From: Arenicellales bacterium | GTDB taxonomy: Bacteria > Pseudomonadota > Gammaproteobacteria > Arenicellales > JAJDZL01 | Assembly: GCA_965232345.1 (NCBI GenBank) | Contig: OZ246969.1 | Span: 168-64,167, forward strand | Reading direction: 5' to 3' | DNA length: 64,000 nucleotides | Shown: positions 1 to 64,000 of the stretch, piece after piece | Layout of the letters: the number at the start of each line of letters is the position of its first letter | Numbering within the stretch: position 1 is the stretch's first letter | Notes under the pieces: model-generated | What the model saw: the letters and a program-made list of their open reading frames with translations, nothing else | The model's database searches: none | Told to the model about the DNA's origin: nothing | Made by a program: the position numbers and the translations under genes

Positions 1-653
1 CGAACGTGAAGTTTCCCGCGTTTGACGGATTCTGCACCACCCAGGACGCAGTCGATACATACGGCCTGAAGTCGGTCTACGATCTCACTCGGCCTGAAAT
101 TGTCCAGCTCACGGACCGCAACGGTGACGGCAAGGGCGAGATCTGGATGGGCGCGCCCGGCTGGAGCTCAACAAAGATTCATCAGATCAGGGCAAGAGAC
201 TATGGGTTTGCCGATCTGTATGAGCTGACTGTCAGTGAGGAGAATGTAATTCTGGCGCAGATCGATGCCGATGCGAAAGCCGGCCGCGTCATTGTCTGGG
301 CCTGTTATCTGCCGCATCATGTATTCGGAATGCACAAGCTCGCCATTCTGGAAGAGCCAGCTCATGATCCTGAAAAGTGGCAGGTGGCGAATTTGAACGA
401 TGACCCCAACTGGCTGGAAAACTCACATGTCTCAACGTCGTTCCCTCCGATCAGTTCGCATATGGCGTACTCCAAGCGGCTGCTGACTGATGCGCCTGAA
501 ATGGCTAAATTGCTGGATGGCATCCAGTTCAGCCAGCAGCTGATCAATGACTGGTCATTCGCGGTGAGCGTTGAAGAGCGCGATCCGGCCGTCTACGCCC
601 GAGAATGGGTTGATGCCAACAAAGATCTGGTGCTCTCCTGGCTGGGCAACTGA
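1..653 (+). CDS. Glycine betaine/proline betaine-type ABC transporter substrate-binding protein (ProX-like), C-terminal part; 5' end lies outside the window
   Basis: The ORF is open to the window edge (track ORF 6..653). Segments such as TDRNGDGKGEIWMGAPGWSS and the C-terminal region resemble my recollection of E. coli ProX ([20 protein letters not shown]...). Confidence 0.7.
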   Translation, partial: NVKFPAFDGFCTTQDAVDTYGLKSVYDLTRPEIVQLTDRNGDGKGEIWMGAPGWSSTKIHQIRARDYGFADLYELTVSEENVILAQIDADAKAGRVIVWACYLPHHVFGMHKLAILEEPAHDPEKWQVANLNDDPNWLENSHVSTSFPPISSHMAYSKRLLTDAPEMAKLLDGIQFSQQLINDWSFAVSVEERDPAVYAREWVDANKDLVLSWLGN

Positions 654-680
654 TTGTTCAGATCAACACCTATTGTTTCG

Positions 681-719
681 CCTGAAGCGCGGCGATGGTG
701 CCGCGCTTCAGGCTTTTTG
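681..719 (+). terminator. Rho-independent terminator after the ProX-like gene
   Basis: Stem CCTGAAGCGCGGC / GCCGCGCTTCAGG with loop GATGGT, followed by a TTTTT run, about 28 nt after the stop codon. Confidence 0.65.
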
Positions 720-886
720 TGCTTCTGAGCCTTCAGCGAGTTAACGCAGACAGTCAGTGTCTCAATATTGGTCGATCACTTTCGCATTGGATTTGAGCGA
801 AAGTTTTTCTTCCGATGCAGAGCGGAGATCAACCTACGCAATCAGCGCAATTCCGAATCCCTTAAACCCAAAACTAAACCAACGAA

Positions 887-2071
887 ATGACCAGCATCGA
901 CCCTCGAGATCGCGACGCTCTGAACAAGCTGCTGCAAGCTCGGCCTATGTGGCGCGGCAACGAATTGGCTGCGAGCGCGATCAATTTGGACTCTTCAGTC
1001 ATTCTCCATGCAGGTCCGCCGTTCGAATCTACAGAGGAAATTCCCGAGCCAGTGCTCAATTCAGCAGCGGTGGCCCTCGTTTTCGAAAATCTGGCGGATG
1101 ACTTCGAAGCGGCTCGGTCAATGATTCGAGCTGGCGAAGTCTCTCTGCAGCCAGCCCAAGACCATGCGACAGTCGTTCCTCTCGCAGGAGTAGTTTCCTC
1201 TTCCATGTGGCTTCATCAGATCATCGACTCCAACAATCCGGACAACATCACCTATTCGCCGCTCAACGGCGGCAATGGACCGGCTATGCGATTGGGATTG
1301 TGCAGTGAGTCAGCGCTGAATCATCTTCGGTGGATCAATCAGGAGCTGATTGACGCAGTCGAAAATTGTCTTGAAGGAGAGATCGATCTGCTTCGGGTTG
1401 CGAGAGAGGCGCTGTCCTACGGAGATGACTGCCATGGTCGAACCATTGCAGCAACCCGCGCAGTGTTGAATCATTTCCAACCCGCACTGAACGACTTTCC
1501 TGCACAAAAAAGGTTTTTGGAAGACAGTCCGAGTTTCGCGCTGAATCTCCTGATGGCGTCTGCCAAATGCATGATGCTGGCCGCTGATCACAACCCGCAT
1601 AGCGGTGTCGTGACTGCAGCCGCTGGAAATGGCGTCAGAGTCGGAATCAAGGTTGCCGGCAGTCCTGATCATTGGATTGCTACCGAAGCGGATTCCCCAG
1701 CGGGTGATCTGGGTGACTATCCCGCATCAAGAGCGCTGGGCGCGATCGGTGACAGCGCAGTCGTCGATATGGTTGGCTTCGGGGCGATGGCGATTGCCTA
1801 TGCGGAAGCGCAGCGCGAGATGTTTGGAAACTTTCTGCCAGCAGACGCGGGTCAGCTGCCGGGCGCCTTGCTGGCATCCGTTCACGACGCATTCGGATCA
1901 CTGCAATTCAGAACCGGACTCAGTGCGCGGACGGTCGTCGCTGAACACACCACACCGATCGTCAGCTTGGGCGTCATCGATCGGGAAGGCGCCGCTGGAA
2001 GACTGGGCGGCGGCATCTACCGTTATCCTGAGTCGCTGTTTCAGCAAGCTCTCGATTTGATTGAGGAATGA
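887..2071 (+). CDS. DUF1116 family protein (YlbE/AllH-like)
   Basis: 394 aa. ILHAGPP, GEVSLQP..VVPLAGVVSSSM, FALNLLMASAKCMMLAA, VVTAAAGNGVRVGIKV and GDSAVVDMVGFGAMAIA line up with remembered E. coli YlbE blocks (LLHAGPP, GEVNFIPCHHVNAVGPMGGITSASM, FFLNLAMAYCKAAMDA). Confidence 0.7.
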   Translation: MTSIDPRDRDALNKLLQARPMWRGNELAASAINLDSSVILHAGPPFESTEEIPEPVLNSAAVALVFENLADDFEAARSMIRAGEVSLQPAQDHATVVPLAGVVSSSMWLHQIIDSNNPDNITYSPLNGGNGPAMRLGLCSESALNHLRWINQELIDAVENCLEGEIDLLRVAREALSYGDDCHGRTIAATRAVLNHFQPALNDFPAQKRFLEDSPSFALNLLMASAKCMMLAADHNPHSGVVTAAAGNGVRVGIKVAGSPDHWIATEADSPAGDLGDYPASRALGAIGDSAVVDMVGFGAMAIAYAEAQREMFGNFLPADAGQLPGALLASVHDAFGSLQFRTGLSARTVVAEHTTPIVSLGVIDREGAAGRLGGGIYRYPESLFQQALDLIEE

Positions 2072-3396
2072 TCAGAATGCGAGGCTCCAATCTCAACGAA
2101 CTGCCACTTCACGAAGCATCCCGACTGATCCAGTCAAAATCAGTTCATCCTTTCGAGCTGGTTTCGGACTGCATGATAAGAATCGAAGAAATTGAGGATG
2201 AGCTGGGCGCCTTCACCACCTTTGAGCGAAAACTGCTTTTCAACGGGCTGGCGGCGATCGAGCATATGCAGATGAACTCTCCATTGTTCGGCGTTCCTGT
2301 CGGTGTCAAAGACATCATGGAGACTGCTGGGATTCGAACCACAATGGGCAGCGAGATTTATCGGGACTATGTTCCTGAGCGCGATGCCGTCTGTGTCGCC
2401 ATGCTGAGGGCTGCGGGCGCCATCATCGCCGGAAAGACTGAATCGACTGAGTTCGCCTTTTTCTTTCCGGGCAAGACACGCAATCCCCATAACGCAGACC
2501 ACACGCCGGGCGGCTCTTCCATGGGCTCCGCGGCCGCGGTGTCCAAAATGATGCTGCCGCTTGCGCTGGGCACGCAGACCGCCGGTTCCGTCATACGTCC
2601 GGCCGCGTATTGCGGAGTGACCGGATACAAGGCCAGTCACGGCGCGATCAGCCTTGCAGGCGTTTGCGGTTTCGCGCAAAGTCTCGATTCAATCGGGTTT
2701 TTCGTTCGCGAAGTGCGGGATTTGACAATTGTCAGAAACGCTCTGTTCGGCGCGCCGCTCGAATTCGCACCTGTGCCTGAATCAATTCGGGTCGGATTTG
2801 TCAGGACTCCGCATTGGAGTCTGACTGAAACCGATCAGCGGCAACTGCTTGAAGATGTCTGTCAGCATCTGGATGGACGCGGGTTCAAGGTCTCGGAAAT
2901 GGAAGTGGGGCCGTCTGACGGCGCGTTGACTGAGGCGCAGATCACTGTCATGGCTTACGAAGGATGCCGGTCCCTGAGTGCAGAATATCGAAAGTTTCCG
3001 CAACTGCTGAGTGATCAGCTCAACGCTCTGATTGAGCTTGGACAGAATACCACGTTCGAAAGCTACCGGAAGGCTCTCTCATTGTCTGAATTATGGCAAA
3101 GAAAGCTGCGGAAACTGTTCCGCGATTATGATGTGCTCATCACGCCAAGCGCCCCGGGTGAGGCGCCGAAAGGATTGAACGCCACTGGCGATCCGATTTT
3201 CAATCGAATGTGGACGCTGCTGAAAGTTCCGTGCATCCATCTTCCCGTGTCATTCGGCGCCAGCGGACTGCCGCTGGGAATTCAACTTGTCGGCGCGTTC
3301 AATCAAGACGACAGATTGATCAGCATAGCCCGTCAAATTGAAAGTCGCCTGGCTGATTTCCAATTCGAACCAGAAACATCTGAAAACGCAGACTGA
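2068..3396 (+). CDS. Amidase (amidase-signature family)
   Basis: 442 aa. GGSSMGSAAAV signature and an upstream VKD lysine motif. The start overlaps the DUF1116 stop as ATGA (2068-2071). Confidence 0.85.
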   Translation: MIRMRGSNLNELPLHEASRLIQSKSVHPFELVSDCMIRIEEIEDELGAFTTFERKLLFNGLAAIEHMQMNSPLFGVPVGVKDIMETAGIRTTMGSEIYRDYVPERDAVCVAMLRAAGAIIAGKTESTEFAFFFPGKTRNPHNADHTPGGSSMGSAAAVSKMMLPLALGTQTAGSVIRPAAYCGVTGYKASHGAISLAGVCGFAQSLDSIGFFVREVRDLTIVRNALFGAPLEFAPVPESIRVGFVRTPHWSLTETDQRQLLEDVCQHLDGRGFKVSEMEVGPSDGALTEAQITVMAYEGCRSLSAEYRKFPQLLSDQLNALIELGQNTTFESYRKALSLSELWQRKLRKLFRDYDVLITPSAPGEAPKGLNATGDPIFNRMWTLLKVPCIHLPVSFGASGLPLGIQLVGAFNQDDRLISIARQIESRLADFQFEPETSENAD

Positions 3397-3415
3397 ATCA
3401 CCGACAGCTTCGTCG

Positions 3416-4735
3416 TCAGACCAGAAGCCCGGCCAGCAAGGTCGCGATACCCAAGAAAGAGAAAAATCCGGCAATGTCAGTGATCGTAGTCAATACGATC
3501 GATGAGGCAACCGCCGGATCCTGACCTATTTTTTTCAGTCCCACCGGCACCACAACTCCTGCGATTCCAGCGATCATCATGGCCAGAATCATCGATGAGC
3601 TGATGACCAGAACCAATCCGGCCTGCCCGCTCCAGATATAGACAGCGATTCCACAGACAATGGCAATGGCGATGCCATTCCAGAGTCCGACGAAGGTCTC
3701 CTTCCGGATCATCTTCGGCCAGTCGCGTACGTGAACCTCCCTCAGGGCCAAGCCCCGCATGGTTACCGCCAACGCCTGCGCGCCGGCATTTCCGGACTGC
3801 CCTGCCACCACCGGCAGCAGCACAGCAAGCGCAGTGAACTTTGCGATGGTGCCTTCGAAAATCCCAACGACAGCCGCCGCCGCGAATGCCGTCAGCAGAT
3901 TCACCTGCATCCAGGGCAGCCGCTTGCGAATCGCCAGCCCGGGTCCGGATGACGCGCGCTCGTCTTTGCTCACCCCCACCATGGTTTGAATGTCGATTGA
4001 CACATCGTCTTTCAGAACATCGATCAGCGTCGCATGTCGAATCACCCCCAGCACCCGACGCGCATGATCGACCACAGCCAGCTCTTCCAAGCCGTAGTCT
4101 TCCATTTTCTGGCTGATCTCCTCGCGTGTCGCAGTTGGCTCGACAACCACCAATACCCGTTCGGAAAGAGACTCAAGCGTGTCTTCCGGGTTGGCAAGCG
4201 CAAGCGTGTTGAGCTGCACGACCGAGCGAAGGCACTGGTTTTCATCGACAAGCCGGAGCTCATAAACAGTCTGGCTGATCTTTCGGGCTCGCAGCATCTG
4301 CTGAGCTTCAGCGACGGTCATGTCTCCTTGGAACAGCAAGACCCGCGAATCCATCAGCCCGCCGGCTGTATCAATCGGATAGGCCATCAATTCCCTGATT
4401 TCATTGGCCAACGACTTGTTCAGGCTGTTCAGCAAGGCGGTCCTTTTATCAGCATTCATTATGGTGAGAATCGATGCCGCTCGGCCGGGGTCGATTGCAT
4501 CCAGCACAGCCAGCGCACTTGACTCCTGCGCCAATTCCAGCATTTCCGATGCCGTCGATGGAGACAGCGCCGACCAGACGGGCGCCGCAATGTCCTCAGG
4601 CACCTGACCCAGAATTTCAAAGGCATCTTCGACAGACAGTGTCTCCAGACGGTTCGCGGCGCTCTGCGGCGCCTCTTGGCAGAATCGGGAAATTAGGATC
4701 GATTCTGCGTTCTGTTGTTCTACGTGCTCGGCCAT
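3416..4735 (-). CDS. mgtE: Magnesium transporter MgtE
   Basis: MgtE N-domain, CBS pair and a C-terminal 5-TM region (…AGNAGAQALAVTMRGLAL…). The track ORF extends to 4801. The ATG at 4735 is preferred because a GGGAGA Shine-Dalgarno sits about 8 nt upstream. Confidence 0.9.
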   Translation of the reverse strand: MAEHVEQQNAESILISRFCQEAPQSAANRLETLSVEDAFEILGQVPEDIAAPVWSALSPSTASEMLELAQESSALAVLDAIDPGRAASILTIMNADKRTALLNSLNKSLANEIRELMAYPIDTAGGLMDSRVLLFQGDMTVAEAQQMLRARKISQTVYELRLVDENQCLRSVVQLNTLALANPEDTLESLSERVLVVVEPTATREEISQKMEDYGLEELAVVDHARRVLGVIRHATLIDVLKDDVSIDIQTMVGVSKDERASSGPGLAIRKRLPWMQVNLLTAFAAAAVVGIFEGTIAKFTALAVLLPVVAGQSGNAGAQALAVTMRGLALREVHVRDWPKMIRKETFVGLWNGIAIAIVCGIAVYIWSGQAGLVLVISSSMILAMMIAGIAGVVVPVGLKKIGQDPAVASSIVLTTITDIAGFFSFLGIATLLAGLLV

Positions 4736-4766
4736 CGCTGAATCTCCCGATTCATTGTGGTTGTGA

Positions 4767-5594
4767 TTAGTTGAATGTGCGTTTTGCGGATAAAGCCGCA
4801 ACCATCATGTCCGCCAGTCTAAGACAGTAAATTTCCGCGAATCCCAAGACATCGGCATTCGGTTTGCTCACCGGATCAGCCGGCGATGATTCTGCCATCG
4901 CGCCCCATAAGTCGACAAAGCGAACGATTCCGACGAACTTCTGGTCGCGATCAATGACCGGCAGGATATCCGCATCAGCCCATTCATCCCACTCAACAGC
5001 CTGCTCAAGCGTCAGTGAAGCATAGATGGGCTTGATAGATGAATTCATGATTCTGGACACCGACTGACGCTCATCGACATGCTGCAGCAGTTCAATCAGT
5101 GAAACTGATCCAAGCGCCTCGTTCTGTTCATTGATGACGTATACACGACTGTAGATGTAGCCCTCATCAATCACCAGTTTCTTTGCTTCTGCGATCAGCA
5201 TGTCGGCGCGGCAGCAAATGGCCGCCGTGTCCATCCAGGCGCCTACCAAGGAGTTCTGGTACCGCAGTGTGATTGAAATTCGAAGCGCCTGACGGCGCGA
5301 GAGCATTCCCAGCAAAGCGGTACGCGCCTCTTCACCTGTGTTTCGAAGAATCGCCGCCGCATCTTTTGGGCTGAGTCGGTTAAGGTACTTGGTGGCTGAG
5401 GCTCTCGGCATCGCTTCCACACACCTGGCGGCTGCTGTCGGCAGCATAGAGCGAAGCGCCAGAACACTCAACGAATCTTCAATCGCCTCAATGAACTCTC
5501 CGGCTTCCTCCGCCTGCAGCTGCTGAATGGCGCTGACTGCGGCCGCACTGTAGCGACTGACGAAGTACTCTGCAATTTTCAAACGCTCAGACAT
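4767..5594 (-). CDS. Soluble MgtE-N domain plus CBS-pair protein (MgtE cytoplasmic-domain paralog without a membrane domain)
   Basis: About 275 aa. It resembles the MgtE N-terminal and CBS region and has no TM segments. The track ORF extends to 5621. The ATG at 5594 overlaps the MscS-like stop by 8 nt. Confidence 0.65.
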   Translation of the reverse strand: MSERLKIAEYFVSRYSAAAVSAIQQLQAEEAGEFIEAIEDSLSVLALRSMLPTAAARCVEAMPRASATKYLNRLSPKDAAAILRNTGEEARTALLGMLSRRQALRISITLRYQNSLVGAWMDTAAICCRADMLIAEAKKLVIDEGYIYSRVYVINEQNEALGSVSLIELLQHVDERQSVSRIMNSSIKPIYASLTLEQAVEWDEWADADILPVIDRDQKFVGIVRFVDLWGAMAESSPADPVSKPNADVLGFAEIYCLRLADMMVAALSAKRTFN

Positions 5595-6426
5595 TCTTCG
5601 ACTCCCGGGCCACCAGAACACTGGGCCGCTCCGAAAACATCTGCGCGGGTATTGTCACCCGTCCTTCCTCTGTATCGAGTATCACCGATACTGACGTTAC
5701 CTCAAGCACCGTGCCTTCGTGCTCACCGATGCGAATTCGCTGCCCCAGGCGGTAATCAGGATTCAGATACCGCACACCGATCAGGTTGCTGACCAGCTGT
5801 CGGGCGCCCAGGCTGAAAGCGATTGCCAGACCGCCCAGCGCGGCACCGATGGTAACCGACAGAATCGTTACTACAATGGTGATATCCACTCCAATCTGAT
5901 CGACACCGATCAGGATGAGAACGATGAGAACGAAAAACTGAGCGACCCGAGAGAGCGCCAGGCGCTGCGATTCTGCAAGATTCACCGCTGCGGTCCCTAT
6001 AGCCTGTCCGACGAGACCGCTGAACACGACACCGGCCCAGATAATCAGCGCTCCAGAAAGAATGTTTGGCAAGTGGTTGACAAGCCGGTTCAGCCAGTCG
6101 GCGAACAAGCCAAGACCGAGCAGATCCGTCGACAGTGCGACAAAAACCAGAATGACAAGCCAGAAAACAATCCTTCCGATGACAAGAGCGAAGGGTTCAT
6201 CAACCTTCGGCAGGACCGGTGTGCCGGCAATCTGAATGCGCGGACGGATTCGGTTGAGTCCTCCGATTAGTCGAACGACTATGATTTTGCTGATTCGGGC
6301 GACAATCCAACCTACCAGCAGAATTCCCAATACAATCAGAAGCTGCGGTAGAAAATTGATGAAGCTCGTCAGCGCATCAAGCGCAAGAAATGCAAGGTAG
6401 GTACCCCAGTTCAGTATCGTTTCCAT
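5587..6426 (-). CDS. Mechanosensitive ion channel family protein (MscS-like)
   Basis: 279 aa. N-terminal TM helices followed by an MscS beta-domain-like stretch (RIRIGEHEGTVLEVTSVSVILDTEEGRVTIPAQMF). Confidence 0.8.
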   Translation of the reverse strand: METILNWGTYLAFLALDALTSFINFLPQLLIVLGILLVGWIVARISKIIVVRLIGGLNRIRPRIQIAGTPVLPKVDEPFALVIGRIVFWLVILVFVALSTDLLGLGLFADWLNRLVNHLPNILSGALIIWAGVVFSGLVGQAIGTAAVNLAESQRLALSRVAQFFVLIVLILIGVDQIGVDITIVVTILSVTIGAALGGLAIAFSLGARQLVSNLIGVRYLNPDYRLGQRIRIGEHEGTVLEVTSVSVILDTEEGRVTIPAQMFSERPSVLVARESKNV

Positions 6427-6607
6427 ATTTTCTGCTCAGTGGCCGGCACCCATACGCGAGTGATCCGACATCTGCGCGAATTTTCTCGAATCACCGCGCT
6501 TTGAGGCAAAAATAATTTGCCAGATATTATAATCGGATAATGTGTTGTTTTTATTGGCGATTGAATAACGCTTGATTCGCTTCGGCATCAAATTTGCAAG
6601 TCAGTGT

Positions 6608-6925
6608 TCACTGCAGGTGTGATTGCAGTGGATTGTGTCGGGAATCCATCTCCGATGACAGGGATGTGCTGACGGTAACTGATGCGCGTCGGGTGTTGAG
6701 ATGGCAATGCTTGAGCAGGCCACGGTTGCGCTCCTCACACTTGGGCATCAGCCGTTCGACCCATTCGCTCAGCTGCAGCTGCCTGACAGTCTGGCCGAGC
6801 GGCATCAAACTTCCAGACAATGTGAGAGTGAGTTTGGTGCCGGCGGTCTCGTAAAGCAGAATGTTGATGGCCTTGTATAATTTCTTTTTGAGGGCTATCA
6901 GGAGAATCGCTAAATTCGCAGGCAC
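6608..6925 (-). CDS. Hypothetical ORF, possibly a decayed transposase N-terminal remnant
   Basis: 105-aa ORF abutting the palindromic element. LQLSEWVERLMPKCEERNRG only weakly recalls the LxxxQWxxIxPLLP motif of IS5-type (DUF4096) N-termini. It may be non-coding. Confidence 0.2.
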   Translation of the reverse strand: MPANLAILLIALKKKLYKAINILLYETAGTKLTLTLSGSLMPLGQTVRQLQLSEWVERLMPKCEERNRGLLKHCHLNTRRASVTVSTSLSSEMDSRHNPLQSHLQ

Positions 6926-6928
6926 TCC

Positions 6929-6994
6929 AATATTTAGGTTAGTGATAATATTTAGGTTAGTGATCGCTGCGAAGCAGTATCACTAACCTAAATA
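6929..6994. repeat. Palindromic element copy A (hairpin with a tandemly duplicated left arm)
   Basis: AATATTTAGGTTAGTGAT occurs twice in tandem (6929-6946 and 6947-6964). It is followed by loop CGCTGCGAAGCAGT and the complementary arm ATCACTAACCTAAATA. A reverse-complement copy lies at 40717-40766. Confidence 0.85.
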
Positions 6995-7395
6995 CTGGCT
7001 TACCTTTTCTTCGTTCTTTGTTCATTATTGGTAGTCATTGGTCAAACTTCATCGGATTCTACTGGTTGGTCTAACAATGATTCAAGTCAACCATTGCTGA
7101 ACCTGTGGGTAGTTGCGGACCAAGTTGCGCCTGTTCGTGAAGCACTGCCAAGTGGTTTTTTTCGGTGGCCGGGCAAAATCATCTCAGAAACAGTTCTTGA
7201 CAAGCAATATTTGGTTACGAATGCGAAGACTCTGCCATATGTATTCTCGACTTAAACTTGGGTCGAGCTAAAGAAAGATGATGGCAGCAGTGAGTCTATC
7301 GGTTGGGTTTATTGGGGAGAGGAGAAAGTTCCAGAGAAAAGTGCAAATTTCACTGCGGTAGCTAAAAACCGATCTCAACTAAATCAATGAACAAT

Positions 7396-7430
7396 GTGCG
7401 CACTGTTGCGGCGAATGGAACAGCGCGCAC
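7396..7430 (-). terminator. Stem-loop downstream of the 206-aa gene (possible terminator)
   Basis: GTGCGCACTGTT / AACAGCGCGCAC forms a 12-bp stem with one mismatch and an 11-nt loop, about 42 nt past the stop at 7472. The T-tract is weak. Confidence 0.35.
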
Positions 7431-7471
7431 CTGCAAAATTTTTCCTGCGGAGCAAAAAATCACAAATTCGA

Positions 7472-8092
7472 TCAGTCAGTTGGGGTGAGCCAGGTTTCAG
7501 ATATTGCCAGGAACGCAGTGCTCATCTCGCGTCCAAGAAAGTTTCTGGTTGTGATCTGCCCCGAGAATTTCTGTCCATTGACGGAAATTTCCGCCGATTT
7601 CGCTTCCAGGAACACGCTGTACATCTCGTGCTCGCCAGTGGCTGAAATCTCAACTGCCACCTCCGCAGCGAACGGTTCCTGCAAATCCCGCCAGGTCATC
7701 ACAACTTCCAGATCTTTTGAGATCACCGACTCGCTGCGATAGTCCCTGAGGTCTCCTTTTGTGGTCACCTCATCGATTGGCAGATAAGTCATGGAGCCCA
7801 GTCCCTCGCGTCCGCGAAATGACGGAAATTTGGACATGAAATCGCGAATCAGATACTCGGTAAGCGGCTCATTGTCAGTCAGGCAGATATTGTTCGCGTC
7901 AGGATAGCCCGTCGCTTCATTCGGCTTTTCCAGCACAATCATGGTCGTTCCTGCGCCATGCGGAGACAACGCGACGCGGAAGAAAATTCCAAGCGCGGTC
8001 CAGTCACCGTCCGGGTCTTCTTTCAGATAGATGCCAGGATTGTCGCCTGACCATTCAACCTTGCTGGGATTTCGAGGTTTGTTGGGGTCCAT
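7472..8092 (-). CDS. Hypothetical protein (206 aa)
   Basis: Clean ORF with protein-like composition. I recognise no motif. Confidence 0.55.
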   Translation of the reverse strand: MDPNKPRNPSKVEWSGDNPGIYLKEDPDGDWTALGIFFRVALSPHGAGTTMIVLEKPNEATGYPDANNICLTDNEPLTEYLIRDFMSKFPSFRGREGLGSMTYLPIDEVTTKGDLRDYRSESVISKDLEVVMTWRDLQEPFAAEVAVEISATGEHEMYSVFLEAKSAEISVNGQKFSGQITTRNFLGREMSTAFLAISETWLTPTD

Positions 8093-8328
8093 AGCAGTCT
8101 CCAGTTGAGCGTTTCAAAGTGGTCGAAATTATACTCATCGGACGCGTCTGAATAATCTGACGCCTCCGGCCGTCCGCGCGCAATCATCGAATCGGCGGTT
8201 CATCATGCTGACAGTAAAATACCCGGCAAATTCACGAGTGTTCTCGAATCTTGATCGCTGGCATTCATCGCACAGGTGAAGCGTCAGTGATTGTTTTCCA
8301 ACCAGCAGTTTCAATCTGCACATAAACC

Positions 8329-9408
8329 ATGGAACTCACGACTGACCGGTTTTTTTCACCGGAGCATCAGCAGCCTGAAGACTGGCTGAGCCTGCAGCGG
8401 TATCTTGGAAGTCTCGGCCATGAATTCAATGCTGAGCCGGTGCCGAGACAGTTTGTGGGCGGTTTTGGAAATCTCAATTTTCTGATCCGGATGGATGGAG
8501 AATCCTGTGTGCTCCGCCGTCCCCCGCACGGGCCGCTGCCGCCGGGTGCCAATGACATGGTGCGCGAGTTCAAAGTGACTTCCAGACTCTGGAGAAAGTT
8601 TCCTCTGGCACCTAGAGGAATCCTGCTGTGTGAAGATTCGGCGGTGCTGGGAGCGCCTTTTCTGATCATGCAGTACCGGCCGGGCGCAATCATTCAGATG
8701 GAAGTGCCGGAATTTCTGCACAGCAAGACCTGGCGGCTTTCGGAAATGGTGGTCGAGGTGCTGGTCGAGTTTCAGTCCGTCGACCCGAGCAGTGTTGAAT
8801 TGGAAAATCTCGGGCGACCCGAAGGCTTTCTTGAACGCGCGGTGCGCGGCTGGGTGAAGCGGTTTCATGTTGCGGCGGAGGATGTCTATCGAGACCGCGC
8901 CAGTCCTGCCTCAGCTTCAGAAATCATTCGCTGGCTGGAGCGGCAGCCTGTACCCAGCGCGGGGCACACCCTGCTTCACAATGATTTCAAGCTCAACAAC
9001 ATTGTTCTTGATCGCGAAGATCTGACCCGCCCAATCGCGCTTCTCGACTGGGACATGTGCACATTGGGAGACCCCCTGTTTGATTTTGCCACACTCCTGA
9101 GTTACTGGGTCGAGCCGACTGATCCGCCGGCACTCAACAAAGTCGGACAGATGCCGACTTCGACCAGCCCCGGCTGGATGAGCCGCGAGGACGTTGCAGA
9201 TTGCTATGCGAAGATCAGCGGACGCGATCTTTCAGACATTCACTACTATCGGGTGCTGACAGCCTTCAAGCACTGCATCATCTTCATGCAGATCTATGCG
9301 CGGTTCTGCCGCGGCACCACGACCGATCCCCGTATAGCTGAGCTGGGACCGGCACTTGACTCCCTTTTTGAGTTCACGCACGATATCGTCAAGAAGCGCT
9401 TCTTCTAG
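8329..9408 (+). CDS. Phosphotransferase family protein (APH/choline-kinase-like fold)
   Basis: 359 aa. Catalytic loop LLHNDFKLNNIVLD and metal-binding LLDWDMCTLGDPLFDFA. Confidence 0.8.
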   Translation: MELTTDRFFSPEHQQPEDWLSLQRYLGSLGHEFNAEPVPRQFVGGFGNLNFLIRMDGESCVLRRPPHGPLPPGANDMVREFKVTSRLWRKFPLAPRGILLCEDSAVLGAPFLIMQYRPGAIIQMEVPEFLHSKTWRLSEMVVEVLVEFQSVDPSSVELENLGRPEGFLERAVRGWVKRFHVAAEDVYRDRASPASASEIIRWLERQPVPSAGHTLLHNDFKLNNIVLDREDLTRPIALLDWDMCTLGDPLFDFATLLSYWVEPTDPPALNKVGQMPTSTSPGWMSREDVADCYAKISGRDLSDIHYYRVLTAFKHCIIFMQIYARFCRGTTTDPRIAELGPALDSLFEFTHDIVKKRFF

Positions 9409-9441
9409 CGCAGCCAGCAAAAGCCTTCTGCTGATTGCGCG

Positions 9442-10662
9442 CTACCAGTCTTCGAGCGGATAGCTGGTGAGCATTTCGTAACCGGTCTCGGTAATCAGCA
9501 CCTGCTCTTCGATCTTCACTCCTTCACCGCCGTGAATCGAGCCCATGTAGGATTCCACACACAAGGTCATGCCGGGTTCCAATACACCGTCATAGCCCTT
9601 CTTCTCATAATCCATGTAGTGCTTGATGCTGGGATACTCATCAGCCAGCCCCACGCCGTGAAAGATGACTCCGTATCGGTTGGGTGCGAACTCATCGGGC
9701 AGCGGCCACGCCATGGCAGACAGTTCTTTATACGTCAGGCCCGGTCTCAGCAATTCCGTGTTGAAGCGAATCTGCTCGGCAGCCAGCTGATAGAGCCGCG
9801 CCTGCTCCGGGGTTGGCTTGACCTCGCCGCATATCCAGGAGCGGGACATGTCACAGCAGTAACCATAGGGACCGATCAAGTCCGTGTCAAAGCTCATCAT
9901 GTCACCCTTCTCGATAACCCGCATGGACGACTCGCGCATCCACGGATTGGTTCTCGGCCCGGATGAAAGAAGCCGCGTCTCAATCCACTCACCGCCCAAC
10001 GCGATATTGGTTTCATGGAGTTTCGCCCACAGCGCATTTTCAGTGATTCCCGGCTCCATCGCATCGCGCATGTTCGACACTGCGGCCTCACACACGCGCA
10101 CCGCGTGCTTCATCAGCTCCAACTCTTCCGCAGACTTGATGACTCTTGCAACTTCCATGACATCCTGCCCCTCGACCAGTTCGAGGCCGCGCTTCTCCAG
10201 CGCATGAATTCCCAAAAGGCTGCAGCGGTCAACTGCGATTCTGCGATTTCCGCCGCCGTGAGCTGTCACAACATCATTGAGCTCCCGAGCAAACTTGTGA
10301 GCATTCTCTTCACAGCGGGACCCGGCGCCGAAAAAGAAAAACGGGGTCATGACCCGATATTCGTCAATAGTGGGAAGGTCCTCGGCAAGATGTGGCATGT
10401 TGCCAAAATCCCATAGTATGACGGGTCCTTCAGTCGCAACAAACGCACAGCGGGCTTCATAGTGCGAGCACCAGATCTGCATGTTGGTCGCGTCGGTCAC
10501 ATAACGGGTATTCAATTGATCGAACAGCAGCGCCCCGGCCAAATCCCGCGCCCGAAGCTGCTGTCTGACGCGTTCGAGTCGATATCTGCGTACAGTGTCC
10601 AGGTCGACGGGCGGCTCTGAAAATTCCATGGCGCCGTGCTGGCGGTTTCGCGTTTCGGCCAT
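9442..10662 (-). CDS. M24-fold metallohydrolase (creatinase/Xaa-Pro dipeptidase/DddP-like)
   Basis: 406 aa. Pita-bread fold hallmarks are present: FDTDLIGPYGYCCDMSRSW (Asp ligands), IFHGVGL (His) and CVESYMG…KIEEQVLIT (Glu ligands). The substrate cannot be assigned from sequence. Confidence 0.75.
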   Translation of the reverse strand: MAETRNRQHGAMEFSEPPVDLDTVRRYRLERVRQQLRARDLAGALLFDQLNTRYVTDATNMQIWCSHYEARCAFVATEGPVILWDFGNMPHLAEDLPTIDEYRVMTPFFFFGAGSRCEENAHKFARELNDVVTAHGGGNRRIAVDRCSLLGIHALEKRGLELVEGQDVMEVARVIKSAEELELMKHAVRVCEAAVSNMRDAMEPGITENALWAKLHETNIALGGEWIETRLLSSGPRTNPWMRESSMRVIEKGDMMSFDTDLIGPYGYCCDMSRSWICGEVKPTPEQARLYQLAAEQIRFNTELLRPGLTYKELSAMAWPLPDEFAPNRYGVIFHGVGLADEYPSIKHYMDYEKKGYDGVLEPGMTLCVESYMGSIHGGEGVKIEEQVLITETGYEMLTSYPLEDW

Positions 10663-11156
10663 GTCCTATAGATTCCTCTGATTCAGTTGGAGTGGAAATT
10701 CAGTCTTGAAAACCGATTGATTTTAATTTTTTTGGGAGTTGGCGACTCAATTGATTTCAGTTTGTCGCACGAAAAAATCGCAAATTTTCCAAAGATGTCA
10801 ATTTCCTGCATTGCACATGAATTCAGAAAGATGAAGAATTGAATCGGCAATAACAACAGCCATCAGAACCAGAATCTGTTCAACACCGAAATATTCCGGT
10901 CATTTCGGCTGCTCAATCCATTTCCCCGCGCCATTGAGTCTGATTCTTGCTGCCCATGCAAAAAATTCGGTGTCAGCAATTTCAATGAATGCACTCACAA
11001 TTTCTTAAAACAAATTCAATATTCGCTCTTGAAATTGCCTATACTCAATGAATCGAAATTTGAAATTGAATTTCATTTTGTTGTATTCTTGCGTAACTAA
11101 CGCGATTAATGTGCAAACCAAGCCAGAAATGGCTTTAAACAATTGGAGTAAAGCGA

Positions 11157-12260
11157 ATGAAAAAATCAATCGTTAAACAAACAGTGTTGGCAGCATCAGC
11201 TGTATTTCTGCTTGCTGGAGGCGTGGTAACCGCCCAGGCTCAGGAATTGGTTGTGGTTTCGTGGGGCGGGGCTTACTCGAAGAGTCAGCAGCTCGCGTAT
11301 CACGACCCGTTCATGGCTGAGAATCCCGGCATTACCATCATCAATGACGATTCCGCATCTGAAGGCGTCGCCAAGCTGAGAGCGCAGGCTGAGGTCGGAA
11401 ACGTCACCTGGTCCTTGCTGGATACCATTGCCTCTTATGCGATCACGCTGTGCGATGAAGGATTGGTCGAGGAATTTGATCCCGATGAAATTCTGAGCCC
11501 GGCGCCGGACGGAACGCCTGCGAGCGAAGATTTTGGTGACCTGATTGTCTCGCCATGTTTTATTCCGAATATCGTCTATTCGACCACATGGGGCTATCGA
11601 ACCGACATGGTTCCAGAAGCGCCAACGATGATCGCTGACGCGTTCGATATGGAGAAGATTCCAGGCAGACGAGGTTTGGAGCAAAAGCCAATTAACAATC
11701 TTGAATGGGCTCTGCTTGCAGATGGTGTAGATCCGGATGCGATTTATGATACGTTGGACACGCCGGAAGGTGTGGCGCAGGCTTTTGCGAAACTGGACAC
11801 CATCAAGGCAGACACAGTCTGGTGGACGCGCGGCGCTCAACCGCCACAGATGCTGGCAGATGGTGAAGTGGTCATGGCTTCTGCCTACAATGGACGGCTG
11901 TTTTCAGCAATTGAAGAAGAAGGTCAGCCAATCGGCATGATGTGGGACTGGCAGGTGTTTGATCTTGATGGTTGGGTCGTGCCTGTCGGCGCTCCTCACC
12001 GAGACGCGACTCTGAAGCTGTTGCGATACGCCACAGATACCCAGAGACTGGCAGATCAGGCCAAATACATCTCCTACGGTCCGGCACGCATGTCATCTGC
12101 GGGAATGGTTGGTCAACATGCAGTTTTGGGCATCGAGATGGGACCGCATATGCCAACTCATCCAGATAACGCGAAAACCACTCTGCTGTACAACTATGAG
12201 TGGTGGGCGGACAACGAAGATGATCTGACAGAACAGTTCACCTCTTGGCTTGCTCAATAA
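11157..12260 (+). CDS. ABC transporter periplasmic substrate-binding protein (PotD/PotF-like)
   Basis: 367 aa. Signal peptide MKKSIVKQTVLAASAVFLLAGGVVTAQA followed by LVVVSWGGAY, typical of this family. Confidence 0.85.
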   Translation: MKKSIVKQTVLAASAVFLLAGGVVTAQAQELVVVSWGGAYSKSQQLAYHDPFMAENPGITIINDDSASEGVAKLRAQAEVGNVTWSLLDTIASYAITLCDEGLVEEFDPDEILSPAPDGTPASEDFGDLIVSPCFIPNIVYSTTWGYRTDMVPEAPTMIADAFDMEKIPGRRGLEQKPINNLEWALLADGVDPDAIYDTLDTPEGVAQAFAKLDTIKADTVWWTRGAQPPQMLADGEVVMASAYNGRLFSAIEEEGQPIGMMWDWQVFDLDGWVVPVGAPHRDATLKLLRYATDTQRLADQAKYISYGPARMSSAGMVGQHAVLGIEMGPHMPTHPDNAKTTLLYNYEWWADNEDDLTEQFTSWLAQ

Positions 12261-12297
12261 ATTCACTGGAGAGTTTGAGAGGTTAAGAAGATTTCAG

Positions 12298-12328
12298 TGT
12301 GGGATGCGAAAAAAGTTCGCATCCCACA
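12298..12328 (+). terminator. Perfect intercistronic hairpin between the binding-protein and permease genes (attenuator or mRNA stabiliser)
   Basis: TGTGGGATGCGAA / TTCGCATCCCACA forms a 13-bp perfect stem with loop AAAAG. Only TT follows, so it is more likely a partial terminator or processing/stability element. Confidence 0.45.
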
Positions 12329-12383
12329 TTGGATATGTCATAATCTGAAATGACGATCAATAAACTTTGAACCAGATTCGGTC

Positions 12384-13655
12384 ATGGCGGACACGGCAAT
12401 CACTCCAGATCAACCCCTGACGACAGCGGACGGCACGCCACTTAAGACGGCATTGGCTCGGGCTCTTCGCCGAGACAAGCTCAAGTCGCTTGCATTGGTT
12501 GCACCGCTGTTCTTTTTTCTCGGAATTACTTTCCTGATTCCAATCGCCGACATGCTTTGGCGCGGCGTCGACAATCCTATTGTCTCCACTTATCTGCCTC
12601 GAACGACTGAAGCGATTGAACGTTGGGACGCGCTCTCCGGTGAACTACCCGATGAAAGCGTGTTTGAGGCGATGTTCCTGGACATTCAGGAAGGAGCGAA
12701 GGATAAGCTGATCACGCGGGTCGGCAAGCGTCTCAATTACGAATTGCCGGGGATGAACAGTCTGTTCAGAAAGTCTCAGAGACGGGTCCCCAGAATTGAG
12801 GAAGGACCCTATCAGGAAGCTCTGATCAAGGTTGACAAGAAGTGGGGGAATATTGAGACCTGGCAGGTGATCAAAACCTTTTCGCCCACTCTGACATCAG
12901 GCTATTTCCTTGCGGCGCTTGATTTGCAGCTCACGCCAGCCGGCGACATTGAAATTCTCGAGGAAAAGAACCGGATTTACATCAAGCTGTTCTGGCGAAC
13001 ACTTCTTCTAAGCGGATTCATCACGCTGATGACATTGATACTAGGGTATCCGGTCGCTTATCTTCTGGCAACGCTGCCCCTTAAATCCAGCAATATCCTG
13101 CTGATGCTTGTACTGCTGCCGTTCTGGACCTCACTGCTCGTTCGAACGACATCATGGATCGCACTGCTGCAGAGAGAGGGGGTGTTGAACGACATAATGG
13201 TTGCGTTGAATCTGATCGACGAAGACAGTCGCCTGACAATGATTCACAACGCAACCGGAACCGTTGTCGCGATGACACACATTCTGCTACCATTCATGAT
13301 ATTGCCGCTTTACAGCGTTATGAAAACAATTCCTCCCAGCTATATGCGAGCGGCAGTCTCGCTTGGCGCTCATCCCTTCAGCGCATTTTTCAAGGTTTAC
13401 GCACCAAACACAATTCCGGGAATCGGCGCAGGAGGCATTCTTGTCTTCATCCTGGCCATCGGCTACTATATCACCCCCGCTCTGGTTGGCGGCACTTCCG
13501 GTACATTCATCAGCAACTTCATCGCCTACCATGTGTCGATATCCCTGAACTGGGGGCTGGCCGCGGCGCTTGGCATCATTCTGCTGGGCTTGGTGCTGGT
13601 GCTTTACATCCTGTATGATCGAATTGTCGGCGTTGACAACATGAAGCTCGGATAA
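12384..13655 (+). CDS. ABC transporter permease (PotB-like) with a roughly 150-aa insertion after TM1
   Basis: 423 aa. Multi-TM protein with an EAA-loop-type region (SYMRAAVSLGAHPFSAFFKVYAPN). Confidence 0.85.
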   Translation: MADTAITPDQPLTTADGTPLKTALARALRRDKLKSLALVAPLFFFLGITFLIPIADMLWRGVDNPIVSTYLPRTTEAIERWDALSGELPDESVFEAMFLDIQEGAKDKLITRVGKRLNYELPGMNSLFRKSQRRVPRIEEGPYQEALIKVDKKWGNIETWQVIKTFSPTLTSGYFLAALDLQLTPAGDIEILEEKNRIYIKLFWRTLLLSGFITLMTLILGYPVAYLLATLPLKSSNILLMLVLLPFWTSLLVRTTSWIALLQREGVLNDIMVALNLIDEDSRLTMIHNATGTVVAMTHILLPFMILPLYSVMKTIPPSYMRAAVSLGAHPFSAFFKVYAPNTIPGIGAGGILVFILAIGYYITPALVGGTSGTFISNFIAYHVSISLNWGLAAALGIILLGLVLVLYILYDRIVGVDNMKLG

Positions 13656-14510
13656 ATGGCAAGCAAGCTACCATCTTACTACACCCCGATTGAACGGATC
13701 TGGCACTATCTTTTCCGCATCATTTGCGGACTGATTTTCCTGTTCCTGATTTTTCCGATTCTGGTGATCGTGCCGCTGTCGTTCAATGCGGTGCCGTTTT
13801 TCACGTTCACAGCGGAAATGCTGTCTTTTGACCCGGCGGGCTATTCGCTCAAATGGTATGAGGACTTTTTCACCAATGTGAACTGGCAGGGGGCGGTGAA
13901 CAACAGCATCATCATCGCTATCTTCTCAACTTTGATCGCCACCGGTCTCGGCACTGTGGCGGCGCTGGGGTTGAGCCGGCGCGAAGTGCCCTACCGCACG
14001 ACATTGATGGCGATTCTGATCTCACCCATGATCGTGCCGCTGATCATCTCCGCCTGCGGCATGTTCTTCTTCTACTCCAGAGTGAATCTGCAAGGCACGC
14101 ACATCGGTGTGATCCTGGCGCATGCTGCGCTCGGCACACCTTTTGTCGTGATCACTGTAACCGCGACTTTGGTTGGATTTGACCGCAGCCTGATTCGCGC
14201 CGCGAACAGCCTGGGCGCGGACGGGGTAACCACCTTTTTCAAAATTATTGTGCCGCTGATCCTGCCCGGTGTAATCTCCGGCGCTCTGTTCGCCTTCATC
14301 ACATCCTTTGATGAAGTCGTCGTGATTCTGTTTGTCGGCAGTTTCGAGCAGCGAACAATTCCGTGGCAGATGTTCTCAGGCATCCGCGAGCACATCAGCC
14401 CGACAATTCTTGCGGTCGCGACTCTGCTGGTTCTGGTTTCGATTCTGCTGCTCACCGCAATTGAGATGCTGCGGCGACGCACGGAGAGGCTGCGCGGCGT
14501 CAGAACCTGA
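13656..14510 (+). CDS. ABC transporter permease (PotC-like)
   Basis: 284 aa. EAA loop (SLIRAANSLGADGVTTFFKIIVPL). Its start directly abuts the upstream stop. Confidence 0.85.
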   Translation: MASKLPSYYTPIERIWHYLFRIICGLIFLFLIFPILVIVPLSFNAVPFFTFTAEMLSFDPAGYSLKWYEDFFTNVNWQGAVNNSIIIAIFSTLIATGLGTVAALGLSRREVPYRTTLMAILISPMIVPLIISACGMFFFYSRVNLQGTHIGVILAHAALGTPFVVITVTATLVGFDRSLIRAANSLGADGVTTFFKIIVPLILPGVISGALFAFITSFDEVVVILFVGSFEQRTIPWQMFSGIREHISPTILAVATLLVLVSILLLTAIEMLRRRTERLRGVRT

Positions 14511-14517
14511 TCGGCGC

Positions 14518-15447
14518 CTAGAAGGGCCGGTCTCCGTTGATTGTGAGCCGCCACATCACGCGGCGTTCTCCCGGATAGTCGTTCAGCGCGTAATGCTGCA
14601 GGCAGCGATTGTCCCAGAACGCAATTGACCCTGGTTCCCACCGGAAATTGCAGCAGATGTCCGGCTGGACTGCGTGCTTGACGAGATAGCGCAAGATCGG
14701 TTCAGACTCCTCTTCGCTCAAGCCTTCGATTCCGACTGTAAACGGTTCGTTCACGTAGAGCGCCTTGCGCCCGGTTTCAGGATGTGTGCGGATGATCGGA
14801 TGGGATACACGTGCCTGTGCGGTTTCATCACCCCGAATCGGTGTCCCCGCGTGCTTGCTTCGGTAGTCCTCGCTTGAGTACTCACCCGCCCGGCCATAGA
14901 CATTTTCCGCGCTGTGAACGCCTTTCAGATTTTTCAGCAATTCTTTGTAGGTCTCAGACAGCATGTCATAAGCCAGATATTGATTGGCGAACAGCGTGTT
15001 GCCACCGAATTTCGGCACTTCCATGCCACACAGGATTGAGCCGAGCGGTGGCTTCTCATCAAACGTTACATCGCTGTGCCAGGTGCCTGAAAAGTTGTAT
15101 TTGTCTTCAGGGTTCTTGACAACCATCATGATTTCTGGATGCCCTTCCAAGGACCCGACATAGGGGTGAATGTGAAACGATCCAAAGTGCTTGCCGAAAT
15201 TCTTGAGCGATTCAGGTTCGACTGTCTGATCCCGAAAAAAGATGACCAGGTGATCGAGGAAAGCGCACTTGATCTCGTCGATCGCTTCAGTCGAAACGGG
15301 GCGGGAGATGTCGACACCGAAAATTTCCGCCCCGCAAGCGCCGGCATACGGCTTGACTTCAATGTGTTGATAGTTTCGCTGAACTGAGTTCAGACCGACA
15401 CCTGGAATCACTTTAGGCCGCTGCCATTTCATTTCGTTTCCACTCAT
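14518..15447 (-). CDS. TauD/TfdA-family Fe(II)/2-oxoglutarate dioxygenase
   Basis: WHSDVTF (HxD), GGNTLFAN and WDNRCLQH motifs. The track ORF runs to 15498. The ATG at 15447 (MSGNEMKW) is preferred. Confidence 0.85.
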   Translation of the reverse strand: MSGNEMKWQRPKVIPGVGLNSVQRNYQHIEVKPYAGACGAEIFGVDISRPVSTEAIDEIKCAFLDHLVIFFRDQTVEPESLKNFGKHFGSFHIHPYVGSLEGHPEIMMVVKNPEDKYNFSGTWHSDVTFDEKPPLGSILCGMEVPKFGGNTLFANQYLAYDMLSETYKELLKNLKGVHSAENVYGRAGEYSSEDYRSKHAGTPIRGDETAQARVSHPIIRTHPETGRKALYVNEPFTVGIEGLSEEESEPILRYLVKHAVQPDICCNFRWEPGSIAFWDNRCLQHYALNDYPGERRVMWRLTINGDRPF

Positions 15448-15801
15448 GTAATGTGCTTGTTTAAAACACCCTGTACAAAGGTCACAATTACCTTTCACTC
15501 AAGTAAATGTTGAGAATCGCCGAAAAGACACTCACTCTTGATTTTAGCTTTATCCTCTGGGTTAGCACTTCTGGTTCTGATAGAACTTTTTTCAAATGCT
15601 TCTTGTCTGGTTCGCAGACTCTGTGCCTCACCTCGAAAACGAACCTACCTGAAGATTTCGATATTTATTCGCTAAGATTTTTCCTTATACATGGACAAAT
15701 GATGTCTGGGGTTTTGAATTAGAATAGTAGAATTCCACCACGAACAAATGAAAAGAGGAGACGACGATTTACGTCATCCCCCCTTTTCATAAAGCTGTCA
15801 T

Positions 15802-15899
15802 GTGGCTGTGGCGGAACTGGTATACGCAGGAGACTCGCATTCTCCCGCTCAGTTGTCAACCCAACTGGGCTGTGGGTTCGAATCCCACCAGCCACACCA
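15802..15899 (+). tRNA. Type-II tRNA (long variable arm) with a Leu-like D-arm, discriminator A73 and apparent anticodon CGC; encoded CCA
   Basis: Hand-folded. Acceptor stem is 15802-15808/15889-15895. The D-arm GCGGAACTGGTATACGC is close to E. coli tRNA-Leu GCGGAATTGGTAGACGC. The anticodon stem is GGAGA/TCTCC with loop CTCGCAT (anticodon at 15836-15838). The variable region is 26 nt with a 9-bp stem. The T-arm is GTGGG-TTCGAAT-CCCAC, then A-CCA. Confidence 0.7.
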
Positions 15900-16944
15900 T
15901 ATACCATTCATCCAATGAGTGACACAGACGGCATGTTGACTATATAGCATTCATTGGGGAAAAGTCAATACATTTTTTCATTTTGTCAAATAAAAATCTT
16001 GCATTTTCCCTCGTATCGTTCATCATACGCTAATGATTCAATACAACAAAAGTAGAATTTCAGATCCGAATTTGCAATCCCGGCACATTCCTTCCCTACT
16101 TTCAAACCAACTTTTAGTTGGTAAGGGACTAAGCGTTACTTTAGAACTTATCTGAATTGGCATTGGATTACTTTCGTGGACTGTGTGCAGAAATCCAGGT
16201 GGATTTTTGGTGCTGCCATGTCCAAATTCAGTTAAAAATTAAATCGTCATCAAGGCTGATGCTGAACAAACAGATAGTTGCACCCATAGCTGAAATTCCG
16301 CGACCCGCCATGACTGTACCGATCTCCTCGGAAAATATCGATTCGTCGGGACCCTGCCAGTAACGAGATGCAATATGTCATCTATGTCTGATTATTGAAT
16401 GGACACTCTTTGTATCGCAATGAAGACAGTGCGCTTCGTCTCACCATCGAATATTCTCAAGCCGCTTCCGTATGCTCCCATAGTGTGAAATTCTATTGAC
16501 CAGATCAATGAGCGACATTCCGATTTGATCATGATTGCCAGACCACATTCCTGAATTCTCATTCTGCAAATTTGCACTTAGTCGTGGAGATGATGACTGT
16601 TTCGTATCACGTATTTCGCAAAATCACAGAGCAAATGTGACTTCCAACTACAATTCCCATTCGTCAAATTTTTTACCAGAATGGTAACGAAAGAATATGG
16701 TTTGATGAATTGCGACTTCCACAGCTGAGGAGCATGTCATTGACGATTCCAAATTGATTCATTCGCCTCTCAATCGCTTGAAAAGCCAATAAAATACTGC
16801 GCGGTCTGACTAACTTCGCTGAGAATGGGCTTCTGCCGGTGCAACTGACATTCACCATAGTCAGATGGCTGGAACTATCAATTCAGGCAGTGAAGAACCG
16901 CACACGCTTCAGCAGTCATTATTTCGGATCGAGATAAGAAACTC

Positions 16945-18543
16945 ATGAATTCAGAGTCATTTGACTTCATTATCGTCGGTGGCGGTACGGCCGGATGCGT
17001 GCTCGCGAATCGCCTGTCAGCAAACCCTGCAAATTCGGTTCTGGTGCTTGAGGCTGGCAAGCGGGACACAAATCCGTGGATTCACATCCCAGTGGGTTAT
17101 TTCAAGACAATGCACAATCCAGCGACGGATTGGTGCTACAAGACAGAGTCCGATCCGGGATTGAATCATCGCTCCATCAAGTGGCCGCGCGGCAAAGTAC
17201 TTGGCGGATCAAGTTCAATCAACGGTCTGCTGTATGTTCGAGGTCAGCGAGAGGATTACGATGACTGGGAGAGCGCTGGAAACCCCGGCTGGTCGTTTGA
17301 CAGCATGCTGCCCTACTTCATCAAGTGCGAGCATCAGGAGCGCGGCGCCGATGATTTCCACGGCCAAGGTGGCATGCTTAAAGTCTCAGACATGCGGATT
17401 CGCCGCCAGATTGGTGACGCATTCATTCAAGGCGCACTGGAAATCGGCATACCCTCAAACGACGACTTCAATGGCGCTGTTCAGTCAGGAGTCGGCTATT
17501 TTCAACTGACCGCCTGGAAAGGGCGGCGTTGCAGTTCAGCGGTTGGCTATCTGAGACCCGCGTTATCGCGATCCAACTTGAAAGTGGTTACCGATGCGCT
17601 CACCACTCGTATCGCATTTGATGGAGATCGCGCATCTGCCGTTGAATATCAGCATGGCGGCAAGCAAATCACTGTGCGCGCCAATCGAGAGATTATTGTT
17701 TGTGCCGGGGCCATCAATTCACCGCAGCTGCTGATGCTCTCGGGCGTGGGCCGCGCTGAACACCTGCAGGAGCTTCAGATTCCTGTCAAGCGAAACCTGC
17801 CCGGTGTCGGCGAAAATCTGCATGATCACCTGCAGATAAGATCGGTCTACCGCTGTTCAGTGAAAACTCTGAATGATGAGATTCGAAATCCAATTCATAA
17901 AATGCTGATCGGCCTCAGGTACTTTGCCTTTCGCACAGGACCGATGAGCATGGCCGCAAGTCAGATAGGAATATTCACCGGATCGCAGCCGCACATCGAA
18001 CGTCCCGACATCCAGTTTCATTTTCAGCCGCTGAGTTCCGACAGCCCCGGACAGGGGGTTCATGATTTTTCAGGCATCACCTCTTCGGTCACGCAGCTTC
18101 GACCGACGAGCCGCGGAAATCTGCGGCTTCAATCAGTTGATCCCAACGACTACGTCGCCATACATCCGAATTACCTGAGCACCGAGGAAGATCAGGTAAC
18201 CACGGTCAATGCCATGAAGGTGTCCCGACGCATTGTGAACAGCAAGGCAATGTCAGGATACATCGAGAAGGAGGTTCTGCCGGGGGTTCAGGTTCGAACT
18301 GATGACGAACTGCTAGACTGTGCCAGAGCCATCGGCGAGACCATCTACCATCCCGTCGGCACCTGCAAGATGGGGCCTGAGTCAGATCCAATGGCGGTCG
18401 TTGATCCGCAGCTTCGAGTTCACAGTCTCGACAATTTGCGTGTCGTCGATGCGTCGATCATGCCTGTTATCACTTCCGGCAATACCAACGCACCCACATT
18501 CGCAATTGCAGAAAAAGCCGCTGATATGATTCTCGGCCATTAG
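16945..18543 (+). CDS. GMC family oxidoreductase (choline/alcohol dehydrogenase-like)
   Basis: 532 aa. N-terminal FAD motif FDFIIVGGGTAGCVLANRLS and C-terminal HPVGTCKMG and GNTNAPT motifs. Confidence 0.9.
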   Translation: MNSESFDFIIVGGGTAGCVLANRLSANPANSVLVLEAGKRDTNPWIHIPVGYFKTMHNPATDWCYKTESDPGLNHRSIKWPRGKVLGGSSSINGLLYVRGQREDYDDWESAGNPGWSFDSMLPYFIKCEHQERGADDFHGQGGMLKVSDMRIRRQIGDAFIQGALEIGIPSNDDFNGAVQSGVGYFQLTAWKGRRCSSAVGYLRPALSRSNLKVVTDALTTRIAFDGDRASAVEYQHGGKQITVRANREIIVCAGAINSPQLLMLSGVGRAEHLQELQIPVKRNLPGVGENLHDHLQIRSVYRCSVKTLNDEIRNPIHKMLIGLRYFAFRTGPMSMAASQIGIFTGSQPHIERPDIQFHFQPLSSDSPGQGVHDFSGITSSVTQLRPTSRGNLRLQSVDPNDYVAIHPNYLSTEEDQVTTVNAMKVSRRIVNSKAMSGYIEKEVLPGVQVRTDDELLDCARAIGETIYHPVGTCKMGPESDPMAVVDPQLRVHSLDNLRVVDASIMPVITSGNTNAPTFAIAEKAADMILGH

Positions 18544-18567
18544 CGGCGCGCCCCGCCACTCAGACCG

Positions 18568-19293
18568 CTAATCGCTGTCGTCGACTTCGGCACCGGCGCC
18601 GCTGCGCCGCGAAAGCTCGCTGTTGGGCACGAACGATTCCGCTGCCTTCTGTTTCAGAATCCGAAAGCTCTGCTCGTCAATTTCGACTCTCCGCGAACTC
18701 AAGGCTTCGAGCTTCGATCGGGTGAGGTGCTGTCCGCGCCTCTTCCTGGCAAATGAATGCTGAACTGACGATGAACTGTGCGGTGCGCATGAAACCTTGA
18801 CATTTTTTGACTCCTGCCAACGCTTCGTACTTTCCATATCAGAACTGATCCAGATTTCCCCGTCTTGAACTGCGAATTTAAGTTTAGTCAGACTTATCTC
18901 GAATCGCACAGGCAAGTGAGTCCGAGCCAGCGCCAGCGGGACAAGCAATTCTGTATAACGCGAATTCAGCATCGTCGCAGTGTCTGAGCACTGGTGCTTG
19001 ACGGTATAGGCGGTCAGCCGATCAAATCCTTCCATCAATGTCAATGGGTTGACATACTCCAAATTCGGAGCTCTGACTCGAGTCGGACCCATCATCCGAT
19101 CTTCATTGGCAATTTCCATGAATTCTTGCAGGGGTGGCATTGATTCTGCCAGTTCACTCAGAGGGACTATGCGTATTGCCGCAAGCCAAGCAACCGCATT
19201 CGCCAGTTCAACATCTGAACCAGCCGGAAATCCCATAGCTGAGAAGACACGCTTGCACAGTGTGCAGGTTTCGCTGTTGGACAGGTGAATCAT
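18568..19293 (-). CDS. Conserved hypothetical protein, possibly DUF3726-like
   Basis: The N-terminus MIHLSNSETCTLCKRVFSAMGFPAGSDVELANAVAWL and a C-terminal SRRSGAGAEVDDSD tail resemble my recollection of DUF3726. The track ORF extends to 19380. Confidence 0.45.
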   Translation of the reverse strand: MIHLSNSETCTLCKRVFSAMGFPAGSDVELANAVAWLAAIRIVPLSELAESMPPLQEFMEIANEDRMMGPTRVRAPNLEYVNPLTLMEGFDRLTAYTVKHQCSDTATMLNSRYTELLVPLALARTHLPVRFEISLTKLKFAVQDGEIWISSDMESTKRWQESKNVKVSCAPHSSSSVQHSFARKRRGQHLTRSKLEALSSRRVEIDEQSFRILKQKAAESFVPNSELSRRSGAGAEVDDSD

Positions 19294-19510
19294 GGAGATG
19301 GATACTGTTACTGCTCCAAGCCCACCCTGCCACTCACTATATTCCTCACACTTCCTGCATGAGCATAAGCGAAACTGCACAGCATTGCTGACTTAAGTTC
19401 AAGAAGAAGTTTCTGGTGGAAATCGAAAGGATGGTTTCAAATTTACCGCAGAAAACGCTGACCGACATGCAAGTGTTCTTGTGAACAGATTGAATTGACG
19501 TTTGCCGAAT

Positions 19511-19945
19511 TCAAAATATATTTCTGGTGAGAAACTCATCAACATATTTCCTGGGAGAGACCGTCGGGTGTGCCGACGACGGATTGTTCAGCAACAACTT
19601 GTCTCCAGTTACAAGAATGCTTTCAGATTGGGATGCCAGCAATCGCCAAAGATGATTGTCGCCTGAATCAGGCGCTTGGTGTGCTGATGCAGGCTCACGC
19701 CAGATCGAATTGGCGACAATTTCGGTTAACAGGATATCGATGTCCAAATCCGTTAACCGGTGCAGGTGAACAAGTGATGGACGACGAATCACCTCGGCAT
19801 ACTCAGCTAGCAAATCTGCAGACATCAGATAAAAGATCTCTCCTTTCAGCATGGCATTGAGTAATTTTGCGGTGAGGCTGTTCTCATCAGCCGTAATCAA
19901 TCCAGCGACAACGACATTGGTATCAATGACTGTGAATCTGGGCAC
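19511..19945 (-). CDS. PIN-domain toxin (VapC-like)
   Basis: 144 aa. N-terminal VIDTNVVVAGL and later acidic residues (LVTGD) are typical of PIN nucleases. It lies 18 nt downstream of an RHH gene. Confidence 0.8.
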   Translation of the reverse strand: MPRFTVIDTNVVVAGLITADENSLTAKLLNAMLKGEIFYLMSADLLAEYAEVIRRPSLVHLHRLTDLDIDILLTEIVANSIWREPASAHQAPDSGDNHLWRLLASQSESILVTGDKLLLNNPSSAHPTVSPRKYVDEFLTRNIF

Positions 19946-19963
19946 TTTATGGCTGCGAAATTC

Positions 19964-20269
19964 TCAATTGCACTTTTCTCGGCGCTGTTGCCTGGTTTCC
20001 TGAACTGCTAGTTGAAGTGCTTTATCTGAATCCAATTCAGACGTTGCCCGCGCTCGACTTACTATTTCCCGAGCGCTTTCGTAGGTGCGAATTCCACGAA
20101 GTCGCAGGGATTCTTCGATGATTGAGCCAATCGAACGCCGCTGGCGCGCTGCGGTTTCCTTTAAAGCCTGATGCAATTGATCGTCTATGGTAATTGTAAG
20201 TCGAGACAATTTTTCACTCCAGTGTGGTGTGTTTGTGATTTTGCATTTATCACCAATATGTAGTGGCAA
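19964..20269 (-). CDS. Ribbon-helix-helix (CopG-like) antitoxin
   Basis: LTITIDDQLHQALKETAARQRRSIGSIIEESL is a typical RHH beta-strand plus helices. The true start may be internal to the 101-aa ORF. Confidence 0.65.
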   Translation of the reverse strand: MPLHIGDKCKITNTPHWSEKLSRLTITIDDQLHQALKETAARQRRSIGSIIEESLRLRGIRTYESAREIVSRARATSELDSDKALQLAVQETRQQRREKCN

Positions 20270-20329
20270 AGCATGCCGTACTTTTTTTGTGAATAATATA
20301 AATGCTACACCACAGCCACCAACAATAAA

Positions 20330-21868
20330 TCAAATTTCTTGCGACTGTACTCCTAAAACATTTTCCAGCTCATAAGGGGTAATTTCATTTCTGTTTGAAA
20401 GATGTCGTTTCAACGCAACTAGACCGACGCGCAAACGTTTCGCCATCGACTCAATGCTGCGTTTCAAGTCTTCGTCATCATCAACTGCTGGCCTCCGTGC
20501 GCGATGCGGTGGCATCAATAACATTGCTGCGAATGCGTTTGCTCTCTGTTCAACCGAGGGTGAAGCCCACGGTGTACTGCTATGCGCCAATCGTCGTGCT
20601 CTACTCTGATCAAACAAGATGTGGCAAAACTCGTGGGCTAAGGTGAATCGCCGTCCTCCCGTGAATTTGTTTTTAATGTTTTGGGTGTTTACGAGAATTG
20701 TAGGTCTGAGATCACTTCCGGCAAACGCCACCCCTCGCGGACCCTCTGACCCAAGTTCCAAACTCCTCACAAGAATACCCAAATTTTCCAATAGAACTTC
20801 AAGCTGGGTACTCGCTGAACTAGTGTCCGGGTCTGCTTCATCCAAGATTGTCAACGCAAGGGAATACCCATTAGCCCACGGGGACGACGCGGACCATGCA
20901 GGCTCATCTGATACAAGCTCAGACAATTTATCGGAAACACCCGGGTTCGCTTGCGCGTCGAAGCACTCTGCCAACAACCTGGCTGCCGCGCTGTCCGAAA
21001 TGTTGGGCGCAAGATCACCAAACATAGCGACTTCCGGTGAAAGTGTTCCCAACCAGCATTTATGTTGATGATTTAAAGGGCGGTCCAACTTTTGTAACGC
21101 ACTCAAAAATGTATTCGTCAAGGTTTGTGGCTCAGGGCTACGATCAAGATACCACGAAATCGCAGACAATCCCACTGGCTGAGACTTGATCTTGCTCCAC
21201 TCCATCGATATCGCTTCGTACCATGATAATTCCTGAAAACCAGATTGTTCTAGAAACCATTCTATGGCTCTTTGAAATACATCAGCTACCGAGTCAACAG
21301 AAGCTCTGGCGATACCATCTTCTACTATAAACTTGGCAGCATCCGCACCGGGTTGTACTCGGTCACCCCATGAAATTTCTATTTCATCTTCCATGCGTTG
21401 GAAAAATACATCTGGCAGAATACCGCCTTCGGCAGCAGAACGAAGTGCATGTCTTTCTCCCCAGACTTGCCAGGCGAGGAATTGGTCAATATCATCGCCG
21501 GTAGATTCAAGTTTACTCAAGTAGGCGGCTCTCGCTGACGGCGGTTGGCTTTCTGCAAAACGCCCTTCATCAGGGAGACGCTTTTCATGAAGGAGCGGCA
21601 TCCAATTTTGAACCAACCATTTGAACAATGGTGCAAGGAACCATCGAACTTCCTGAATTTCATTGCTATCTGATTCAATGCGAAAGGCACACAGATTGAT
21701 ATCAGCCACCCAGAGACGCCACTCTCCCCAAGATCCTTCGCTCGTTTCGGGTTCAACGTCCGTCAACTCATCAGGTATATGCCGCACCTGAATAGCAAAT
21801 TGCGTTTTTTCGCCAAATATCTCGAAATGTTTGGCTGTGTCCAACGACCCGTCCTCCAAATGTGTCAT
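20330..21868 (-). CDS. Large ImmA/IrrE-type (HExxH) metallopeptidase-domain protein with a roughly 400-aa uncharacterised N-terminal region
   Basis: 512 aa. C-terminal FTLAHEFCHILFD…EQRANAFAAMLLMP matches the ImmA/IrrE (COG2856/DUF955) zinc-protease signature. I do not recognise the N-terminal 400 aa. Confidence 0.7.
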   Translation of the reverse strand: MTHLEDGSLDTAKHFEIFGEKTQFAIQVRHIPDELTDVEPETSEGSWGEWRLWVADINLCAFRIESDSNEIQEVRWFLAPLFKWLVQNWMPLLHEKRLPDEGRFAESQPPSARAAYLSKLESTGDDIDQFLAWQVWGERHALRSAAEGGILPDVFFQRMEDEIEISWGDRVQPGADAAKFIVEDGIARASVDSVADVFQRAIEWFLEQSGFQELSWYEAISMEWSKIKSQPVGLSAISWYLDRSPEPQTLTNTFLSALQKLDRPLNHQHKCWLGTLSPEVAMFGDLAPNISDSAAARLLAECFDAQANPGVSDKLSELVSDEPAWSASSPWANGYSLALTILDEADPDTSSASTQLEVLLENLGILVRSLELGSEGPRGVAFAGSDLRPTILVNTQNIKNKFTGGRRFTLAHEFCHILFDQSRARRLAHSSTPWASPSVEQRANAFAAMLLMPPHRARRPAVDDDEDLKRSIESMAKRLRVGLVALKRHLSNRNEITPYELENVLGVQSQEI

Positions 21869-21987
21869 GAACCTGAATATTGAACTCGCTGACCTTCTTC
21901 AAATCGCATCAAGAATCCGATCATGATTTGCGCATCGGGTTGAACTTCCTCTATTCAACTTTGGAAGAGCAAGTCAACACTAGCCGA

Positions 21988-23715
21988 TTATGCAACGCAG
22001 ACCTTCGTGCCGGGCACAACGGGAAACGCCCAGTCATCAAAAGATTTGCTCTGAATCTCATCATAAAGCGGCGCACCCTGAAAAAGTGTGATCCGCGTCC
22101 AAAGATTGGACTTCGGATCAAATCTCGTTGCTCCGAATATGGCGAGCTTGCAGCGCAGGATATCAATTGGCAGGCAGTCCTTGTCCAACAGATTTTCCTG
22201 AATCTCAGCATATTCAAAATCCTCAAGTGACTGAATGCGCAGCACAATTGATCGATACTGAGGATAGTACTGCAGCAGATCCGTAACCGTCAGACAGCAT
22301 TGAAACCGCTCCAAACTGCACACTGCCTGATACAGCGCATTGGCATCCCGCGCGATTCCAACGCCCATTTCCAGCTCGCTGCCCGGCTCCTGATAGCGCC
22401 TGCCCAGCCTCGGCTCCTCCTTTTCCTGTGAAACATACCAGAAATAGTGCTGCGAATCCGGGTCCTGAAAATCCGCATCAAGCGCCCACTGATAGTTTTT
22501 CTCGATAAGGCTTTTCATTTCACCCAGCTCCATGGCCGGATCGAGCTGCACAAACTCATCCACACTCATGAATCGCTCGAAACTGTTGACATCGCCGGGA
22601 TATAGTTCCAGAAGCAGGCTGTTCAGGATTTCCTGGCATTCAAAACTGGTATGATCTGCGGCATAGTCGGTGAGAAAATGCCATGCATTTGAGATGTCGC
22701 GCGACTCGTGCGCCATCTTTTTGAGCTCAGGCAATTCCTCGCTCAGGACTCGGAGGCGTTCGGAAATTCTCGGGTCATCGGTCCGCCATTGTTTCAGGTG
22801 ATTTTCGAAACGCTCAACCAAATTTATGAATTTGGAAATTTCCGGACCGCTCACGTAGCTTTTCATTCTTACGGATTCGATTGCCGCTTCCCTGACTTTC
22901 ATCCATTGGCTGATCAGCTGCGGATGCCCCACCAGAAACGGCGCCATGCCAAGCCCGGTTGCATTGCCAACCCCGATTGACCGCCTGAGTTCTCTGGAAA
23001 GTCCAACCGCCCTGTTCCTGCCGCGCTGTCGGGCGATATGCTCAACCAGATCAATGCTGAACTGTCTGGCCATGTAGACAGTCAGCATCTCGGCCTGAAA
23101 CGGCATTCCGAACGGTGTGGACCGTTTGACTTCCTTGAAATCCATCAATCCGAATTTGCCATTGCCGTAAACGGCAGTGGTGCGGACAAGATAGCCGATT
23201 CTCATAATGTCATCGGCCTGCGGCTGCTGTCCGGAAGCAAGGCAGTCAATAACAGCATTGAACAGTCGAACGCTCTTATTCGCCCGGCTCATGACGATTT
23301 CAGACTCGCTCAGACGGCCGGCCTCCTGACGCGGAAGCTCCTCGCTCAGCCGCTCGATTTCCGCATCACTCGGGATGCCGTTGAACAGTGTGAAGCACAT
23401 GTCCCACTTTTCTGCAATCACGCGATCAGTGCGGTCGACATCGTCGATCTCAACCGCGAATGCAATGAAACTGACTGGGCCTGCGGGAGTTCGGATCACA
23501 TAAGTCAGGCATCCGTATCCCGACTCATCAAGCGTGTTGAGAAGAACCTCAAAGCCCCACCTCTCCCGATGCATGCGCCGCACCAGCGAACGGGTGAAAC
23601 TGAGTCGGGTTGGATGAAACGAGCCCAGCCGCTCAAGTTTCATCACCACTTCCGGCGGCCGTCCACGCGACTGTTCTAGCAGATCCTCAAAGTGTTTGAA
23701 GGGCAATCTAGTCAA
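21988..23715 (-). CDS. Uncharacterised 575-aa protein
   Basis: Long clean ORF whose start lies 11 nt after the dipeptidase stop. I recognise no catalytic or nucleotide-binding motif. Confidence 0.7.
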   Translation of the reverse strand: MTRLPFKHFEDLLEQSRGRPPEVVMKLERLGSFHPTRLSFTRSLVRRMHRERWGFEVLLNTLDESGYGCLTYVIRTPAGPVSFIAFAVEIDDVDRTDRVIAEKWDMCFTLFNGIPSDAEIERLSEELPRQEAGRLSESEIVMSRANKSVRLFNAVIDCLASGQQPQADDIMRIGYLVRTTAVYGNGKFGLMDFKEVKRSTPFGMPFQAEMLTVYMARQFSIDLVEHIARQRGRNRAVGLSRELRRSIGVGNATGLGMAPFLVGHPQLISQWMKVREAAIESVRMKSYVSGPEISKFINLVERFENHLKQWRTDDPRISERLRVLSEELPELKKMAHESRDISNAWHFLTDYAADHTSFECQEILNSLLLELYPGDVNSFERFMSVDEFVQLDPAMELGEMKSLIEKNYQWALDADFQDPDSQHYFWYVSQEKEEPRLGRRYQEPGSELEMGVGIARDANALYQAVCSLERFQCCLTVTDLLQYYPQYRSIVLRIQSLEDFEYAEIQENLLDKDCLPIDILRCKLAIFGATRFDPKSNLWTRITLFQGAPLYDEIQSKSFDDWAFPVVPGTKVCVA

Positions 23716-23726
23716 TCTTCCAGCCC

Positions 23727-24917
23727 TTATTCCTGACGTGACAGTCCTTGGTGGAAAAAACGATGCCAGTTCCCGCCCATGATCGCTCTGACTTCGGCAT
23801 CGCTGAATCCTGCCGACTCCAATCCATCAGCCACATTCTGCAGGTCTTCAGCTTTTCTGAACCATGCCGGATAATCCGGCCATTTCAATTCTGAATGTCG
23901 ATCCTTCCGATCATCCCAGGTGCCGCTTCTCATATAGGCAAGATAGCCGCTGTCCCAGCCAAGGCACAAGTCTGTGCCAAGCCCAAGATGCTCAACACCG
24001 ATCAGGTCAGCCGTTCTGCAGACCATTTCACAGAACTCCTTCAAGCTGCAGTCTGAACCATTCGACAGATGCAGCGGATAGAGGCTGAACCCCAGCATGC
24101 CGCCGCTCCTCGCCAGTTCCAAAAGCAAATCGTCAGATTTGTTTCGGACAACATCTCGAAAAGACAGCGGGTTGGCATGCGTGATGGCGATCGGACGCTC
24201 GGACACCTGAATCGCATCGAAACAGGTCTTCTCGGCCGTGTGCGAGACATCGACGATCATACCCAATCTGTTCATTTCGCGAACAACCATCCGGCCGAAT
24301 TTTGTCAACCCCGCATCTTTCTCCTCATAGCAGCCGGTCCCAACCAAGTTCTGATTGTTATAGGTCAGCTGCATGACGCGGACGCCCAGCTGGTGGAATA
24401 TCTCAATCAGGGAGAAGTCATCCTCTATCGGTGAGGAATTCTGGAATCCGAGAATGATGCCAGTGCGGCCGCTTTTGTGCGCTCTTTCAATATCGCCCGC
24501 CTCGCGGACTGGCAGAATCAGATTCTCGTGCTCCTTAAACCAGCGGTTCCATTTGCCGATATGCGCTAAAGTTTCCTTGCAATCATGCCAGAATGCAACC
24601 GTAACATGAATCGCGTCCGCTCCCGCGTCGGCCAGCGAGCGGAAATGCTCTTCAGACCAGTTCGAAGCCTGAAGCGCATCGATGACCGGAAACGAATCTT
24701 TGATCTGCATAAGGTTCAGCTTCTTTCCGTGAATGAATTCGTTGCGCTGTGATCGCCGGTGACTTTCTTTCGATGCATGAGTTGTGACAATTGTACTCAC
24801 TATCGGCGCTTCCAGTTTCATCGGGTCATTGCGCGGGACCGAGTGAAACGCGATCACATTTGCAGTTGCCCGCTCAGAAGAAATCACATAATAGGAGCAG
24901 TCAGCAATATGCCTCAC
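23727..24917 (-). CDS. Membrane dipeptidase family protein (peptidase M19)
   Basis: FPVIDALQ…, GVRVMQLTYN, VDVSH, ITHANP and LGTD blocks are typical of M19. The start is uncertain, with alternative ATGs at 24821 and 24710. Confidence 0.8.
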   Translation of the reverse strand: MRHIADCSYYVISSERATANVIAFHSVPRNDPMKLEAPIVSTIVTTHASKESHRRSQRNEFIHGKKLNLMQIKDSFPVIDALQASNWSEEHFRSLADAGADAIHVTVAFWHDCKETLAHIGKWNRWFKEHENLILPVREAGDIERAHKSGRTGIILGFQNSSPIEDDFSLIEIFHQLGVRVMQLTYNNQNLVGTGCYEEKDAGLTKFGRMVVREMNRLGMIVDVSHTAEKTCFDAIQVSERPIAITHANPLSFRDVVRNKSDDLLLELARSGGMLGFSLYPLHLSNGSDCSLKEFCEMVCRTADLIGVEHLGLGTDLCLGWDSGYLAYMRSGTWDDRKDRHSELKWPDYPAWFRKAEDLQNVADGLESAGFSDAEVRAIMGGNWHRFFHQGLSRQE

Positions 24918-24987
24918 CGAAAATCAATTGGAACAGGCTTGAAATGAAACTCTTGCGCAGACACACCACCGGAAAAATGTTTTGACC

Positions 24988-26421
24988 ATGAATGAATTGA
25001 TCTCGAAATCCGCATACGAAGTCGTCCAGCTGCTGAAAGACCGGAAAATCTCACCAGTCGATGCTGTCAGCGCTTCCGCGGAAAGAATCGCGCAGGTTGA
25101 CGGAAGCATCAATGCGCTGCCAACGCTCTGCATCGAACAGGCGCTGGACAAGGCGAAAGCGCTGGAGCGGCAGAATCCATCAGGTCAGTCAGAGAGCCGC
25201 GGATGGCTGGGTGGATTGCCGATCTCGGTCAAGGATCTGACTGAGACAGCCGGGGTGCGGACGACTTTCGGCTCACCGATCTACAAGGACTACGTGCCAG
25301 CCAAATCCGACATTCTGGTTCAGCAGATGGAATACCGCGGCGCGATCATGATGGGCAAATCGAATACACCGGAATTCGGCGCCGGCGCCAGCACATTCAA
25401 CGAGGTCTTTGGAATCACGCGGAATCCGTGGAATACAAGCAAGTCGGTGGCTGGATCATCAGGCGGAGCGTGCGCATCGGTGGCGGCAGGCGAAGTCTGG
25501 CTCGCGACCGGCTCTGATCTGGGCGGAAGCTTGAGAACGCCGGCCAGCTTCAATTCAGTGGTTGGCTTGAGGCCCGGTCCGGGCAGAATTCCGCGCAGCC
25601 GCACACATGAGCCTTTCAGCTGCATGCATGTGCAGGGACCCGTTGCTCGAAACTGCAAAGATGCAGCGCTTTTCCTGGATACGATGGCGGGATATCACCC
25701 ATCCGATCCACTCAGCTATCCAGCTCCCGAGAAGCCCTATATGGACTTCATCGACAAGCCGATCAAACCCAGGCGAGTTGGCTACACTTCAGATCTCGGA
25801 ATCACACCCATTGACTCAGAAGTTGACCAGATATGCCGGGACGCGGTTCAGCGATTTGCAGAGCTGGGCGTTCAGGTTGATCAGGCGTGCCCGAATTTCA
25901 AAGGCGCAATCGAAAGCTTCGATGTCTTGCGCGGCGCTTCTTTTGTCGCGAATTTCTACGGTGAGTACGAAAAGCATGAGCGCCTGCTCAAACCCGAAGT
26001 TGTCTGGAATATCGAGAAGGGAAGCCAGCTGACCGCTGAAGAGATCGGGCGGGCTCAGCGAACACAGGCCCGAATATTCAAATCGATGATTCGGTTTTTC
26101 GACAGCTTCGATCTTCTGATCTGTCCCTGCGCGATCGTGCCACCATTTGATTCTGAAATGCGGTTTGTGGAGTCTCTCGGAGAGCACACCTTCGACACTT
26201 ACTACGAATGGATTGCAATCACCTTTGTGCTTACGTTGACCAGCTGTCCGATTCTGGCTGTGCCTGCGGGATTTACCCGCGAAGGTCTGCCTGTCGGACT
26301 GCAGATCATCGGACCGCCCAGAGATGAAGGCGGTGTGCTGTCCGCTGGGCATCTGCTCGAACAGTTGACTGGCATTCCTGAGCGACTGCCGATTGACCCG
26401 AACATCACTCATCTCGAATGA
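24988..26421 (+). CDS. Amidase (amidase-signature family), second copy in the window
   Basis: SVKD and GSSGGACASVAAG signatures. The track ORF starts at a TTG at 24982, and the ATG is at 24988. Confidence 0.85.
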   Translation: MNELISKSAYEVVQLLKDRKISPVDAVSASAERIAQVDGSINALPTLCIEQALDKAKALERQNPSGQSESRGWLGGLPISVKDLTETAGVRTTFGSPIYKDYVPAKSDILVQQMEYRGAIMMGKSNTPEFGAGASTFNEVFGITRNPWNTSKSVAGSSGGACASVAAGEVWLATGSDLGGSLRTPASFNSVVGLRPGPGRIPRSRTHEPFSCMHVQGPVARNCKDAALFLDTMAGYHPSDPLSYPAPEKPYMDFIDKPIKPRRVGYTSDLGITPIDSEVDQICRDAVQRFAELGVQVDQACPNFKGAIESFDVLRGASFVANFYGEYEKHERLLKPEVVWNIEKGSQLTAEEIGRAQRTQARIFKSMIRFFDSFDLLICPCAIVPPFDSEMRFVESLGEHTFDTYYEWIAITFVLTLTSCPILAVPAGFTREGLPVGLQIIGPPRDEGGVLSAGHLLEQLTGIPERLPIDPNITHLE

Positions 26422-26566
26422 TCTCATTCAGGCAAAGTGACGGATTCACTATTGATAAAATCAATACATGGATCGATTTGGTTCGATTCGCTTTCGTGCT
26501 GAACTTTCGATTCAAACCTGCACAGACCCTGTTAGAAGCGAACTGGATCTTGCCAGAAGATAACCA

Positions 26567-27061
26567 ATGAAATTCCTCATTCTGCCAGTCACCTTTCTTG
26601 TCCTGTTCTGGCTGGCGCTTTCCGGTCACTACACAGGTCTGCTGCTGACGCTTGGCGCAGTTTCCTGCATCTGGGCCGCCTTGATCACCAGGCGGATGGA
26701 GATCGTCGATCACGAAGGCTACCCTATTCATCTGGTGCCTTGGCGAATCATCACCTATTGGTTCTGGTTGAGCAAGGAAATTCTGGTCTCGACATGGGCG
26801 GTCAGCAAGATGATCCTGGCGCCTGAACCCAAGCTTCATCCCAAAGTGGCGCTGCTGCCCGCTGACGAGATGAGCGAAATGCAGCAGGTCATCTATGCGA
26901 ATTCGATCACTCTCACACCGGGCACTCTGACGCTTGAAGTGGATGACTCAGGACTGGAAATCCATGCACTGCGAAGTGAGATGCTTGAAATGCTGGAGCG
27001 CGGTGACATGGCGAACCGCGTTCGTCCGCTCGAATCCCAAAAAGGTTCCAAGTCCACATGA
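26567..27061 (+). CDS. mrpE: Na+/H+ antiporter subunit E (MrpE/MnhE)
   Basis: 164 aa. The N-terminal TM pair and LSGHY…WFWLSKEIL pattern are typical of MnhE. It is the first gene of the overlapping Mrp cluster. Confidence 0.75.
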   Translation: MKFLILPVTFLVLFWLALSGHYTGLLLTLGAVSCIWAALITRRMEIVDHEGYPIHLVPWRIITYWFWLSKEILVSTWAVSKMILAPEPKLHPKVALLPADEMSEMQQVIYANSITLTPGTLTLEVDDSGLEIHALRSEMLEMLERGDMANRVRPLESQKGSKST

Positions 27062-27345
27062 TCGCCGCCGCACTGATCGCTGTTCTGATTGGCATGGCTC
27101 TGCTGCTGATCAGGGCGTTCGCCGGTCCCACCGTCTATGATCGAATTCTTGCGGTGAACAATTTCGGCACCAAGACAGTGCTCGTCATCGCACTGTATGG
27201 ATTTGTAACGGATCGTCCGGACTTTCTGGACATCGCCATTGTTTACGCACTTTGCAATTTCATTGCGACAATTGCGATTCTGAAATACTTCGAGTACGGC
27301 GACCTCGGTCATGTCGGCGAGCAGCCAGAGGATGAGAAGCCGTGA
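27058..27345 (+). CDS. mrpF: Monovalent cation/H+ antiporter subunit F (MrpF)
   Basis: 95 aa with 3 TM segments. It contains PTVYDRILAVN, typical of MnhF, and has a 4-nt overlap with the upstream gene. Confidence 0.75.
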   Translation: MIAAALIAVLIGMALLLIRAFAGPTVYDRILAVNNFGTKTVLVIALYGFVTDRPDFLDIAIVYALCNFIATIAILKYFEYGDLGHVGEQPEDEKP

Positions 27346-27659
27346 TTGACACGATCCTCACCGTCATCAGAGACATTTTTCTAATCGCCGGCTCGCTGGC
27401 AATTCTCATCGGCACATTCGGCATTCTTCGATTTCCGGAGCTGTTCTCTCGAATTCATGCGGCCGGTATCGCCGAGATTGCTGGAGCGAGTCTGATCATC
27501 GCCGGTCTTCTGATTGAGTCAGGCGTCAGTCTGGTCTCTCTCAAACTGCTGATCATTCTGATATTTCTTTTCTTCACCAGTCCGACATCCTCGCACGCGC
27601 TCGCCAAAGCGGCCATTCATGGCAATGTGCTGCCCGTCGTTGGCAGAATCAAGCGGTGA
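27342..27659 (+). CDS. mrpG: Monovalent cation/H+ antiporter subunit G (MrpG)
   Basis: 105 aa. GILRFPELFSRIHAAG…FFTSPTSSHALAKAA is the MnhG signature. Confidence 0.8.
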   Translation: MIDTILTVIRDIFLIAGSLAILIGTFGILRFPELFSRIHAAGIAEIAGASLIIAGLLIESGVSLVSLKLLIILIFLFFTSPTSSHALAKAAIHGNVLPVVGRIKR

Positions 27660-28198
27660 TCGCCATCGAATTTCTGGTCAATTTCACGCTGCTTGGATTC
27701 CTGCTCGCGACAGCGCTCATCATCGCGCGCACTGATCGGCTGTTTCGGGCAGTGATGCTGTTCGGCATCTACAGCCTGCTGACTGCCAGTCTCTTTGTCG
27801 CTTTGGATGCAGTCGATGTCGCCTTTACGGAAGCGGCTGTAGGCACCGGAATCTCAACCGTGCTGATGCTGAGCGCCCTGTCGCTGACCGGCTCCCGAAC
27901 TGAAGTGCAGTTCAGACGCCGGAATGCCGCGCTTGCCGCCGCGGTCTCGGTGTCGCTTGGCGTGGCGCTCGCGATCGGTATCATGGACATGCCGGAGTTC
28001 GCCAGTCCGAATGCACCCGCCAATCTGCACGTCGCACCCTACTATCTCCAGGACTCGTATGCGGAGATCGGCATACCCAATGTTGTCACGTCTGTCCTCG
28101 CCAGTTATCGGGGCTACGACACGCTTGGTGAGGTGGTTGTCATCTTCACTGCCGGAATCGGTGTGATCGCGCTGCTCGCCGGAAGACGCAGAGGCTGA
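27656..28198 (+). CDS. DUF4040/MbhD-like membrane subunit (resembles the MrpA C-terminal region)
   Basis: 180 aa. It contains DVAFTEAAVGTGIS and VVTSVLASYRGYDTLGEVVVIFTAG, typical of this domain. Confidence 0.7.
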   Translation: MIAIEFLVNFTLLGFLLATALIIARTDRLFRAVMLFGIYSLLTASLFVALDAVDVAFTEAAVGTGISTVLMLSALSLTGSRTEVQFRRRNAALAAAVSVSLGVALAIGIMDMPEFASPNAPANLHVAPYYLQDSYAEIGIPNVVTSVLASYRGYDTLGEVVVIFTAGIGVIALLAGRRRG

Positions 28199-28202
28199 TG
28201 CC

Positions 28203-28640
28203 ATGAAGCAGCACCTGATTCTGCATGTCATTGCCAAGGTGCTGATACCGTTCATCATGGTGTTTGCGCTGTATGTCCAGTTTCACGGCGACTACGGACC
28301 GGGCGGCGGGTTTCAGGCCGGTGTCATTTTCGGCTCGGCATTTGTTCTTTACGCCATCGTTCTGGGCAAGGAGGCCGCGATGAAGGTCGTTCCGCTTCCG
28401 CTTGTCTATGCGACTGCCGCCTTCGGCGTGCTGCTCTATACCGGTGTCGGTGTTGCCGGCATGCTTCTCGGCGGAGAGTTCCTGAACTACAGCATCCTTC
28501 TGAGCAATCCGGTGGCAGGCCAGCATCTCGGCATCGTGCTGATTGAGCTGGGGGTTGGCATCACCGTGGCCTCGGTGATGATCGTCGTGTTCCTGAGCTT
28601 CGCCGACTATCGGAAACCTGACTCCAGATTCGACGACTGA
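28203..28640 (+). CDS. mrpB: Na+/H+ antiporter subunit B (MnhB domain)
   Basis: 145 aa with HGDYGPGGGFQAGVI, the MnhB signature. Confidence 0.75.
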   Translation: MKQHLILHVIAKVLIPFIMVFALYVQFHGDYGPGGGFQAGVIFGSAFVLYAIVLGKEAAMKVVPLPLVYATAAFGVLLYTGVGVAGMLLGGEFLNYSILLSNPVAGQHLGIVLIELGVGITVASVMIVVFLSFADYRKPDSRFDD

Positions 28641-28646
28641 TTTCAG

Positions 28647-29000
28647 ATGGAAGGCTTGGGCATACTCAACTACTGGATCGTCATCGCGCTGATGATGATC
28701 GGTTTGTACATCGTGATTTCAGCCAACAATCTGATCAAGAAAGTCATTGGGCTCAACATATTTCAAAGCTCAGTTTTCATTCTATATATCAGCATCGGAA
28801 AAGTCAGCGGAGGAACCGCGCCGATACTGCTTGAAGGAGCGACAGCCTATTCCAATCCCCTGCCTCACGTGCTGATTCTCACTGCGATTGTGGTGGGTGT
28901 CGCGACGACAGCTCTGGGGCTCGCACTGATCGTCAGAATACGTTCCGCTTTCGGAACGATCGATGATCATGATGTGCAGCAGGAATTAGAACGGAGCTAA
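28647..29000 (+). CDS. mrpC: Cation:proton antiporter subunit C (MrpC/NuoK-like)
   Basis: 117 aa with 3 TM segments and NLIKKVIGLNIFQSSVFILYI. Confidence 0.75.
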   Translation: MEGLGILNYWIVIALMMIGLYIVISANNLIKKVIGLNIFQSSVFILYISIGKVSGGTAPILLEGATAYSNPLPHVLILTAIVVGVATTALGLALIVRIRSAFGTIDDHDVQQELERS

Positions 29001-29001
29001 G

Positions 29002-30483
29002 GTGCTGAGCTCTCAGCTAAGCGCTCTGCATGTCGTCATTCCGCTTCTGGCGGCGCCGCTTTGCGCGATTTTCAGAAAACCCGCCATCGCGTGGCTGATT
29101 GCGCTGGCAGTCGGCATTGCCTGCAGTATCACATCAGTGGCCATTCTGCATCAGGTCCAGAATTCCGGTGTCATTGTCTATTCACTGGGCGGCTGGGCCG
29201 CGCCGTGGGGCATCGAGTATCGAATTGACACTGCGAACGCTCTGATTCTGCTGATCATCAGTTTCATCTACCTCATCACCATCATCTATGCTCGAACCAG
29301 CATCAGATCCGAAGTCCCCGACAATGGCCAGGGCTGGCTGTACACTGCGTGGATTCTGTGCTTTACCGGCCTTTCCGGGATAACCGTTTCGGGAGATGTG
29401 TTCAATGTCTTTGTCTTTCTGGAAATCTCATCTTTATCCACATACATTCTGATCAGCTTCGGCAAAGACCGGCGCTGCCTGACGGCGGCGTTTCGATATC
29501 TAGTCATGGGAACGATTGCCGCATCATTCTATCTGATTGGCATTGGCTTCCTCTATTCCCTGACTGGCACACTGAACATGGCCGATCTGTCGATGCGTCT
29601 GCCGGAGCTCGCCAGTCAGAACACCGTCGCGGTCGCATTCGGCTTCATCATCATCGGACTGGCCATCAAGATGGCGCTGTTTCCGCTGCATGCCTGGTTG
29701 CCGAATGCCTATGCTTATGCACCGGATGCCATAACTGCGTTTCTCGCCGGAACTGCAACCAAGGCGGCGGTGTATGTGTTCATGCGACTTGCATTCGCGA
29801 TTTTCCCCGATCAGTACTTCAGCGACTTCACCTCCACACATGAGATCGTCTTGGCTGTCGGCATCATCAGCGCGGTGGCGACATCGGCCGTGGCGATTTT
29901 TCAAGACGATCTGAAGCGGCTGTTTGCGTGGTCCAGTATCGGCCAGATCGGATACATCGCCGTGGGAGTCGGATTGGCATCGGTGGCAGGTGTTGCCGCA
30001 TCGTTTCTGCACCTTTTCAATCATGCGATCATGAAGACCGCGATCTTCATGGCGATCGGCGGTCTGGTTGTAGTGACCGGTTCAACCACCACAGCGGCCC
30101 TTAAGAACGCCGGCCGTCGCATGCCATGGACGATGGCGGCGATTCTGATCGGCGGGCTGAGCCTGATCGGCGTTCCGCTCACCACCGGCTTTATCAGCAA
30201 ATGGTATCTGGTGTCCGCGTCGCTTGAGCAGAACTACTGGTGGCTGGCCGGATTGATTCTTCTCGGCTCATTGGTTACCGCCGCCTATGTCTGGAAAGTC
30301 GTTGAGCTTGCCTACTTCCGTAAAGAGCCAGAGACGGAGGTCATACGACAGGAAGCGCCCTTGCCGCTGCTGATTCCAACCTGGATTCTGATCGTCGGCA
30401 ACATTTATTTCGGAATTGACGCCCGATTCACTGGATCAACCGCCACTCAGGCGGCCTCTGCGATACTTGGAGTTTCACCGTGA
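29002..30483 (+). CDS. Proton-conducting membrane subunit, MrpD/NuoM/NuoN family (copy 1)
   Basis: 493 aa. It is polytopic with FPLHAWLPNAYAYAP and LFNHAIMKTAIFM motifs of the Proton_antipo_M family. Confidence 0.8.
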   Translation: MLSSQLSALHVVIPLLAAPLCAIFRKPAIAWLIALAVGIACSITSVAILHQVQNSGVIVYSLGGWAAPWGIEYRIDTANALILLIISFIYLITIIYARTSIRSEVPDNGQGWLYTAWILCFTGLSGITVSGDVFNVFVFLEISSLSTYILISFGKDRRCLTAAFRYLVMGTIAASFYLIGIGFLYSLTGTLNMADLSMRLPELASQNTVAVAFGFIIIGLAIKMALFPLHAWLPNAYAYAPDAITAFLAGTATKAAVYVFMRLAFAIFPDQYFSDFTSTHEIVLAVGIISAVATSAVAIFQDDLKRLFAWSSIGQIGYIAVGVGLASVAGVAASFLHLFNHAIMKTAIFMAIGGLVVVTGSTTTAALKNAGRRMPWTMAAILIGGLSLIGVPLTTGFISKWYLVSASLEQNYWWLAGLILLGSLVTAAYVWKVVELAYFRKEPETEVIRQEAPLPLLIPTWILIVGNIYFGIDARFTGSTATQAASAILGVSP

Positions 30484-31946
30484 GCGGCGTCTCCAGTCTC
30501 CAGTTCTACTGCCTGATCACCCCGTTCCTTGCGGTGGCGCTGATCGCGACAGTCGGACGCGCATATCCGATGCTGTATGAGGCAATCAACGCGACAATTG
30601 CCGCTCTGACTTTTGTGCTGGCGCTGCTTCTCTACAGCGCGATTGACGAAGGGCCGATAGAGCCCCTGGTTCTGTTTGAACCTTTTGCTGGTGTTTCCAT
30701 TTCGCTTCAGGCTGAACCGCTCGGCATGCTTTTCGCCCTGATGGCCAGTTTTCTCTGGATTGTGACATCCATCTATTCTTTCGGATACATGCGAGGCCAT
30801 GGTGAGAAAAACCTCGCACGCTTCAATCTGTTTTTCGCAATCGCAATCTCCAGCGCGATCGGAATCGCTCTGGCAGCCAACGGATTCACCCTGTTTCTGT
30901 TCTATGAAGCGCTGACTCTGTCAACTTTCCCACTGGTCACCCATGCCGGTACAGACAAGGCCAGGCGGGCCGGTCGAATTTACCTGTTCCTGCTGCTGGG
31001 CACTTCAGTCGGCATGCTGCTGCTGGCTTTGATCTGGACCTGGATACTCACCGGTACGCTCGACTTTCAGGCTGGCGGTGTCTTTGAGAGCGATGTCAGC
31101 AAGACAACGCTCAATATCCTGCTGGTGCTCTACGTATTCGGAATCGGCAAAGCAGCGCTGATGCCGTTTCACCGCTGGCTGCCCGCTGCAATGGTCGCAC
31201 CAACACCCGTCAGCGCCCTGCTGCACGCAGTCGCGGTGGTTAAGGCAGGAGTTTTTGCGGTCTTGAAAATTTCAATCTACATTTTCGGCATCGAACTTCT
31301 CCAGCAGCTGCAGGTGCATCGCTATCTGGCTTATGTCGCTGCATTCACCATTATTGCGACTGCGATCATCGCGCTCAGAAAAGACAACCTCAAAGCGCGG
31401 CTGGCATATTCCACAGTTGGTCAGCTGTCCTACATCGTTCTCGGCGCCTTGGTTGCGAATGCCGCCGGCATCGTCGGCGGAGGATTGCACATGCTGATGC
31501 ATGGATTCGGCAAGATCACGCTGTTTTTCGGCGCCGGTGCAATTCTGGTGGCAACTCACAAGACGGAAATCAGTCAGATGCGCGGCATCGGCCGCCGCAT
31601 GCCAGTGACAATGACTGCATTCTTCATCGGCTGCATCGCGATCATCGGCGCGCCGCCCACCGGCGGCATGTGGAGCAAATGGAATCTGCTCGTCGGGGCG
31701 GCAGGCACTTCAGACTGGGTGCTGCTGGCCGCCCTGATTGTCGGATCACTGCTCAGCGCCGCGTATCTGCTGCCCATCGTTGTGCGCGCCTTCTACCACG
31801 CCCCCGACAATGATCATGGCGCCATCAAGGAAGCGCCCGTCACGATTCTGATTGCGATGATCATCAGCGCGGCGGGCTGCATTGCATTGTTCATTGCGCC
31901 CGATTTCGCGTTTGACCTGATGCAGATGATCGCTTTATCCAGGTGA
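30480..31946 (+). CDS. Proton-conducting membrane subunit, MrpD/NuoM/NuoN family (copy 2)
   Basis: 488 aa with MPFHRWLPAAMVAPTPVSALLHAVAVVKAGVF. It overlaps the upstream gene by 4 nt. Confidence 0.8.
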   Translation: MSGVSSLQFYCLITPFLAVALIATVGRAYPMLYEAINATIAALTFVLALLLYSAIDEGPIEPLVLFEPFAGVSISLQAEPLGMLFALMASFLWIVTSIYSFGYMRGHGEKNLARFNLFFAIAISSAIGIALAANGFTLFLFYEALTLSTFPLVTHAGTDKARRAGRIYLFLLLGTSVGMLLLALIWTWILTGTLDFQAGGVFESDVSKTTLNILLVLYVFGIGKAALMPFHRWLPAAMVAPTPVSALLHAVAVVKAGVFAVLKISIYIFGIELLQQLQVHRYLAYVAAFTIIATAIIALRKDNLKARLAYSTVGQLSYIVLGALVANAAGIVGGGLHMLMHGFGKITLFFGAGAILVATHKTEISQMRGIGRRMPVTMTAFFIGCIAIIGAPPTGGMWSKWNLLVGAAGTSDWVLLAALIVGSLLSAAYLLPIVVRAFYHAPDNDHGAIKEAPVTILIAMIISAAGCIALFIAPDFAFDLMQMIALSR

Positions 31947-32209
31947 ACTCAATGAAGAAGAGCCAAGAAGCAAGTTCGAATCTTCCCAGAGCCACAGGGC
32001 TCAGGCGAATTCTCACATGGTTTTACGCCGCGTGTGCAATCGTCGTCGTTCTTGACCTGATCATTCATCGGCACATCTACCATCCCTGGGAATCACTGCT
32101 GTTCTTCTACTGCGTGTTCGGATTCGTGGCCTGCGTCCTGCTGGTGGTCATTTCGAAATGGATGCGAAGATTGCTGATGCGAAGCGAGGACTATTACGAT
32201 GGGCATTGA
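31943..32209 (+). CDS. Small 2-TM membrane protein embedded in the Mrp cluster
   Basis: 88 aa with two hydrophobic helices. It overlaps both neighbours (4 nt and 11 nt), which supports translation. Confidence 0.55.
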   Translation: MNSMKKSQEASSNLPRATGLRRILTWFYAACAIVVVLDLIIHRHIYHPWESLLFFYCVFGFVACVLLVVISKWMRRLLMRSEDYYDGH

Positions 32210-33896
32210 GATTCCGCCTTTCGCCGTATTCTTCGCAGGCGCCCTGCTGGCGCTGTTCGCGCGCCGGGCACTCCTGTCCATCATCTGTGTCGCGGTGCCG
32301 CTGGTCAGCGCTTTCTTTCTGATTGTTTCAAATCCACCGGATGCATACGTAGAGACTTCAATCGTTGGCCTGCAGCTGATTCTTTTCAGCCCGGACAAGC
32401 TGAGTCTGCTGTTCGGGTATGTGTTTCATATCGCGGCGCTGCTCGGCGGCATATTCGCCTGGCGGGTCAGGAATCCGATTCATCAGGCCGCGGCGCTCGC
32501 TTATGCCGGCAGCGCATTGGGCGCGGTATTCTGCGGGGATCTGGTCACCCTGTTCCTGTTCTGGGAGCTGATGGCCTTCAGCTCCGCATTTCTGGTTTGG
32601 TTTGGCGGCACCCGGAACTCCGTGCAAGCCGGCACTCGCTACCTGATCATCCAGCTCATCTCCGGATTCCTGCTGCTGGCAGGAACGGTGCTTCACTACC
32701 ACGAAACGGGCTCGCTGGAGTTCACACACATAGGACTGACCGGCACAGCTTCCACCCTGATATTCATCGCCTTTGGAATCAAGTGCGCCTTTCCGCTCCT
32801 GCACAACTGGCTGACTGACGCCTATCCGGAATCGACACCCGCCGGAACGGTCTTTCTGAGCGCATTCACCACCAAAGTGGCTGTCTACGCTCTGGCGCGC
32901 GGTTTTGCCGGAACAGAATTCCTGGTTTACATCGGCATGATCATGGCCTGTTTTCCGATTTTCTACGCAGTCATCGAAAATGACCTCCGAAGAGTTCTGG
33001 CATACAGCATCATCAATCAGATCGGATTCATGGTCTGCGGCATCGGCATCGGCACTGAGCTGGCTATCAACGGCACAGCCGCGCACGCCTTCTCACATAT
33101 CATCTACAAGGCTTTGCTGCTGATGTCAATGGGTGCCGTTCTCTATCGAACGGGCAAGATGAACGGGTCGGACCTGGGAGGGCTCTATAAGTCGATGCCC
33201 AAAACCGCGGTGTTCTGCATGGTCGGCGCCGCCTCGATTTCAGCATTTCCGCTGTTCAGCGGTTTTGTCAGCAAAACCATGGTGATGACCGCCGCATTGA
33301 ACGAAGGCTATCACATGGTGTGGCTTGCCCTGCTCTTTGCATCAGCCGGCGTGTTTCACCATGCCGGAATCAAGGTTCCCTTCTTTGCTTTCTTTGCGCA
33401 TGACTCCGGCATCCGCGTCAAGGAAGCGCCCACCAGCATGCTGATCGCAATGGGAATCGCCGCGTTTCTCTGCATCGGCATCGGCGTTTTTCCGCAGTAC
33501 CTGTACAGCCTGCTTCCATACGAAACCGATTACTCGGCTTACGATGCAACCCATGTCCTCGCCCAGACTCAGCTGCTGCTGTTTTCTGCGCTGGCGTTTG
33601 TGTGGCTCAAGCTGTCGGGCATCTATCCGCCCGAGCTGAGAAGTGTCAACATTGATGTCGAGTGGCTGTACAGGAAAGCATTCGTCGTGCTGGGGCGATA
33701 TGGAACTTATGCGACCCAAGCTTTCGTGGCCCGAACCTATTCAATTCTGATCGCGCTGGTCCGTCGAATTTACCGCGGAGTTGTTCGTACAGCAGGCCGG
33801 GATTCCAAGGTCGCGAGAGAGTGGACAGTTGATCTTGCTGCGGCAGTCGTCGTTCTGCTATTCTCGGTATTCGTTATTTTTCTTGTTGCCGCTTAG
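32199..33896 (+). CDS. Proton-conducting membrane subunit, MrpA/MrpD/NuoL-like (copy 3)
   Basis: 565 aa with FPLLHNWLTDAYPESTPAGTVFLSAFTTKVAVY and HAFSHIIYKALLLM motifs. Confidence 0.8.
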   Translation: MGIEIPPFAVFFAGALLALFARRALLSIICVAVPLVSAFFLIVSNPPDAYVETSIVGLQLILFSPDKLSLLFGYVFHIAALLGGIFAWRVRNPIHQAAALAYAGSALGAVFCGDLVTLFLFWELMAFSSAFLVWFGGTRNSVQAGTRYLIIQLISGFLLLAGTVLHYHETGSLEFTHIGLTGTASTLIFIAFGIKCAFPLLHNWLTDAYPESTPAGTVFLSAFTTKVAVYALARGFAGTEFLVYIGMIMACFPIFYAVIENDLRRVLAYSIINQIGFMVCGIGIGTELAINGTAAHAFSHIIYKALLLMSMGAVLYRTGKMNGSDLGGLYKSMPKTAVFCMVGAASISAFPLFSGFVSKTMVMTAALNEGYHMVWLALLFASAGVFHHAGIKVPFFAFFAHDSGIRVKEAPTSMLIAMGIAAFLCIGIGVFPQYLYSLLPYETDYSAYDATHVLAQTQLLLFSALAFVWLKLSGIYPPELRSVNIDVEWLYRKAFVVLGRYGTYATQAFVARTYSILIALVRRIYRGVVRTAGRDSKVAREWTVDLAAAVVVLLFSVFVIFLVAA

Positions 33897-33923
33897 GCTT
33901 CAGCTTTCACCCGGCATTTACCG

Positions 33924-34307
33924 TCATCCCTGAATTGCGCGGGCAGCCGCGATGCCAATGACACAGGCTGCGATCGACAGTCCGGCAGAGCCGAATGCGT
34001 AAATCAGCGCTTCTGCGATTCGGCCTTGATTCAGCAGCAGCCAGCAATCCAATGAATAGGCGGAGAATGTAGTGTAGCCGCCCAGAAACCCAGTCATCAC
34101 CAACGCGGTATAGCGGCCTGTCTCCCCGCTCAGTCCACCGAATGTCACAAACAGCATGCCGATCACAAATGAGCCGCTTACGTTGACCAGCAGGGTGGAA
34201 TACGGAAAACCGCCTCCAAGCATTCGGGTTTCGGCCAGTCCTGTCAGATAGCGTCCAACAGCACCGAGTGCTCCGCCAGCCGCCACCTGCAGAATAGTCC
34301 AGCTCAT
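33924..34307 (-). CDS. crcB: Fluoride efflux channel CrcB/FluC
   Basis: 127 aa with 4 TM segments. It contains GGALGAVGRY and GFLGGYTTFSAY, typical of CrcB. Confidence 0.85.
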   Translation of the reverse strand: MSWTILQVAAGGALGAVGRYLTGLAETRMLGGGFPYSTLLVNVSGSFVIGMLFVTFGGLSGETGRYTALVMTGFLGGYTTFSAYSLDCWLLLNQGRIAEALIYAFGSAGLSIAACVIGIAAARAIQG

Positions 34308-34384
34308 GTCCCGACTTGAGAGCTGTGATGATTTTTCAATTCATATATCACTGCTAACATTTTGTTATAGTTTTAGAAAAGCAC

Positions 34385-35107
34385 TTATGTTGTTTCTTCA
34401 AGCTTTCGCCATATACTGCCATCTTTGCTGACCTGATCGATATCATCCAGAATCTTCTCGTGCAATGCCAGTTCGGATTCATCAGCCCGAATGACAACTA
34501 TATTGACCGGTTCAGTGCGCTCTTTTCGCTTCTGCACCTTTTTCCCAGTCGCATCATATTCGACTGAGAAATCAAGATCGAGCGTCGTCTGTCCACTCGT
34601 CAGCGCAAGGTAGACATTGACCAGAATCTCAGCATCCTGCAGAGCGCCGTGCAGCTCCCGTCCAGACAGGTCGATGCCATACTCATTCGCCAGGGCATCC
34701 AAGCTGTTGCGTCGCCCGGGTCTCTTTTCTCTGGCGACTTCAAGCGTGTCGTAGACTTCGCAGATCGACCTGATTTCTGCGTATTCTGTACTGGCATTCT
34801 GAAACTCAAAGTCAAGAAAACCCAGATCAAATTCCGCATTGTGAATAATGAGCTCGCTGCCCTCAATGAACTCATACAGCTCACTCGCCACTTCGGAGAA
34901 CTTTGGCTGGTCAGCCAGAAAATCATTGCCGATCCCATGAATTTTCAAGGCATCCCGCTCGACTTCGCGTTCCGGGTTGACGTAGTAATGCAAATGTTTG
35001 CCGGTGCGCGCTCTTGACACAAGCTCAACGCAGGCAAACTCAATTACCCGATGACCATTGCTGACCTCCAGGCCGGTGGTTTCAGTATCCAGCACAACCT
35101 GCCTCAC
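34385..35107 (-). CDS. dnaQ: DNA polymerase III subunit epsilon (3'-5' exonuclease)
   Basis: Exo motifs [20 protein letters not shown] and [10 protein letters not shown]. Confidence 0.9.
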
Positions 35108-35562
35108 TTTGAGCCTCCGGGAATCGCATTGCGCGCCAGCTCGTCAGCCCTGTCGTTCCACTCATCTCCGCTATGGCCTTTGACCCACATCCAGGTGACT
35201 TGATGGTATGAGCTGAGCTGGTCCAGCTCTTTCCACAAGTCAACGTTCTTTACAGGTTTTCCGCCTTTAGTCATCCAGCTTTTCCTCTTCCATTGATTGA
35301 TCCATTGTGTGATGCCGTTTCGCAGATAAGTTGAATCCGTATAGAGAGTGACTTCCGACTTTCTTTTCAATACCCGGAGCGCTTTGATCGCGGCAGTCAT
35401 TTCCATGCGATTGTTTGTCGTTCGAACTTCGCCGCCGGAGATTTCTTTGGTCCGGTCGTTCCAGAACAACAGCGCGCCCCAGCCGCCCGGACCGGGATTT
35501 CCTGAACAGGCGCCATCCGTATAGATCGTAATTCTGGGCGGTGGTGCCGCGCGCACGCTCAA
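35104..35562 (-). CDS. rnhA: Ribonuclease HI
   Basis: [17 protein letters not shown]…[10 protein letters not shown]…TDS…WVKGHSG…N..AD. It overlaps dnaQ by 4 nt. Confidence 0.9.
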
Positions 35563-35600
35563 TTGATTTCACCTTGCTGAGATTACTGTACAGAGCCTCG

Positions 35601-36341
35601 TCAGCACTCCAGTCCGAACCGTCGCTGTCTGAACTTGAGACTCGAGAAATTGGGCTTTATTCTAATCCCCAAATCGCGTTTTCGCGAGGCTAAAACATAA
35701 ACCGAACCCATCGCCGGCCACCATCTGGCGCCTGCAATCTCGAATTTTTCCAGCTTTCTCAAGCGATTGGCAGTTTTCGCAGGCGGCCTGAAGAATGCGA
35801 ACTCTCCTGCCACCACCTCAAACCCGGACAGCGTCAGCCAGTCTCGAATCCGACGGACAGGGTGAAACTGAACCCCGCCGGGCATCAGACTCTCCAGCCG
35901 ATTGAACTTTTTCATCAGGCTCAGCATGCCGCGCGGGTTGAATCCGGTGATCAGCAGCACTCCGTTGGAAGTGACACATTGCGACACTTCCCGCAGCACC
36001 TCATGCGGGTATTCGCTGAACTCCAGCGCATGCGGGAGAACCAGGAAGTCAATCGAATCTGATTCAAACGGCAGCCACTCTCCCTCACCGACGATCGAAT
36101 GTTCAATCTGTCGGTCCGGCTGCAGCGCAACTTTGCACTGCACCAGCGACTCTTTGCCAATAAAATATTGAAGTCTTGAGGGGCCTTCCACCTGCACGCA
36201 GACACGGAAGTAATTTTCTGGAACCAATCGAGCGGATGCTTCGGTTTCGACCCTGGTAACGGCTTGTCCCAGTGAGGAGTCAAACCACTGCAAGGATTCA
36301 TAGTGCTGTGCTGACTGCCCAGTCGTTCTGGAATTCATCAA
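35601..36341 (-). CDS. Class I SAM-dependent methyltransferase (YafS-like position next to rnhA)
   Basis: 246 aa with a Methyltransf_11-like core (IDFLVLPHALEF…LREVSQCVTSNGVLLITGFNP). Confidence 0.65.
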   Translation of the reverse strand: MMNSRTTGQSAQHYESLQWFDSSLGQAVTRVETEASARLVPENYFRVCVQVEGPSRLQYFIGKESLVQCKVALQPDRQIEHSIVGEGEWLPFESDSIDFLVLPHALEFSEYPHEVLREVSQCVTSNGVLLITGFNPRGMLSLMKKFNRLESLMPGGVQFHPVRRIRDWLTLSGFEVVAGEFAFFRPPAKTANRLRKLEKFEIAGARWWPAMGSVYVLASRKRDLGIRIKPNFSSLKFRQRRFGLEC

Positions 36342-36491
36342 ATTTTGCCCCTGTCAATAACTTGTGATATATTACCCATTCCACCAAAAATATACATGTA
36401 CGAGGCTGAAGAGCCTTTGAGAAACATCCGGATTCTTTCTCACCTGCTGCTCGTTTGACGCCTTCGCTGCAGAAATATTCGCTACTATAAA

Positions 36492-38135
36492 ATGCAAAAT
36501 TCTTTTGGTCAACCTGCCTTGCGGCCGCTGACTCTGTTTTTCTTTGGTGTTGCCATTTCCATTTCGCTGATTCTGGCACATGCACCGGCAGGCAGCACGC
36601 TCTTCCCCTTCCAATTCATTTCGACTGCGCAGGCTGAATACGAATTCGACCATTCTGCCGACACGATTGACTACCGAAACAACCGACTGCCCGAGCCCTA
36701 CAAGCCCGCAGGATATGGTTTGTTCAATCAGCCGGTGATTCAGCAGGAAGTAAAACTGGTTCCCAAAGTTGAAGAACCAGTGAATATCTGGCCGGCGATT
36801 CGAGCCGGCTTCAAACTTGGGGAGTTTGACAGCAAACTAGTGAAGCGGCACGAAAAGCGTTTCACACGCAATCCAAAGCACTTCGAGCGAATTCTGGAGC
36901 GGGCAGAACCCTACCTGCCGTACATTCTTGAGCAGACGAATCGGTACAGCATGCCAACGGAAGTTGTATTGCTGCCGTTGATTGAAAGCGGCTACAACCC
37001 CAGAATCTACTCCTCGCGCGGCGCGGCCGGCCTGTGGCAGTTCATGCCAGCGACGGGACGCCACTATGGACTGAAACAGAACTGGTGGTACGAGGGACGT
37101 CGCGACATCACTTTCTCAACGGACGCGGCGCTCAGGCACTTGCGAGATCTGAACGAACTCTTCGACGGCGACTGGCCGCTGTCATTTGCGGCATACAACG
37201 CCGGCCACAATGGCATCAACAGGGCCATCCGATCAAACAAGCGGAAGAACAAACCGACCGACCTGAAGTCACTGCGGCTCAATTCGGAAACACGGAACTT
37301 CTACCCGAAACTGATCGCAGTCAAGAACATCATTCAGAATCCGGATAAATTCGGCATCAAGCTGCCTGAAATCTCAACCCGATCGCCATTCCAGATCGTT
37401 GAGTTCGACTTTCAGGTTGATCTGATCGTGCTGTCCAGGGCCATCAATGTGGAATCACTGCAATTGGCTTTGCTGAATCCGGGACTGCGCCGGCATGCGA
37501 CCCCGCCCGACGGTCCGTTCAGAGTCCTGGTGCCCAGAGATAAGCATCAGGAAACACTTGACTGGAAACGCGATCTGCGTCCCGCTGGGGCCGTAGTTTC
37601 CGTGATTCATGTCGTTCAGGCGGGTGATACGCTGAGCGAGCTTGCTCAAAAATTCGGTGTTCCAGTCGCATCACTCATGACGATCAATGCGAAGAGCACG
37701 GATTTGATCCGAATCGGTGAGATCATCCGAGTACCGCACGGATCAAACCTTGGCGGTCTGAATGAATTCGGCGGTGCTGACATCGTCCATCGAGTGGTTT
37801 CAGGCGACAGCCTGAGCCGCATCGCACAGTCTTATGGCATTCGAGTCTCTGAATTGCGCGCAGCCAATGGAATTGGCAATCACTCAGATCTGATTCGGAT
37901 TGGACAGAAGCTGCGGATTCCAGACACGCATTACGCGAACTACGCCAACTCGCTTGCAACTGCAAGCGCCTCAGACTTGAGGTCCCGAACCGTTCACCGA
38001 GTCGTCTCCGGCGAATCGCTGTGGAGCATCGCCCGAAAATACAAGATCCGAGTGCTGGATCTGATCAACTGGAACAAGATCAGCCGTTCAGCGCACATTC
38101 ACCCAGGCCAGAAACTCGTCGTCTACATCTACTGA
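36492..38135 (+). CDS. mltD: Membrane-bound lytic murein transglycosylase D-like protein (SLT domain plus three LysM repeats)
   Basis: SLT catalytic block PLIESGYNP…GAAGLWQFMPATG, followed by three LysM repeats (HVVQAGDTLSELA, HRVVSGDSLSRIA, HRVVSGESLWSIA). Confidence 0.85.
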   Translation: MQNSFGQPALRPLTLFFFGVAISISLILAHAPAGSTLFPFQFISTAQAEYEFDHSADTIDYRNNRLPEPYKPAGYGLFNQPVIQQEVKLVPKVEEPVNIWPAIRAGFKLGEFDSKLVKRHEKRFTRNPKHFERILERAEPYLPYILEQTNRYSMPTEVVLLPLIESGYNPRIYSSRGAAGLWQFMPATGRHYGLKQNWWYEGRRDITFSTDAALRHLRDLNELFDGDWPLSFAAYNAGHNGINRAIRSNKRKNKPTDLKSLRLNSETRNFYPKLIAVKNIIQNPDKFGIKLPEISTRSPFQIVEFDFQVDLIVLSRAINVESLQLALLNPGLRRHATPPDGPFRVLVPRDKHQETLDWKRDLRPAGAVVSVIHVVQAGDTLSELAQKFGVPVASLMTINAKSTDLIRIGEIIRVPHGSNLGGLNEFGGADIVHRVVSGDSLSRIAQSYGIRVSELRAANGIGNHSDLIRIGQKLRIPDTHYANYANSLATASASDLRSRTVHRVVSGESLWSIARKYKIRVLDLINWNKISRSAHIHPGQKLVVYIY

Positions 38136-38137
38136 GT

Positions 38138-38911
38138 TCAGAGCGGCTGGCTACAGGCGTTCAGCAGCTGCCGAACTTTCCATAGATCGTCCCAGGACTT
38201 TGCCTTTTCTGAAGGCTTTCTCAGCAGATAGGCTGGATGGTAGGTCACCACCAGATCAATATCCGTGTCTTTGAACTTGTAGGACTGTCTTCGCAATCGT
38301 CCAAGCGCCAGCTCAGTGTCAAGCAGAAGGTGTGCGCTGATTCGACCGAGCGCGACAATCACTTTGGGCTGAATCAAGTCGATTTGCCTGCGCAGATACG
38401 CGGAGCAGGCTTTGGCCTCCTCAGGCGATGGATCGCGATTGTTAGGCGGTCTGCACTTCACAACGTTGCAGATATACACCTGACTCCGTTCAAAGCCCAG
38501 CGCCGAGATCATGGATGTCAGAAGCTGACCGGCCCTGCCCACGAATGGCAGCCCCTGTCGATCTTCCTCAGCACCGGGCCCCTCACCGATAAACAGAATA
38601 TCCGCGGTTTCGGAACCGGCACCGAATACAACCCGATTGCGCGAGCGGCTGAGTGAACACAGTTGACACGTCGATGCGACAGCCTCAACTGCCGCCATGT
38701 TCAGGTCCGCCAGAGGGTCGGCGACAGGCACCGGCTTTCTCTCTGCTGCTGGCGCGACATCAGCGACTTTATTGTCAAAAGTGATTGAAGACTGATCTGA
38801 ATCGTCTGCCGCTTCAGTATTCGAATCTTCCTCATTTGGGTCTTCGCCTTGCGATCGAAGCCGATAGACCTCGATGCCCATTGCTTTCAGGTAAGCGTCT
38901 TTTGACATCAA
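38138..38911 (-). CDS. Uracil-DNA glycosylase, family 4
   Basis: The C-terminal domain carries [23 protein letters not shown] and HPAYLLR motifs, with a low-complexity N-terminal extension. Confidence 0.85.
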
Positions 38912-38918
38912 ATGCCAC

Positions 38919-40463
38919 TCAGATCATGGAACCTGTCTGCGGATGAGAGCGTTCGGATGACTCGAGGCGATTCATTGCGTTGATATAAGCCTTGACCGAT
39001 GCGATAACAATATCAGTATCAGCGCCGTGGCCATTGACAACACGGCCATTCTCGCGGAGTCGAACACTCACCTCGCCCAGCGCGTCCGTACCTTCCGTGA
39101 TGCTGTTTACCGAGTAGAGCTCCAAGTCGGGATTGCGCTTGATCACCGACTCAATCGCGCGGAACGACGCATCAACAGGGCCGTTTCCATCGGCGGTTGA
39201 GTTGACCGGCTGTCCGTCCACATTCAACGACAGTTGCGCAATCGACTTCTCTCCAGTTTTGGAAGAGACATCCAAACTCGCAAGCTCGAATCGATCGTCC
39301 ACTTGATGAACTCCGGAATCGACCTGCAGACCAATCAGATCATCATCGAATATTTCGTGCTTGCGATCAGCCAAGTTTTTGAAGTTTTCAAATGCAGTCT
39401 GCAATTCCACATCGGATTCGAAACTGAATCCAAGCTGATTCATTCTCTGCTGGAACGCATGACGGCCCGAGTGTTTGCCGAGCACCATCCGATTGGTTGA
39501 CCAGCCTACATCCTCGGCTCGCATGATCTCATAGGTTTCCCGTTTTTTGATCACGCCATCCTGATGAATGCCAGACTCGTGCGCGAACGCATTGGCGCCC
39601 ACAATCGCCTTGTTCGGCTGTACCGGAAAACCCGTTACTGTCGAAACCAATCGGCTCGCAGGCACAATCTGAGTGGTGTCGATATTGGTATCGCAATCAA
39701 ACAGATCCTGCCGAGTTCGCACCGCCATCACAATCTCTTCGAGTGAGGCATTGCCAGCGCGCTCACCCAGACCGTTGATGGTGCACTCAACCTGTCTTGC
39801 GCCTTTCTGCACAGCGGCCAACGAATTGGCCACGGCGACTCCGAGATCGTTGTGACAATGAACCGAGAATATGGCTTTGTCCGCGTTGGGTATCTTTTCC
39901 ATCAGCTGCTCAATTGTCCGTGCGAACTGATCGGGCATGTTATAGCCGACTGTATCCGGAATATTGATGGTGCGCGCGCCTGCATCGATCGCCGCCTCGA
40001 TGATTCTGCACAGAAAATCAAGCTCGGACCGACCGGCGTCTTCAGGTGAGAATTCCACATCGTCGGTGTTGTTGCGAGCCCGCGAGACTGCCCAGACTGC
40101 CCGCTCCAGCACTTGATCCTCATCCATGCGGAGCTTTTCGCGCATGTGAATCGGAGAGGTCGCGATAAAGGTGTGAATACGCTGTGAGCGGGCTGAGCGA
40201 ACCGCTTCAGCGGCGCGGTCCAAGTCACCTTTCACGGCTCTGGCCAACGCGCAGACTGTGCTCTCTTTAATCTCACCCGCGATTTGCCTGACCGCTTCAA
40301 AATCCCCCGGACTTGCCGCCGGAAATCCTGCCTCGATCACGTCCACTCGCATTTTTTCCAGAAGCCTGGCGATTGCAAGCTTCTCATCAGCCGTCATTGA
40401 CGCGCCGGGGCTCTGCTCCCCATCGCGTAAAGTAGTATCAAAAATAATCAGTCGATCCGACAT
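38919..40463 (-). CDS. leuA: 2-isopropylmalate synthase
   Basis: [15 protein letters not shown]…HCHNDLG…, with a C-terminal LeuA dimerisation/regulatory region. The ATG at 40463 is preferred over the TTG at 40478. Confidence 0.95.
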
Positions 40464-40562
40464 AGCTAAACCTGACAAAATAAAGTATCAAACAAGAACC
40501 CGCCCGCCAATGATATGGTTGGCGGAATATCGTTAGAGGGGATTGAGAAAAAGAAAGCGCGC

Positions 40563-40634
40563 CTAAAGGCGCAGCAGAAGCAGGAGGCTGCTGGCGAATG
40601 AAGCTGTGGGAATTCTAGGAGCTGAGTTTGACAT
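40563..40634 (-). promoter_or_regulatory. Candidate leucine-rich leader peptide (MSNSAPRIPTASFASSLLLLLRL*) with a downstream hairpin, upstream of leuA
   Basis: Hand translation of the minus strand gives 23 codons, with five consecutive Leu codons (CTC CTG CTT CTG CTG) and a sixth Leu after Arg. The stop codon lies inside a GCGCC-TTTA-GGCGC hairpin followed by GCTTTCTTTTTCTC. A second hairpin CCGCCAA/TTGGCGG lies at 40504-40525. The Shine-Dalgarno is weak. Confidence 0.4.
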
Positions 40635-40716
40635 AGGCATTGATGTTATACCTTATCGGCATTCATATTGCAAATGTTTTGAGGGACTTCAAAATGTTCA
40701 CAAGCAAGTGGTATTC

Positions 40717-40766
40717 AATATTTAGGTTAGTGATACTGCTTCGCAGCGATCACTAACCTAAATATT
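40717..40766. repeat. Palindromic element copy B (reverse complement of copy A at 6947-6994)
   Basis: AATATTTAGGTTAGTGAT-ACTGCTTCGCAGCG-ATCACTAACCTAAATATT. The arms match copy A (copy A's right arm diverges at its outer end) and the loop is the reverse complement of copy A's loop. Confidence 0.85.
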
Positions 40767-40844
40767 GGTGTACAAGAAGGAGAGCAATCGAATACCGACT
40801 CGAATTTTAGATACAGTTATGAAAAGAAGAGGTAATCTGCACTG

Positions 40845-41288
40845 ATGAGCAAGGGTTATAAAAAGAGGCTTGAAAAGGAATTACGGGAGAACTGGCACAA
40901 TCCTGAATACAGAAACAGTTGGTTGGAAACATCTGCTGAATTGAACAAGGCCTACGGATACACACCGGAGCATCCGGTTGTAGTCGAACTTGAGCGAGAG
41001 CGGAGAATGAAGGAGTTGAATGAAGATCCAGTCAGCGAGTTATTTCAAATGAATTCCAACGCTTCAATAAATATTCAGCAAACTCATCATACTGTTCCTT
41101 CTGATCCTGATCAAACTTCACTAGCTGAGGAACCGCAGAAATTTCCCCGTGGAATATCTCGACAGCCGTTGCATAGGGCAACTCCTCAGGTCTATGGAGA
41201 ATGGCGTCTAGAACTGCGGCAACGGCTTCAAAAAAGACTTCGAGAACAATTTTCTGATCTTCACAGGTGGGATTCTGAATATGCATAG
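40845..41288 (+). CDS. Hypothetical ORF (147 aa); only the first ~60 aa look protein-like
   Basis: It lies in the AT-rich islet. Its 3' two-thirds run antisense to the 41032..41286 ORF, so at most one of the two is likely real over that span. Confidence 0.25.
   Translation: MSKGYKKRLEKELRENWHNPEYRNSWLETSAELNKAYGYTPEHPVVVELERERRMKELNEDPVSELFQMNSNASINIQQTHHTVPSDPDQTSLAEEPQKFPRGISRQPLHRATPQVYGEWRLELRQRLQKRLREQFSDLHRWDSEYA
41032..41286 (-). CDS. Hypothetical small helical protein (~84 aa)
   Basis: Globular-looking composition (…VLEVFFEAVAAVLDAILHRPEELPYATAVEIFHGEI…EYLLKRW). No motif recognised. The ATG at 41286 lies inside the track ORF 41032..41301. Confidence 0.35.
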   Translation of the reverse strand: MHIQNPTCEDQKIVLEVFFEAVAAVLDAILHRPEELPYATAVEIFHGEISAVPQLVKFDQDQKEQYDEFAEYLLKRWNSFEITR

Positions 41289-41686
41289 CCAAATTTTCCA
41301 AGCGAATTGATCCTTTTCATTATTTATAGACAGCAATCATGCACCAGAATCGAATACAGTCAAAAAACAAACGGCTCTTCAAACTACCACCCAATAACAT
41401 TCCTGCAGAAGTACATGAAAGAGCTGAGAAAATCGCTGGAATTCTATTGAATTCGCAACGAATAGAGAAAAATAGGAATTTCAATGAAGAAGTTTGAAGC
41501 CTCTTTCAGTGGATAAGTCAGATGCAGAACTCCAATCTATAGAAGTTATTGAAATGGAAAATTTCCATTTCCGTGACTCCGAAAGTTTTCGCTTCAAGCG
41601 CGAGTTCCTGTTCAGCAAGGCAAGTGTCACCAGCAAATGAAATGCGAGACCCCGAGCAAAATCCAAGGCCTCGCAATTCCATTCAT

Positions 41687-41947
41687 TTACCAGGTTGGGT
41701 AGGGCCCTTCCATGCCAGCTGAAATCTGATCAAGCTCACCTTCATCCAGTTCGACTGACGGTGGAAGCACCAGGTTGACGACTGAACCGCTATCTTCATG
41801 TACGATAATCTTCAGCTCTTCCGGAATTTCCAGATCCACCTCATCACCGATCGTGGCGACCGGATCCTCTTTCAATCGTGTTCGAAACTCTGAATCTTGT
41901 GCCGCTTTGGCAAAAATCTGGTTTCGAAACTCGTCTACTGTAGCCAT
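41687..41947 (-). CDS. NHLP-type (nitrile hydratase leader peptide family) RiPP precursor candidate, with predicted leader …LDQISAG and 8-aa core MEGPYPTW
   Basis: 86 aa. The sequence is FAKAAQDSEFRTRLKEDPVATIGDEVDLEIPEELKIIVHEDSGSVVNLVLPPSVELDEGELDQISAG. It follows the remembered TIGR03793 pattern (KAxxDxxFRxxLxxDPxAxI … LPE … V.E … LVLPP … LSDEELExVAGG). AGGAG sits 7 nt before the ATG. Confidence 0.7.
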   Translation of the reverse strand: MATVDEFRNQIFAKAAQDSEFRTRLKEDPVATIGDEVDLEIPEELKIIVHEDSGSVVNLVLPPSVELDEGELDQISAGMEGPYPTW

Positions 41948-42095
41948 GTCACACTCCTGTGTTTAATTCCAGATATAGATTGGAATCGGAAGCAAATCTT
42001 CATGATTCACACTTTCCGATCTGGTTGCGAATTATACCAAATCGGAAGTTTGCAGATAAAAAAATTGGCGCGCAGAGCAATGTTTGGCGTATGAC

Positions 42096-42899
42096 TTATT
42101 GTTTGCTTTCCGGCCGGCTGCCGCGCTTCGCACGTGCCAGTGCAGGCTGGTTTTTTCGTACCGACTTCTTGGAAAGCCAGATCGCCGGACCGCTCAGCAG
42201 ATAGATCAAGAATAGAGTGAACAGCACACGCGGCGGGTCAAACGAAATCAGCGCGATGCCAAACACCATAAGAATGCTGGTGACAAAAGGCACCCGGCCC
42301 CGAACACCGAAATTCTTGAAACTGAGGTACGGCACGGCGCTCACCATGCCCAGTGCAAGAATGAAAAGCACCGCGGTCGTCATTTCGGCCACCAGCGGAA
42401 TATTCCCCTCCCAGCCAGTCTCTATGACCCACATCCAGCCCACCAGAAAGGCGGCGGCCATTGGACATGGCAATCCCTGAAAATAGTTTGGATTGGGCGA
42501 TGATTGAGTGTTGAACCGGGCGAGACGCAGCGCTGTCGCAGAAACATAGAGAAACGCGCAAAGCCAGCCAACCTTCCCCAGACTCGACACTGACCATTCG
42601 AACACCACCAGCGCAGGAGCCAGGCCGAAACTGATCACGTCAGCCAAGCTGTCGTACTCCTTGCCGAAGTCGCTCGTCGTCTTGGTCAGCCGCGCCACTC
42701 TTCCATCAAGTCCGTCCAGCACCGTAGCAATCAATATTGCGATTGCCGCGTATTCGAACTTGTCAACAGAAGCCTGAATAATCGCGAAGAATCCGAAAAA
42801 CAGCGCGCCTGTTGTCAGCAGGTTGGGCAATACATAGATGCCGCGGCGCCGACGCGTGGATTTTCTTCCCGTTGTTGATTTCTTGGTTTCCAATTGCAT
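42096..42899 (-). CDS. pssA: CDP-diacylglycerol--serine O-phosphatidyltransferase
   Basis: 267 aa with the CDP-alcohol phosphatidyltransferase motif DGLDGRVARLTKTTSDFGKEYDSLADVISFG. Confidence 0.9.
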   Translation of the reverse strand: MQLETKKSTTGRKSTRRRRGIYVLPNLLTTGALFFGFFAIIQASVDKFEYAAIAILIATVLDGLDGRVARLTKTTSDFGKEYDSLADVISFGLAPALVVFEWSVSSLGKVGWLCAFLYVSATALRLARFNTQSSPNPNYFQGLPCPMAAAFLVGWMWVIETGWEGNIPLVAEMTTAVLFILALGMVSAVPYLSFKNFGVRGRVPFVTSILMVFGIALISFDPPRVLFTLFLIYLLSGPAIWLSKKSVRKNQPALARAKRGSRPESKQ

Positions 42900-42976
42900 C
42901 AGAAAAGATTGGCGCTGTCAGCATCTGTATTGCTTTCTGTGCATTTTAGCCGCGAAACGGAAGAAAGCAAAGAAGA

Positions 42977-42991
42977 CTGATCGTCAGGCAG
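42977..42991. repeat. 15-bp direct repeat (left putative target-site duplication) CTGATCGTCAGGCAG
   Basis: It is identical to 45388-45402 and immediately abuts the left terminal inverted repeat. Confidence 0.8.
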
Positions 42992-43274
42992 CAATTCTAA
43001 TTTTGGCATGAGCGTCTGATCACTGTTTCTGCCGATGTCATGCAAGTCATTGTATTCATGCGGTTTGAGCGGCTGAGCCGACGGGCCTGACCGAGCTCTT
43101 TTCCGCCTGCTCAAGCGCCCGAATGCGCTGATTTCGGCGCATTTCAGCCCTTCCGGGCGTCATTTTCCGCCATTTCCGCCGCAGTTTGCGTTTTTTTTTC
43201 GCTCCGCGGGTTGACAATATAGACGCAATGGTCTACCATTGGGGTCCATCGGCAATCCGGACGGACTTCAATCG

Positions 43275-43952
43275 ATGGGCAACGCATATTTCGGCTCCAA
43301 AGCGACCAGCGGCCTGTGCCAGCCGCTGATCGCGCTCATGCCTGAACACGATGTTTTCATCGAGTCGCACCTGGGCAGCGGCGTCATCATGCGGCGCAAG
43401 CCGCCCGCGCTGCGCAGCATCGGCATCGACCTTGACCGGCGCGCGCTGGCGCGCTTCAGCTGCGACTATCCGGTGGAGCTGGTGCACGGCTGCTGCCATG
43501 AGTTCCTGCTGAGCTTCCCGTTTCAGGGTCGGGAATTAGTCTACCTCGACCCGCCGTACGTCCGAAGCCTGCGCCGCTCGTCGAGGCGCTACCGCTTCGA
43601 CTACGAGGACGGCGATCACGTGCGGCTGCTCGGGATCGCGAGGTCGCTGCCGTGCCGGGTGATGATCTCCGGCTACAGCGGCGCGCTGTATGACGAGACG
43701 CTGTCGGACTGGAACACGCTGTCGCTGCAGGTGATGAACCAGGCCGGGGTGGTGACCGAGCGGCTGTGGTTCAACTTCGAGCCGGACCGGGCGCACTGGT
43801 GCCGCTATGCGGGCCGGGACTGCACCGACCGCCAGCGCATCCGGCGCAAGGCCGAGCGCTGGGGGCGGCGCTACGCCAAGATGCCGCACGCCGAGCGCCT
43901 GGCGGTGCTGGCGGAGATGATGGCGGCCGAGTCACAGCTGCCGGGGCGATGA
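43275..43952 (+). CDS. DNA adenine methyltransferase (D12 class, Dam-like)
   Basis: N-terminal YFGSK, FIESHLGSG (AdoMet motif I) and VYLDPPY (motif IV). The track ORF starts at a TTG at 43239, and the ATG at 43275 is preferred. Confidence 0.8.
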   Translation: MGNAYFGSKATSGLCQPLIALMPEHDVFIESHLGSGVIMRRKPPALRSIGIDLDRRALARFSCDYPVELVHGCCHEFLLSFPFQGRELVYLDPPYVRSLRRSSRRYRFDYEDGDHVRLLGIARSLPCRVMISGYSGALYDETLSDWNTLSLQVMNQAGVVTERLWFNFEPDRAHWCRYAGRDCTDRQRIRRKAERWGRRYAKMPHAERLAVLAEMMAAESQLPGR

Positions 43953-45286
43953 GGAAGCGGCTGCTGGTCGACCGCCTGATCGGCGCGCTGCGCGGTCTTT
44001 TCGAGACGGTCGGGGACCCGCGCGCCGGGCGCAACACGCAGCTGCGCTTCGAGGACATCCTGATGGCCGCGTTCTCGGTGTTCTTCATGCAGGCGCCGTC
44101 GTTCCTGGAGCACCAGCGGATGTTCGAAAGGTCCAGGGGCCGCAACGCGGCCGGCTCGCTGTTCGGCATCGGCCGGCTGCCCACCGACAACCACATCCGC
44201 TTCCAGCTGGACCGGATCGAGTCGGCCGAGATCTACGCGGGGTTCGACATCCCGCTCGGCATAATGACAGAATATCAAGCGCTTGAGCCCTATCAGGCGC
44301 TGGGCGGGCGCACCCTGATCGCGCTCGACGGCTCCGAGTTCCACAACTCGCGCAAGATCCACTGCCAGCACTGCCAGACGCGGCTCAGGAACAAGGGCAA
44401 GGACAGCGAGCACACCGAATACTATCACAGCGTGCTGGCGGCCGCACTGGTCGGGCCCGGCCACCCCCACGCGCTGCCGCTTCGCCCGGAGTTCATCTCG
44501 CCGCAGGACGGCGACAGGAAGCAGGACTGCGAGACCAAGGCCGGCTACCGCTGGCTGCGCGGCAACGCGGCGCGCTACGCGGCGCTCAGCCCGGTCTACC
44601 TGGGCGACGACCTGTACGCCAAGCAGCCGATGTGCCGCCTGGTGCTTGAGGCCGGCGCCGACTTCATCTTCCGCGTCAAGACCGACGACCACAAGACCCT
44701 GTTCGAGTATCTCGCCGGCATGGACTGGCCGCGCCGGACCGTCGAGCAGCGGACCCCGCGCGGCCGCCCGAACAAGGAGTTCCATTACCTGTGGAGCAGC
44801 TGCAAGCTGCCGCTGGCGGGCGGCAGCAATCCGCTGCAGGTCTACTATGCGGAGCTGCAGATCAAAAACGCCGGCGCCAGAAAACCGACCGCCATCTACC
44901 GCTTCGTCACCTCCATCCGGCCCGGCCCGCACAATGTCGCGGAGATCGTCGCCTGCGGCCGCACCCGCTGGAAGATCGAGAATGAGACCTTCAACATCCT
45001 CAAGAACCAGGGCTGCCACATCGAGCACAACTTCGGCCACGGCGAGAACGGCCTGTCCAACACGCTGCTGACCCTGAACCTGCTCGCCTTCACCTTCCAT
45101 GCGGTGTGCTTCCAGCTGTGCGCGCTGTGGCTGGCGGCCCAGCGGCAGTGCTGCCGCAGACGGCGCTTCTTCCTGACCCTGGACCTGTTCACGCAGTACG
45201 AGCACTTCGGCAGCTGGCGCGCGCTGCTCAGCGCGGTCGCCCACCCCGAGCAGCGGCCGCTCGCCAGATCGCGCGCCCCGCCCTAG
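43949..45286 (+). CDS. DDE-type transposase (IS4/ISNCY-like)
   Basis: ALDGSEF, YLGDDLYA and the C-terminal RTRWKIENETFNILKNQGCHIEHNFGHG block are typical of DDE transposases of the IS4-related superfamily. Its ATG overlaps the methyltransferase stop as ATGA (43949-43952). Confidence 0.8.
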   Translation: MRKRLLVDRLIGALRGLFETVGDPRAGRNTQLRFEDILMAAFSVFFMQAPSFLEHQRMFERSRGRNAAGSLFGIGRLPTDNHIRFQLDRIESAEIYAGFDIPLGIMTEYQALEPYQALGGRTLIALDGSEFHNSRKIHCQHCQTRLRNKGKDSEHTEYYHSVLAAALVGPGHPHALPLRPEFISPQDGDRKQDCETKAGYRWLRGNAARYAALSPVYLGDDLYAKQPMCRLVLEAGADFIFRVKTDDHKTLFEYLAGMDWPRRTVEQRTPRGRPNKEFHYLWSSCKLPLAGGSNPLQVYYAELQIKNAGARKPTAIYRFVTSIRPGPHNVAEIVACGRTRWKIENETFNILKNQGCHIEHNFGHGENGLSNTLLTLNLLAFTFHAVCFQLCALWLAAQRQCCRRRRFFLTLDLFTQYEHFGSWRALLSAVAHPEQRPLARSRAPP

Positions 45287-45387
45287 CTGGTCCAGGCTGC
45301 CCCGCGGCGGTTTCGCGCCGATCATCCGTCATTTTTTTTAACCATGCAGGTGTCAACGATGAAACCTGAGCCCTAAAATTAGAATTG

Positions 45388-45402
45388 CTGATCGTCAGGC
45401 AG
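45388..45402. repeat. 15-bp direct repeat (right putative target-site duplication) CTGATCGTCAGGCAG
   Basis: It is identical to 42977-42991 and contains the psd stop codon (TCA on the plus strand, 45395-45397). Confidence 0.8.
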
Positions 45403-46021
45403 TCGACCCGATTATGTCAGACCCGCCCTTGACTGTGTCTCCAATGCTGACAGAGACGCGATACTCAGGCGGCAGAAACAGCTCCACTCGGGAGCCGAAG
45501 CGGATGAAACCATACTTCTGTCCCTTCTCCACCGTGTCACCCGAGTCGACATAGCACAGAATCCGCCGCGCAATCAGCCCCGCAATCTGGATGCAAGTCA
45601 CTTCGCGAGAATCCTGGGTGCGAATGATGATCGCATTGCGCTCGTTCTCCTCTGCTGACTTGTCCACTGCGGCATTGAGAAACTTGCCGGCTCGATACTC
45701 CTTCCTGACTATCGTTCCGTCAACTGGAATGCGATTCGAATGAACCGAGAAGACATTGAGAAATATCGCAATCCGTGTGGCAGTCTGCCCGCTGATCGGA
45801 TCAATGGCTTCGCCGATAGCAACAACCTTGCCATCTGCCGGTGAGACTACAGAATCCGCATCAGCCGGAACAGCCCTCTGCGGTTCTCGAAAGAACTGAA
45901 GAACGAATAAGGCAATCAGCCAGAATGGAATTGACCAGTATCCACCCGCGGTCAGATTGACAACCAAGGCGGCGAGTAGAGCCGCGGCTGCGAAAGGATA
46001 CCCTTCGCGGGCAAGGCGCAT
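45395..46021 (-). CDS. psd: Phosphatidylserine decarboxylase family protein (short Asd/Psd type)
   Basis: 208 aa with N-terminal TM segments, SPADGKV, and the self-cleavage-type motif FGSRVELFLP. Confidence 0.85.
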   Translation of the reverse strand: MRLAREGYPFAAAALLAALVVNLTAGGYWSIPFWLIALFVLQFFREPQRAVPADADSVVSPADGKVVAIGEAIDPISGQTATRIAIFLNVFSVHSNRIPVDGTIVRKEYRAGKFLNAAVDKSAEENERNAIIIRTQDSREVTCIQIAGLIARRILCYVDSGDTVEKGQKYGFIRFGSRVELFLPPEYRVSVSIGDTVKGGSDIIGSTA

Positions 46022-46026
46022 TGGTC

Positions 46027-47588
<1,562 letters not shown>

Positions 47589-49337
47589 TTACGCCAGCTC
47601 CCGTTCCTGAGGAAGCGGTTCTTCAGAACCCGCCTTGGGACTCAGATGCATTTCGTTATGGCCGCTTCCGGCGGCAATCATCGGGTAGACATTCTCTTCC
47701 TGGTCAGTGATGAAGTCCATGAACACCAGATCATTCTTGCGCGCCATGGTCTCGCGCAGGGCGCCTTCGACATCCGCCGGATTCTCAATCCGCACCCCGT
47801 CATGACCGAAGCTTCGCGCCAGCGCGACGAAATCCGGCAACGCATCCATATAGGAGTGCGAATACCGGCGATCATAGAAGAATTCCTGCCACTGCCGAAC
47901 CATGCCCATGTACCTGTTGTTCAGGTTGATGATCTTGATTGGAAGATCGTACTGCCTGCAGGTTGACAGCTCCTGAATGCACATGATGATGCTTGCCTCG
48001 CCGGTAACGCAGACGACATCCGAATCCGGGTAGGCAAAGCACACGCCCATCGCCGCGGGCAGCCCGAATCCCATGGTGCCCAGACCGCCAGAGTTCACCC
48101 AGCGCCGGGGCTTGTCAAACCGATAGAACTGCGCCGCCCACATCTGATGCTGTCCGACATCGGAGGTCACAAACGCTTCACCTTTGGTGATCTCATACAG
48201 CTTCTCAAGCACGAACTGAGGCTTGATCTTGTCACTGCTGCGATCATAGGCCAGGCTGTCCTTCGATCTCCATGCGTTGATCTGGTTCCACCAAGCCTTC
48301 AGCGATTCGTAATCCGGCTGCATTTCCATTTTTTCAATGGTGGCAAGCAGATCCGCCAGAACATGTTTCGCATCGCCGACAATCGGAATCTCCACGGTCA
48401 CATTCTTGCCAATCGAGGCTGGATCAATGTCAATGTGGATGATTTTCGCATAAGGCGCGAACTTCGCAAGATCACCGGTGATCCGATCATCAAATCGGGC
48501 CCCGACCGCAAGCATCACGTCGCAGTCGTGCATGGCCATGTTCGCTTCATAAGTGCCGTGCATCCCGAGCATGCCGATGAACAATGGATCATTGGCCGGA
48601 TAGCAGCCGAGACCCATCAAGGTATTGGTGCAGGGATAGTCAAGCAGACGAACAAGTTTCCGAAGCTCCTGCTCACCGCCGGCGGTGGTGACACCCCCGC
48701 CGGTATAGATGATCGGCCGCTTCGCCGAAAGCAGCAGCTTCGCAGCCTTCTTGATCTGTCCCGCGTGCCCTCGAATCGTCGGATTGTAGGAGCGCATCGA
48801 GACCGACTCCGGATAGAAGTACTCAGTGGTCGCCGCGGTCACATCTTTCGGAATATCGATCACCACCGGACCCGGTTTGCCGCTGTTGGCGATGTAAAAC
48901 GCTTTTTTCACAGTGATTGCCAGTTCGCTGACATCTCTGACGAGAAAATTGTGTTTCACGCACGGTCTCGACACTCCAAGCGCATCCACTTCCTGAAACG
49001 CATCATCGCCAATCAGGTGCGAGGGAACCTGGCCTGAGATAACGACCATAGGAATCGCATCCATATAGGCCGTGGCAATGCCCGTAATGGTATTGGTTAC
49101 ACCGGGACCTGAAGTTACGAGTACAACGCCGGGCAGACCGGTTACCCGCGCATAACCGTCGGCAGCGTGTGAAGCACCCTGTTCATGTCGCACAAGAATG
49201 TGCTGGACATCATCTTGTTTATACAGGGCATCATAGATGTGCAGAGCCGCACCGCCCGGATAGCCGAAGACGTACTTGACACCTTCGTCCCGCAGGCAAT
49301 GGACCAGAATATCTGCGCCTGTCAACTTCATGGTCAT
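47589..49337 (-). CDS. ilvI: Acetolactate synthase large subunit (biosynthetic type)
   Basis: 582 aa. TPP enzyme blocks GYPGGA…HEQGA…, GLGTMGFGLPAAMG and NNRYMGMVRQWQ. Confidence 0.95.
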   Translation of the reverse strand: MTMKLTGADILVHCLRDEGVKYVFGYPGGAALHIYDALYKQDDVQHILVRHEQGASHAADGYARVTGLPGVVLVTSGPGVTNTITGIATAYMDAIPMVVISGQVPSHLIGDDAFQEVDALGVSRPCVKHNFLVRDVSELAITVKKAFYIANSGKPGPVVIDIPKDVTAATTEYFYPESVSMRSYNPTIRGHAGQIKKAAKLLLSAKRPIIYTGGGVTTAGGEQELRKLVRLLDYPCTNTLMGLGCYPANDPLFIGMLGMHGTYEANMAMHDCDVMLAVGARFDDRITGDLAKFAPYAKIIHIDIDPASIGKNVTVEIPIVGDAKHVLADLLATIEKMEMQPDYESLKAWWNQINAWRSKDSLAYDRSSDKIKPQFVLEKLYEITKGEAFVTSDVGQHQMWAAQFYRFDKPRRWVNSGGLGTMGFGLPAAMGVCFAYPDSDVVCVTGEASIIMCIQELSTCRQYDLPIKIINLNNRYMGMVRQWQEFFYDRRYSHSYMDALPDFVALARSFGHDGVRIENPADVEGALRETMARKNDLVFMDFITDQEENVYPMIAAGSGHNEMHLSPKAGSEEPLPQERELA

Positions 49338-49510
49338 ATTCCTCTGATTCAGCCGAGATTGCTCCTCTCAGCCTAGTGATGTGATTGCCAAATTAAATCA
49401 ATTAAACAAATAATTATAGTTAGCGTTGCAATGCAGCAAGAATAAATCTCGAAAATTTTGGACGGTTCTGCATGAAGTTTCCAGGTCAATGGAGATGCAA
49501 TCAAATCGGT

Positions 49511-50917
49511 TCAGAGTTTGCGCCAGGTGCTGGTGCCATCGGCGCGGTCCTCGACCTCGACACCCAGGTCAGCCAGTTTCCGCCTCAGCTCATCCGCTTC
49601 CTTCCACAGCTTTTCGCGGCGCGCCGCCTCTCTTCGCAACACCAGATCTCCGATTCCATCATCATCCGCTGACTGCTCAACACCTAGGAATCTGGAAGCA
49701 TCCAGACACGCGGCACCTAAAGCATCGGTCAGATTCCGCAGGGTTCGATACAGCCGACTGATGACAGCCTCCGATTCGGCTTCCAATGCGCGATTCAGCT
49801 CCCGTACGCATTCGAAAACCACTGCCAATGCGTCGGGCGTATTGAAGTCATCGTCCATTGCCGCTCGAAACCGAGATATGTATCGCTCGTCCAACTGGCC
49901 AGACGGCTGAATGCCTGACTGCTCGGCCTTGTGAATCGCGGTATAGATTCGCTTCAGCGCGACACTCGCATTTTCCAGTGAGCTGTCGCTGTAGTTGAGC
50001 GGGCTTCGGTAGTGACTCAGCAGGAATGTGAAGCGCAGAATCTCTCCCATCCTTGCCGGGTCTGAATCCTGTGCCAGAATCTCGCGGATTGTCAGAAAAT
50101 TCTTGAGGGACTTGGACATCTTTTCTGAATCGATCTCCAAATACCCGTTGTGCATCCAGACATTGACAAAACATTCGTCGGTCGCGGCCTCAGACTGGGC
50201 GATTTCGTTCTCGTGATGCGGGAAAAGCAGATCTCTGCCGCCGCCGTGGATATCGAAGTGATTGCCCAGCAAACTGGTCGACATTGCGGAGCATTCGATG
50301 TGCCAGCCAGGCCGCCCCCTGCCCCAAGGCGAGTCCCAGCTGGGCTCACCGGGCTTCGACCCTTTCCACAGGACGAAATCCATCGGGTCATCCTTGGCAT
50401 CACCGGGCTCGATTCTCGCACCGACAACCAGATCATCCAGACACGTGCCCGACAGCTTGCCGTAGTCCTTGAATTTTCGAGTGCGGTAATAGACATCTCC
50501 ATTCGCCGCTGGATAAGCGTATCCGCGGTCAATCAGCTCGGCGATCATTTCTATGATCTGCGGAATGTATTCAGTTGCCCGGGGTTCGTGATCCGGTTTG
50601 GTCACAAACAGCGCATCCAGATCTTCGTTCATATGCCTGATGCAGCGATTCGTCAGTGCTTCGGTCGACTCACCCAGCTCGCTGGCGCGGTTGATGATCT
50701 TGTCATCGATGTCCGTGATATTGCGCACGTAGGTGACTTCATAGCCCCGGTATCGCAAGTAGCGCACAATCGCATCGAATCCAACCATCACGCGGGCATG
50801 GCCCAGATGACAATAGTCGTAGACCGTCATTCCGCACACGTAGATGCGAACGCGATTGCCGTCGATCGGCTTGAATTCCTCTTTTTGTCCAGTCAGACTG
50901 TTATGAATGTTCAACAT
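49511..50917 (-). CDS. cysS: Cysteine--tRNA ligase
   Basis: YVCGMTVYDYCHLGHAR (HIGH region) and KMSKSLKN (KMSKS). Confidence 0.95.
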   Translation of the reverse strand: MLNIHNSLTGQKEEFKPIDGNRVRIYVCGMTVYDYCHLGHARVMVGFDAIVRYLRYRGYEVTYVRNITDIDDKIINRASELGESTEALTNRCIRHMNEDLDALFVTKPDHEPRATEYIPQIIEMIAELIDRGYAYPAANGDVYYRTRKFKDYGKLSGTCLDDLVVGARIEPGDAKDDPMDFVLWKGSKPGEPSWDSPWGRGRPGWHIECSAMSTSLLGNHFDIHGGGRDLLFPHHENEIAQSEAATDECFVNVWMHNGYLEIDSEKMSKSLKNFLTIREILAQDSDPARMGEILRFTFLLSHYRSPLNYSDSSLENASVALKRIYTAIHKAEQSGIQPSGQLDERYISRFRAAMDDDFNTPDALAVVFECVRELNRALEAESEAVISRLYRTLRNLTDALGAACLDASRFLGVEQSADDDGIGDLVLRREAARREKLWKEADELRRKLADLGVEVEDRADGTSTWRKL

Positions 50918-51472
50918 GAAACTGCTGAAGAAGGAAGGCTGTGAAATGAGTTTCTACCACCCATGAAACCCGCACATTATAAAAATCGCGGTACTTACTT
51001 TTCGGGTCGAAATGCATTCCAATTCCGCTGCACTCGCTGGCAATTGCAGTCGCGAACGACGAATCTCAAGTCTTGTATTCATCTATCGACAGAAAATCAT
51101 CTTGACTGAGCGGCCTGACCGCAATCCCGTCTTTTCGTTTCCAATTTCAGCCTAGAGTGCTCAATTGGAAATCTCGGCCTGCCGATCGACTCACTCCATG
51201 ACCGCGGCTGTTTCCCACCTTCAGCCGCGACTTCTCCCAACACCATTGTGCTGGTGAACTGAACCCCGCCGGTCCGGCATTCGCCGGTGAGATGGAAAGT
51301 AGACCACTTTCGAGCAAATATCGCAGTTTTCGAGGTGTTCACCGCGGTAAACACTCAATGATTGCCAGTCGGAAAAAATATGTCAGGCTCCAGATCACAT
51401 TTATGCTTGACTTTTTTCGAACACTCAAGTACAAGGGCAGTCCGCAAAACATATTGATGCAAGGAGATCGCG

Positions 51473-52525
51473 ATGAGAGAGAATAACAAGAGTAAGATTG
51501 ACAGGCGCCATACCGGGAATATTCACATCAATTTTTTCAGGACCCGCTTCCAGGCCCGCGCTCAGATCGGCGCGCTGCTGAAGCTGGCGCTCTCGCCGGA
51601 GGAGCTCAGGCAGCTTGACCTTCGCAGCCTTCGCCTGGAGCCGGGGCGCTGGACCAAGCTGAAAGATGACCGGTTCAGCAGCCGGGAGACGGACCTTCAG
51701 GTGTCGGCCCGGCTGCGAGGCGGCGCCAAGGTGACAGTGAGCATCGTCATCGAGCACAAGAGCGACGACGACCCCGATCTGATGGCGCAGCTGCTGCGCT
51801 ACCAGGCGGGCTGCTTCGAGCGCGGCGCGCCGGCCGTGGTTCCGCTGGCCCTGTATCACGGCAGAACCAAGGGCTTCCCCAAGTGGAAGACCTTCCAGCA
51901 GTACCAGAGGAACCGGCTGCAGGTGCCGGCCGGGCTGATGGACTGCCTGTCAGAATCGATGCTCGACTTCAAGCCTCTGGTGATCGACCTGACGGATGAG
52001 GCCACCGGTCGGAGGCTGGCCATGCTGCCGCTGGCCGCGGAGCTTTCGCTCTGGATGATGAAGAATGTGTGGCGGATTGATTGGGCGATGTTCGTGGAGC
52101 TGGTGAATAAATCATTCCGCCTGCCGGCGAGGCAGCGGATGCCCTTGGTCCGCGAGTGCGCCATTTACCTGTGCGATGTGAGACGCGAGTATAAAATAGG
52201 TGACCTGATGAGATATATCAATGAACAGCTGCCGGGGGACAGTGCGATGCAGGAGTTAGCGAAGGAATGGGAGTGGGTGAAAAGGCCCGACCTGATCAGG
52301 GAAGGCGAGCAGAAGGGAATCAAGAAAGGCCGGCAAATTGGCCAAAAGGAAGGCGAGCAGAAGGGGATCAAGAAAGGCCGACAAATTGGCCAAAAGGAAG
52401 GACAGCAGCAAAAGGCTCTGGATATTGCTGAAAAACTGTTGCGCAAAGATTTGTCAGTGGAAGAGATCAGCAACATCACAGGATTGGATGCCGGGCAGAT
52501 TGACGGGCTGCGAAATCATAATTGA
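51473..52525 (+). CDS. Rpn-family recombination-promoting nuclease/putative transposase (PD-(D/E)xK, YhgA-like)
   Basis: ETDLQV…VSIVIEHKSDDDPDLMAQLLRYQ is the core. The C-terminal repeat is EGEQKGIKKGRQIGQK x2, followed by ALDIAEKLLRKDLSVEEISNITGL. Confidence 0.8.
   Translation: MRENNKSKIDRRHTGNIHINFFRTRFQARAQIGALLKLALSPEELRQLDLRSLRLEPGRWTKLKDDRFSSRETDLQVSARLRGGAKVTVSIVIEHKSDDDPDLMAQLLRYQAGCFERGAPAVVPLALYHGRTKGFPKWKTFQQYQRNRLQVPAGLMDCLSESMLDFKPLVIDLTDEATGRRLAMLPLAAELSLWMMKNVWRIDWAMFVELVNKSFRLPARQRMPLVRECAIYLCDVRREYKIGDLMRYINEQLPGDSAMQELAKEWEWVKRPDLIREGEQKGIKKGRQIGQKEGEQKGIKKGRQIGQKEGQQQKALDIAEKLLRKDLSVEEISNITGLDAGQIDGLRNHN
52301..52396 (+). repeat. 48-bp in-frame tandem repeat (2 full units plus a partial third) inside the Rpn gene
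   Basis: GAAGGCGAGCAGAAGGG(A/G)ATCAAGAAAGGCCG(G/A)CAAATTGGCCAAAAG occurs twice, encoding EGEQKGIKKGRQIGQK. Confidence 0.9.
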
Positions 52526-52831
52526 TGATTCAGGCTGACGGTGTGCTGACGATAAGCGGCCGATGTCTCGAATATTGTTTGTTCAGCATGCCGTTGGTTG
52601 CGGCCGTAGATCTCAGTTTGCTGGGGGCAATGAAACGGACTCGTTTCACCTTTTGATCGTCGCGGCGACATGCGGAACCGAGCAGGGATTTGGTGAATCA
52701 CTATGGCATGATCATACCTGCCGTCGAATACCGAAACCTTCCCCGAATTCGGTACCGGGTGCATCAATGATTCGGACCAAACGCAGTATTTTCGGGCGTT
52801 TACCATGGTAAACACTTGCATGCTGCCGGTC

Positions 52832-53263
52832 AGAAAAATGTGTCGAACTCCAGAACCAATTTATTCTTGACTTCATTCGGACATTCCAAGTGCAACGACT
52901 GCTGGCAAAAAATTGATGCACGGATTACGCCATGAAGGAAAAAAAGCAAATCTGGGAACGACAAGGGCTATGCAGGAAATAGAGGATCTGATCAGATATA
53001 ACAATGAACAACTGCCGGGAAAGAGTGCGATGCAAAAGCTAGCGAAGGAATGGGATTGGGTGAGAAGGCCCGACCTGATCAAGGAAGGCAAACAGATTGG
53101 GCTAAAGGAAGGACGGCAGATTGGGCTAAAGGAAGGACGGCAGCAAAAGGCCCTGGATATAGCTGAAAAGCTGTTGCAGAAGGGATGGCCAGCGCAGAAG
53201 ATCAGCAGCATTACAGGTTTGGATGTCGGGCAGATTGATGCGGTTCGTAATGACCGCGGATAA
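52832..53263 (+). pseudogene. Internally deleted Rpn-family paralog (upstream region, first codons and C-terminal domain retained; nuclease core missing)
   Basis: 52832-52935 resembles 51372-51475, covering the upstream region and ATG of the full-length copy. The homologous ATG (52931) opens only a 16-codon ORF. ORF 52913..53263 in another frame encodes …IRYNNEQLPGKSAMQKLAKEWDWVRRPDLIKEG…ALDIAEKLLQKG, parallel to the copy-1 C-terminus. Confidence 0.6.
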
Positions 53264-53538
53264 TTCGGGCCGATGACTTGCTGATGAACTGAATGATGTG
53301 TTCTGAACTTTGTTGGTTTTGCCTGTTATAGCTTGATGCTGGAAGATTCAAATTTTCATGGGGAATCACAGCGGTCTCATTTGAATTTGTCTTCGGCAAA
53401 GTCAACATTCGGTTTGGTTTTGTGTTCCTGCCGAGCAAGCGAATCGAAATTTCGACAATAAGTCTCCTGCAGAAGTATTGACATTGATTTGCTCATTCAA
53501 TCGCTGATGAAATCTCAATTCAGTCACACCTGAGTGAA

Positions 53539-54270
53539 ATGGCCGCATACTTTCTGTCCGACACCCACCTCTCCCCCGAGCAGCCAGCGACTTACGAAAA
53601 ATTCTGTCGCTACCTGCGCGCCATTCGCGCTGATGCGGACGAGCTGTATGTTCTTGGCGACTTGTTTGACTATTGGATCGGAGACGATGGCCTTGATCTG
53701 CTTGGACACCGCCCGGCAGCTGAAGCGCTCGCTGAACTGTCCAACGCAGGTGTGAAAATTTCAGTCATGCACGGCAATCGAGACTTCTTGATTGGCTCTG
53801 AATTCATTGAAGTCATTGGCGCCTCGCTGATCAATGACCCCACCACGATAGACATCGGCGGTGAGCCTGCACTGCTGACGCATGGCGACAGCCTGTGCAC
53901 CGATGACATCGAGCATCAGCGATACCGGAAAACCGTTCTTTCTCCTGAATGGCAGAAAGCGATACTTGAGCTGACGCTGCCCGAAAGGCTCAATCGCGCG
54001 CTTGAAATGCGCGCCACAAGTGAGAAATCCAAAACACAGAAAAGCATGGATCTGATGGATGTGAATCAGGACTCGGTGATCAAGGCCATGCAGGAATTCA
54101 ACGTAAATACTCTGATTCACGGGCATACGCACCGCCCGAATGTGCACAAATTTCACATCGACGGCTGCGAAAAGATCCGGTATGTTTTAGGAGATTGGGG
54201 GCGCGGCAACGATGCAGTGATCCGGATTGATTCCGATGGCAATATCGACCTTCACCCGGCCGCCGTCTGA
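53539..54270 (+). CDS. lpxH: UDP-2,3-diacylglucosamine diphosphatase
   Basis: YFLSDTHLS…LYVLGDLFDYWIGDD…HGNRDFL…HGHTHRP, the calcineurin-like LpxH motifs. Confidence 0.9.
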   Translation: MAAYFLSDTHLSPEQPATYEKFCRYLRAIRADADELYVLGDLFDYWIGDDGLDLLGHRPAAEALAELSNAGVKISVMHGNRDFLIGSEFIEVIGASLINDPTTIDIGGEPALLTHGDSLCTDDIEHQRYRKTVLSPEWQKAILELTLPERLNRALEMRATSEKSKTQKSMDLMDVNQDSVIKAMQEFNVNTLIHGHTHRPNVHKFHIDGCEKIRYVLGDWGRGNDAVIRIDSDGNIDLHPAAV

Positions 54271-54277
54271 CCGCAGG

Positions 54278-55804
54278 TCAATTCGAACTGACAGCTTCCG
54301 CAGTCTCATACAGCAGCGTATTCCGATCCTCTTCTCGCGCGCTGTCGCTGCGCTTTTCATTGAGTTCCGACAGGAATTTTTCCGACACTCCGCCGGTTAC
54401 ATACCGGCCATCAAAAACGGAGGTGTCAAATTCAACCACGTCGGAGTTGTTTGTCAGCACCGAAGAGATCAGATCATCCAGCCGCTGGTACAGCACATAG
54501 TCGGCGCCGATCTGCTCGCAAATCTGCTCAGCAGTGCGATTCGTCGCCACGAGTTCTTCCGGGCTTGGTATGTCGATGCCATAGACATTTGGATAGCGTA
54601 TTGGAGGAGCCGCAGATACCAGATAAACGGACTTGGCACCCGCTTCGCGAGCCCGCTTCACAATCTGTTTTGCTGTGGTGCCGCGCACGATTGAGTCATC
54701 AACCAGCAGGACATTCTTGTTCTCGAATTCCAGCTCTATGGCATTGAGTTTGTGACGCACCGAATAACGTCGCTGAGACTGGCGCGGCATGATGAATGTT
54801 CGATCGAAATAACGGTTCTTGATGAAACCCTCGCGATACTTGACACCGATGGTGTGGGCAAGCTGCAAAGCCGCCGCGCGGCTGGTGTCCGGTATCGGCA
54901 TCACCACATCGACATCATGATTTGGGAACTTTTCCAAGAAACGCCGGCCCAGCCACTCTCCCATCCTCAGCCGCGTCTTGTAGACTGAGATTCGGTCGAT
55001 CATCGAATCCGGGCGGGCCAGATAGACATACTCGAAAATGCACGGCGAGGGATTCGCATCCGTCGCACACTGCTTGGCATGCAGAGTGCCTTCCGTATCA
55101 ACGAAAATAGCCTCACCCGGCGCGACATCCCGCTCAACTTCAAAACCAAGTACATCCAGTGCGACGCTTTCTGAGGTGAATGCGAATTCCCGGCCGCCGC
55201 TTGCCGATTCGCGGGAGCCGTAAATCAGGGGTCGAATGCCGTTCTTGTCTCGAAATGCCAGGATTCCACCGCCGACAATCAGCACAGTGACGGCAAATGC
55301 GCCTTCGCATCGCTGATAGACTTTTTCCACCGCCCGAAACACATGCTCAGGTTTGAGCTTGCCAGTTGCCTGCCGCATGGTCGTCGAAAGCTCATAAGCG
55401 AACACATTCAGCATGATTTCCGAATCCGAGCTGGTGTTGATCTGGCGGCGGTCACCCTGAAAGACTTTCACCGCCAGTTCATTGGCATTGATCAGATTTC
55501 CGTTATGCGCCAATGCAATGCCAAAAGGCGAATTGACATAGAATGGCTGGCACTCCGCTTCGGTGTTGCCGCCTGCGGTGGGATATCGGACATGTCCGAT
55601 TCCCATGCCGCCTGCGAATTCGGACAGCGAGTCGGCAGAGAACACATCCCGCACCAGTCCTTTCCCAGATCGGGAGTAAACTCTCTGTCCGTCACTTGTC
55701 ACGATTCCAGCGGCATCCTGTCCGCGGTGCTGCAAAACCGTCAGCGCTTCATAAAGTTCAAGATTACAGCGATCAGCTGAAAGAATTGCAACTACGCCAC
55801 ACAT
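54278..55804 (-). CDS. purF: Amidophosphoribosyltransferase
   Basis: N-terminal MCGVV (Ntn Cys), GIGHVRYPTAG, and the PRTase motif VLLVDDSIVRGTT. Confidence 0.95.
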   Translation of the reverse strand: MCGVVAILSADRCNLELYEALTVLQHRGQDAAGIVTSDGQRVYSRSGKGLVRDVFSADSLSEFAGGMGIGHVRYPTAGGNTEAECQPFYVNSPFGIALAHNGNLINANELAVKVFQGDRRQINTSSDSEIMLNVFAYELSTTMRQATGKLKPEHVFRAVEKVYQRCEGAFAVTVLIVGGGILAFRDKNGIRPLIYGSRESASGGREFAFTSESVALDVLGFEVERDVAPGEAIFVDTEGTLHAKQCATDANPSPCIFEYVYLARPDSMIDRISVYKTRLRMGEWLGRRFLEKFPNHDVDVVMPIPDTSRAAALQLAHTIGVKYREGFIKNRYFDRTFIMPRQSQRRYSVRHKLNAIELEFENKNVLLVDDSIVRGTTAKQIVKRAREAGAKSVYLVSAAPPIRYPNVYGIDIPSPEELVATNRTAEQICEQIGADYVLYQRLDDLISSVLTNNSDVVEFDTSVFDGRYVTGGVSEKFLSELNEKRSDSAREEDRNTLLYETAEAVSSN

Positions 55805-55883
55805 TTTTCTGATTCGAGTTCGACAATGAAGATGTTAAGTTTCAACTCGTCGCTTCAGACAGCGCTTGATCGCGAACCCTCAC

Positions 55884-56381
55884 TCAACTGGTCAGAAGTT
55901 CGGGTGTGAGGTACGGAGACACAAGATCGCGCATCTGCATCACGTAAGGCTCCAGAATCGCCAGCGCCACCGAATCGCTCCACCAGGATGCATCTGACAT
56001 AAAAGCGAATGAGCTGACCAGAGCCAGCACCATCACGATCAGCACACCTCGCGCGATGCCGAATGCCGCTCCCAGAGTTCTGTCTATACCGACAATCGTT
56101 TGAACGACAATCACCCGCGAGATCAGCGCGCTGATGACCGTTGCCGCAAGCAGCAGTGCGAAAAACAGAGCTAGATTCGCCGCAATCACCTGCAGAGCCG
56201 GGTCCAGATTGAAATCTGCAAAGTGCGGTATGACAAGGTCAGCATACTGCCATGTTCCCCATGCTGCGACAATCCAGGACAAGACCGACAGCAAGGATTG
56301 AATGAATCCCCTGAAATAGCCGATCAGCAGCGATAGGAAAACTACGACGACGCAGCCGATGTCAATGACAAGTGGCGACAA
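55884..56381 (-). CDS. cvpA: CvpA family membrane protein (colicin V production protein)
   Basis: 165 aa with 4 TM segments, in the canonical position upstream of purF. Confidence 0.8.
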   Translation of the reverse strand: MSPLVIDIGCVVVVFLSLLIGYFRGFIQSLLSVLSWIVAAWGTWQYADLVIPHFADFNLDPALQVIAANLALFFALLLAATVISALISRVIVVQTIVGIDRTLGAAFGIARGVLIVMVLALVSSFAFMSDASWWSDSVALAILEPYVMQMRDLVSPYLTPELLTS

Positions 56382-56547
56382 GAATCTGAACTGATTAAGT
56401 TTTACAGAGAAGTGACAGGCGCACCGCTAACCAAACTGCGCATTCCGTCATTTTACAAACAAAAACCATCGCTTCGGCACGATAATCTGACCGCCCGCTT
56501 CAGCCGGAATTCTGATTCTGGAAAACATCTGCATCGCGCCTTGAAGA

Positions 56548-57399
56548 CTATTCTTCAATCTCGCGGATGATCACGGTACGCAGCGAAAGCGATTCGATCA
56601 CTTCCGACTGCACGCTGACCACCCCGTCGCGCGACGGATAGGGACCCACCAGGACCCGGATGAATCCAGTGCCCGAAGTGTCAAGTTTGACCGGATAGTT
56701 CCTGCTTCGGGCTTCCTCACCCAGCTGCCTGGCATTCTCGACTTTGCTGAACGCGCCGATCTGGAGATACCAGGTGCCGGCAGGAACCGGCGGTTCTGGA
56801 GCGGCTGTCTGATTCTCAGCAGTGCCGGCGGCCGATTTCGGACTTCCCACCTGCTGGATGGCAACCCGCCTCACCCCCAATTCGGCTTCAATTCTTTTCT
56901 TGATCAGAGCGGCTTCATCTTCAGTGTGAAAGGGCCCGACAAACAGATGCGTCAGCTGATCTTCGCTGACCTGAATCTGCACCGGTTTCTGCAGCCTGGA
57001 ATACTTGAGCCGCTCGACTTCAGCCTGAACATTGCTCTCATAGGAGCCGACATGCACATACCACCCCCCTTCCAGTGATACATTGGCCATCCATGATGAG
57101 GACAGGCTCGCGTTTCTGACGAACGGCTCAGGTGAAGTCTCAATGGCTGTATCTGGCTCAGTTGACGAATCACTGCTTTCAGTCTGCTCAAGTAGCGGCT
57201 GAGATGTTTCAGCGACAGCAGGCAGCGAATCGCGCTGACCGCGATCCTCAGGCATGTCCAGCACGATGAAAATTGCAACATAGCCGATCGCTCCCCATAC
57301 CAGCATGCCCGTCAGCACATGCCAGATGGCGAGTTTAGAGCTGCGGGTTTTGGCTGCCGTCTCGTTCACGCTTTCCCCGCGAATTCGCCTCGATACCAC
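56548..57399 (-). CDS. SPOR domain-containing protein (DedD-like)
   Basis: One N-terminal TM segment, a low-complexity linker and two SPOR-like repeats (GGWYVHVGSY…, GTWYLQIGAF…). It sits in the folC-dedD-cvpA position. Confidence 0.75.
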   Translation of the reverse strand: MVSRRIRGESVNETAAKTRSSKLAIWHVLTGMLVWGAIGYVAIFIVLDMPEDRGQRDSLPAVAETSQPLLEQTESSDSSTEPDTAIETSPEPFVRNASLSSSWMANVSLEGGWYVHVGSYESNVQAEVERLKYSRLQKPVQIQVSEDQLTHLFVGPFHTEDEAALIKKRIEAELGVRRVAIQQVGSPKSAAGTAENQTAAPEPPVPAGTWYLQIGAFSKVENARQLGEEARSRNYPVKLDTSGTGFIRVLVGPYPSRDGVVSVQSEVIESLSLRTVIIREIEE

Positions 57400-58730
57400 T
57401 GCATCACCTCACCCACTGTAAGAAATGAGCCGAATACCACCACTCGGTCAGCCGCGTCGATCGTTGAAAAAATCGATTCCATGCCCGATCTGGCATCAAA
57501 GTGCAGTTTGATGTCAGTCTTGTCGGACAGCGCCGGCTGCACCCGTCGATGAAGCTGTCTCGCCGTGATGCCGCGCTCATCGTGGATACCGCACAGATGC
57601 CACTCGTCGAATCTGTCTTTGACCGACTCGATCATCAGTTCAATGGGCTTTTCAGACAGCGCCGCCATCAACGCGATGCTTTTGCCGGCAACTGTGTTCT
57701 GACTGAGAAATTCTGCGAGCTCCCTGATTGATTCGATGTTGTGCGCAACATCAAGCAGAATCTGCGGATTCTCCTGCAAGATCTGCAGCCGGCCTTCCAG
57801 TCGCGTCTTTGCAATGCCGCTGCGAATGGCATCGTCAGAGATGTCGAAATGATGTCTTGCCAGCAAAGCTGCGGCGACTGCGCCGGCTGCGTTCTCCTGC
57901 TGGCATCGCCCGGGTATGGGCGGATTCGGAATGCCGGGCAGTTCATACCGCGCATCTTCAGAATTCAGACATAAAGACCAGTCCGCCGAATCGGATTGCG
58001 AAATGAAATCCTCCCCGAGCACGTAGAGTTTGAGGGACAGTTCATCGGCAGCTTTGCGGACGGATTCCGGCAGATCGGAATCCGTGCAGACAGCAATTTG
58101 ATCGGAACGCAATATTCCGGCTTTTTCGCAACCGATCTGCTCCCGCGTATTGCCCAGCCACTTCTCATGATCCGTACCGATTGAGGTGATGCAGGCGATA
58201 TCAGCGTCCAGGATGTTCACCGCATCCTTGCGTCCGCCCAGCCCCACTTCCAATATCGCCACGTCAACATCACGCTGGATGAAATAATCGATGGCGATTG
58301 CGGTGCCATACTCGAAGTATGTCAATGGCACATCACCCCGCAAAGATTCGACGCGCTGAAACTCCTCCAGCACATCAGAATCCGAAATCGGAACACCGTC
58401 GACGACAAATCTCTCATTGAACTCAACAAGATGTGGGGATGTGTAAAGCCCAGTCGAATAACCCGCGCGCCTGAATATCGATTCCAGCATGTGTGAGACT
58501 GAACCCTTCCCATTGGTGCCCGCGACACTGATCACCCGAAACGGCACATTGTGACCGGTGATGCGATCGATGACAGTTCGGACCCGATCCAAGGTGAGAT
58601 CCATCGTCCGATAGTGAAGCCTCTGGATGTAGCCGGTCCAGTCATTCAAATCCCTCTTCTGCCGCTCTGTCTCAAGCTGCAGGTTGATCACGCTCCGCTC
58701 GGGCTGCGGCATCGGGCGTTCAGTGCGCAT
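57366..58730 (-). CDS. folC: Bifunctional folylpolyglutamate synthase/dihydrofolate synthase
   Basis: [12 protein letters not shown]-loop and Mur-ligase-type blocks. The N-terminal start is uncertain. Confidence 0.9.
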
Positions 58731-59601
58731 GGCCTTTCGAACTGGTGTTGTTCAGCATCAGAATCGCGAGCATTGAGTGAATGGAATTGCGAAGCTCTCT
58801 TCGGTCAACCACCATGTCAAGCGCGCCATGCTCAAGATGAAATTCCGCCCGTTGAAAATCGTCCGGCAAGGACTCGCGCACGGTCTGCTCAACCACCCTG
58901 CGACCCGCGAAACCGATCAGCGCCTTCGGCTCAGCAATGATAATATCGCCCAGCATGGCCAGGCTCGCGGTCACTCCGCCCATCGTCGGATCGGTCAGAA
59001 CCGAAATGTAAGGCAGCCCCGCGGCATTGAGCCGGTCGACGGCCGCGGTTGTCTTCGCCATCTGCATCAGCGAGAACATCGACTCCTGCATCCGCGCCCC
59101 GCCGCTTGCTGAAAAGCACACAAAAGGCGATCGGCGCTCAACACTGGCATCAACACCGTTCATAAATCTCTCACCGACAACCGATCCCATCGAGCCGCCT
59201 AGAAACTCAAAATCGAAAGCCGCCACAACGATCGGCATCTCATTCAGCTTGCCGGTGTAAACGGCCAAAGCGTCATAGCGGCCGGTTTTCTTCTGCGCTT
59301 CAGACAGCCGATCCTTGTACTTTTTTCGATCTCGAAATTTCAGCTTGTCAACCGCTTTGACCTCGCCTTCCAATGGCTCTGCGGAGCCCTTGTCAAGAAA
59401 TGACTCGATGCGCTCGACCGCATTGACGCGCATATGGTGACCGCATTTGGGACAGACTTTCAGATTGTGCTCCAATTCGACCTGATACAGCACCGCCGAG
59501 CATTCAGGGCATTTGACCCAGATGCCCTCTGGCACCCCTTTCTTTGAAAGCCGCCCGCCGGATTTGATCTTCGGCGGCAGCAAGTCGGTGAACCAGTTCA
59601 T
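58720..59601 (-). CDS. accD: Acetyl-CoA carboxylase carboxyltransferase subunit beta
   Basis: Zinc ribbon CPECSAVLY…CPKCGHH and the carboxyltransferase domain [10 protein letters not shown]…SGGARMQE. Confidence 0.95.
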
Positions 59602-59619
59602 ATCGTATCTGGATGAAAA

Positions 59620-60303
59620 TCAGTTCAGGCAAGCTGCATTGTTCGCGGATCGCACTGCGGTGACAAACTCTCGAATTGCCGCCTGGTTCTTCACGCCGGG
59701 GCTGAACTCGACACCTGTGCTGACATCGACTGCTGTGGGTCCGACCTTGCTGATGGCTTGCGCGATATTGCCGCTGTGAAGCCCGCCTGCCAGTATGATC
59801 GGCTTACCAACCTGCGGCACATAATCCCATGAGAATGTTCTGCCGGTGCCGCCCACCTTGTCTTTGACATAAGCATCCAGCAGCAGACCGGCTGCTTCAG
59901 GATAGGAATCAACCCCTTTCGCAACCTGGGCCGGATTTCTGACCCGAAGCGCTTTGATGAAAGGCAAGCCTGCCTCTTGGCAGCGCTGTTCGGATTCATC
60001 TCCGTGAAACTGAATGTAGGTTGGCCTGACTTGGCTCACTATCGCATCAAGCAGATCGTCATCTGGGTTCACGACAACGGCAATGGATGCCACTTCAGGC
60101 GGCAGGGAATCGCGGATCGATTTGGCCTTCTGAGCACTGAGATTTCTGCCGCTCGGAGGGTAGAAGATCAAGCCGATCGCCTCAACACCGCATCGGGACG
60201 CGAACAGCGCGTCCTCGATTCGCGTGATTCCACACACTTTGATCTGCGTCGATTGGCTGCCCTGATCGGAATTCGAAGCAAGAAAGCGAGGACTGATATC
60301 CAT
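59620..60303 (-). CDS. trpF: Phosphoribosylanthranilate isomerase
   Basis: KVCGITRIEDA…, LLDAYVKDKVGGTGRTFSW and ILAGGL blocks. Confidence 0.9.
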   Translation of the reverse strand: MDISPRFLASNSDQGSQSTQIKVCGITRIEDALFASRCGVEAIGLIFYPPSGRNLSAQKAKSIRDSLPPEVASIAVVVNPDDDLLDAIVSQVRPTYIQFHGDESEQRCQEAGLPFIKALRVRNPAQVAKGVDSYPEAAGLLLDAYVKDKVGGTGRTFSWDYVPQVGKPIILAGGLHSGNIAQAISKVGPTAVDVSTGVEFSPGVKNQAAIREFVTAVRSANNAACLN

Positions 60304-60701
60304 CGTGCGAAGTTGTTGGCCGCAATTAGTCTGAAACTGGAGGTGTCAAAAGCAGTTCAAACCATGCTTTATCAGTGATTTTGTGATTGGCTCTGTCTGC
60401 TGCTTGCCTGACTCAATTATATTGAATGGACATCAATCGGCGATAGTATTGTGAACTGCAAGCATTTCAATGAGTTGTTTGGTTATCGTCTGACTGGTTG
60501 AGTTGCGCGTGCTGACTCGAATGAACCACGTTCAGCGCGCCTTGCTGAAACTGATTCTGGAATTGAGCTCTCAGTCTTGATGTGCGACGAATGCGCGAGC
60601 AGTGTGACCTGATACTCAATGCCTCAACAGCATCGCTTACAGAATCGGACTTACAGGAGCAGTTCCGCTAAGTCCCACTGCGGTTGAAACAATTCAATTT
60701 C

Positions 60702-60889
60702 GAGGCAGGAACCGAATAGACTGAATTCAAGCCCATTGAAACAGATAGAACAGAAGTTCGCTGTCAAAGCTGCACTTGTGTGATGAAATCTTGAGGCAGG
60801 AACCGAATAGACTGAATTCAAGCCCATTGAAACAGATAGAACAGAAGTTCGCTGTCAAAGCTGCACTTGTGTGATGAAATCTTGAGGCA
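60702..60889. repeat. Perfect 91-bp tandem duplication (2 full units plus the first 6 bp of a third)
   Basis: The unit is GAGGCAGGAACCGAATAGACTGAATTCAAGCCCATTGAAACAGATAGAACAGAAGTTCGCTGTCAAAGCTGCACTTGTGTGATGAAATCTT. It occurs at 60702-60792 and again, identically, at 60793-60883. GAGGCA follows at 60884-60889. Confidence 0.9.
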
Positions 60890-60957
60890 AAGTCATTACC
60901 TGATGAGTTTCAATGATGAATCTGCTTGGTTGATTTTCCGGCTACTGTGTCTCTAGA

Positions 60958-61545
60958 TTACATGTTCTTCAGCCAAAAGTCACTAAGGTCGAAACTGATC
61001 GCATCAAATGGAGGCAGCGAAACCTCTGAATCTTCAAAAAGTGTATCAATCAGCACCCACTCAGAACCGTTCAACTCAAATGCTTGCAGCGAACAGACAT
61101 CGGCATCCACCAGCCAATAGTACCTGACACCCTCGCGGGCGTATACATCCCGTTTGATACCGAGATCGAGTTTACGAGTTTCAGGCGAAAGCAGTTAACA
61201 TGCCCAGTCCGGGGCTGATGTGAAGTAGTCTACGATTGGAAACGTGGGAAATCGCTCGCGTCGCCAACCTGAAAAATTAGGCACAATTACATCCTCGCCG
61301 AAGTGAATTTCTATCCCTCTAAACAGCCACCAGCCTCCAGGTCCGCCTTCTCCCTTCATAAAGGGCCTGTAGATCGAATGCATAAGCCCTGAACCCGCCA
61401 ATGAGTAGATCGGAGCAGGTACTATGTGAGTGTAGAGCACACCGTCAATGATTTCTGCAACCAAGTATTCTGGCAAGTCGATTACATCCTGATAGGTGGC
61501 TGCAGGTTTGGATTTCAAAAAAATATTCGCCATCGATTCACTCAT
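60958..61545 (-). pseudogene. Uma2-family (DUF820) endonuclease gene interrupted by an in-frame TAA
   Basis: The track ORF 61195..61545 ends …FTSAPDWAC*. The same frame continues LLSPETRKLDLGIKRDVYAREGVRYYWLVDADV…FWLKNM* to 60958. The stop replaces the position of the conserved Glu in the remembered PDWxxEVLSPS motif (GAA to TAA). Confidence 0.75.
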
Positions 61546-61759
61546 GCTACTTTTCCTGTAAGAAAGTCTTCATAAAAGAGAGTGAATTATCAACGCTTTG
61601 AGACTGGAAATCACACCCAGACGCACCAAGAGTCGTAGTTCGAACTCAACTGTTGAATTTAATTTGTAGGACAGACGGCAAGGTGCGCGTAACTTTGACT
61701 ATAAAATGCAGATAACCACTATTCTGAAGTCAAAACCCAATTTCATCTCTGGTTTTGGA

Positions 61760-63604
61760 TCAAGCGGGTGAAACAATTGCCGGCAAAACATCTTCGCCAT
61801 TCAGCATTCGTTGTTGACTTTCTAAGTCCCTCTTAAATTCAGCACGTCTCGAGTAAAGATACGTCCAGCTTGAAAACTCTTTGAATCTCAATTGATTCCG
61901 TGCTTCATCTAAATTCTCCTGAGCCTTCTCAAAATCGGAAAGCGCCCAGTAAACAAGACTCATACACTGGCTGAAATTAGCACCACTGCTTCTTTTTTGA
62001 TCGACAATTTCTGCCAGATACTTGAAATCTTCTATAGGAACAATTTGTGTTTTACCCCATTGTGCCATCGCAAGATTGAAAACATTTGGAATACTCCATT
62101 CGTAATCTATGTTCGAACTTAACTTCTCAGACCAGTCTATTGCCTCGTCAAATTTTCGTTGACCGATAAGACTCAACATTAGATTATCTTGAGCTTTGAA
62201 AACTATTTTTTGCTCGAACTGTGTTTCATCGCATGCAAGTTGAATACATCGTTGGAGCAACTGCTCGGCCGTCTTTAGATTACGCCGGCGAAAGCTGAAT
62301 AAATCGGCGAGATTTAGTAATTCGATCGGGTCGAGTACCAGCACGCTCTCCCAAGTCACGATAGATTCAAGTTGCTTTAAAACTACAGAATCATCATGAG
62401 ACAAGAGAAAGCGAACTGATTCCTTCAGTTCACGGAAATTAAGATTTTTATGTTTTGTTGCTGCGATTATCGAATTCACTGACTCCTTTTTCTCACCCAG
62501 CCTAGACGCGAATCGTGAGTGCAGTATTAGGTAACTTGGTATGTCTTTGAATCTGTCCCAATTTTCTTTCAGTATTTGGTAGGCTTGTTCTTCGTCATGC
62601 CATCCCAAATGACGAACAACTAAATTCAATATTTCGAAATCGTTTATATGATGGTCTAGAATTCGTTTTAAGTTCTGATCTACTTTGTCGGTCTCATCTT
62701 GATTGCGTTCTTGGTTACCATATGGATTGGATACTACATCCTTCAAATAAAAAATCGCCCCATTTCTATCTTGCGCGTTAAATTTTTGGATCTCCTTTAC
62801 AAGATCGGAGTATTCTGATGCGAGTCTGCTTTTGGGTCGAGAAATTGTGAAAATTTCTTGATTCAACAAAGAAAGATCTTGGTAGTGATGGATAGTGGCG
62901 GCGAGTTTTTTATATTTGAGGTTCTTCTGGAACTCCTGAAGACGGCTCCACAATATGCTGTGCTCATCATCTATATCAGGAACATTGGAGGTGACGAAAT
63001 GCATCACTAATTCTTTACTTCCCTCAATATTCTGCTCTCTGACCCGATCAACTATTGGAATCAGCCCAGATAAATTCTGTCTATTTGGAAAAAATAGTAA
63101 AACAACGGCATCGGGAATTTGGCGCGTACAGATGCTGCCAACATCAGTGTGTCCGGTACGAGAGTCAATGAGTACATAATCTGGATTAAGCGATTTCTTC
63201 CACTGGGCCTTGAGGTTTTCGAAAAGAAAGTAGCCATCATTAAAATCGTAAAGATCTCTCCAATTTATCGAATTGAGTCGCTGATGGTAATTTTTCTTTC
63301 GTTCACCTGCTGGCATTAACCATAAAGTGCCATTGGCTTCACTGTTGAAAGAACCTTTATGGACATAGTCATCCAACTCCGGTGCGATTTCAGTATTCAG
63401 GTATTTAGTGACATAATCGACTAGACCTTTGCGCGTTTTGCCTGCCTCCCAGTCCAAACTGAATGTATCGAGTCCAGGAGCTTCAAGGTCGAAGTCAACC
63501 AATAGCACACGTTTTTTTTGCTCAACCAGGTGGGCGGCGCAATTCATCATTGCGATCGAGCGACCGACACCACCCTTAAATGAATAAAAAGTTACTACAT
63601 ACAT
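61760..63604 (-). CDS. KGGVGR-variant ParA/MinD-like P-loop ATPase fused to a roughly 330-aa helical-repeat (TPR-like) C-terminal region
   Basis: 614 aa. The N-terminus VVTFYSFKGGVGRSIAMMNCAAHLV…VLLVDFDLEAPGL…VLIDSRTGHTD is a deviant Walker A with Arg in place of the second Lys. The C-terminal half is rich in helical repeats. Confidence 0.8.
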   Translation of the reverse strand: MYVVTFYSFKGGVGRSIAMMNCAAHLVEQKKRVLLVDFDLEAPGLDTFSLDWEAGKTRKGLVDYVTKYLNTEIAPELDDYVHKGSFNSEANGTLWLMPAGERKKNYHQRLNSINWRDLYDFNDGYFLFENLKAQWKKSLNPDYVLIDSRTGHTDVGSICTRQIPDAVVLLFFPNRQNLSGLIPIVDRVREQNIEGSKELVMHFVTSNVPDIDDEHSILWSRLQEFQKNLKYKKLAATIHHYQDLSLLNQEIFTISRPKSRLASEYSDLVKEIQKFNAQDRNGAIFYLKDVVSNPYGNQERNQDETDKVDQNLKRILDHHINDFEILNLVVRHLGWHDEEQAYQILKENWDRFKDIPSYLILHSRFASRLGEKKESVNSIIAATKHKNLNFRELKESVRFLLSHDDSVVLKQLESIVTWESVLVLDPIELLNLADLFSFRRRNLKTAEQLLQRCIQLACDETQFEQKIVFKAQDNLMLSLIGQRKFDEAIDWSEKLSSNIDYEWSIPNVFNLAMAQWGKTQIVPIEDFKYLAEIVDQKRSSGANFSQCMSLVYWALSDFEKAQENLDEARNQLRFKEFSSWTYLYSRRAEFKRDLESQQRMLNGEDVLPAIVSPA

Positions 63605-63616
63605 TCTTCGCTGACC

Positions 63617-64000
63617 TCAAAGGGCGAAAGCTTGTCTATATCGCTTGAATTTACTCGAATCTCCATTGATGGCCGAAAACTTTTGATCAACAGATATCAC
63701 ATCTTCAGCTTTCGAAGCTCTAAATGACAGAGCGTCAAGATTGCCCGATATACCAATCAAGTAAAGAAAATTGTCCATGGCGGGGTTTTGAATACTTCCC
63801 CCTTTTTCCCATCTGTTTATTGAAGCAACTCCTATTCCTGTCTTTTCGGCAAACTCATTTTGGGTAAGTCCAAATATCTCGCGAATTCCACGGACTTCTG
63901 AAGGTGTCATGACTTTCAAATATTTACAAACAGCATCATGCTCGATTTTCGCCGCCTCCGGAGTTGTGAAATCAATGTCGCAGGCACTGCAATGGTGAAC
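63617..64000 (-). CDS. Zinc-finger plus HTH (MqsA/YgiT-like, XRE-type) DNA-binding protein; 5' end lies outside the window
   Basis: The reading frame is open to the window edge (…VHHCSACDIDFTTPEAAKIEHDAVCKYLKVMTPSEVRGIREIFGLTQNEFAEKTGIGVASINRWEKG…). A Cys-containing region precedes an XRE-type HTH. The stop lies 12 nt before the ATPase start. Confidence 0.7.
   Translation of the reverse strand, partial: VHHCSACDIDFTTPEAAKIEHDAVCKYLKVMTPSEVRGIREIFGLTQNEFAEKTGIGVASINRWEKGGSIQNPAMDNFLYLIGISGNLDALSFRASKAEDVISVDQKFSAINGDSSKFKRYRQAFAL

Follow-up and report, generated by a model that had tools for sequence, protein, structure and literature searches.

A leucine-type tRNA gene with a CGC anticodon in a variable chromosomal hotspot belongs to a sporadically distributed, structurally conserved type-II family

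We analyzed a 64-kb stretch of bacterial DNA (the window, by which we mean the whole stretch at its full length) and found that it carries a structurally intact type-II tRNA gene belonging to a sporadically distributed, structurally strongly conserved family that combines a leucine-type body with the anticodon CGC. The gene is accessory and lies in a variable intergenic hotspot of the chromosome, which is probably that of a sponge-associated gammaproteobacterium. From the sequence features described below we tentatively propose that it encodes a horizontally acquired Leu-accepting tRNA that may cause low-level or conditional Ala-to-Leu mistranslation, a reading that we regard as possible and place somewhat short of an even chance. 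The parts of the gene and its immediate surroundings are listed in Table 1.

Table 1. Features of the tRNA gene and of the segment that contains it (window coordinates)
Feature	Position	Strand	Description	Basis
Type-II tRNA gene	15802..15899	+	98 nt, 7/5 cloverleaf, Leu-type body, anticodon CGC, encoded CCA	ARAGORN, Rfam, MFE fold, model R1
Acceptor stem, 5' strand	15802..15808	+	GTGGCTG; 7/7 paired with CAGCCAC at 15889-15895; 3:70 is G:C	Sequence, fold
D-arm	15811..15827	+	GCGGAACTGGTATACGC; 3-bp stem, G13/A22 mismatch, A14, A15, G18G19, A20a	Rfam alignment, leuV alignment
Anticodon arm	15829..15845	+	GGAGA-CTCGCAT-TCTCC; U33, A37; anticodon CGC = C15836 G15837 C15838	Sequence, ARAGORN, Rfam, fold
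Variable region	15846..15871	+	26 nt: C + GCTCAGTTG + TCAACC + CAACTGGGC + T	Sequence, fold
T-arm	15872..15888	+	GTGGG-TTCGAAT-CCCAC	Rfam, fold
Discriminator and 3' end	15896..15899	+	A73 (15896), then genomic CCA (15897-15899)	Sequence
Hairpin	15748..15790		19 bp; upstream of the tRNA, its end 11 nt from the 5' end of the gene; resembles a minus-strand terminator	Sequence
Lineage-specific segment	15432..16957		Hairpin, tRNA and ~1 kb of AT-rich DNA without gene calls	blastn against L203 and L204; gene maps of L202-L208

ARAGORN identified the gene on the plus strand as the sole tRNA in the window and placed the anticodon cgc at position 35. The Rfam tRNA model RF00005 matched 15802-15896 over its full length (model positions 1-71) with a score of 53.6 bits (E = 1e-8), well above the gathering score of 29 and not at the level of a pseudogene. 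The Rfam alignment gave the D-stem as 3 bp with a G13/A22 mismatch and left CGC within the anticodon loop. When folded without constraints, the 98 nt gave exactly the cloverleaf as their MFE structure (-42.3 kcal/mol, 66% of the ensemble, z = -3.3), with 9 bp in the variable-arm helix and all five helices flawless. The variable-arm stem (GCTCAGTTG/CAACTGGGC) includes one G-U pair, encloses a 6-nt loop, is flanked by one unpaired base per side and is followed by U48. Another register with a Leu or Ser anticodon was rejected since CGC occupies positions 34-36 according to ARAGORN, Rfam and the free MFE fold alike. An earlier note, made from the letters of the DNA, had described a Leu-like body with a CGC anticodon and an encoded CCA, an oversized 26-nt variable arm with a 9-bp stem and no G3:U70 pair, all of which agreed with our results. 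Its count of two differences between the D-arm and that of E. coli tRNA-Leu was reproduced by alignment to E. coli K-12 leuV (2 of 17 positions).

The determinants recognized by E. coli LeuRS are A73, A14, the A15:U48 Levitt pair, G18G19 and A20a (PMC9976931). The window tRNA has every one of them, although these rules were worked out in E. coli and Aquifex and may differ in the hosts. A leucine anticodon (NAG or YAA, with A35) is absent, and CGC was found in every fold. With regard to tRNA-Ala, the NGC anticodon is present but both the G3:U70 pair and the short variable loop of type I are missing. Bacterial tRNA-Ser combines G73 and a long variable arm with a core in which G15 pairs with C48 and three nucleotides separate position 13 from G18. 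Because the window tRNA shows A73 and A15:U48, with G18G19 preceded by four nucleotides (14-17), charging with serine looks less likely than charging with leucine; only two of its features, the long stem and the one-plus-one unpaired bases, are Ser-like. Instead of the 8/5 geometry, 6-bp D-stem and UCA anticodon of tRNA-Sec it has a 7/5 geometry, a 3-bp D-stem and CGC, and clan competition kept RF00005 as the assignment. The closest BLAST matches in phage records were annotated as tRNA-Leu.

Scans of genome and metagenome collections with a pattern that fixed CGC but did not impose A73, U48, A14 or A15 retrieved ~80 Leu-type type-II tRNA(CGC) genes. The genome scan yielded 67 loci, nearly all with a 7/7 acceptor stem and A73 and none with G3:U70, and the metagenome scan yielded 13 more. 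Gemmatimonadota accounted for 37 loci with arms of normal length, while ~25 genes with arms of 22-32 nt came from sponge-associated and marine Proteobacteria, Dehalococcoidia, Acidobacteriota and one cyanobacterium. Position 3:70 was C:G, U:A or G:C in nearly all members and never G:U. A73 was invariant in the 20 long-arm and 41 aligned short-arm members, and U48, A14 and A15 were invariant or nearly so across the family alignments, in which the E. coli LeuRS determinants are conserved as a whole. The shared CGC, on the other hand, is not independent evidence of conservation because most members were retrieved with the anticodon fixed. We found no earlier description of this family in the searchable literature.

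Among the 20 long-arm members, 96.8% of the cells were paired with the variable-arm helix counted, and both sides changed in 21 of 27 pairs. None of 500 shuffles matched the observed values, and slid controls reached a pairing of 41-48%. Such compensatory covariation across phyla therefore indicates long-term selection on the fold, and the long arm, whose conservation the earlier note had proposed to check, and the full cloverleaf are maintained in related genes elsewhere by compensatory changes. The distal stem of the variable arm was partly conserved in sequence (TGCAG/CTGCA), with TAACAG, CTAACC and TAGAAG as recurring loops. Typically the stem was flanked by one base 5' and two 3', unlike in the window copy. 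We built a covariance model (R1) from the 41 short-arm members, which have the Leu-type D-arm, the CGC loop, A73 and a fully preserved acceptor stem in common. The window copy, which lay outside the training alignment, scored 72.7 bits against R1 (E = 3e-17), and the model also revealed another CGC copy, arranged in tandem, in L002. Family members occur in two streamlined genomes (1.5-1.7 Mb), in one of which (1.73 Mb) the tRNA is in tandem. The orthologous copies of four Gemmatimonadaceae genomes (L006, L044, L048 and L068) showed compensated divergence of the anticodon stem with the anticodon unchanged.

The tRNA was absent from all six distinct syntenic loci (L202-L208, where L202 and L203 have the same sequence), in which the neighbouring proteins are 80-83% identical to those of the window. 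The lineage-specific segment had no counterpart there by blastn against L203 and L204 or in the gene maps of L202-L208; the same hotspot in these relatives holds HipBA, IS fragments or a Dam methylase. In the window the segment is bordered by a TauD-family gene on the minus strand and a GMC oxidoreductase gene on the plus strand. The ~1 kb of gene-free AT-rich DNA noted earlier was evident, as 15900-16944 contains no ORF longer than 68 aa and has a GC content of 0.37-0.44 versus 0.50-0.58 in the flanks. No other Rfam ncRNA matched in 15400-17000. Within 20297-20319 on the minus strand, a stretch of 10 nt matches the 5' end of the tRNA, most likely by chance. The upstream hairpin has a 3' arm that, read on the plus strand, ends in CCCCCCTTTTCAT, and a comparable hairpin lies 4 nt upstream of the tRNA in L029, L060 and L210. 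A sigma-70-like promoter was not found on the plus strand upstream of the window tRNA. The window tRNA itself was absent from both the genome and the metagenome collections scanned, and BLAST gave no match to it in E. coli genomes and plasmids at those database sizes. The family is patchily distributed, lands at variable sites and often adjoins IS, restriction-modification or toxin-antitoxin genes, from which we infer that the gene was acquired horizontally.

The earlier note had also considered a decaying tRNA or an att-site relic. For the window copy this was not supported because the stems are intact throughout, the gene encodes its own CCA, the 3' 25-mer was not found again with up to 3 mismatches, and neither att-like direct repeats nor an integrase among the neighbours was detected.

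The neighbours of the long-arm members were heterogeneous and included IS1, IS5 and IS1595 elements, DNA methylases, and SIR2, Uma2 and KilA-N domains; housekeeping genes (RNR, ClpA, GreA) were also frequent. All-against-all clustering of the ORFs from 68 loci returned as shared neighbours only Ser/Thr kinases, presumably a common class in Gemmatimonadota genomes, and spurious ORFs that overlap the tRNA. Pfam scans detected no domain shared among 54 neighbours of long-arm members, and the only synthetase among the 34 window proteins was a CysRS. A dedicated synthetase or other conserved partner was thus rejected, as no synthetase paralog or tRNA-modifying enzyme was linked to the tRNA at any locus.

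We then considered how the host uses the codon that CGC would read. GCG is the commonest Ala codon in the window (36 per 1000 codons, 38% of Ala codons); it is not avoided, and its use tracks GC3. A comparison of codon columns in the window revealed that GCG aligns to Ala in relatives as often as other Ala codons do. Similarly, in ClpA of L051, where GCG makes up 59 of 87 Ala codons, 34 of 40 conserved GCG columns were Ala and none was Leu. Reassignment of GCG to Leu was rejected for the window and for L051 by these columns, which indicate that GCG still means alanine in the host and that the code is unchanged. Because GCG is the commonest Ala codon and occurs at conserved Ala positions, any mis-insertion must be low-level or conditional; since the codon is common and not avoided, efficient insertion of Leu would be very costly.

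The earlier note had suggested that such a tRNA, if expressed and charged, could insert Leu or Ser at GCG codons, and how it might act can be outlined from its determinants. Bacterial LeuRS disregards both the anticodon and the variable arm. Since the window tRNA keeps all known E. coli LeuRS determinants and lacks the G3:U70 pair that AlaRS requires, it would most likely be charged with leucine. EF-Tu would then deliver it to the ribosome, where it would pair perfectly with GCG codons in competition with normal tRNA-Ala, and the outcome would be a low or conditional level of Ala-to-Leu mistranslation. Precedents for a body and anticodon that disagree are the nematode nev-tRNAs (PMC3333845) and Streptomyces tRNAProX (PMC11415595). 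The occurrence of the tRNA in two streamlined genomes, once in tandem, is hard to square with a purely harmful product.

The tRNA could alternatively decode GCG with alanine or another acceptable residue and provide extra capacity for a heavily used codon, if it were charged independently of G3:U70 through a divergent AlaRS mode or a tRNA-dependent conversion. The share of GCG among Ala codons in the window and in L051 ClpA and the tandem copies in the 1.73-Mb genome are consistent with this, as is the presence of other C34 or Ala-box type-II tRNAs alongside the CGC ones (CAC in L018 and L019; UGC, with a G2:U71 wobble, in L003). Viral contigs, which were scanned without fixing the anticodon (bacterial genomes were scanned only with CGC fixed), contained many type-II tRNAs with odd anticodons. 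Those with GUU carry G73, the AsnRS discriminator, and so type-II bodies can pair with an anticodon-appropriate identity. AlaRS, however, does not read the anticodon, and the lack of a linked synthetase paralog or tRNA-modifying enzyme at any locus also speaks against such charging. Moreover, G3:U70, an essentially universal AlaRS determinant (PMC8583063), is missing from every member of the family. Overall we consider decoding as alanine distinctly improbable. A role outside bulk translation appears unlikely as well. Here a tRNA-shaped RNA travelling with defence or mobile DNA would serve as a decoy for a toxin or defence nuclease, as a donor for a tRNA-dependent transferase, or as an uncharged A-site ligand in the stringent response. 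The contents of the relatives' hotspot would fit this, as would a PIN/RHH pair and an M78 protein 3.6 kb from the window tRNA, and some family members adjoin restriction-modification, SIR2, MazF-like, BrnT-like, PIN or Uma2 genes. The odd-anticodon type-II tRNAs in phage contigs and a conservation of the distal variable arm beyond what LeuRS requires point the same way. Yet the neighbours are heterogeneous and often housekeeping genes with no conserved partner, a specific toxin target cannot be named, and the gene has what translation demands of a tRNA, namely a canonical 7-nt anticodon loop that includes U33 and A37, an undamaged T-arm and encoded CCA.

It is also quite unlikely that the gene is a nearly neutral passenger, a tRNA-Leu derivative that arrived by horizontal transfer or arose by duplication, has little or no expression in this host and will disappear in time. 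Loss would agree with the absence from all syntenic relatives and with the RNR-beta locus, where the tRNA occupies four orthologous sites and four relatives either lost it or never had it. Three of the four carriers at this locus have acceptor or D-stem mismatches (L022, 5/7; L060, 6/7; L210, 6/7 plus a D-stem mismatch), in L001 and L047 the tRNA is cut short at the edge of a prophage, and the window tRNA has no promoter-like site upstream. Against a passenger stand the five flawless helices and the retained CCA of the window copy, the family-wide compensatory covariation across phyla, and the four Gemmatimonadaceae copies, whose anticodon stems diverged with compensation around the same anticodon. 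Leucine charging with low-level or conditional mistranslation at GCG thus remains our preferred, if tentative, reading.

To our knowledge, natural tRNAs in which the anticodon and the charging do not match are rare, and the bacterial cases documented are tRNAProX, Sec/Cys hybrids and allo-tRNAs. Mismatched natural tRNAs are the main evidence that cells tolerate or exploit ambiguous decoding. More broadly, several phyla may keep and horizontally exchange leucine-identity type-II tRNAs that read GCG (relatives: Val GUG), giving either a programmed, perhaps stress- or infection-triggered, Ala-to-Leu mistranslation or a G3:U70-independent Ala-tRNA with the oversized arm as a recognition handle; we think this generalization rather unlikely on balance. 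If it were true, either outcome would be new, and the mistranslation case would give bacteria an equivalent of the nev-tRNAs of nematodes, with no dedicated synthetase. A Leu-type tRNA aimed at GCG would also be distinctive in that it would need no partner synthetase and would target a codon that is among the most abundant in GC-rich genomes. At least seven bacterial phyla contain the Leu-type tRNA(CGC), the structure of which is clearly under selection, and even if silent or uncharged, the family would constitute a mobile tRNA-like element. It offers ~80 ready sequences for the study of charging and decoding, and its long-arm subgroup is a natural case for the effect of an extended variable arm on recognition by LeuRS or SerRS.

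We compared the window tRNA with known systems. It resembles E. coli leuV tRNA-Leu(CAG) in the 7/5 geometry, long variable arm, 3-bp D-stem, 13/22 mismatch, A14, A15:U48, G18G19, A20a, A73 and CCA. However, the variable region of leuV has 15 nt with a 4-bp stem as opposed to 26 nt with a 9-bp stem, and two unpaired bases rather than one lie 3' of that stem. Bacterial tRNA-Leu in general carries NAG or YAA and not CGC, and the window gene differs further in being accessory and absent from close relatives. The canonical bacterial tRNA-Ala(CGC) shares the anticodon, A37 and A73, but it is a type-I tRNA with a 5-nt variable loop and G3:U70, whereas the window tRNA is type II with G3:C70.

Allo-tRNAs, which have an 8/4 or 9/3 acceptor/T geometry and 35 different anticodons, were found in metagenomes and a few bacterial phyla, and neither tRNA-Leu nor LeuRS nor a CGC anticodon appears in the paper describing them (PMC5389517). 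The window tRNA is similar to them in its long variable arm, non-cognate anticodon and sporadic occurrence. Their identity is reportedly Ser, with some said to carry G3:U70 for Ala as well, and this identity and their geometry set them apart from the 7/5 window tRNA with its Leu-type core and A73. The tRNAProX of Streptomyces and Kitasatospora combines a Pro body with an Ala, Asn or Thr anticodon; it is accessory, and deliberate mistranslation has been proposed for it (PMC11415595, PMC10404621). Both it and the window tRNA are natural bacterial accessory tRNAs whose body identity conflicts with the anticodon, but tRNAProX is type I and involves another amino acid and other taxa. It reportedly comes with a dedicated synthetase paralog, ProRSx, whereas no such paralog is linked to the Leu-type tRNA(CGC). 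The nev-tRNAs of nematodes are class-II tRNAs whose anticodon is CCC (Gly) or UAU (Ile) (PMC3333845). They differ from the window tRNA in being eukaryotic and nematode-specific and in their anticodons, and an oversized arm is not reported for them. Their charging with Leu has reportedly been demonstrated experimentally, while that of the window tRNA is predicted only. Nevertheless, both have a Leu-type class-II body with a non-Leu sense anticodon that is conserved across a set of species, and for both Leu is predicted at a foreign codon.

ARAGORN found a single tRNA in the 64-kb window, with the anticodon cgc, and its sequence scored 53.6 bits against the Rfam tRNA model (gathering score 29; E = 1e-8). 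The Rfam alignment had a D-stem of 3 bp, CUCGCAU as the 7-nt anticodon loop and a variable region enlarged by a long insertion. When the 98 nt were folded with no constraints, the cloverleaf with a 9-bp variable-arm helix was the minimum free energy (MFE) structure at -42.3 kcal/mol; this fold made up 66% of the ensemble and had a z of -3.3 versus shuffles. The CGC anticodon, Leu-like body and oversized arm described in the earlier note were upheld, and alignment with E. coli K-12 leuV gave the same two D-arm differences from E. coli tRNA-Leu. The DNA 3' of the tRNA (15900-16944) proved gene-free and AT-rich as claimed, with no ORF longer than 68 aa, a GC content of 0.37-0.44 and no further Rfam matches. 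The variable stem of the window tRNA has one unpaired base 5' and one 3'; most members of its family and E. coli leuV have one 5' and two 3'. One-plus-one unpaired bases at this position are a Ser-like geometry in established work on type-II tRNA discrimination. Despite this stem base, the core, judged by A15:U48, the four bases before G18 and A73, is Leu-type. The defining features of tRNA-Sec, tRNA-Ala and tRNA-Ser excluded each of these assignments.

Features of the window tRNA and of nearby sequence (window positions)
Feature	Position	Strand	Description	Basis
Window tRNA	15802-15899	+	type-II tRNA(CGC)	ARAGORN
Terminator-like strong hairpin	15748-15790		ends 11 nt before the tRNA 5' end	
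Acceptor stem		+	GTGGCTG/CAGCCAC; 3:70 = G:C	read from sequence
D-arm		+	GCGGAACTGGTATACGC	read from sequence
Anticodon	C15836-G15837-C15838	+	flanked by U33 and A37	read from sequence
Variable region	15846-15871	+		read from sequence
T-arm		+	GTGGG-TTCGAAT-CCCAC	read from sequence
3' end		+	A73, then encoded CCA	read from sequence
Second window-specific insertion	19511-21868		PIN_3 toxin, RHH antitoxin, 512-aa protein with M78 (ImmA/IrrE) peptidase domain	
Stretch complementary to tRNA 5' end	20297-20319	-	23 nt, 74% complementary, exact 10-mer GTGGCTGTGG	

To find relatives, we used a pattern that required GGTANAYRC as the Leu-type D-loop, a stem of 5 bp, YTCGCR as the loop, no fewer than 9 nt in the variable region and a T-loop of standard form; since this pattern fixes the anticodon as CGC, the genome counts cover CGC members alone. 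It matched 67 loci in the species-representative genome collection and one in viral contigs, and a metagenome scan with a variable region of at least 22 nt gave 13 contigs. Nearly all matches are complete tRNAs with the acceptor 7/7 paired and A73, and G3:U70 occurs in none. The family splits into members with an arm of normal length (13-17 nt) and members with a long arm (22-32 nt). The former are mostly from Gemmatimonadota (37 loci) and also from Planctomycetales and Chloroflexota, with two or three copies in several genomes. Long-arm hosts are sponge-associated Gammaproteobacteria and Pseudomonadales MAGs, Alphaproteobacteria (including Paracoccaceae and Rhodobacteraceae), Dehalococcoidia, Bryobacterales, Blastocatellia and the cyanobacterium Adonisia. 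By arm length, the window tRNA is placed with the long-arm members, and a covariance model trained on 41 short-arm members gave it 72.7 bits. In L002, an alphaproteobacterial MAG of 1.73 Mb (OY282459.1), this model also picked up a second, tandem CGC copy at 3503-3601. The two long-arm copies (the other at 3297-3394) differ in the flanks of the anticodon loop (TTCGCAC vs CTCGCAA) and the variable loop, and their flanking spacers are also repeated.

Other anticodons and less regular forms were seen beside or among the matches. Leu-type tRNAs with the valine anticodon CAC, confirmed by the covariance model, lie ~430 nt from the CGC copy in two Gemmatimonadota MAG loci (L018, 875-958; L019, 58-140), with a nearly identical body and duplicated flanks. 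In a Dehalococcoidia MAG (L003, CBDCRJ010000002.1), the CGC tRNA is preceded at a distance of 65 nt by a type-II tRNA with TGC (Ala) at 4478-4568; this upstream gene has U73, a G2:U71 wobble pair and a variable-arm loop, TCAACC, identical to that of the window tRNA. The acceptor strands of two Myxococcota Leu-type CGC tRNAs are mismatched (L001, a prophage contig, 9882-9966, 6/7 paired; L047, 304-390, 4/7), as expected at a prophage attachment junction, and the L001 copy has U73 and is followed by a terminator hairpin. Four archaeal matches (L036, L043, L191 and L195; Bathyarchaeia and Nitrososphaerota) have a CGC loop, a 25-26-nt insert and 4-5/7 acceptor pairs under the bacterial layout, and may be tRNAs with an intron or of some other kind.

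We then counted pairs of the cloverleaf and variable-arm helix in an alignment of 20 distinct long-arm members. Standard pairs filled 96.8% of cells, versus 41-48% in controls whose 3' partner was shifted by 1-3 columns. Both sides had changed in 21 of the 27 pairs, versus 8-14 with the partner shifted in this way and a mean of 13.1 in shuffles; on each of five measures, 0 of 500 shuffles equalled the observed value. These counts bear out the long arm's retention with compensatory changes, a check proposed in the earlier note, and the family fold, long arm included, is under selection. A73, U48, A14 and A15 are invariant or nearly so, though unconstrained by the search pattern. The same four bases, with G18G19 and A20a, are the E. 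coli LeuRS determinants, and that enzyme is indifferent to the anticodon and to the variable arm (PMC9976931).

The genomic setting was compared through the neighbouring GMC oxidoreductase, which is 80-83% identical to homologs encoded on long contigs. The name of one related protein cluster points to a Gammaproteobacteria MAG from a series that we take to be sponge-derived. Five homologs led to seven syntenic loci (six distinct sequences), in which the order of M24 peptidase, ABC transporter, TauD, GMC oxidoreductase, two unknown genes, M19 dipeptidase and amidase is mostly kept; TauD is missing in L205, L207 and L208, and the last two differ downstream of the GMC gene. No tRNA was present upstream of the GMC gene in any of the seven. 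The position of the tRNA is taken by a 290-bp spacer in one relative, by IS fragments and a Dam methylase in another and by HipBA in a third, and blastn found no counterpart of window 15432-16957 in L203 or L204. A further check, independent of the anticodon, took the RNR-beta/hydrolase locus that bears the tRNA in L022, L029 and L060: five more orthologous sites comprised one with the tRNA, also a CGC copy, and four without it. The tRNA gene is accessory. The earlier suggestion of an att-site relic was not supported, as no integrase among the neighbours, repeat of the tRNA 3' end or att-like repeat was found. The second window-specific insertion is absent from syntenic relatives L203-L206. 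Between its antitoxin and M78 genes lies the stretch complementary to the tRNA 5' end; the match is probably chance, but a fragment of the tRNA 5' end is conceivable. Two relatives of the L029/L060 lineage (L210, 1-2460; L213, 1-2467) encode a ribonucleotide reductase large subunit with a LAGLIDADG homing-endonuclease (intein-like) insertion.

To read the meaning of GCG, ten window genes were aligned to relatives without the tRNA at this locus. GCG faced Ala in 77% of cases, as GCA, GCC and GCU do, with Leu outside the top six residues. In L051, a carrier contig of a 1.54-Mb alphaproteobacterial genome, strongly conserved GCG-encoded columns of ClpA were Ala in 34/40 and Leu in 0/40. By these comparisons the meaning of GCG is unchanged, and a changed code is rejected for the window and for L051. 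Across 44 window genes GCG is used more than any other Ala codon, at 36 per 1000 codons and 38% of those for Ala; its use follows GC3, and no avoidance was seen. Codon bias in L051 is strongly strand-specific: GCG makes up 59/87 Ala codons in ClpA (3755-6052, -) and 5/53 in DXS (6407-7999, +).

We tentatively propose that LeuRS would charge the window tRNA with leucine and that the charged tRNA would compete with tRNA-Ala at GCG codons, giving low-level or conditional Ala-to-Leu substitution. The data show an intact tRNA, a selected family structure, a leucine-type identity set, no alanine determinant, an accessory gene and an unchanged GCG. Against this reading count the burden of mis-reading a codon as frequent as GCG (3.6% of the total) and the finding that streamlined genomes carry the tRNA, one of them as a tandem pair. 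So do the lack of any promoter-like site found upstream of the window tRNA and the strong hairpin just before it. A comparable hairpin ends 4 nt before the tRNA 5' end at the RNR locus (L029, L060, L210), and the tRNA may follow immediately on the terminator of an adjacent transcription unit.

A role outside bulk translation, tied to defence or mobile DNA, is unlikely. Genes next to family members are diverse: housekeeping genes, IS elements, restriction-modification, SIR2, Uma2, KilA-N and toxin-antitoxin genes. No conserved neighbour or synthetase paralog was found across the family loci. Unlikely, too, is near-neutral cargo heading for loss; in its favour, three of the four RNR-beta locus carriers have an acceptor- or D-stem mismatch, and against it stand the compensatory changes of the long-arm members. 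That the tRNA is a true GCG decoder, charged by a route independent of G3:U70, we regard as improbable.

A Leu-type tRNA(CGC) was not found described in the full-text literature searched, and an earlier description is possible among the many subscription papers outside that scope. For bacteria, the natural mistranslating tRNAs listed in a 2024 review are confined to tRNAProX, Sec/Cys hybrids and allo-tRNAs. The Streptomyces tRNAProX family is similar, but the window tRNA has no linked dedicated synthetase; tRNAProX reportedly comes with its own, ProRSx. Nor is the window tRNA an allo-tRNA, because its geometry is 7/5 and not 8/4 or 9/3 (PMC5389517). The window tRNA would work like nematode nev-tRNAs, which have a Leu-type class-II body and a Gly or Ile anticodon (PMC3333845). 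Viral-contig scans with the anticodon left free gave type-II tRNAs with a Leu-like D-arm and many anticodons, including ordinary Ser and Tyr, the stop-codon-reading CTA, TCA and TTA with A73, and scattered A73 forms with UGG, UGC, GCC, UCC, GUC and UGU. GUU with G73 was very common; in IMG/VR this group (L069, 3024-3121; L072, L152, L220, L249 and about 40 other loci) usually has an encoded CCA, with a Leu-like D-arm and a variable region of 11-31 nt, and looks like a type-II tRNA-Asn. Since viral type-II tRNAs carry so many anticodons, the window tRNA falls within a wider and little-described pattern in which the type-II scaffold bears non-standard anticodons. It is an anticodon/identity hybrid tRNA, a kind already known.

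Follow-up and report, generated by a model that had tools for sequence, protein, structure and literature searches.

The locus under study raises the question of what a gene for a peptide precursor is doing in a stretch of DNA that appears to encode nothing with which to modify or export its product. The stretch analyzed, referred to below as the window, is 64 kb in length, and the gene in question is an open reading frame (ORF) for 86 amino acids, located at 41687-41947 on the minus strand, the translation of which is the same sequence as that quoted in the initial annotation. Judged by its sequence, this ORF is a genuine NHLP-leader RiPP precursor. It does not represent a new system but adds a diverged member to a class already known, in which an NHLP leader is joined to a short core with a terminal Trp.

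Assignment to this class was proposed in the initial annotation, and is borne out by the NCBIfam model TIGR03793 (leader_NHLP), which matches the precursor with 57.0 bits (E = 1.3e-15; curated cutoff 50.9 bits) over nearly the whole model (positions 3-77 of 77); the companion check, with Nif11 leader models, yields no match among NCBIfam or Pfam hits to the precursor at E values of up to 10. The TIGR03793 match covers residues 5-78 and, because it ends at Ala77-Gly78, the core is taken to be residues 79-86, MEGPYPTW (nt 41713-41690, minus strand), preceded by a leader comprising residues 1-78 (nt 41947-41714) and followed by the stop codon at 41689-41687. The boundary is the same as that originally placed after a double-glycine-type AG site. 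Likewise confirmed is a strong Shine-Dalgarno sequence, AGGAG, read from the sequence at 41954-41958 on the minus strand, 6 nt before the ATG. In an alignment of 25 family sequences, all nine invariant columns are present in the precursor, including L67 and L72, which form an L(X)4L motif in the leader, and W86. Additionally, Ala77-Gly78 aligns with the GG column of the family, where at least 90% of sequences retain G78. The precursor sequence itself is known from one strain, being present in the genome and in a 99.955%-identical metagenome contig that reproduces positions 40686-51716 of the window.

The absence of a maturase or exporter from the 64 kb, as noted initially, is upheld by two kinds of search. 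Pfam or NCBIfam scans of 46 larger ORFs of the window, extending down to about 120 aa, detected no YcaO, radical SAM, LanM, C39-peptidase ABC transporter, Trp halogenase or prenyltransferase, and tblastn searches of the window with the conserved maturases and other enzymes of related loci returned zero matches. The leuA gene, a uracil-DNA-glycosylase-like gene (38138-38911) and a 547-aa ORF (36492-38135) were instead read by eye or by tblastn to relatives. Furthermore, no gene for a polyprenyl-synthase-like enzyme or a kinase adjoins the precursor gene. The genes that are present have housekeeping and catabolic roles, and include those for an ABC solute importer, two amidases, a TauD-family dioxygenase, a GMC oxidoreductase and an Mrp antiporter, as well as rnhA, a dnaQ-like gene, leuA, pssA, psd, ilvIHC, cysS, purF, cvpA, folC, accD and trpF, together with two transposases and a small number of ORFs without an assigned function; cysS, ilvI/H/C, psd and pssA were also identified by Pfam analysis of the metagenome copy. 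Because neither the window scans nor tblastn find a maturase or exporter, the precursor locus is an orphan.

The immediate surroundings of the gene differ from the rest of the window. The precursor is carried by an AT-rich spacer, or islet, that extends from the start of leuA to the stop codon of pssA (40479-42095) and was delimited by GC content and by comparison with the spacers of relatives. Consistent with its earlier description as AT-rich, GC content is 37-46% across 40.4-42.0 kb vs. 53% for the window as a whole. The two closest metagenomic relatives (pssA 53-57% and leuA 69-73% identical; gene order psd-pssA-leuA) have a pssA-leuA spacer of approximately 0.3 kb vs. 1.6 kb here, in agreement with the suggestion that the islet was inserted between these genes, and in a further locus (L055) the spacer measures 2.2 kb and holds an unrelated 636-aa gene. 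Neither terminal inverted repeats nor target-site duplications were found at the islet ends. Also within the islet, and co-oriented with the precursor, is a hypothetical ORF of 84 aa (41032-41286, minus strand) that both public copies of the region annotate as a gene; an AlphaFold2 model computed from the single sequence depicts it as a three-helix bundle (pLDDT 75). Both this ORF and the antisense ORF147 lack Pfam or PHROG matches, and lack homologues in the related loci.

Sequences flanking the precursor gene suggest a compact regulatory unit, in which an extended -10 promoter lies within a palindrome. Specifically, a motif search identified a putative extended -10 element, TGGTATAAT (TGnTATAAT), at 42031-42039 on the minus strand, 84 nt upstream of the ATG, and this element is the single occurrence of TGNTATAAT on either strand of the window. 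The corresponding -35 position reads TTATCT (3/6), and this weak -35 is the reason that a generic promoter scan missed the promoter. The TGnTATAAT motif sits in the 10-nt spacer of an operator-like inverted repeat, TTCCGATCTGGT / ACCAAATCGGAA (42014-42047), identified by a repeat search, whose 12-nt arms are 92% complementary and which flanks the -10 box and the expected start of transcription on both sides. The palindrome, TTCCGATnTGGT-N10-ACCAnATCGGAA, is unique in the window, was matched in none of 100 shuffles, and folds as RNA with an energy of -18 kcal/mol (z = -4.2). Repressor operators usually take this form, with a palindrome laid across the -10 box and the start of transcription, and the one over the precursor promoter probably functions as such; no regulator gene is found near the precursor.

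An operator had first been suggested on account of three copies of the heptamer ATCGGAA upstream of the gene. A motif search confirms all three, two direct (41985-41991 and 42041-42047, plus strand) and one inverted (42014-42020, minus strand), and the suggestion gains from the uniqueness of the palindrome, of which two of the heptamers constitute the outer ends. The heptamer alone is not rare, with 24 copies in the window vs. 14 +/- 3.7 expected. The third copy, at 41985-41991, falls within the predicted 5' UTR and could, judging from its sequence, pair with the downstream repeat arm (7 bp). On the other side of the gene, a terminator scan and fold-energy calculations identified a stem-loop (41643-41675, minus strand) that starts 12 nt after the stop codon and consists of 13 pairs, 7 of them G-C, with a weak T-tract. 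Its fold energy is -26.4 kcal/mol (z = -4.8), a stability equaled by 0 of 200 shuffles, and it looks like a terminator or an mRNA stabilizer.

Searches for homologues place the precursor at some distance from its database relatives. A word-indexed search of 5.8 billion proteins returned no match besides the precursor itself, an exhaustive phmmer search recovered 958 homologues at E values of up to 0.001, the best of them 52% identical, and a profile search recovered 981 proteins; nothing among the 5.8 billion exceeds 53% identity apart from the precursor itself. For those relatives of known genomic context, leader identity is 41-53%. Larger multi-domain proteins with NHLP repeats are also present among the phmmer homologues. 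With respect to the core, the most informative feature is the C-terminal Trp, which the initial annotation did not remark upon and which, on the evidence of sequence comparison, is a family signature. A terminal W is found in 26 of the 90 short homologues drawn from the best 150 of the 958 phmmer matches, these W-terminal homologues share the nine invariant positions mentioned above with the precursor, and in further short homologues a Trp occurs among the three C-terminal residues. Another subgroup is distinguished by the ending LCCC plus one residue, often W. Among NHLP ORFs encoded in related loci, 122 of 235 end in W, where the 235 derive from 43 loci collected with leader-only patterns, at one genome per species, together with loci found earlier, among them the Binatia cluster.

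Included in the profile search results is a second precursor from the same genome. This protein, P0214, is 90 aa in length, 53% identical to the precursor, and ends in DWDGWD; it is encoded outside the window, on a contig of 3,544,205 bp, exactly the length of the contig that carries the precursor and the cysS, pssA and psd genes of the window. At least two diverged precursors are accordingly attributed to this genome, and the recommended check for paralogues is answered in the affirmative. As a consequence, the description "orphan" stands for the locus, which has no partner within 64 kb, but not for the genome. A second tblastn match of P0214, at 45416-45496, falls on the C-terminal end of psd, read in the frame of that gene, and was set aside as a chance match.

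The genomic context of related precursors has been examined at 43 loci, all from uncultured metagenome-assembled genomes (MAGs), belonging to the Dehalococcoidia, Nitrospirales, Binatia, Gammaproteobacteria, Alphaproteobacteria, Vicinamibacterales, Spirochaetia, Acidimicrobiia, Bryobacterales and Gemmatimonadaceae. Clustering of neighboring ORFs revealed a protein of approximately 370 aa as the dominant partner (28 loci), along with ABC transporters (22 loci), HlyD-like adaptors (14 loci), a JmjC protein (8 loci) and a 235-aa SAM methyltransferase (6 loci). A typical cluster of the Dehalococcoidia or Nitrospirales comprises a methyltransferase, 7-14 precursors, the ~370-aa protein, an ABC transporter (979-1030 aa), a C39-peptidase ABC transporter (733 aa) and HlyD, while the Binatia cluster comprises at least 14 precursors, three ~370-aa paralogues, a JmjC protein and an RND pump. 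A SAM methyltransferase or a JmjC oxygenase is an addition in some related clusters, as are a YcaO protein and a Trp halogenase in those of the srp type. Of the 25 locus-encoded precursors with the highest similarity to the present gene (43-51% identity), 19 have the ~370-aa gene in the locus.

Several of these genomes combine loci that have the enzyme with loci that do not. In genome OZ242017.1, one locus includes the ~370-aa gene (L007) and another, approximately 190 kb away, holds eight precursors without it (L005); similarly, OZ242026.1 has one locus with the enzyme (L006) and one without (L012), and OY282378.1 has one with the enzyme (L015) and one consisting of a single precursor (L013). 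Four additional loci (L014, L029, L042, L043) are single precursors with no enzyme within 10 kb. Because genomes hold enzyme clusters as well as distant precursor-only loci, an isolated precursor is normal for the family.

The identity of the ~370-aa protein was not evident from its sequence, for which no Pfam, NCBIfam or PDB-sequence match was obtained; among its 710 database homologues, the few that have a source name are all designated "hypothetical protein". Residues that are invariant in the family include E72, Y140, R220, R226, K348, K359 and Y361, in the numbering of the member P0267. A profile of the family searched against PDB sequences gave noise only, and identification therefore required structure prediction. 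An AlphaFold2 model built with 45 homologues (pLDDT 88.4, pTM 0.87) displays five beta-hairpins alternating with helix pairs, and the best 40 matches of this model in a Foldseek search of the PDB each belong to the aromatic (ABBA / PT-barrel) prenyltransferases, among them DMATS1 with L-Trp, the dimethylallyl-tryptophan synthase FgaPT2, EpzP, AnaPT, CloQ, TleC, CymD, AmbP1, NphB/Orf2 and LimF. Match probability is 1.00 through rank 34, with TM-scores mostly of 0.4-0.55 and sequence identities of 11-14%. On the basis of this model, the ~370-aa protein is predicted to be an ABBA-fold aromatic prenyltransferase. No homologue of it encoded on the 3,544,205-bp contig is present among the 120 of 710 matches that were listed. 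In the open-access literature, which does not take in the original srp description, no account was found of NHLP precursors being modified by a prenyltransferase of the ABBA type.

Other tailoring enzymes have a more restricted distribution. Three loci (L044, L045, L047) are of the srp type: Pfam analysis identifies a YcaO protein and a Trp halogenase beside the LCCCW-ended precursors of L044, homologues of both are carried by L045 and L047, and in neighbor-gene clustering neither family occurs at any other locus. In each of the three, the prenyltransferase-like gene lies immediately next to YcaO, between it and the precursor. Given that halogenase and YcaO are confined in this way, the prenyltransferase-like protein is the only tailoring gene found across the W-terminal group. 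Clustering was relied upon for the halogenase since a WxWxIP flavin-halogenase pattern failed to match even in L044, where Pfam recognizes the Trp halogenase, and was consequently worthless. The initial annotation had pointed to radical SAM enzymes that form cyclophanes or splice as possible tailors of short aromatic cores. No such enzyme was encountered among the scanned neighbor genes of related loci: Pfam scans, which covered a sample of these genes and some of the singletons, detected neither radical SAM proteins nor P450s, and a scan for the CxxxCxxC motif was negative. The radical SAM suggestion consequently finds no support, and the tailoring gene that related clusters share is the one for the predicted ABBA-type prenyltransferase.

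Taken together, these data make it somewhat probable, in our estimation, that the precursor is a functional satellite of an NHLP-leader (proteusin-type) RiPP family and is processed in trans, with tailoring of Trp86, cleavage following Ala77-Gly78, and export. The signals read from the flanking sequence suggest that the gene is expressed; transcription would start from its own extended -10 promoter, overlapped by the palindromic operator, and the stem-loop 3' of the stop codon would end or stabilize the transcript. By analogy with related genomes, the partner enzymes are presumably encoded elsewhere in the genome to which the window belongs. The 78-residue leader would fold as an NHLP domain, with the L67-L72 segment presenting the core to these enzymes. 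The likeliest of them is the ABBA-fold prenyltransferase-like protein, which would modify the indole of Trp86; that the chemistry takes place on Trp86 is suggested by the structural model, with prenylation as the best guess, and there may be further action by a halogenase, a methyltransferase or an oxygenase. Finally, again by analogy, a C39-peptidase ABC exporter would cut after Ala77-Gly78 and export the modified octapeptide MEGPYPTW.

This account has to be weighed against the possibility that the gene is a stranded relic, which arrived horizontally in the AT-rich islet without its cognate enzymes and whose peptide, if made at all, is unmodified, unexported and functionless. Such an origin would fit the lack of a maturase or exporter in 64 kb, the foreign base composition of the islet, at a spot that also takes other insertions, and the lack of close orthologues, none exceeding 53% identity among 5.8 billion proteins. 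Against it, the ORF is intact and keeps every invariant residue of the family, W86 included, and it is flanked by a strong Shine-Dalgarno sequence, the only TGnTATAAT of the window, a unique palindrome and a stable 3' hairpin. Moreover, the second, diverged paralogue P0214 argues for a maintained system, and satellite precursors are normal in those related genomes that carry the enzymes. We regard a stranded relic as unlikely. A far less probable proposal still, and one to which we attach very little weight, is that the product is not a RiPP precursor but a small stand-alone domain protein resembling the alpha subunit of nitrile hydratase, with another role such as regulation. Weak matches to nitrile hydratase alpha models (PF02979, 17.6 bits; TIGR01323, 21 bits) and the occurrence of larger multi-domain NHLP-repeat proteins among the homologues could be cited in its favor, but the leader model scores above its cutoff and these two fall far short of theirs (27.2 and 250 bits, respectively), and a Gly-Gly-type site is present at the family position with the signature Trp 8 residues later.

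Alternatively, the precursor may be real but served by another class of enzyme, whether an SrpI-like flavin brominase acting on Trp86, a radical SAM enzyme or P450 that joins Tyr83 to Trp86 in a cyclophane or biaryl cross-link, or a PalQ-like, all-alpha prenyltransferase tied to signaling. In favor of such an enzyme, SrpI brominates the C-terminal Trp on several NHLP leaders by way of an L(X)4L motif that the precursor possesses (PMC10858898, PMC12537861), PalX is built alike, with an NHLP leader and an 8-residue core ending in W (PMC10853753), and aromatic and Pro residues abound in the Y-P-T-W core, as the initial annotation pointed out. Yet clustering places halogenase and YcaO genes at the three LCCCW (srp-type) loci and nowhere else, Pfam scans of sampled neighbor genes, some of the singletons included, reveal no radical SAM or P450 domain, a CxxxCxxC motif scan is negative, and the nearest relatives of the precursor belong to clusters that encode the prenyltransferase-like protein along with ABC transporters. 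For these reasons an enzyme of another class is judged improbable, and a satellite precursor tailored by the prenyltransferase-like protein remains the preferred reading.

The pattern seen across related loci, namely W-terminal precursor arrays in the company of the prenyltransferase-like family, lies outside the window and, with the enzyme's identity taken from a structural model, is a more interesting lead than the window gene. It is conceivable, though we put this forward tentatively, that the precursor is an outlier of a large and as yet undescribed combinatorial RiPP system, in which hypervariable, Trp-ended NHLP arrays are lipidated on the Trp by the ABBA-fold family and then cut and exported by C39-peptidase ABC transporters; in the same joint reading, the system would span at least 8 lineages of uncultured MAGs, would include the published srp clusters, and would have scattered precursor satellites. 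The prenyltransferase-like family has at least 710 members; it is unannotated, is predicted to act on indole, and travels with W-terminal precursors as well as inside the published srp clusters. A terminal Trp provides a simple sequence rule with which to mark a large set of NHLP precursors. Should the ~370-aa enzyme prenylate the terminal Trp under guidance of the leader, it would constitute a new tool for peptide lipidation, and would also account for hundreds of unrelated cores sharing their last residue.

Comparison with characterized systems reveals several precedents for individual features of the precursor. SrpE, a proteusin of sponge microbiomes, has the core LCCCW, the C-terminal Trp of which is brominated by the flavin halogenase SrpI (PMC10286304, PMC10858898, PMC12537861), a reaction that depends upon the leader through L(X)4L and that works on several NHLP leaders (PMC10858898, PMC12537861). 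The precursor described here resembles SrpE in its NHLP leader, which contains L(X)4L, in the brevity of its core, and in its C-terminal Trp, the residue that is the tailoring site in SrpE. The two differ in that the SrpE core is processed by YcaO whereas MEGPYPTW contains no Cys, and in that the window has neither YcaO nor halogenase; the nearest relatives of the precursor, with their hypervariable cores, also lack both nearby. A second precedent is PalX of Paenibacillus alvei, an NHLP precursor with the 8-residue core DNVRRFFW, whose C-terminal Trp is prenylated by PalQ, with enhancement by the leader (PMC10853753). Here the likeness extends to the NHLP-type leader, the length of the core and the C-terminal Trp (W86 in the precursor). 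PalQ, however, has an all-alpha, ComQ-like isoprenoid-synthase fold and is encoded next to PalX with a histidine kinase, while the relatives examined here carry the ABBA-barrel-type protein and ABC exporters, neither of which is found in the window.

Guidance of a prenyltransferase by a leader is further exemplified by MppC, which geranylates one specific Trp on the Nif11-leader lanthipeptide MppE in a leader-dependent manner; as proposed for the precursor, a long, structured leader with L(X)4L directs the prenyltransferase to a specific Trp (PMC12715784). In contrast to the precursor, MppE has a leader of the Nif11 type and a lanthionine ring, and its modified Trp is internal. With regard to genome organization, a parallel is to be found in the prochlorosins (ProcA/ProcM), in which conserved long leaders, hypervariable cores and scattered precursor genes are combined with one promiscuous enzyme acting in trans. 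Conserved leaders, hypervariable cores and scattered satellite loci are all observed in the family studied here, although prochlorosins have Nif11 leaders and undergo LanM chemistry on Cys, Ser and Thr, whereas the core of the precursor has no Cys and no LanM is seen. By leader similarity, the precursor is grouped with the W-terminal NHLP precursors encoded beside ABBA prenyltransferase-like genes, the company kept by those 19 of its 25 nearest matches.

An insertion lies between pssA and psd (window 43200-45330), is GC-rich (63-72%), and carries both a DNA-methyltransferase-like ORF (43239-43952; phrog_56, with a weak match to Dam) and a DDE_Tnp_1 transposase (43766-45286); in the metagenomic relative L049, pssA directly adjoins psd. 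Because the pssA-leuA spacer of one further relative, L055, contains an unrelated 636-aa gene (4796-6706, + strand), the pssA-leuA junction is suggested to be a recurrent site of insertion. The window also has an inverted repeat with perfect 19-bp arms and a 14-nt spacer (40716-40767), located upstream of leuA at a distance of approximately 240 nt from its start; the folding energy of this repeat is -33 to -34 kcal/mol on both strands, with a z-score of approximately -7.4, and no T-tract follows it.

Elsewhere in the window, a tRNA gene on the + strand (15802-15899; Rfam 53.6 bits) was assigned by ARAGORN as Ala with anticodon CGC, and displays a long variable arm of approximately 24 nt as well as discriminator A. 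This is the class II build usual in Leu, Ser and Tyr tRNAs, and the CGC (Ala) anticodon may therefore disagree with the likely identity of this molecule. Two adjoining genes on the - strand (20330-23715) encode a 512-aa protein that carries an IrrE/M78 peptidase domain at its C-terminus and a 575-aa protein for which no match was found in Pfam, NCBIfam or PHROG; together with a nearby PIN-domain gene (19511-19945), this pair may constitute a defence or toxin-antitoxin module. Additionally, the first ~190 residues of a 614-aa protein (61760-63604, - strand) match a KGGVGR-motif variant AAA ATPase (NF047398, 175 bits), and two adjacent, slightly overlapping MgtE-related ORFs (3416-5621, - strand) encode a full MgtE of 461 aa and a 284-aa protein composed of MgtE_N and CBS domains only.

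Among the genome loci encoding related NHLP precursors (L002-L047), those precursors ending in Trp are adjoined in 28 loci, distributed across many phyla, by a member of a ~370-aa protein family, examples of which are found in L007 (13403-14500, - strand), L002 (18577-19719, + strand) and L044 (5052-6170, + strand). This family, with 710 homologues in the database, is unannotated and lacks a Pfam or NCBIfam model; structural modelling predicts, with high confidence, an ABBA aromatic prenyltransferase fold. The srp-type clusters likewise contain a gene of this family, and in addition encode a ~440-aa protein (L044 1366-2700, + strand; L045 1573-2874, + strand; L047 9506-10807, - strand) in which an N-terminal NHLP, or nitrile-hydratase-alpha-like, segment is joined to a region weakly matching the squalene-hopene-cyclase C-terminal domain, such that this protein of the srp-type clusters may combine a leader-like domain and an enzyme in one polypeptide.

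Follow-up and report, generated by a model that had tools for sequence, protein, structure and literature searches.

The window, that is, the whole 64-kb stretch of DNA analysed here, carries psd and pssA, the genes for two steps of phosphatidylethanolamine synthesis, now separated by an inserted element. psd (45395..46021, minus strand; phosphatidylserine decarboxylase, NF003680, 290 bits against a cut-off of 262) is intact, the element starting 4 nt beyond its stop codon, and pssA (42096..42899, minus strand; CDP-diacylglycerol-serine O-phosphatidyltransferase, TIGR00473, 119.8 bits against a cut-off of 107) now lies 2.4 kb from it. The element is a complete insertion sequence (IS) of 2,402 bp (42989..45390, plus strand), bounded by perfect 16-nt inverted repeats and by ends homologous to those of related elements (loci L001-L008 and L050-L061). 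It lies between psd and pssA and reads against both, as a preliminary description of this DNA had stated. Two genes are found on its plus strand: one for a 225-aa protein of methyltransferase fold that keeps the DPPY motif (43275..43952) and, directly downstream, one for a 445-aa DDE transposase of the IS4 superfamily (43949..45286; Pfam DDE_Tnp_1, 29 bits against a cut-off of 23). In the family alignment the start of the first gene, ATG 43275, agrees with that of its homologues. Its stop codon TGA (43950-43952) overlaps the transposase ATG (43949-43951), which is the ATGA overlap noted previously, and the two genes are translationally coupled.

GC content reached 65.2% in the interior of the element against 52-54% in the 10 kb on each side, and third-codon-position GC was 0.91-0.94 in both genes of the element but 0.60-0.65 in psd, pssA and ilvC. 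Both measures agree with the GC-rich interior first described, and the element is an intact, foreign and recently acquired IS with a DDE transposase, as had been held. Long antisense open reading frames are also present (for example 484 aa, 43871-45325) and are the expected product of such GC-rich coding DNA. The sole Rfam match was below threshold (suhB/mmgR, 43140-43205, 24.7 bits against a cut-off of 41) and was taken as chance.

The terminal inverted repeats, at first given as 13 bp and perfect, are real and extend to 16 perfect nucleotides: CAGCAATTCTAATTTT at the left end (42989..43004, plus strand) and AAAATTAGAATTGCTG, as read on the plus strand, at the right end (45375..45390, minus strand). 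Left-end counterparts in related elements read CAGCAGTTCTAATTTT, CAGCAATTCGAATTTT and CAGCAGTTCTCATTTT. The two identical 15-bp flanking copies of CTGATCGTCAGGCAG (42977-42991 and 45388-45402) are equally real, and no further copy of this perfect direct repeat was found in the 64-kb window when up to two mismatches were allowed. Since the inverted repeat runs to 16 nt, each of its arms shares 3 nt with the direct repeat. Of 14 related insertions, 12 have CAG…CTG termini with 9-bp duplications immediately outside them, and the other two have no duplication. We therefore assign a duplication of 9 bp here as well, ATCGTCAGG, at 42980..42988 on the left and 45391..45399 on the right; the right copy holds the psd stop codon (TCA, 45395-45397; TGA on the minus strand), in keeping with the earlier remark on the right repeat. 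The 15-bp identity is the 9-bp duplication plus 3 bp of each element end that match the target by chance, and the element has the organisation of an IS, terminal inverted repeats flanked by a target duplication. From this the uninterrupted target is predicted to read ...AAGACTGATCGTCAGGCAGTCGACC...

Taking all 15 bp as the target duplication, as the preliminary description had done, would make this an element of the IS1202/ISTde1 type, with duplications of 15-18 bp. The repeat is indeed perfect and unique in the window, and a random 3+3-nt match between ends and target is expected only about once in 4,096. Nonetheless, we find this reading highly improbable, because 12 of 14 insertions with homologous ends show duplications of exactly 9 bp outside CAG…CTG and because the inverted repeat itself stays perfect through CAG/CTG. 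There is also a weak bias in the flanks of nine insertions (CTG or CTA upstream in 4/9, xAG downstream in 5/9), which makes the chance 3+3-nt match less improbable.

Residues D127, D220 and E344 of the transposase are conserved in 15 homologues and probably form an intact catalytic triad; in all, more than 7,800 homologues were found. The transposases are 38-40% identical to proteins labelled 'ISNCY family transposase' by NCBI, for example that of Nostoc punctiforme pNPUN02, with the DDE_Tnp_1 catalytic domain in common. Of the ISNCY/IS1202 affiliation tentatively raised earlier, the ISNCY label of the transposase relatives stood, and the link to the IS1202 group fell with the 9-bp duplications. 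A search for terminal repeats of the Nostoc relative gave no clear ones. No NCBIfam IS-family model reached its cut-off with the transposase: the IS4 family equivalogs scored 24 bits against 152 and 13.9 against 115 (NF033591 and NF033592), and the ISAs1 model NF033564 did not match the window transposase and gave 10.7 bits against 70 for P0011. PF13808, the ISAs1 N-terminal domain, scored 15.5 bits with the window transposase and 25-27 bits with relatives, against a cut-off of 32.3. CAG-type ends and duplications of 8-10 bp characterise the ISAs1 family and the ISMae2 group (9 bp for ISMae2). A sequence search of solved structures with a transposase profile retrieved no match.

In related species (L103 and L104) psd and pssA are contiguous without the element, about 110 nt apart, a comparison based on psd homologues at 84% identity and thus concerning related species, not the same strain. 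For a same-strain empty site, exact look-up of the 206-aa psd product returned no record. Additional copies and empty sites, to which the preliminary description had looked for support of mobility, were accordingly found in part: relatives have from 2 to more than 10 copies per genome and the uninterrupted gene pair occurs in related species, with a single copy seen in this genome. With psd and pssA parted, the expression of pssA calls for an explanation. A weak candidate promoter for it, TTGCTT-16-TAAAAT, can be read in the host DNA left of the insertion (42943..42970, minus strand); it fails the 4/6-per-hexamer rule of our scan, and L103 and L104 conserve it poorly. Read-through from beyond the element is a second candidate source of pssA transcripts.

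The product of the first gene is 45% identical to Upf31 of plasmid pBP136 (E 6e-66, residues 5-219 aligned to 3-224), a full-length homology that includes the C-terminal domain. Both proteins have 224-225 aa, retain the DPPY and SAM motifs and possess a basic, helical C-terminal domain. The motifs YFGSK, HLGSG and DPPY picked out at first are all present; DPPY, GSK and ExHLGxG are invariant in 30/30 aligned members (D92-P-P-Y95 and E30-x-H-L-G34 in the window protein). DPPY and ExHLGxG correspond to the catalytic motif IV and the glycine-rich SAM motif I of the Dam class, in common with E. coli Dam and DpnM. Such invariance would be more readily understood if SAM binding, adenine binding or catalysis were still of importance. 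On the other hand, the window protein stayed below the D12/Dam cut-offs (PF02086, 13.9 bits against 22; TIGR00571, 20.4 against 114.85), while all 30 family members touched PF02086 at E<1. The interval from motif I to DPPY is only about 56 residues long, and the modelled segment consists of Rossmann strands and helices alone, which suggests that the helical DNA-recognition domain of Dam is absent there. In longer relatives the match is split in two by an insertion at this same interval. In the structure model the Rossmann core is followed by two helices, 183-202 and 205-220, a predicted C-terminal hairpin that would be an addition relative to Dam and DpnM. The best structural matches to the model were E. 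coli Dam and DpnM (PDB 4rtl, 2g1p and 2dpm; TM-score about 0.5, 13-23% identity), and a sequence search of solved structures with an Upf31-like profile retrieved DpnM alone (E 0.02).

Upf31 itself (upf31.0; IncP-1β plasmids, e.g. pBP136) represses its own promoter, the activity of a xylE reporter dropping from 4.76 units without the protein to 0.09 units with it (PMC11997246 and its preprint). This promoter carries an operator-like inverted CAGCATCG, and the protein has a C-terminal dimerisation domain (PMC11997246). In restriction and SMRT assays, neither Dam activity nor a SMRT methylation signal was obtained in E. coli ER2796; the strain was without the operator and the result is stated as negative only 'under our experimental conditions' (PMC11997246). 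Homologues were reported almost only on IncP-1β plasmids, insertion sequences being unmentioned (Mol Biol Evol 2025, msaf062; PMC11997246). Whereas upf31 belongs to a plasmid backbone, beside a resolvase gene and with KorB as proposed partner of its product, the window gene is part of a chromosomal IS and immediately precedes a transposase gene. The claim of an active orphan Dam-like enzyme did not fare well in this comparison, given the scores below the family cut-offs and a closest characterised homologue that represses its own promoter and for which no methylase activity was detected (PMC11997246). We favour assigning the first gene to the Upf31 family over reading it as a conventional orphan methylase.

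A sigma-70-type promoter of the element operon, TTGACA-17 nt-TACCAT (43211..43239, plus strand), had already been proposed. Our scan recovered it with 10/12 consensus positions and found no other promoter-like site upstream of the transposase gene; it is conserved in relatives. TTGACA occurs in 83/83 loci examined. A conserved palindrome, TTGACA-nc-ATAG-N10-CTATGG, spans the -35 and -10 boxes. TAG-N10-CTA was found in 32/38 unique promoters; T9/A10 and T23/A24 are invariant and the 10-nt spacer is freely variable. The unusual -10 box of the family, TATGGT, is the one required by the palindrome. The candidate operator of the window (43215..43240, plus strand) comprises the half-sites CAATATAG and CTACCATT, 10 nt apart, over the spacer and -10 box, with TAG at 43220-43222 and CTA at 43233-43235, as compared with the family consensus CAnCATAG-N10-CTATGnTG. 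Its right half is degenerate, CTACCATT instead of CTATGGTG, which leaves 4/8 positions symmetrical and makes it the least symmetrical operator. An equal half-site and spacing lie 5′ of a Xanthomonas plasmid homologue (CAACATAG-N10-CTATGCTG), and an equal geometry 5′ of pBP136 upf31 (CAGCATCG-N10-CGAGACTG). The promoters of upf31 and of the window gene both start with TTGACA(G/n)CAT(C/A)G, forming a palindrome with 10-nt spacing, but the half-site is CATCG in Upf31 and CATAG here. A search for further operator copies close to the ends of the element found none; the only TAG-N10-CTA in the window is that of the promoter, whereas chance would give about 1.3.

A methyltransferase gene inside an IS had been regarded as an oddity of this element. 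Our survey showed otherwise: in 76/80 loci a transposase gene lies directly downstream of the Upf31-like gene on the same strand, and classification of the downstream genes by tblastn against reference transposases gave 18 IS4-like, 31 IS66 type a, 24 IS66 type b and 3 DDE_5. The Upf31-like gene overlaps the transposase gene or lies within about 20-35 nt of it. The two genes share 4 nt in the window and in IS66 type b, whereas about 3-4 nt separate them in IS66 type a and 21 nt in L001. The ends and duplications of the host elements are those expected of their respective families. Between host elements, similarity ends a few nucleotides upstream of the -35 box, and relatives without the cassette have equal ends and a different promoter. 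Transposase types are intermixed in the protein tree (neighbour-joining, without bootstrap support), and the IS-borne clade is tightly conserved, at 66-74% protein identity. The cassette is present in many copies per genome and in assemblies of Proteobacteria, Chloroflexota and Bacteroidota. Such loci number at least 567 in genomes, and the corresponding metagenome proteins at least 2,500. In the literature searched, to which ISfinder did not belong, we found no report of this cassette or of IS carrying methyltransferases.

Two other candidates were rejected in the course of the survey. An apparent fourth 'family' of arginine/proline-rich downstream proteins consisted of wrong-frame ORFs in GC-rich DNA. 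For a fusion protein made by -1 frameshifting, the transposase frame is open upstream, but the junction varies and has no evident slippery site.

Insertion sequences are usually viewed as a transposase and its ends. Here, we consider it probable from the sequence comparisons that the element also contains a portable promoter-operator-repressor cassette governing transposase expression, repression being inferred from Upf31 homology. The protein would dimerise via its C-terminal helical hairpin, and the dimer would bind the palindromic operator CAnCATAG-N10-CTATGnTG across the -35/-10 region. Binding would silence the single transcript that encodes both the repressor and the translationally coupled transposase. 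On entry into a repressor-free cell a burst of transposase would be expected, with a low level afterwards. Operator binding and repression are thus predicted activities of the protein, as is its presumed effect on transposition. Against this reading stand the 45% identity of the homologue from which repression is transferred, the invariance of DPPY and the SAM motifs, the operator-free strain used in the methylation test of Upf31 and the operator of the window, which is the least symmetrical one.

The same features could belong to an active orphan N6-adenine DNA methyltransferase, as the preliminary description had it, which would mark the promoter or ends of the element, or the genome; methylation would then gate transposase expression or end recognition, or shield DNA from restriction in transfer. 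The invariance of DPPY and the SAM-binding motifs throughout the aligned members, the contact of every member with PF02086 and the top structural matches to E. coli Dam and DpnM all speak for such an enzyme. In addition, there are adenines in the conserved half-site, methylation could take effect at the -10 box, with which the palindrome overlaps, and the methylation test of Upf31 was done without the operator sequence. We hold this possibility to be rather unlikely, however, in view of the scores under both family cut-offs, of the short motif I-DPPY interval, in which the Dam-type DNA-recognition domain seems to be missing, and of Upf31, which has its motifs intact and yet showed neither Dam activity nor a SMRT signal. 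Protection from restriction in particular would be of little use to a single chromosomal IS copy.

A gene acquired by chance could also be an ordinary passenger of plasmid type, of benefit to the host or plasmid and with no role in transposition. Homologues of about 45-52% identity do occur in plasmid backbones, and 128/159 matching plasmids are conjugative. Set against this, the gene is always upstream of the transposase gene, on the same strand and at close or overlapping distance, an arrangement that holds for four transposase kinds and 76/80 loci; no promoter-like site other than its own precedes the transposase gene, and its IS-borne clade forms a group of high identity. A mere passenger is therefore improbable, and a repressor cassette that governs transposase expression remains our preferred reading.

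IS1 InsA and IS3-family OrfA are IS-encoded repressors of transposase genes. To our knowledge, the known accessory regulators of IS are each confined to one family. Arc, in IS605-family elements, is likewise presented as an IS-encoded transcriptional repressor of the transposase gene in a preprint (bioRxiv 10.64898/2026.09.24.754181). The window protein resembles all three as a small element-encoded accessory protein proposed to hold its own promoter and transposase output low; they are, however, ribbon-helix-helix or helix-turn-helix proteins of a single IS family each, whereas a methyltransferase fold is associated here with several unrelated transposase families. IS10 and IS50 are under Dam control, with a methylase that is the host's and GATC as the site. 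Should the window protein methylate its operator, it would be analogous to these systems, in that a mark at the -10 box or ends would gate the transposase and tie it to replication or new-cell entry, but here the element would bring its own (putative) enzyme.

That one conserved cassette serves at least three transposase families unrelated to one another suggests a restraint on transposition that is general and can be transferred. Carried furthest, this would be a portable 'transposition governor' captured repeatedly by unrelated IS families (IS4-like/ISNCY, two IS66 lineages and DDE_5), whose protein, in the strongest version, would be an operator-restricted adenine methyltransferase with a mark that, beyond occupancy, sets promoter state. 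We offer this as a speculative and, on present evidence, unlikely proposal. If true, the cassette would be a self-contained epigenetic switch, firing the transposase after replication or in a naive cell; it would also account for Upf31 looking inactive in an operator-free host and would give a purpose to the unexplained inverted-repeat clusters of IncP-1β plasmids.

Upf31, recently characterised but mechanistically unexplained, gains from these results a far larger natural context and a defined candidate operator. They also carry a warning for annotation: among the genes called 'DNA adenine methylase' in genomic and metagenomic data, thousands may encode repressors that act on transposase genes, and such mislabelling would make orphan methylases and defence genes seem more numerous in symbiont metagenomes than they are.

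The 15-nt direct repeat of the preliminary description, CTGATCGTCAGGCAG, was found at 42977-42991 and 45388-45402 and at no other position in the window. The terminal inverted repeat is also real, its length being not 13 nt as first given: it is perfect over 16 nt, with CAGCAATTCTAATTTT at 42989-43004 facing its complement at 45375-45390, and each arm shares 3 nt with the direct repeat. Searching the 445-aa transposase against a protein collection returned more than 7,800 homologues, and the surrounding DNA was fetched for several. The two copies of a 65%-identical relative present in one genome (loci L001 and L002) are identical across 2,465 bp, start with CAGCAGTTCTAATTTT and finish with AAAATTAGAATTACTG, and are surrounded by 9-bp duplications, AATAAATAC and CACTGAATC. 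All six copies (L003-L008) of a 61%-identical relative without gene 1 (1,543 bp, ends CAGCAATTCGAATTTTGG…AATTCGAATTGCTG) had 9-bp duplications, as did four of the six copies of a third relative, an IS4-like carrier of 2,143 bp (L050-L061). The other two copies of this carrier, L050 and L051 (about 4910-7052 in each), lacked a matching duplication, suggesting that copies in that genome have recombined with each other. Overall, 9-bp duplications lay directly outside CAG…CTG in 12 of 14 related insertions.

This pattern sets the boundaries of the whole element at 42989-45390 (2,402 bp) and the length of its target duplication, ATCGTCAGG at 42980-42988 and 45391-45399, at 9 bp. The 15-bp target duplication proposed earlier was thus not supported, nor was the link to IS1202-type elements that had been suggested with it. 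Identity reaches 15 bp by coincidence, as the target read CTG-N9-CAG and so mimicked the element's own ends; the mimicking bases, at 42977-42979 and 45400-45402, adjoin the 9-bp duplication. Nine insertions (the window and L001-L008) showed a weak flank bias, with CTG or CTA upstream in 4/9 and xAG downstream in 5/9. This CT(G/A)-N9-(T/C/A)AG bias may reflect a target preference and, mild as it is, makes the coincidence of matching target bases less improbable than 1 in 4,096.

The element interior has 65% GC against 52-54% in the flanks, and third-codon-position GC reaches 0.91-0.94 in its two genes against 0.60-0.65 in psd, pssA and ilvC, a base composition that clearly marks the element as foreign. 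Long antisense ORFs, as noted previously, are present and are a by-product of this GC-rich composition. One of them, a stop-free ORF of 484 aa inside the transposase gene (43871-45325, minus strand; third-position GC 0.94), was rejected as a gene and put down to this very high third-position GC. The flanking genes psd (45395-46021) and pssA (42096-42899) both lie on the minus strand, and beyond psd, to the right, come ilvC and ilvH. In L103 and L104, where psd is 82-84% identical, ilvH-ilvC-psd-pssA are contiguous with a psd-pssA gap of about 110 nt and no element, and the reconstructed empty site of the window aligns with both through the psd end and the pssA start. This arrangement supports insertion, as that of related species and not of the same strain, hence not a strict empty-site allele. 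The identical insertion was found on a metagenome contig (L009), and the window holds no second copy.

The psd gene is intact, its stop codon lying, as described before, within the duplicated target. Now psd and pssA are 2.4 kb apart, separated by DNA reading in the opposite direction. Between pssA and the element, the host DNA contains a weak promoter-like site, TTGCTT-16-TAAAAT (42970-42943, minus strand), which failed promoter-scan criteria and is poorly conserved. Immediately left of pssA, an 86-aa ORF (41687-41947, minus strand) scored 57 bits, above the cut-off of 50.9, with TIGR03793, a family of RiPP precursors with NHLP leader peptides, which suggests a peptide natural-product locus.

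The transposase passed Pfam DDE_Tnp_1 (29 bits, cut-off 23), with a sub-threshold N-terminal DDE_Tnp_1_assoc region, and aligning 15 homologues showed D127, D220 and E344 to be conserved. None of the NCBIfam IS-family models came near its cut-off (IS4, 24 bits against 152; ISAs1, no match). Cyanobacterial plasmids encode relatives of 38-40% identity that RefSeq labels 'ISNCY family transposase'. A fair description is an IS4-superfamily transposase of a lineage without formal classification. Its ATG (43949-43951) overlaps the TGA stop of gene 1 (43950-43952), as first read.

Gene 1 starts at the ATG at 43275 and encodes 225 aa, in agreement with its homologues and with the L009/L010 gene call. 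Its protein family gave 2,572 matches, of which the best 120 all share 66-74% identity and measure about 220 aa; GSK, ExHLG and DPPY are invariant throughout the tight family. In the structure model (pLDDT 78), two C-terminal helices come after a Rossmann-type core, and the proteins that it matches best in structure are E. coli Dam and DpnM, at a TM-score of only about 0.5. The earlier assignment as a D12-class, Dam-like methyltransferase agrees with fold and motifs and not with the curated D12/Dam thresholds, below which the protein falls (13.9 bits where 22 is required, and 20.4 where 114.85 is). Motif I and DPPY are only about 56 residues apart, so that the DNA-recognition domain carried there by Dam is apparently missing; an insertion at this place is present in longer members of the wider family.

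A search of annotated plasmids with the gene 1 protein returned 159 records, mostly conjugative, including upf31.0 of IncP-1β plasmids. Upf31 of pBP136 has the same length, is 45% identical to the window protein end to end and keeps DPPY. Upf31 represses its own promoter, lowering reporter activity from 4.76 to 0.09 units, with an inverted CAGCATCG as likely operator; neither Dam activity nor an SMRT methylation signal was seen in a methylase-free host, and modelling assigned dimerisation to its C-terminal part (Mol Biol Evol 2025, PMC11997246; preprint 10.1101/2024.02.05.579024). The same study found homologues by nucleotide BLAST almost only on IncP-1β plasmids, and insertion sequences are unmentioned.

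The promoter proposed ahead of gene 1 (43211-43239) was conserved at every locus examined, whatever the transposase type. TTGACA was present in 83/83 loci, among which 38 distinct promoter sequences occurred. Positions T9/A10 and T23/A24 were invariant, and half-sites were retained as TAG-N10-CTA in 32/38, ATAG-N10-CTAT in 22/38 and CATAG-N10-CTATG in 14/38, the 10 nt between them being freely variable. The consensus is a palindrome, CAnCATAG-N10-CTATGnTG, whose left arm extends from the -35 box and whose right arm forms the -10 box, which accounts for TATGGT as an unusual -10 sequence. This geometry recurs upstream of pBP136 upf31 (CAGCATCG-N10-CGAGACTG) and of a Xanthomonas plasmid homologue (CAACATAG-N10-CTATGCTG). 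The motif occurs once in the 64 kb window, where its degenerate right arm, CTACCATT, is a caveat for the operator reading.

On the Xanthomonas oryzae plasmid pCIX2779_1 (L105, about 2400-2470), a second copy of ATGACTATGCTGCAGG, in direct orientation, comes after CAACATAG-N10-CTATGCTG, and operators may be in tandem there. In many carriers (L029, L030, L050 and similar, about 4965-5001), just about 8 nt lie between the end of the -10 box and the ATG, so that the mRNA would be leaderless or nearly so; unlike these, the window clade has a 35-nt leader. A sub-threshold Rfam suhB/mmgR match (43140-43205, plus strand; 24.7 bits, gathering score 41, E 0.053), within the 220-nt stretch from the left element end to the promoter, is probably due to chance.

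Scanning one genome per species for gene 1 relatives gave 567 confirmed matches, of which the best 80 were examined by tblastn. A transposase gene lay directly downstream on the same strand in 76 of them: 18 were IS4-like, the window's type, 31 belonged to IS66 type a (about 495 aa), 24 to IS66 type b (about 580 aa) and 3 to a DDE_5 type. Two further loci were cut by a contig end. The other two, L045 and L056, both from Paracoccaceae assemblies, kept gene and promoter (5001-5660) and matched none of the four reference transposases downstream; they may be decayed elements or represent a fifth partner type. The IS66-type host elements end in GTAACTAC… or GTAAGCGG…, with 8-bp duplications in the type-a copies checked, and the carrier elements are genuine members of their own IS families. 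Similarity between IS4-like and IS66 carriers starts only a few nt upstream of TTGACA. Transposase types were intermixed in a neighbour-joining tree of the gene 1 protein (no bootstrap support), and relatives of the window element without gene 1 have the same ends and a different promoter without the palindrome. Among these best 80 of 567 loci, many genomes held 5 to more than 10 copies, and hosts include Arenicellales, Pseudomonadales, Paracoccaceae, Caldilineaceae and Rhodothermales assemblies. Two IS66-type carriers lie about 4 kb apart in L013 (4001-6152 and 7948 onward), and a carrier transposase gene is interrupted by about 1.6 kb of other DNA in L034 (5669-6520 and 8143-8670); these layouts point to active, nested transposition.

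The best-supported reading takes gene 1 together with its promoter as a self-contained promoter-operator-repressor cassette, which would control the transposase transcript. This reading draws on full-length homology to an experimentally shown autorepressor, on the palindrome conserved with the same geometry across the promoter, and on the invariable placement of gene 1 directly ahead of the transposase. The gene 1 product would repress the transcript encoding the transposase, giving negative feedback, and entry into a cell without repressor would probably release a burst of transposase. The main rival, an active methylase as initially suggested, keeps real weight: the catalytic motifs are invariant in the family, and the operator was absent from the methylation test of Upf31. 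A hybrid is conceivable, in that the protein may methylate the operator only.

IS-encoded repressors as such are already known, InsA and OrfA being older examples. Arc is presented as one in IS605-family elements (bioRxiv 10.64898/2026.09.24.754181). Our literature search revealed no earlier description of a Upf31 homologue with methyltransferase fold as an accessory module common to IS66, IS4-like and DDE_5 elements, and individual ISfinder entries may already record the ORF. The cassette bears on the fields of both mobile DNA and plasmids.

Follow-up and report, generated by a model that had tools for sequence, protein, structure and literature searches.

The two genes found at the end of the window (the whole 64,000-nt stretch of DNA analysed here) belong to a set of three genes that are inherited together in many phyla and at unrelated sites, plasmids included. 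We consider them, with about even confidence, to be the distal two-thirds of a self-contained mobile three-gene operon, most likely a tripartite toxin-antitoxin (TA)-type conflict module, for which a role in defence is a candidate one and unproven. The cassette is widespread, mobile, and uncharacterised in the literature searched: queries on KGGVGR, on PDC-M28, on MqsA-like proteins combined with an ATPase or TPR, and on ParA-like ATPase-TPR proteins in defence islands returned nothing on it, and DefensePredictor does not mention it.

The locus and its conserved linkage

Both genes lie on the minus strand, with the following features:

61760..63604, minus: complete gene for a 614-aa KGGVGR-variant ParA/MinD-like NTPase with a TPR-like array (ORF list, NF047398, family alignment, AF2)
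61760-61762, minus: stop codon of the ATPase gene
61763..62758, minus: C-terminal helical TPR-like domain, residues 283-614 (AF2, PDB profile matches, Pfam TPR in homologues)
62759..63604, minus: N-terminal NTPase domain, residues 1-282 (Foldseek against the PDB, motif counts)
63557..63580, minus: P-loop codons, F9-KGGVGR-S16 (direct reading)
63605..63616, minus: 12-nt spacer from the MqsA-like stop codon to the ATPase ATG, coding strand GGTCAGCGAAGA
63617-63619, minus: stop codon of the MqsA-like gene
63617..64000, minus: 3' part of an MqsA-family zinc-ribbon/XRE-HTH gene, 127 codons plus stop (translation, Pfam, TIGR03830)
63620..63724, minus: MqsA-like C-terminal tail of ~35 aa, fragment residues 93-127, ...KFSAI...RQAFAL (alignment with E. 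coli MqsA)
63776..63886, minus: XRE-type helix-turn-helix, fragment residues 39-75 (Pfam HTH_3)
63980..63991, minus: second zinc-ribbon CxxC, C4-S-A-C7 of the fragment (alignment with E. coli MqsA)

The ATPase gene opens with ATG and its product begins MYVVTFYSFKGGVGRS, while the partial gene before it reads in frame from 64000 as VHHCSACD...AVCKY...GLTQNEFAEKTGIGVASINRWEKG...; direct reading thus confirmed the 614-aa ORF and the 12-nt gap to a truncated zinc-ribbon/HTH gene given in the preliminary description. Because the window reads to 64000, the 5' end of the MqsA-like gene and its first CxxC would be found further on, as would the gene for the small protein, which is described here from relatives. 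The 12-nt spacing points to an operon junction between the MqsA-like and the ATPase gene; in relatives the two coding regions are usually separated by a few to ~25 nt at this point, or seem to overlap. Scans of positions 59500-64000 for Rfam families, promoters and terminators gave nothing above chance.

Comparison across genomes supported the pairing of HTH and ATPase genes that had been proposed for this locus and, in fact, enlarged it. Of 79 genomic loci, which come from many phyla, 77 have an MqsA-family gene directly upstream of the ATPase gene, on the same strand, and the small protein could be found at 58 of the 79 with a single-sequence search. Hence the locus, originally taken for a two-gene module, is in relatives a three-gene one, with the conserved gene for a protein of ~117 aa upstream of the MqsA-like gene. 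Clustering of the flanking ORFs returned three conserved families only, present in 79, 76 and 57 loci, and no other non-shadow family in more than 7 of the 79. In the reciprocal search, started from the small protein, the MqsA-like gene was present at 72/72 loci and the ATPase gene at 44/48. Gene order is small protein, MqsA-like, ATPase-TPR, with the three genes co-oriented, their coding regions nearly abutting and the ATPase last; at two loci (L165 and L166) the first two genes share a 4-nt overlap of the ATGA type. Rare two-gene versions also occur, in which both the ATPase and the C-terminal motif of the MqsA-like protein described below are missing.

The accessory nature of the context, already suspected, was borne out. 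GC content falls from 55% to 39-45% over the cassette, whose site in the window differs from that in its closest, 61%-identical relatives, and this drop, together with the differing location, indicates horizontal transfer. Copies were found on plasmids of Rhizobium, Polymorphobacter and Massilia, with the carrier plasmids having replication genes of their own nearby, and the majority of copies sit on chromosomes, in many phyla and at sites that vary; among phage records, none was found to carry the ATPase. Ordinary metabolic genes make up most of the neighbourhoods, and some copies are accompanied by IS elements, a PIN toxin gene, or MmeI-type and type IIG restriction-modification-like genes. 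The 91-bp tandem duplication noticed near the cassette is real (60702-60889, 2.1 copies, 100% identical), and the label of inactivated Uma2 nuclease was not reproduced with Pfam, in which the neighbouring broken ORFs had no match at E<=0.01.

The ATPase and its TPR-like domain

The 614-aa ORF is not a chance ORF, given that it scores 175.5 bits (cutoff 90, E 1.4e-51) with NCBIfam NF047398, "KGGVGR-motif variant AAA ATPase", over residues 2-188 and profile positions 3-189 of 190, and given its more than 5,900 full-length homologues, in which the C-terminus is conserved as well. In the AF2 model of the protein (pLDDT 86.4, pTM 0.77), Foldseek against the PDB relates the fold of the NTPase domain to that of Soj, MinD, ParA, FlhG and NifH (6iub, 1hyq, 8ray, 2bek and 1wcv; probability 1.00, target-normalised TM 0.70-0.78, E about 1e-7). 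Motifs in the window protein are the deviant Walker A FKGGVGRS, the switch I DFDLEAPG and the Walker B VLIDSRTG, accompanied by the further family motifs CTRQxPD and NVPDxDDE; out of 120 homologues, DFDLEAPG was counted in 116, DSRTG in 119 and CTRQ in all 120. The signature lysine (Lys10) is present, but where the ParA/MinD (SIMIBI) fold has the canonical lysine of a GK[ST] P-loop there is an arginine, Arg15. All of the 99 homologues whose N-terminus is intact have KGGxGR[ST], and the family alignment shows all the nucleotide-binding motifs conserved save for the P-loop Lys, which is always Arg; 21 of the 120 homologue gene calls do not include the P-loop. The protein thus shares with ParA, Soj and MinD the fold, the signature Lys, the DxD of switch I and the Asp of Walker B, and differs from them in the P-loop Arg, the fused TPR array, the linkage to a TA-type regulator, and the lack of a ParB, MinE or MinC partner conserved beside it. 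It is likewise of the SIMIBI type and not the STAND/NLR module of Avs and similar defence NTPases, as Pfam, NCBIfam and Foldseek returned no NB-ARC or NACHT match.

The remainder of the protein is predicted to be helical and TPR-like, in agreement with the preliminary description. The AF2 model is all-helical over residues 280-601, with a small beta-hairpin at residues 575-586; Pfam TPR matches are weak in the window protein and stronger in its homologues, where they are precomputed; and the family profile matches TPR proteins in the PDB over residues 307-522 (IFT88, 5e-7; designed CTPR, 7e-6). Such proteins were reached by the family profile alone, in that a single-sequence PDB search with the C-terminal domain of the window protein gave no match. 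This domain evolves much faster than the NTPase domain (mean pairwise identity 33% vs 59%) and carries the invariant motifs FNxAMAxWG, QCxS and FSxWxYL. A related KGGVGR protein (at L079) has a Pfam TPR-S "sensor" domain, and on plasmids there are also fusions of KGGVGR domains with proteins annotated as TIR (H9).

The earlier remark that such ATPases feature in surveys of NTP-dependent conflict systems is borne out, for inactive-looking MinD/ParA-like domains, by Kaur et al. 2020 (eLife, PMC7159879), where MinD/ParA-like domains "predicted to be inactive" are listed among the effectors "related to cell division" of vWA-MoxR conflict systems. The window protein shares this domain and the Lys-to-Arg P-loop; in that study, however, the domain is found in vWA-MoxR or AP-ATPase contexts and called inactive, the word MqsA occurs 0 times, and neither the MqsA-linked cassette nor the ~600-aa family is present. 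Two profiles of PADLOC PDC-M28B match residues 4-216 of the ATPase (3e-35 and 3.5e-18), covering positions 131-347 of the 438 in the profile, which implies a differing architecture, and the two partner proteins tested, MqsA-like and small, gave no match with the PDC-M28 models. The ATPase domain therefore does resemble a component of PDC-M28, presumably a PADLOC candidate system, as its name suggests. Membership was rejected, as only part of the gene B domain is matched and the pair of genes A and B is not found.

The MqsA-like protein and the small protein

Judging from its sequence, the middle cassette protein, with its zinc ribbon and HTH, is a genuine member of the MqsA family and has an additional C-terminal tail. 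The fragment in the window matches Pfam HTH_3 (1.5e-8) and MqsA_antitoxin (3.5e-5), and scores 55.7 bits against TIGR03830 (MqsA; PF15731 in Pfam), whose cutoff is 61.8. It stays below that cutoff only because the window edge cuts the gene, so that ~50 N-terminal residues are missing; a full-length homologue, found at L001 and sharing 65% identity with the fragment, scores 77.8 bits. Full-length relatives, taken with the window fragment, show a zinc ribbon with two CxxC pairs and an XRE HTH; the four cysteines, two of them invariant and two conserved in at least 90% of sequences, align with the zinc ligands of E. coli MqsA. The original domain calls, an MqsA-like zinc finger with HTH and a KGGVGR NTPase of the ParA/MinD fold, are thus upheld by TIGR03830, HTH_3, NF047398 and Foldseek.

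In the alignment, the cassette proteins continue past the C-terminus of E. coli MqsA, and a terminal [FY]x[LFIV] motif was found in this tail at 101 of 130 loci with the ATPase and at 0 of 4 without it, the latter being three independent variants; the regular expression used is crude and misses the motif at the other 29 ATPase-positive loci. Such co-occurrence led us to propose the tail as a docking peptide for the ATPase-TPR protein.

The first gene of the cassette codes for a protein of ~117 aa, for which neither Pfam, NCBIfam nor PADLOC has a family and of which we count 499 representatives at 50% identity. Its AF2 model (pLDDT 93.5) has two helices and a four-stranded sheet. Y96, S110 and F111 are invariant, and K98, R109 and H112 nearly so. 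Eleven variants were without a Pfam match, so that none falls, by sequence, in the MqsR family PF15723, and no significant PDB match was obtained by sequence or by Foldseek (best E 0.07). The highest TM-score among the 50 PDB matches from Foldseek was nonetheless with MqsR (3hi2_B, TM 0.46/0.54, E 0.53). An hhalign comparison with the MqsR alignment, at a probability of just 1-7%, pairs LYIKLQLGxGxVIGRSF of the small protein with VYLKLTVIDDVLI-VSF of MqsR, so that the C-terminal Y-x-K...R-S-F-H lines up with Y81-x-K83...S94-F95-K96; the N-terminal segment RPTDWRP has no counterpart in MqsR. The small protein may possibly be MqsR-like.

Among known systems, MqsR/MqsA (ygiU-ygiT of E. coli) is one of the nearest to the cassette. 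The middle gene belongs to the MqsA family (TIGR03830), the order is likewise that of a small protein followed by an MqsA-like gene, closely spaced or overlapping, and the small protein is about the size of MqsR, with a predicted helix-plus-sheet fold and, in the same low-probability alignment, a C-terminal YxK...SF(H/K) in the same register. The cassette departs from MqsR/MqsA in that its small protein is not detectable as a member of PF15723, its antitoxin is extended by a leader at the N-terminus and by a tail of 35-45 aa at the C-terminus, and a third gene for a 600-aa ATPase-TPR protein is obligatorily linked. MqsR and DUF4258, which are different BECR toxins, are both known as partners of MqsA-type antitoxins (PMC11980606). 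The genes are consistent with a type II TA system in their order, in size and spacing, and in the family of the antitoxin, and the mqsR-mqsA-like order makes the small protein a candidate toxin, and so the candidate for the effector that had seemed to be missing from this locus.

Proposed function and alternative explanations

According to the model we favour, the small protein would be a growth-arresting effector, encoded in the position that mqsR has before mqsA, and the MqsA-like protein would neutralise it through the zinc-ribbon domain and autorepress the operon through the HTH. The ATPase-TPR protein would bind the antitoxin tail in its TPR groove. It would form a sandwich dimer that depends on ATP, with hydrolysis slow or absent owing to the Lys-to-Arg change, and this dimerisation would act as a switch that stabilises or sequesters the antitoxin, until the toxin is freed, either when ATP is lost or by some trigger, for example a protein of an invader. 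Alternatively, the Arg P-loop could make the ATPase a nucleotide-independent scaffold. A bolder and rather unlikely version would make the cassette an immune or abortive-infection switch of a new class, built of three components, in which a SIMIBI NTPase with a natural Arg P-loop has the role that STAND NTPases play in NLR-like systems; here a signal from an invader or from stress would be sensed by the TPR array, an ATP-locked dimer would capture the tail of the MqsA-type antitoxin, and the ~117-aa toxin, of a previously unrecognised family with the YxK...RSFH motif, would then be released.

Several other explanations have to be weighed against a three-part conflict module. That the cassette is an addiction or stabilisation module similar to the TAC systems, without any role in defence, is in our view rather unlikely; the small and MqsA-like proteins would then be an ordinary type II TA pair, and the ATPase-TPR would merely protect or fold the tail-bearing antitoxin, with the whole cassette stabilising host plasmids and islands. 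The likeness to TAC, the MqsRA type included (Bordes et al. 2016, PMC5105189), extends to a candidate toxin, an extended antitoxin and a third gene, the product of which would act on the extension. An antitoxin with a C-terminal extension followed by a third gene is the arrangement that two sources report for TAC with MqsA-, HigA- and HicB-type antitoxins (PMC5105189, PMC3581621), and the few cassette loci without the ATPase (n=4) are also without the tail motif. Copies on large plasmids would suit a stabilising role, and the invariant residues of the C-domain fit a constant partner over a diversifying invader ligand. The third gene, however, codes for a KGGVGR ParA/MinD-fold NTPase-TPR and not for a SecB-like chaperone, a 600-aa nucleotide switch would be a high cost for simple tail protection, and the pace at which the C-domain evolves compared to the N-domain is not what a mere tail-protecting partner would suggest. 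The same pace counts in favour of another reading, in which the protein would be a SIMIBI analogue of the STAND/NLR receptors; its TPR array would sense an invader protein directly, and its ligand-induced, ATP-dependent dimerisation would strip the antitoxin off the toxin and lead to abortive infection. The layout of an NTPase followed by a C-terminal TPR sensor, the TPR-S domain of the L079 relative, the restriction-modification-like genes beside some copies, and the signs of horizontal transfer in GC content and location all agree with such a receptor. We hold it to be quite unlikely, however, as PADLOC gives a domain-level match alone, and to a candidate system, and as those same invariant residues suggest a constant ligand.

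It is also conceivable, but decidedly unlikely, that the ATPase-TPR protein is itself the effector, an inactive mimic of MinD or ParA whose release would poison cell division or the positioning of chromosome or plasmid, in which case the MqsA-like protein would do no more than regulate its transcription, with the small protein in an accessory role or that of an immunity factor. The effector domains listed by Kaur et al. 2020 (PMC7159879), the fusions to TIR-annotated plasmid proteins and the domain held in common with PDC-M28B are all on its side. The strong purifying selection on the nucleotide-contacting motifs, the Lys excepted, argues instead against a dead mimic; moreover, no membrane-targeting helix or DNA-binding surface is evident in the sequence, and the first two genes, ordered like mqsR-mqsA, provide a toxin-antitoxin logic as they stand. 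A housekeeping role in replicon segregation or cargo positioning, for a ParA-type ATPase with the HTH protein as its small DNA-binding adaptor, is the reading that pipelines imply by annotating the ATPase as a ParA family protein, and the Soj/ParA/MinD fold and the plasmid copies go with it. Yet a type I (ParABS) partition system would open with its ATPase gene and have ParB or another centromere-binding protein encoded beside it, whereas across the 79 loci no ParB or other partition context is conserved and the ATPase gene is the last of the operon. Furthermore, the ATPase has an antitoxin of the MqsA family as its partner, every member has Arg in place of the P-loop Lys, the protein continues into a TPR array of 330 aa, chromosomal copies predominate and their sites vary, and the carrier plasmids have replication genes of their own. 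We regard this explanation as barely credible and, on the basis of the missing ParB, the gene order and the antitoxin-family partner, rejected a partition system.

If the tripartite TA-type model is true, the ATPase-TPR protein would be a third kind of "third component" in TA biology, after the SecB-like chaperones and the HipS-type partners, and the cassette would give the KGGVGR variant P-loop ATPases their first functional context. These ATPases are annotated as ParA family proteins in thousands of genomes, and neither "KGGVGR" in this sense nor "PDC-M28" was found in the searchable literature. Routine annotation of the cassette is, in fact, misleading in three ways, namely the ParA name, the small gene that is missed, and the gene calls that lose the P-loop (the 21 of 120 mentioned above), and our analysis defines the previously unannotated ~117-aa family as a candidate toxin. 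The cassette is present in cultivated organisms, namely on plasmids of Rhizobium phaseoli N831, where it covers about 24881-27650 of the pRphaN831c record, and of Massilia forsythiae GN2-R2, in Bradyrhizobium sp. STM 3557 and in Paludibacillus litoralis, which makes it directly testable.

The cassette and its conservation

The module placed at the window edge by the preliminary description, an MqsA-like gene followed by a gene for a KGGVGR ATPase with a TPR-like half, is real: when the ORFs were reread on the minus strand, its coordinates, motifs and 12-nt spacing were all correct, and the domain calls (MqsA-like zinc finger/HTH, ParA/MinD-fold NTPase, TPR-like tail) were borne out by profiles and models.

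Features at the window edge
63604 to 61760, minus: KGGVGR ATPase-TPR ORF, intact, 614 codons, beginning MYVVTFYSFKGGVGRS
63605-63616, minus: intergenic spacer of 12 nt, MqsA-like stop codon to ATPase start (sequence reading)
in frame at 64000, minus: last 127 codons of the MqsA-like gene, reading VHHCSACDIDFTTPEAAKIEHDAVCKYLKVMTPSEVRGIREIFGLTQNEFAEKTGIGVASINRWEKGGSIQNPAMDNFLYLIG...RQAFAL
63620-63724, minus: C-terminal tail of the MqsA-like protein (alignment with E. coli MqsA)
60702-60889: exact 91-bp tandem duplication, 2.1 copies, 100% match, in the degenerate trpF-cassette spacer

Comparison with relatives indicates that the unit is not the two-gene module initially proposed but a three-gene toxin-antitoxin (TA)-like operon, with a gene for a protein of ~117 aa upstream of the MqsA-like gene. 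When one genome per species was scanned (80 loci, source genome not included), the MqsA-like gene lay directly upstream of the ATPase gene on the same strand in 77/79 loci, which establishes the conserved pairing, and the ~117-aa ORF preceded it in 58/79. These loci derive from Acidobacteriota, Planctomycetota, Gemmatimonadota, Binatia, Alpha-, Gamma- and Deltaproteobacteria, Spirochaetia, Verrucomicrobiota and one Bacillota isolate. With the small protein as the reciprocal starting point in metagenome contigs, and counting loci with room for the neighbour, the MqsA-like gene was present in 72 of 72 and the ATPase gene, about 600 nt downstream, in 44 of 48. In the divergent Planctomycetota and Verrucomicrobiota versions, other proteins of ~115-130 aa stand in for the first gene and keep a C-terminus of the type ...(I/L)Y(V/F)K...hhhh(S/C)FH (h, hydrophobic), and the ATPases keep the KGGVGR domain and carry a different TPR array. 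Because all three genes are present in the relatives nearest to the window protein (61-62% identity), the first gene of the window genome is expected just beyond 64000.

The reading of the ATPase as part of a partition system fails, as all-against-all clustering of flanking ORFs showed that the MqsA-like and small-protein families alone are conserved beside it; the remaining clusters were antisense shadow ORFs or were common to no more than 7 loci. The effector of the operon is likely the small unannotated protein encoded past the window edge. In the model we favour, to which we give about an even chance, this protein would act as toxin, the MqsA-like protein as antitoxin and repressor, and the ATPase-TPR as a nucleotide switch acting on the antitoxin tail, and the cassette would serve either defence or addiction. 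It draws on MqsRA-type TA, tripartite TA and KGGVGR conflict-system ATPases, and is not a categorically new entity. The literature searched contained neither KGGVGR (in the ATPase sense) nor PDC-M28, and no MqsA-plus-ATPase or MqsA-plus-TPR system; the PADLOC candidate PDC-M28B has the ATPase domain alone in common with the window protein. The earlier remark that surveys had noted KGGVGR-type ATPases in conflict systems holds at the domain level, as Kaur et al. 2020 described effector-associated MinD/ParA-like domains "predicted to be inactive" in vWA-MoxR conflict systems, but not for the MqsA-ATPase cassette, which is not described there (PMC7159879).

KGGVGR-TPR proteins are encoded at two loci of another layout, L079:900-5584 and L080:6459-10476 (778 and 674 aa); Pfam TPR-S 'sensor' repeats were recognised in one of the two. 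Their upstream slots lack the small and MqsA-like genes and hold instead a gene for a protein of ~430-510 aa and one for a winged-helix-like protein of ~220-240 aa; with partner identity judged by eye, the ATPase-TPR module appears to be reused with other partners.

The ATPase and its TPR-like half

On the NCBIfam model NF047398 ("KGGVGR-motif variant AAA ATPase"), residues 2-188 of the ATPase scored 175.5 bits (cutoff 90), and generic ParA, MinD, VirC1 and NifH models matched weakly, over the first ~45 residues only. An AlphaFold2 model with 24 family members as input was confident (pLDDT 86.4, pTM 0.77), and in a Foldseek search of the PDB its first ~280 residues superposed on Soj, MinD, ParA, FlhG, McdA and the nitrogenase Fe protein (target-normalised TM 0.70-0.78, probability 1.00). 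Retained across the family, in 116-120 of the best 120 homologues, are K10, the signature Lys of the deviant Walker A motif; the Ser/Thr that follows the P-loop; the switch I sequence DFDLEAPG, which resembles that of MinD; and DSRTG with the Walker B Asp. Arg replaces the canonical P-loop Lys in all 99 homologues with an intact N-terminus. Because the other nucleotide motifs are nearly invariant and Arg is found in all 99, the KGGVGR P-loop is indicated to be a selected variant nucleotide switch rather than a product of decay. By analogy with Walker A Lys-to-Arg mutants of ParA/MinD, the ATPase is expected to bind nucleotide and dimerise, with slow or no hydrolysis. Twenty-one of the best 120 homologues (e.g. 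P0005, P0006, P0024, P0031) are gene calls from an internal Met (MAMMN...) that lose the P-loop; the genome DNA of P0005 (L002:10001-11851) encodes the full N-terminus, with a tblastn match to residues 1-612, and such calls are a systematic start-codon miscall.

Residues ~280-601 were modelled as paired helices and one small hairpin. The window protein by itself gave sub-threshold TPR matches only, and a single-sequence PDB search with its C-terminal domain gave no match; its homologues, in turn, match many precomputed TPR families, and a family profile over residues 307-522 matched IFT88, designed consensus TPRs, PA4667 and SRP72 (E 5e-7 to 5e-3). Sequence change in this half is faster than in the ATPase domain (33% vs 59% mean pairwise identity), yet the family alignment shows invariant FNxAMAxWG, QCxS and FSxWxYL motifs in it. 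Domain searches and the model revealed no enzymatic effector domain there. Three relatives (P0006, 765 aa; P0017, 738 aa; L060:8160-10544, 794 aa) carry 130-180 extra C-terminal residues past the TPR array, without Pfam match, which may be appended effector or adaptor domains.

The MqsA-like partner and the small protein

The window fragment of the MqsA-like protein matched Pfam HTH_3 (1.5e-8) and MqsA_antitoxin (3.5e-5), and scored 55.7 bits on TIGR03830, just under the 61.8 cutoff because its first zinc knuckle falls outside the window; the full-length orthologue of the nearest relative scored 77.8 bits. Cassette proteins have the four zinc-binding Cys and the HTH in common with E. coli MqsA, but add a C-terminal tail of 35-45 residues, absent from the E. 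coli protein, in which F(R/P)x(L/I) is a semi-conserved motif and FxL(R) a terminal one. Among the small-protein loci of metagenome contigs, four lack the ATPase but have the other two genes, small and MqsA-like; these loci represent three independent variants:

L113/L114:4983-5875, two-gene version
L126:283-891, two-gene version
L156:5016-5831, two-gene version

At every one of them the C-terminus of the MqsA-like protein is either a basic tail of unrelated sequence or a different domain, and a simple test found the terminal motif at 101/130 loci with the ATPase vs 0/4 without it, which, with only four ATPase-less loci, suggests that the tail is linked to the ATPase. The MqsA-like protein of L156 carries an additional fused, unassigned domain of ~120 aa. 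A parallel is offered by toxin-antitoxin-chaperone (TAC) systems, where an antitoxin C-terminal extension accompanies a third gene (PMC5105189).

The small-protein family comprises 499 representatives at 50% identity, all stand-alone and of about 110-130 aa, with no Pfam, NCBIfam or PADLOC match and no match among PDB sequences. Its model, two helices followed by four beta-strands, was very confident (pLDDT 93.5); Foldseek returned nothing significant, and the top TM-scores among the matches listed belonged to MqsR from the MqsA complex (3hi2_B, 0.46/0.54, E 0.53). Alignment of the family to MqsR with hhalign was likewise not significant (probability 1-7%); its sole aligned segment pairs LYIKLQLGxGxVIGRSF with VYLKLTVIDDVLI-VSF of MqsR, and in this non-significant register the invariant Tyr, near-invariant Lys and S-F-His stand opposite MqsR Y81/K83 and S94-F95-K96. 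Y81 and K96 were reportedly found to be catalytic by Brown et al. in 2009. More than one family of BECR-fold toxins is known to be paired with MqsA-type antitoxins (PMC11980606), and an MqsR/RelE-like RNase toxin is the leading but unproven candidate identity for the small protein. Just upstream of the small gene, AT-rich palindromes (L001:9013-9076; L166:3813-3846 and 3941-3964), exemplified by GTATCATA/TATGATAC and TTTACTATTGATAA-N6-TTATCAATAGTAAA, are candidate operators for the MqsA-like HTH.

Genomic context and mobility

In the window, folC-accD-trpF (Pfam-confirmed) is followed by about 1.4 kb of degenerate sequence and then the cassette, and GC falls from about 0.55 in the former to 0.39-0.45 across the latter (window 60000-64000), consistent with recent horizontal acquisition. 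The 91-bp duplication reported in the spacer was found as described, and may be an insertion or recombination scar at the island edge. The label of inactivated Uma2 nuclease was left unconfirmed, as the broken minus-strand ORFs at 60958-61545 (116 and 50 aa) had no Pfam match at E<=0.01.

Cassette sites in relatives are unrelated; some lie between metabolic genes, and others adjoin IS66 and Transposase_31 fragments together with an MNT gene, a PIN toxin gene or an MmeI-family enzyme. Four loci from different phyla encode, no more than ~2.3 kb upstream of the cassette, very large proteins with NPPY/NPPF methyltransferase motifs, of which that of L084 has the Pfam label MmeI family; these proteins may reflect a defence-island association:

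L034:3026-7618, NPPY/NPPF protein
L065:5075-8947, NPPY/NPPF protein
L073:5284-8982, NPPY/NPPF protein
L084:3994-6816, NPPY/NPPF protein

At another locus (L082), two HAD-family hydrolase genes (222 and 225 aa; 7867-8535 and 12470-13147) flank the cassette, which suggests that it inserted into a target gene or that such a gene was duplicated.

Complete cassettes reside on a Rhizobium phaseoli megaplasmid, a Polymorphobacter megaplasmid and a 23-kb Massilia plasmid, and none of the phage records searched encodes the ATPase. PGAP names the plasmid copies "ParA family protein" and "type II TA system antitoxin MqsA family protein", and its gene tables miss the small ORF. Directly 3' of the cassette of R. 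phaseoli pRphaN831c, on the opposite strand (L165:7908-13827), an SbcC-like 'AAA family ATPase', a 'DNA repair exonuclease' and a very large DUF3320 protein may form another conflict-type locus. Other plasmid matches (H9, H13-H16) cover the KGGVGR domain only (residues ~3-190 of the ATPase). One is to a Sinorhizobium plasmid protein with the annotation TIR domain-containing; the others, to proteins of Enterobacter, Pantoea and Paraburkholderia plasmids, bear the names 'AAA family ATPase' or 'P-loop NTPase'. Judging from these matches, mobile elements carry the domain in other architectures as well.
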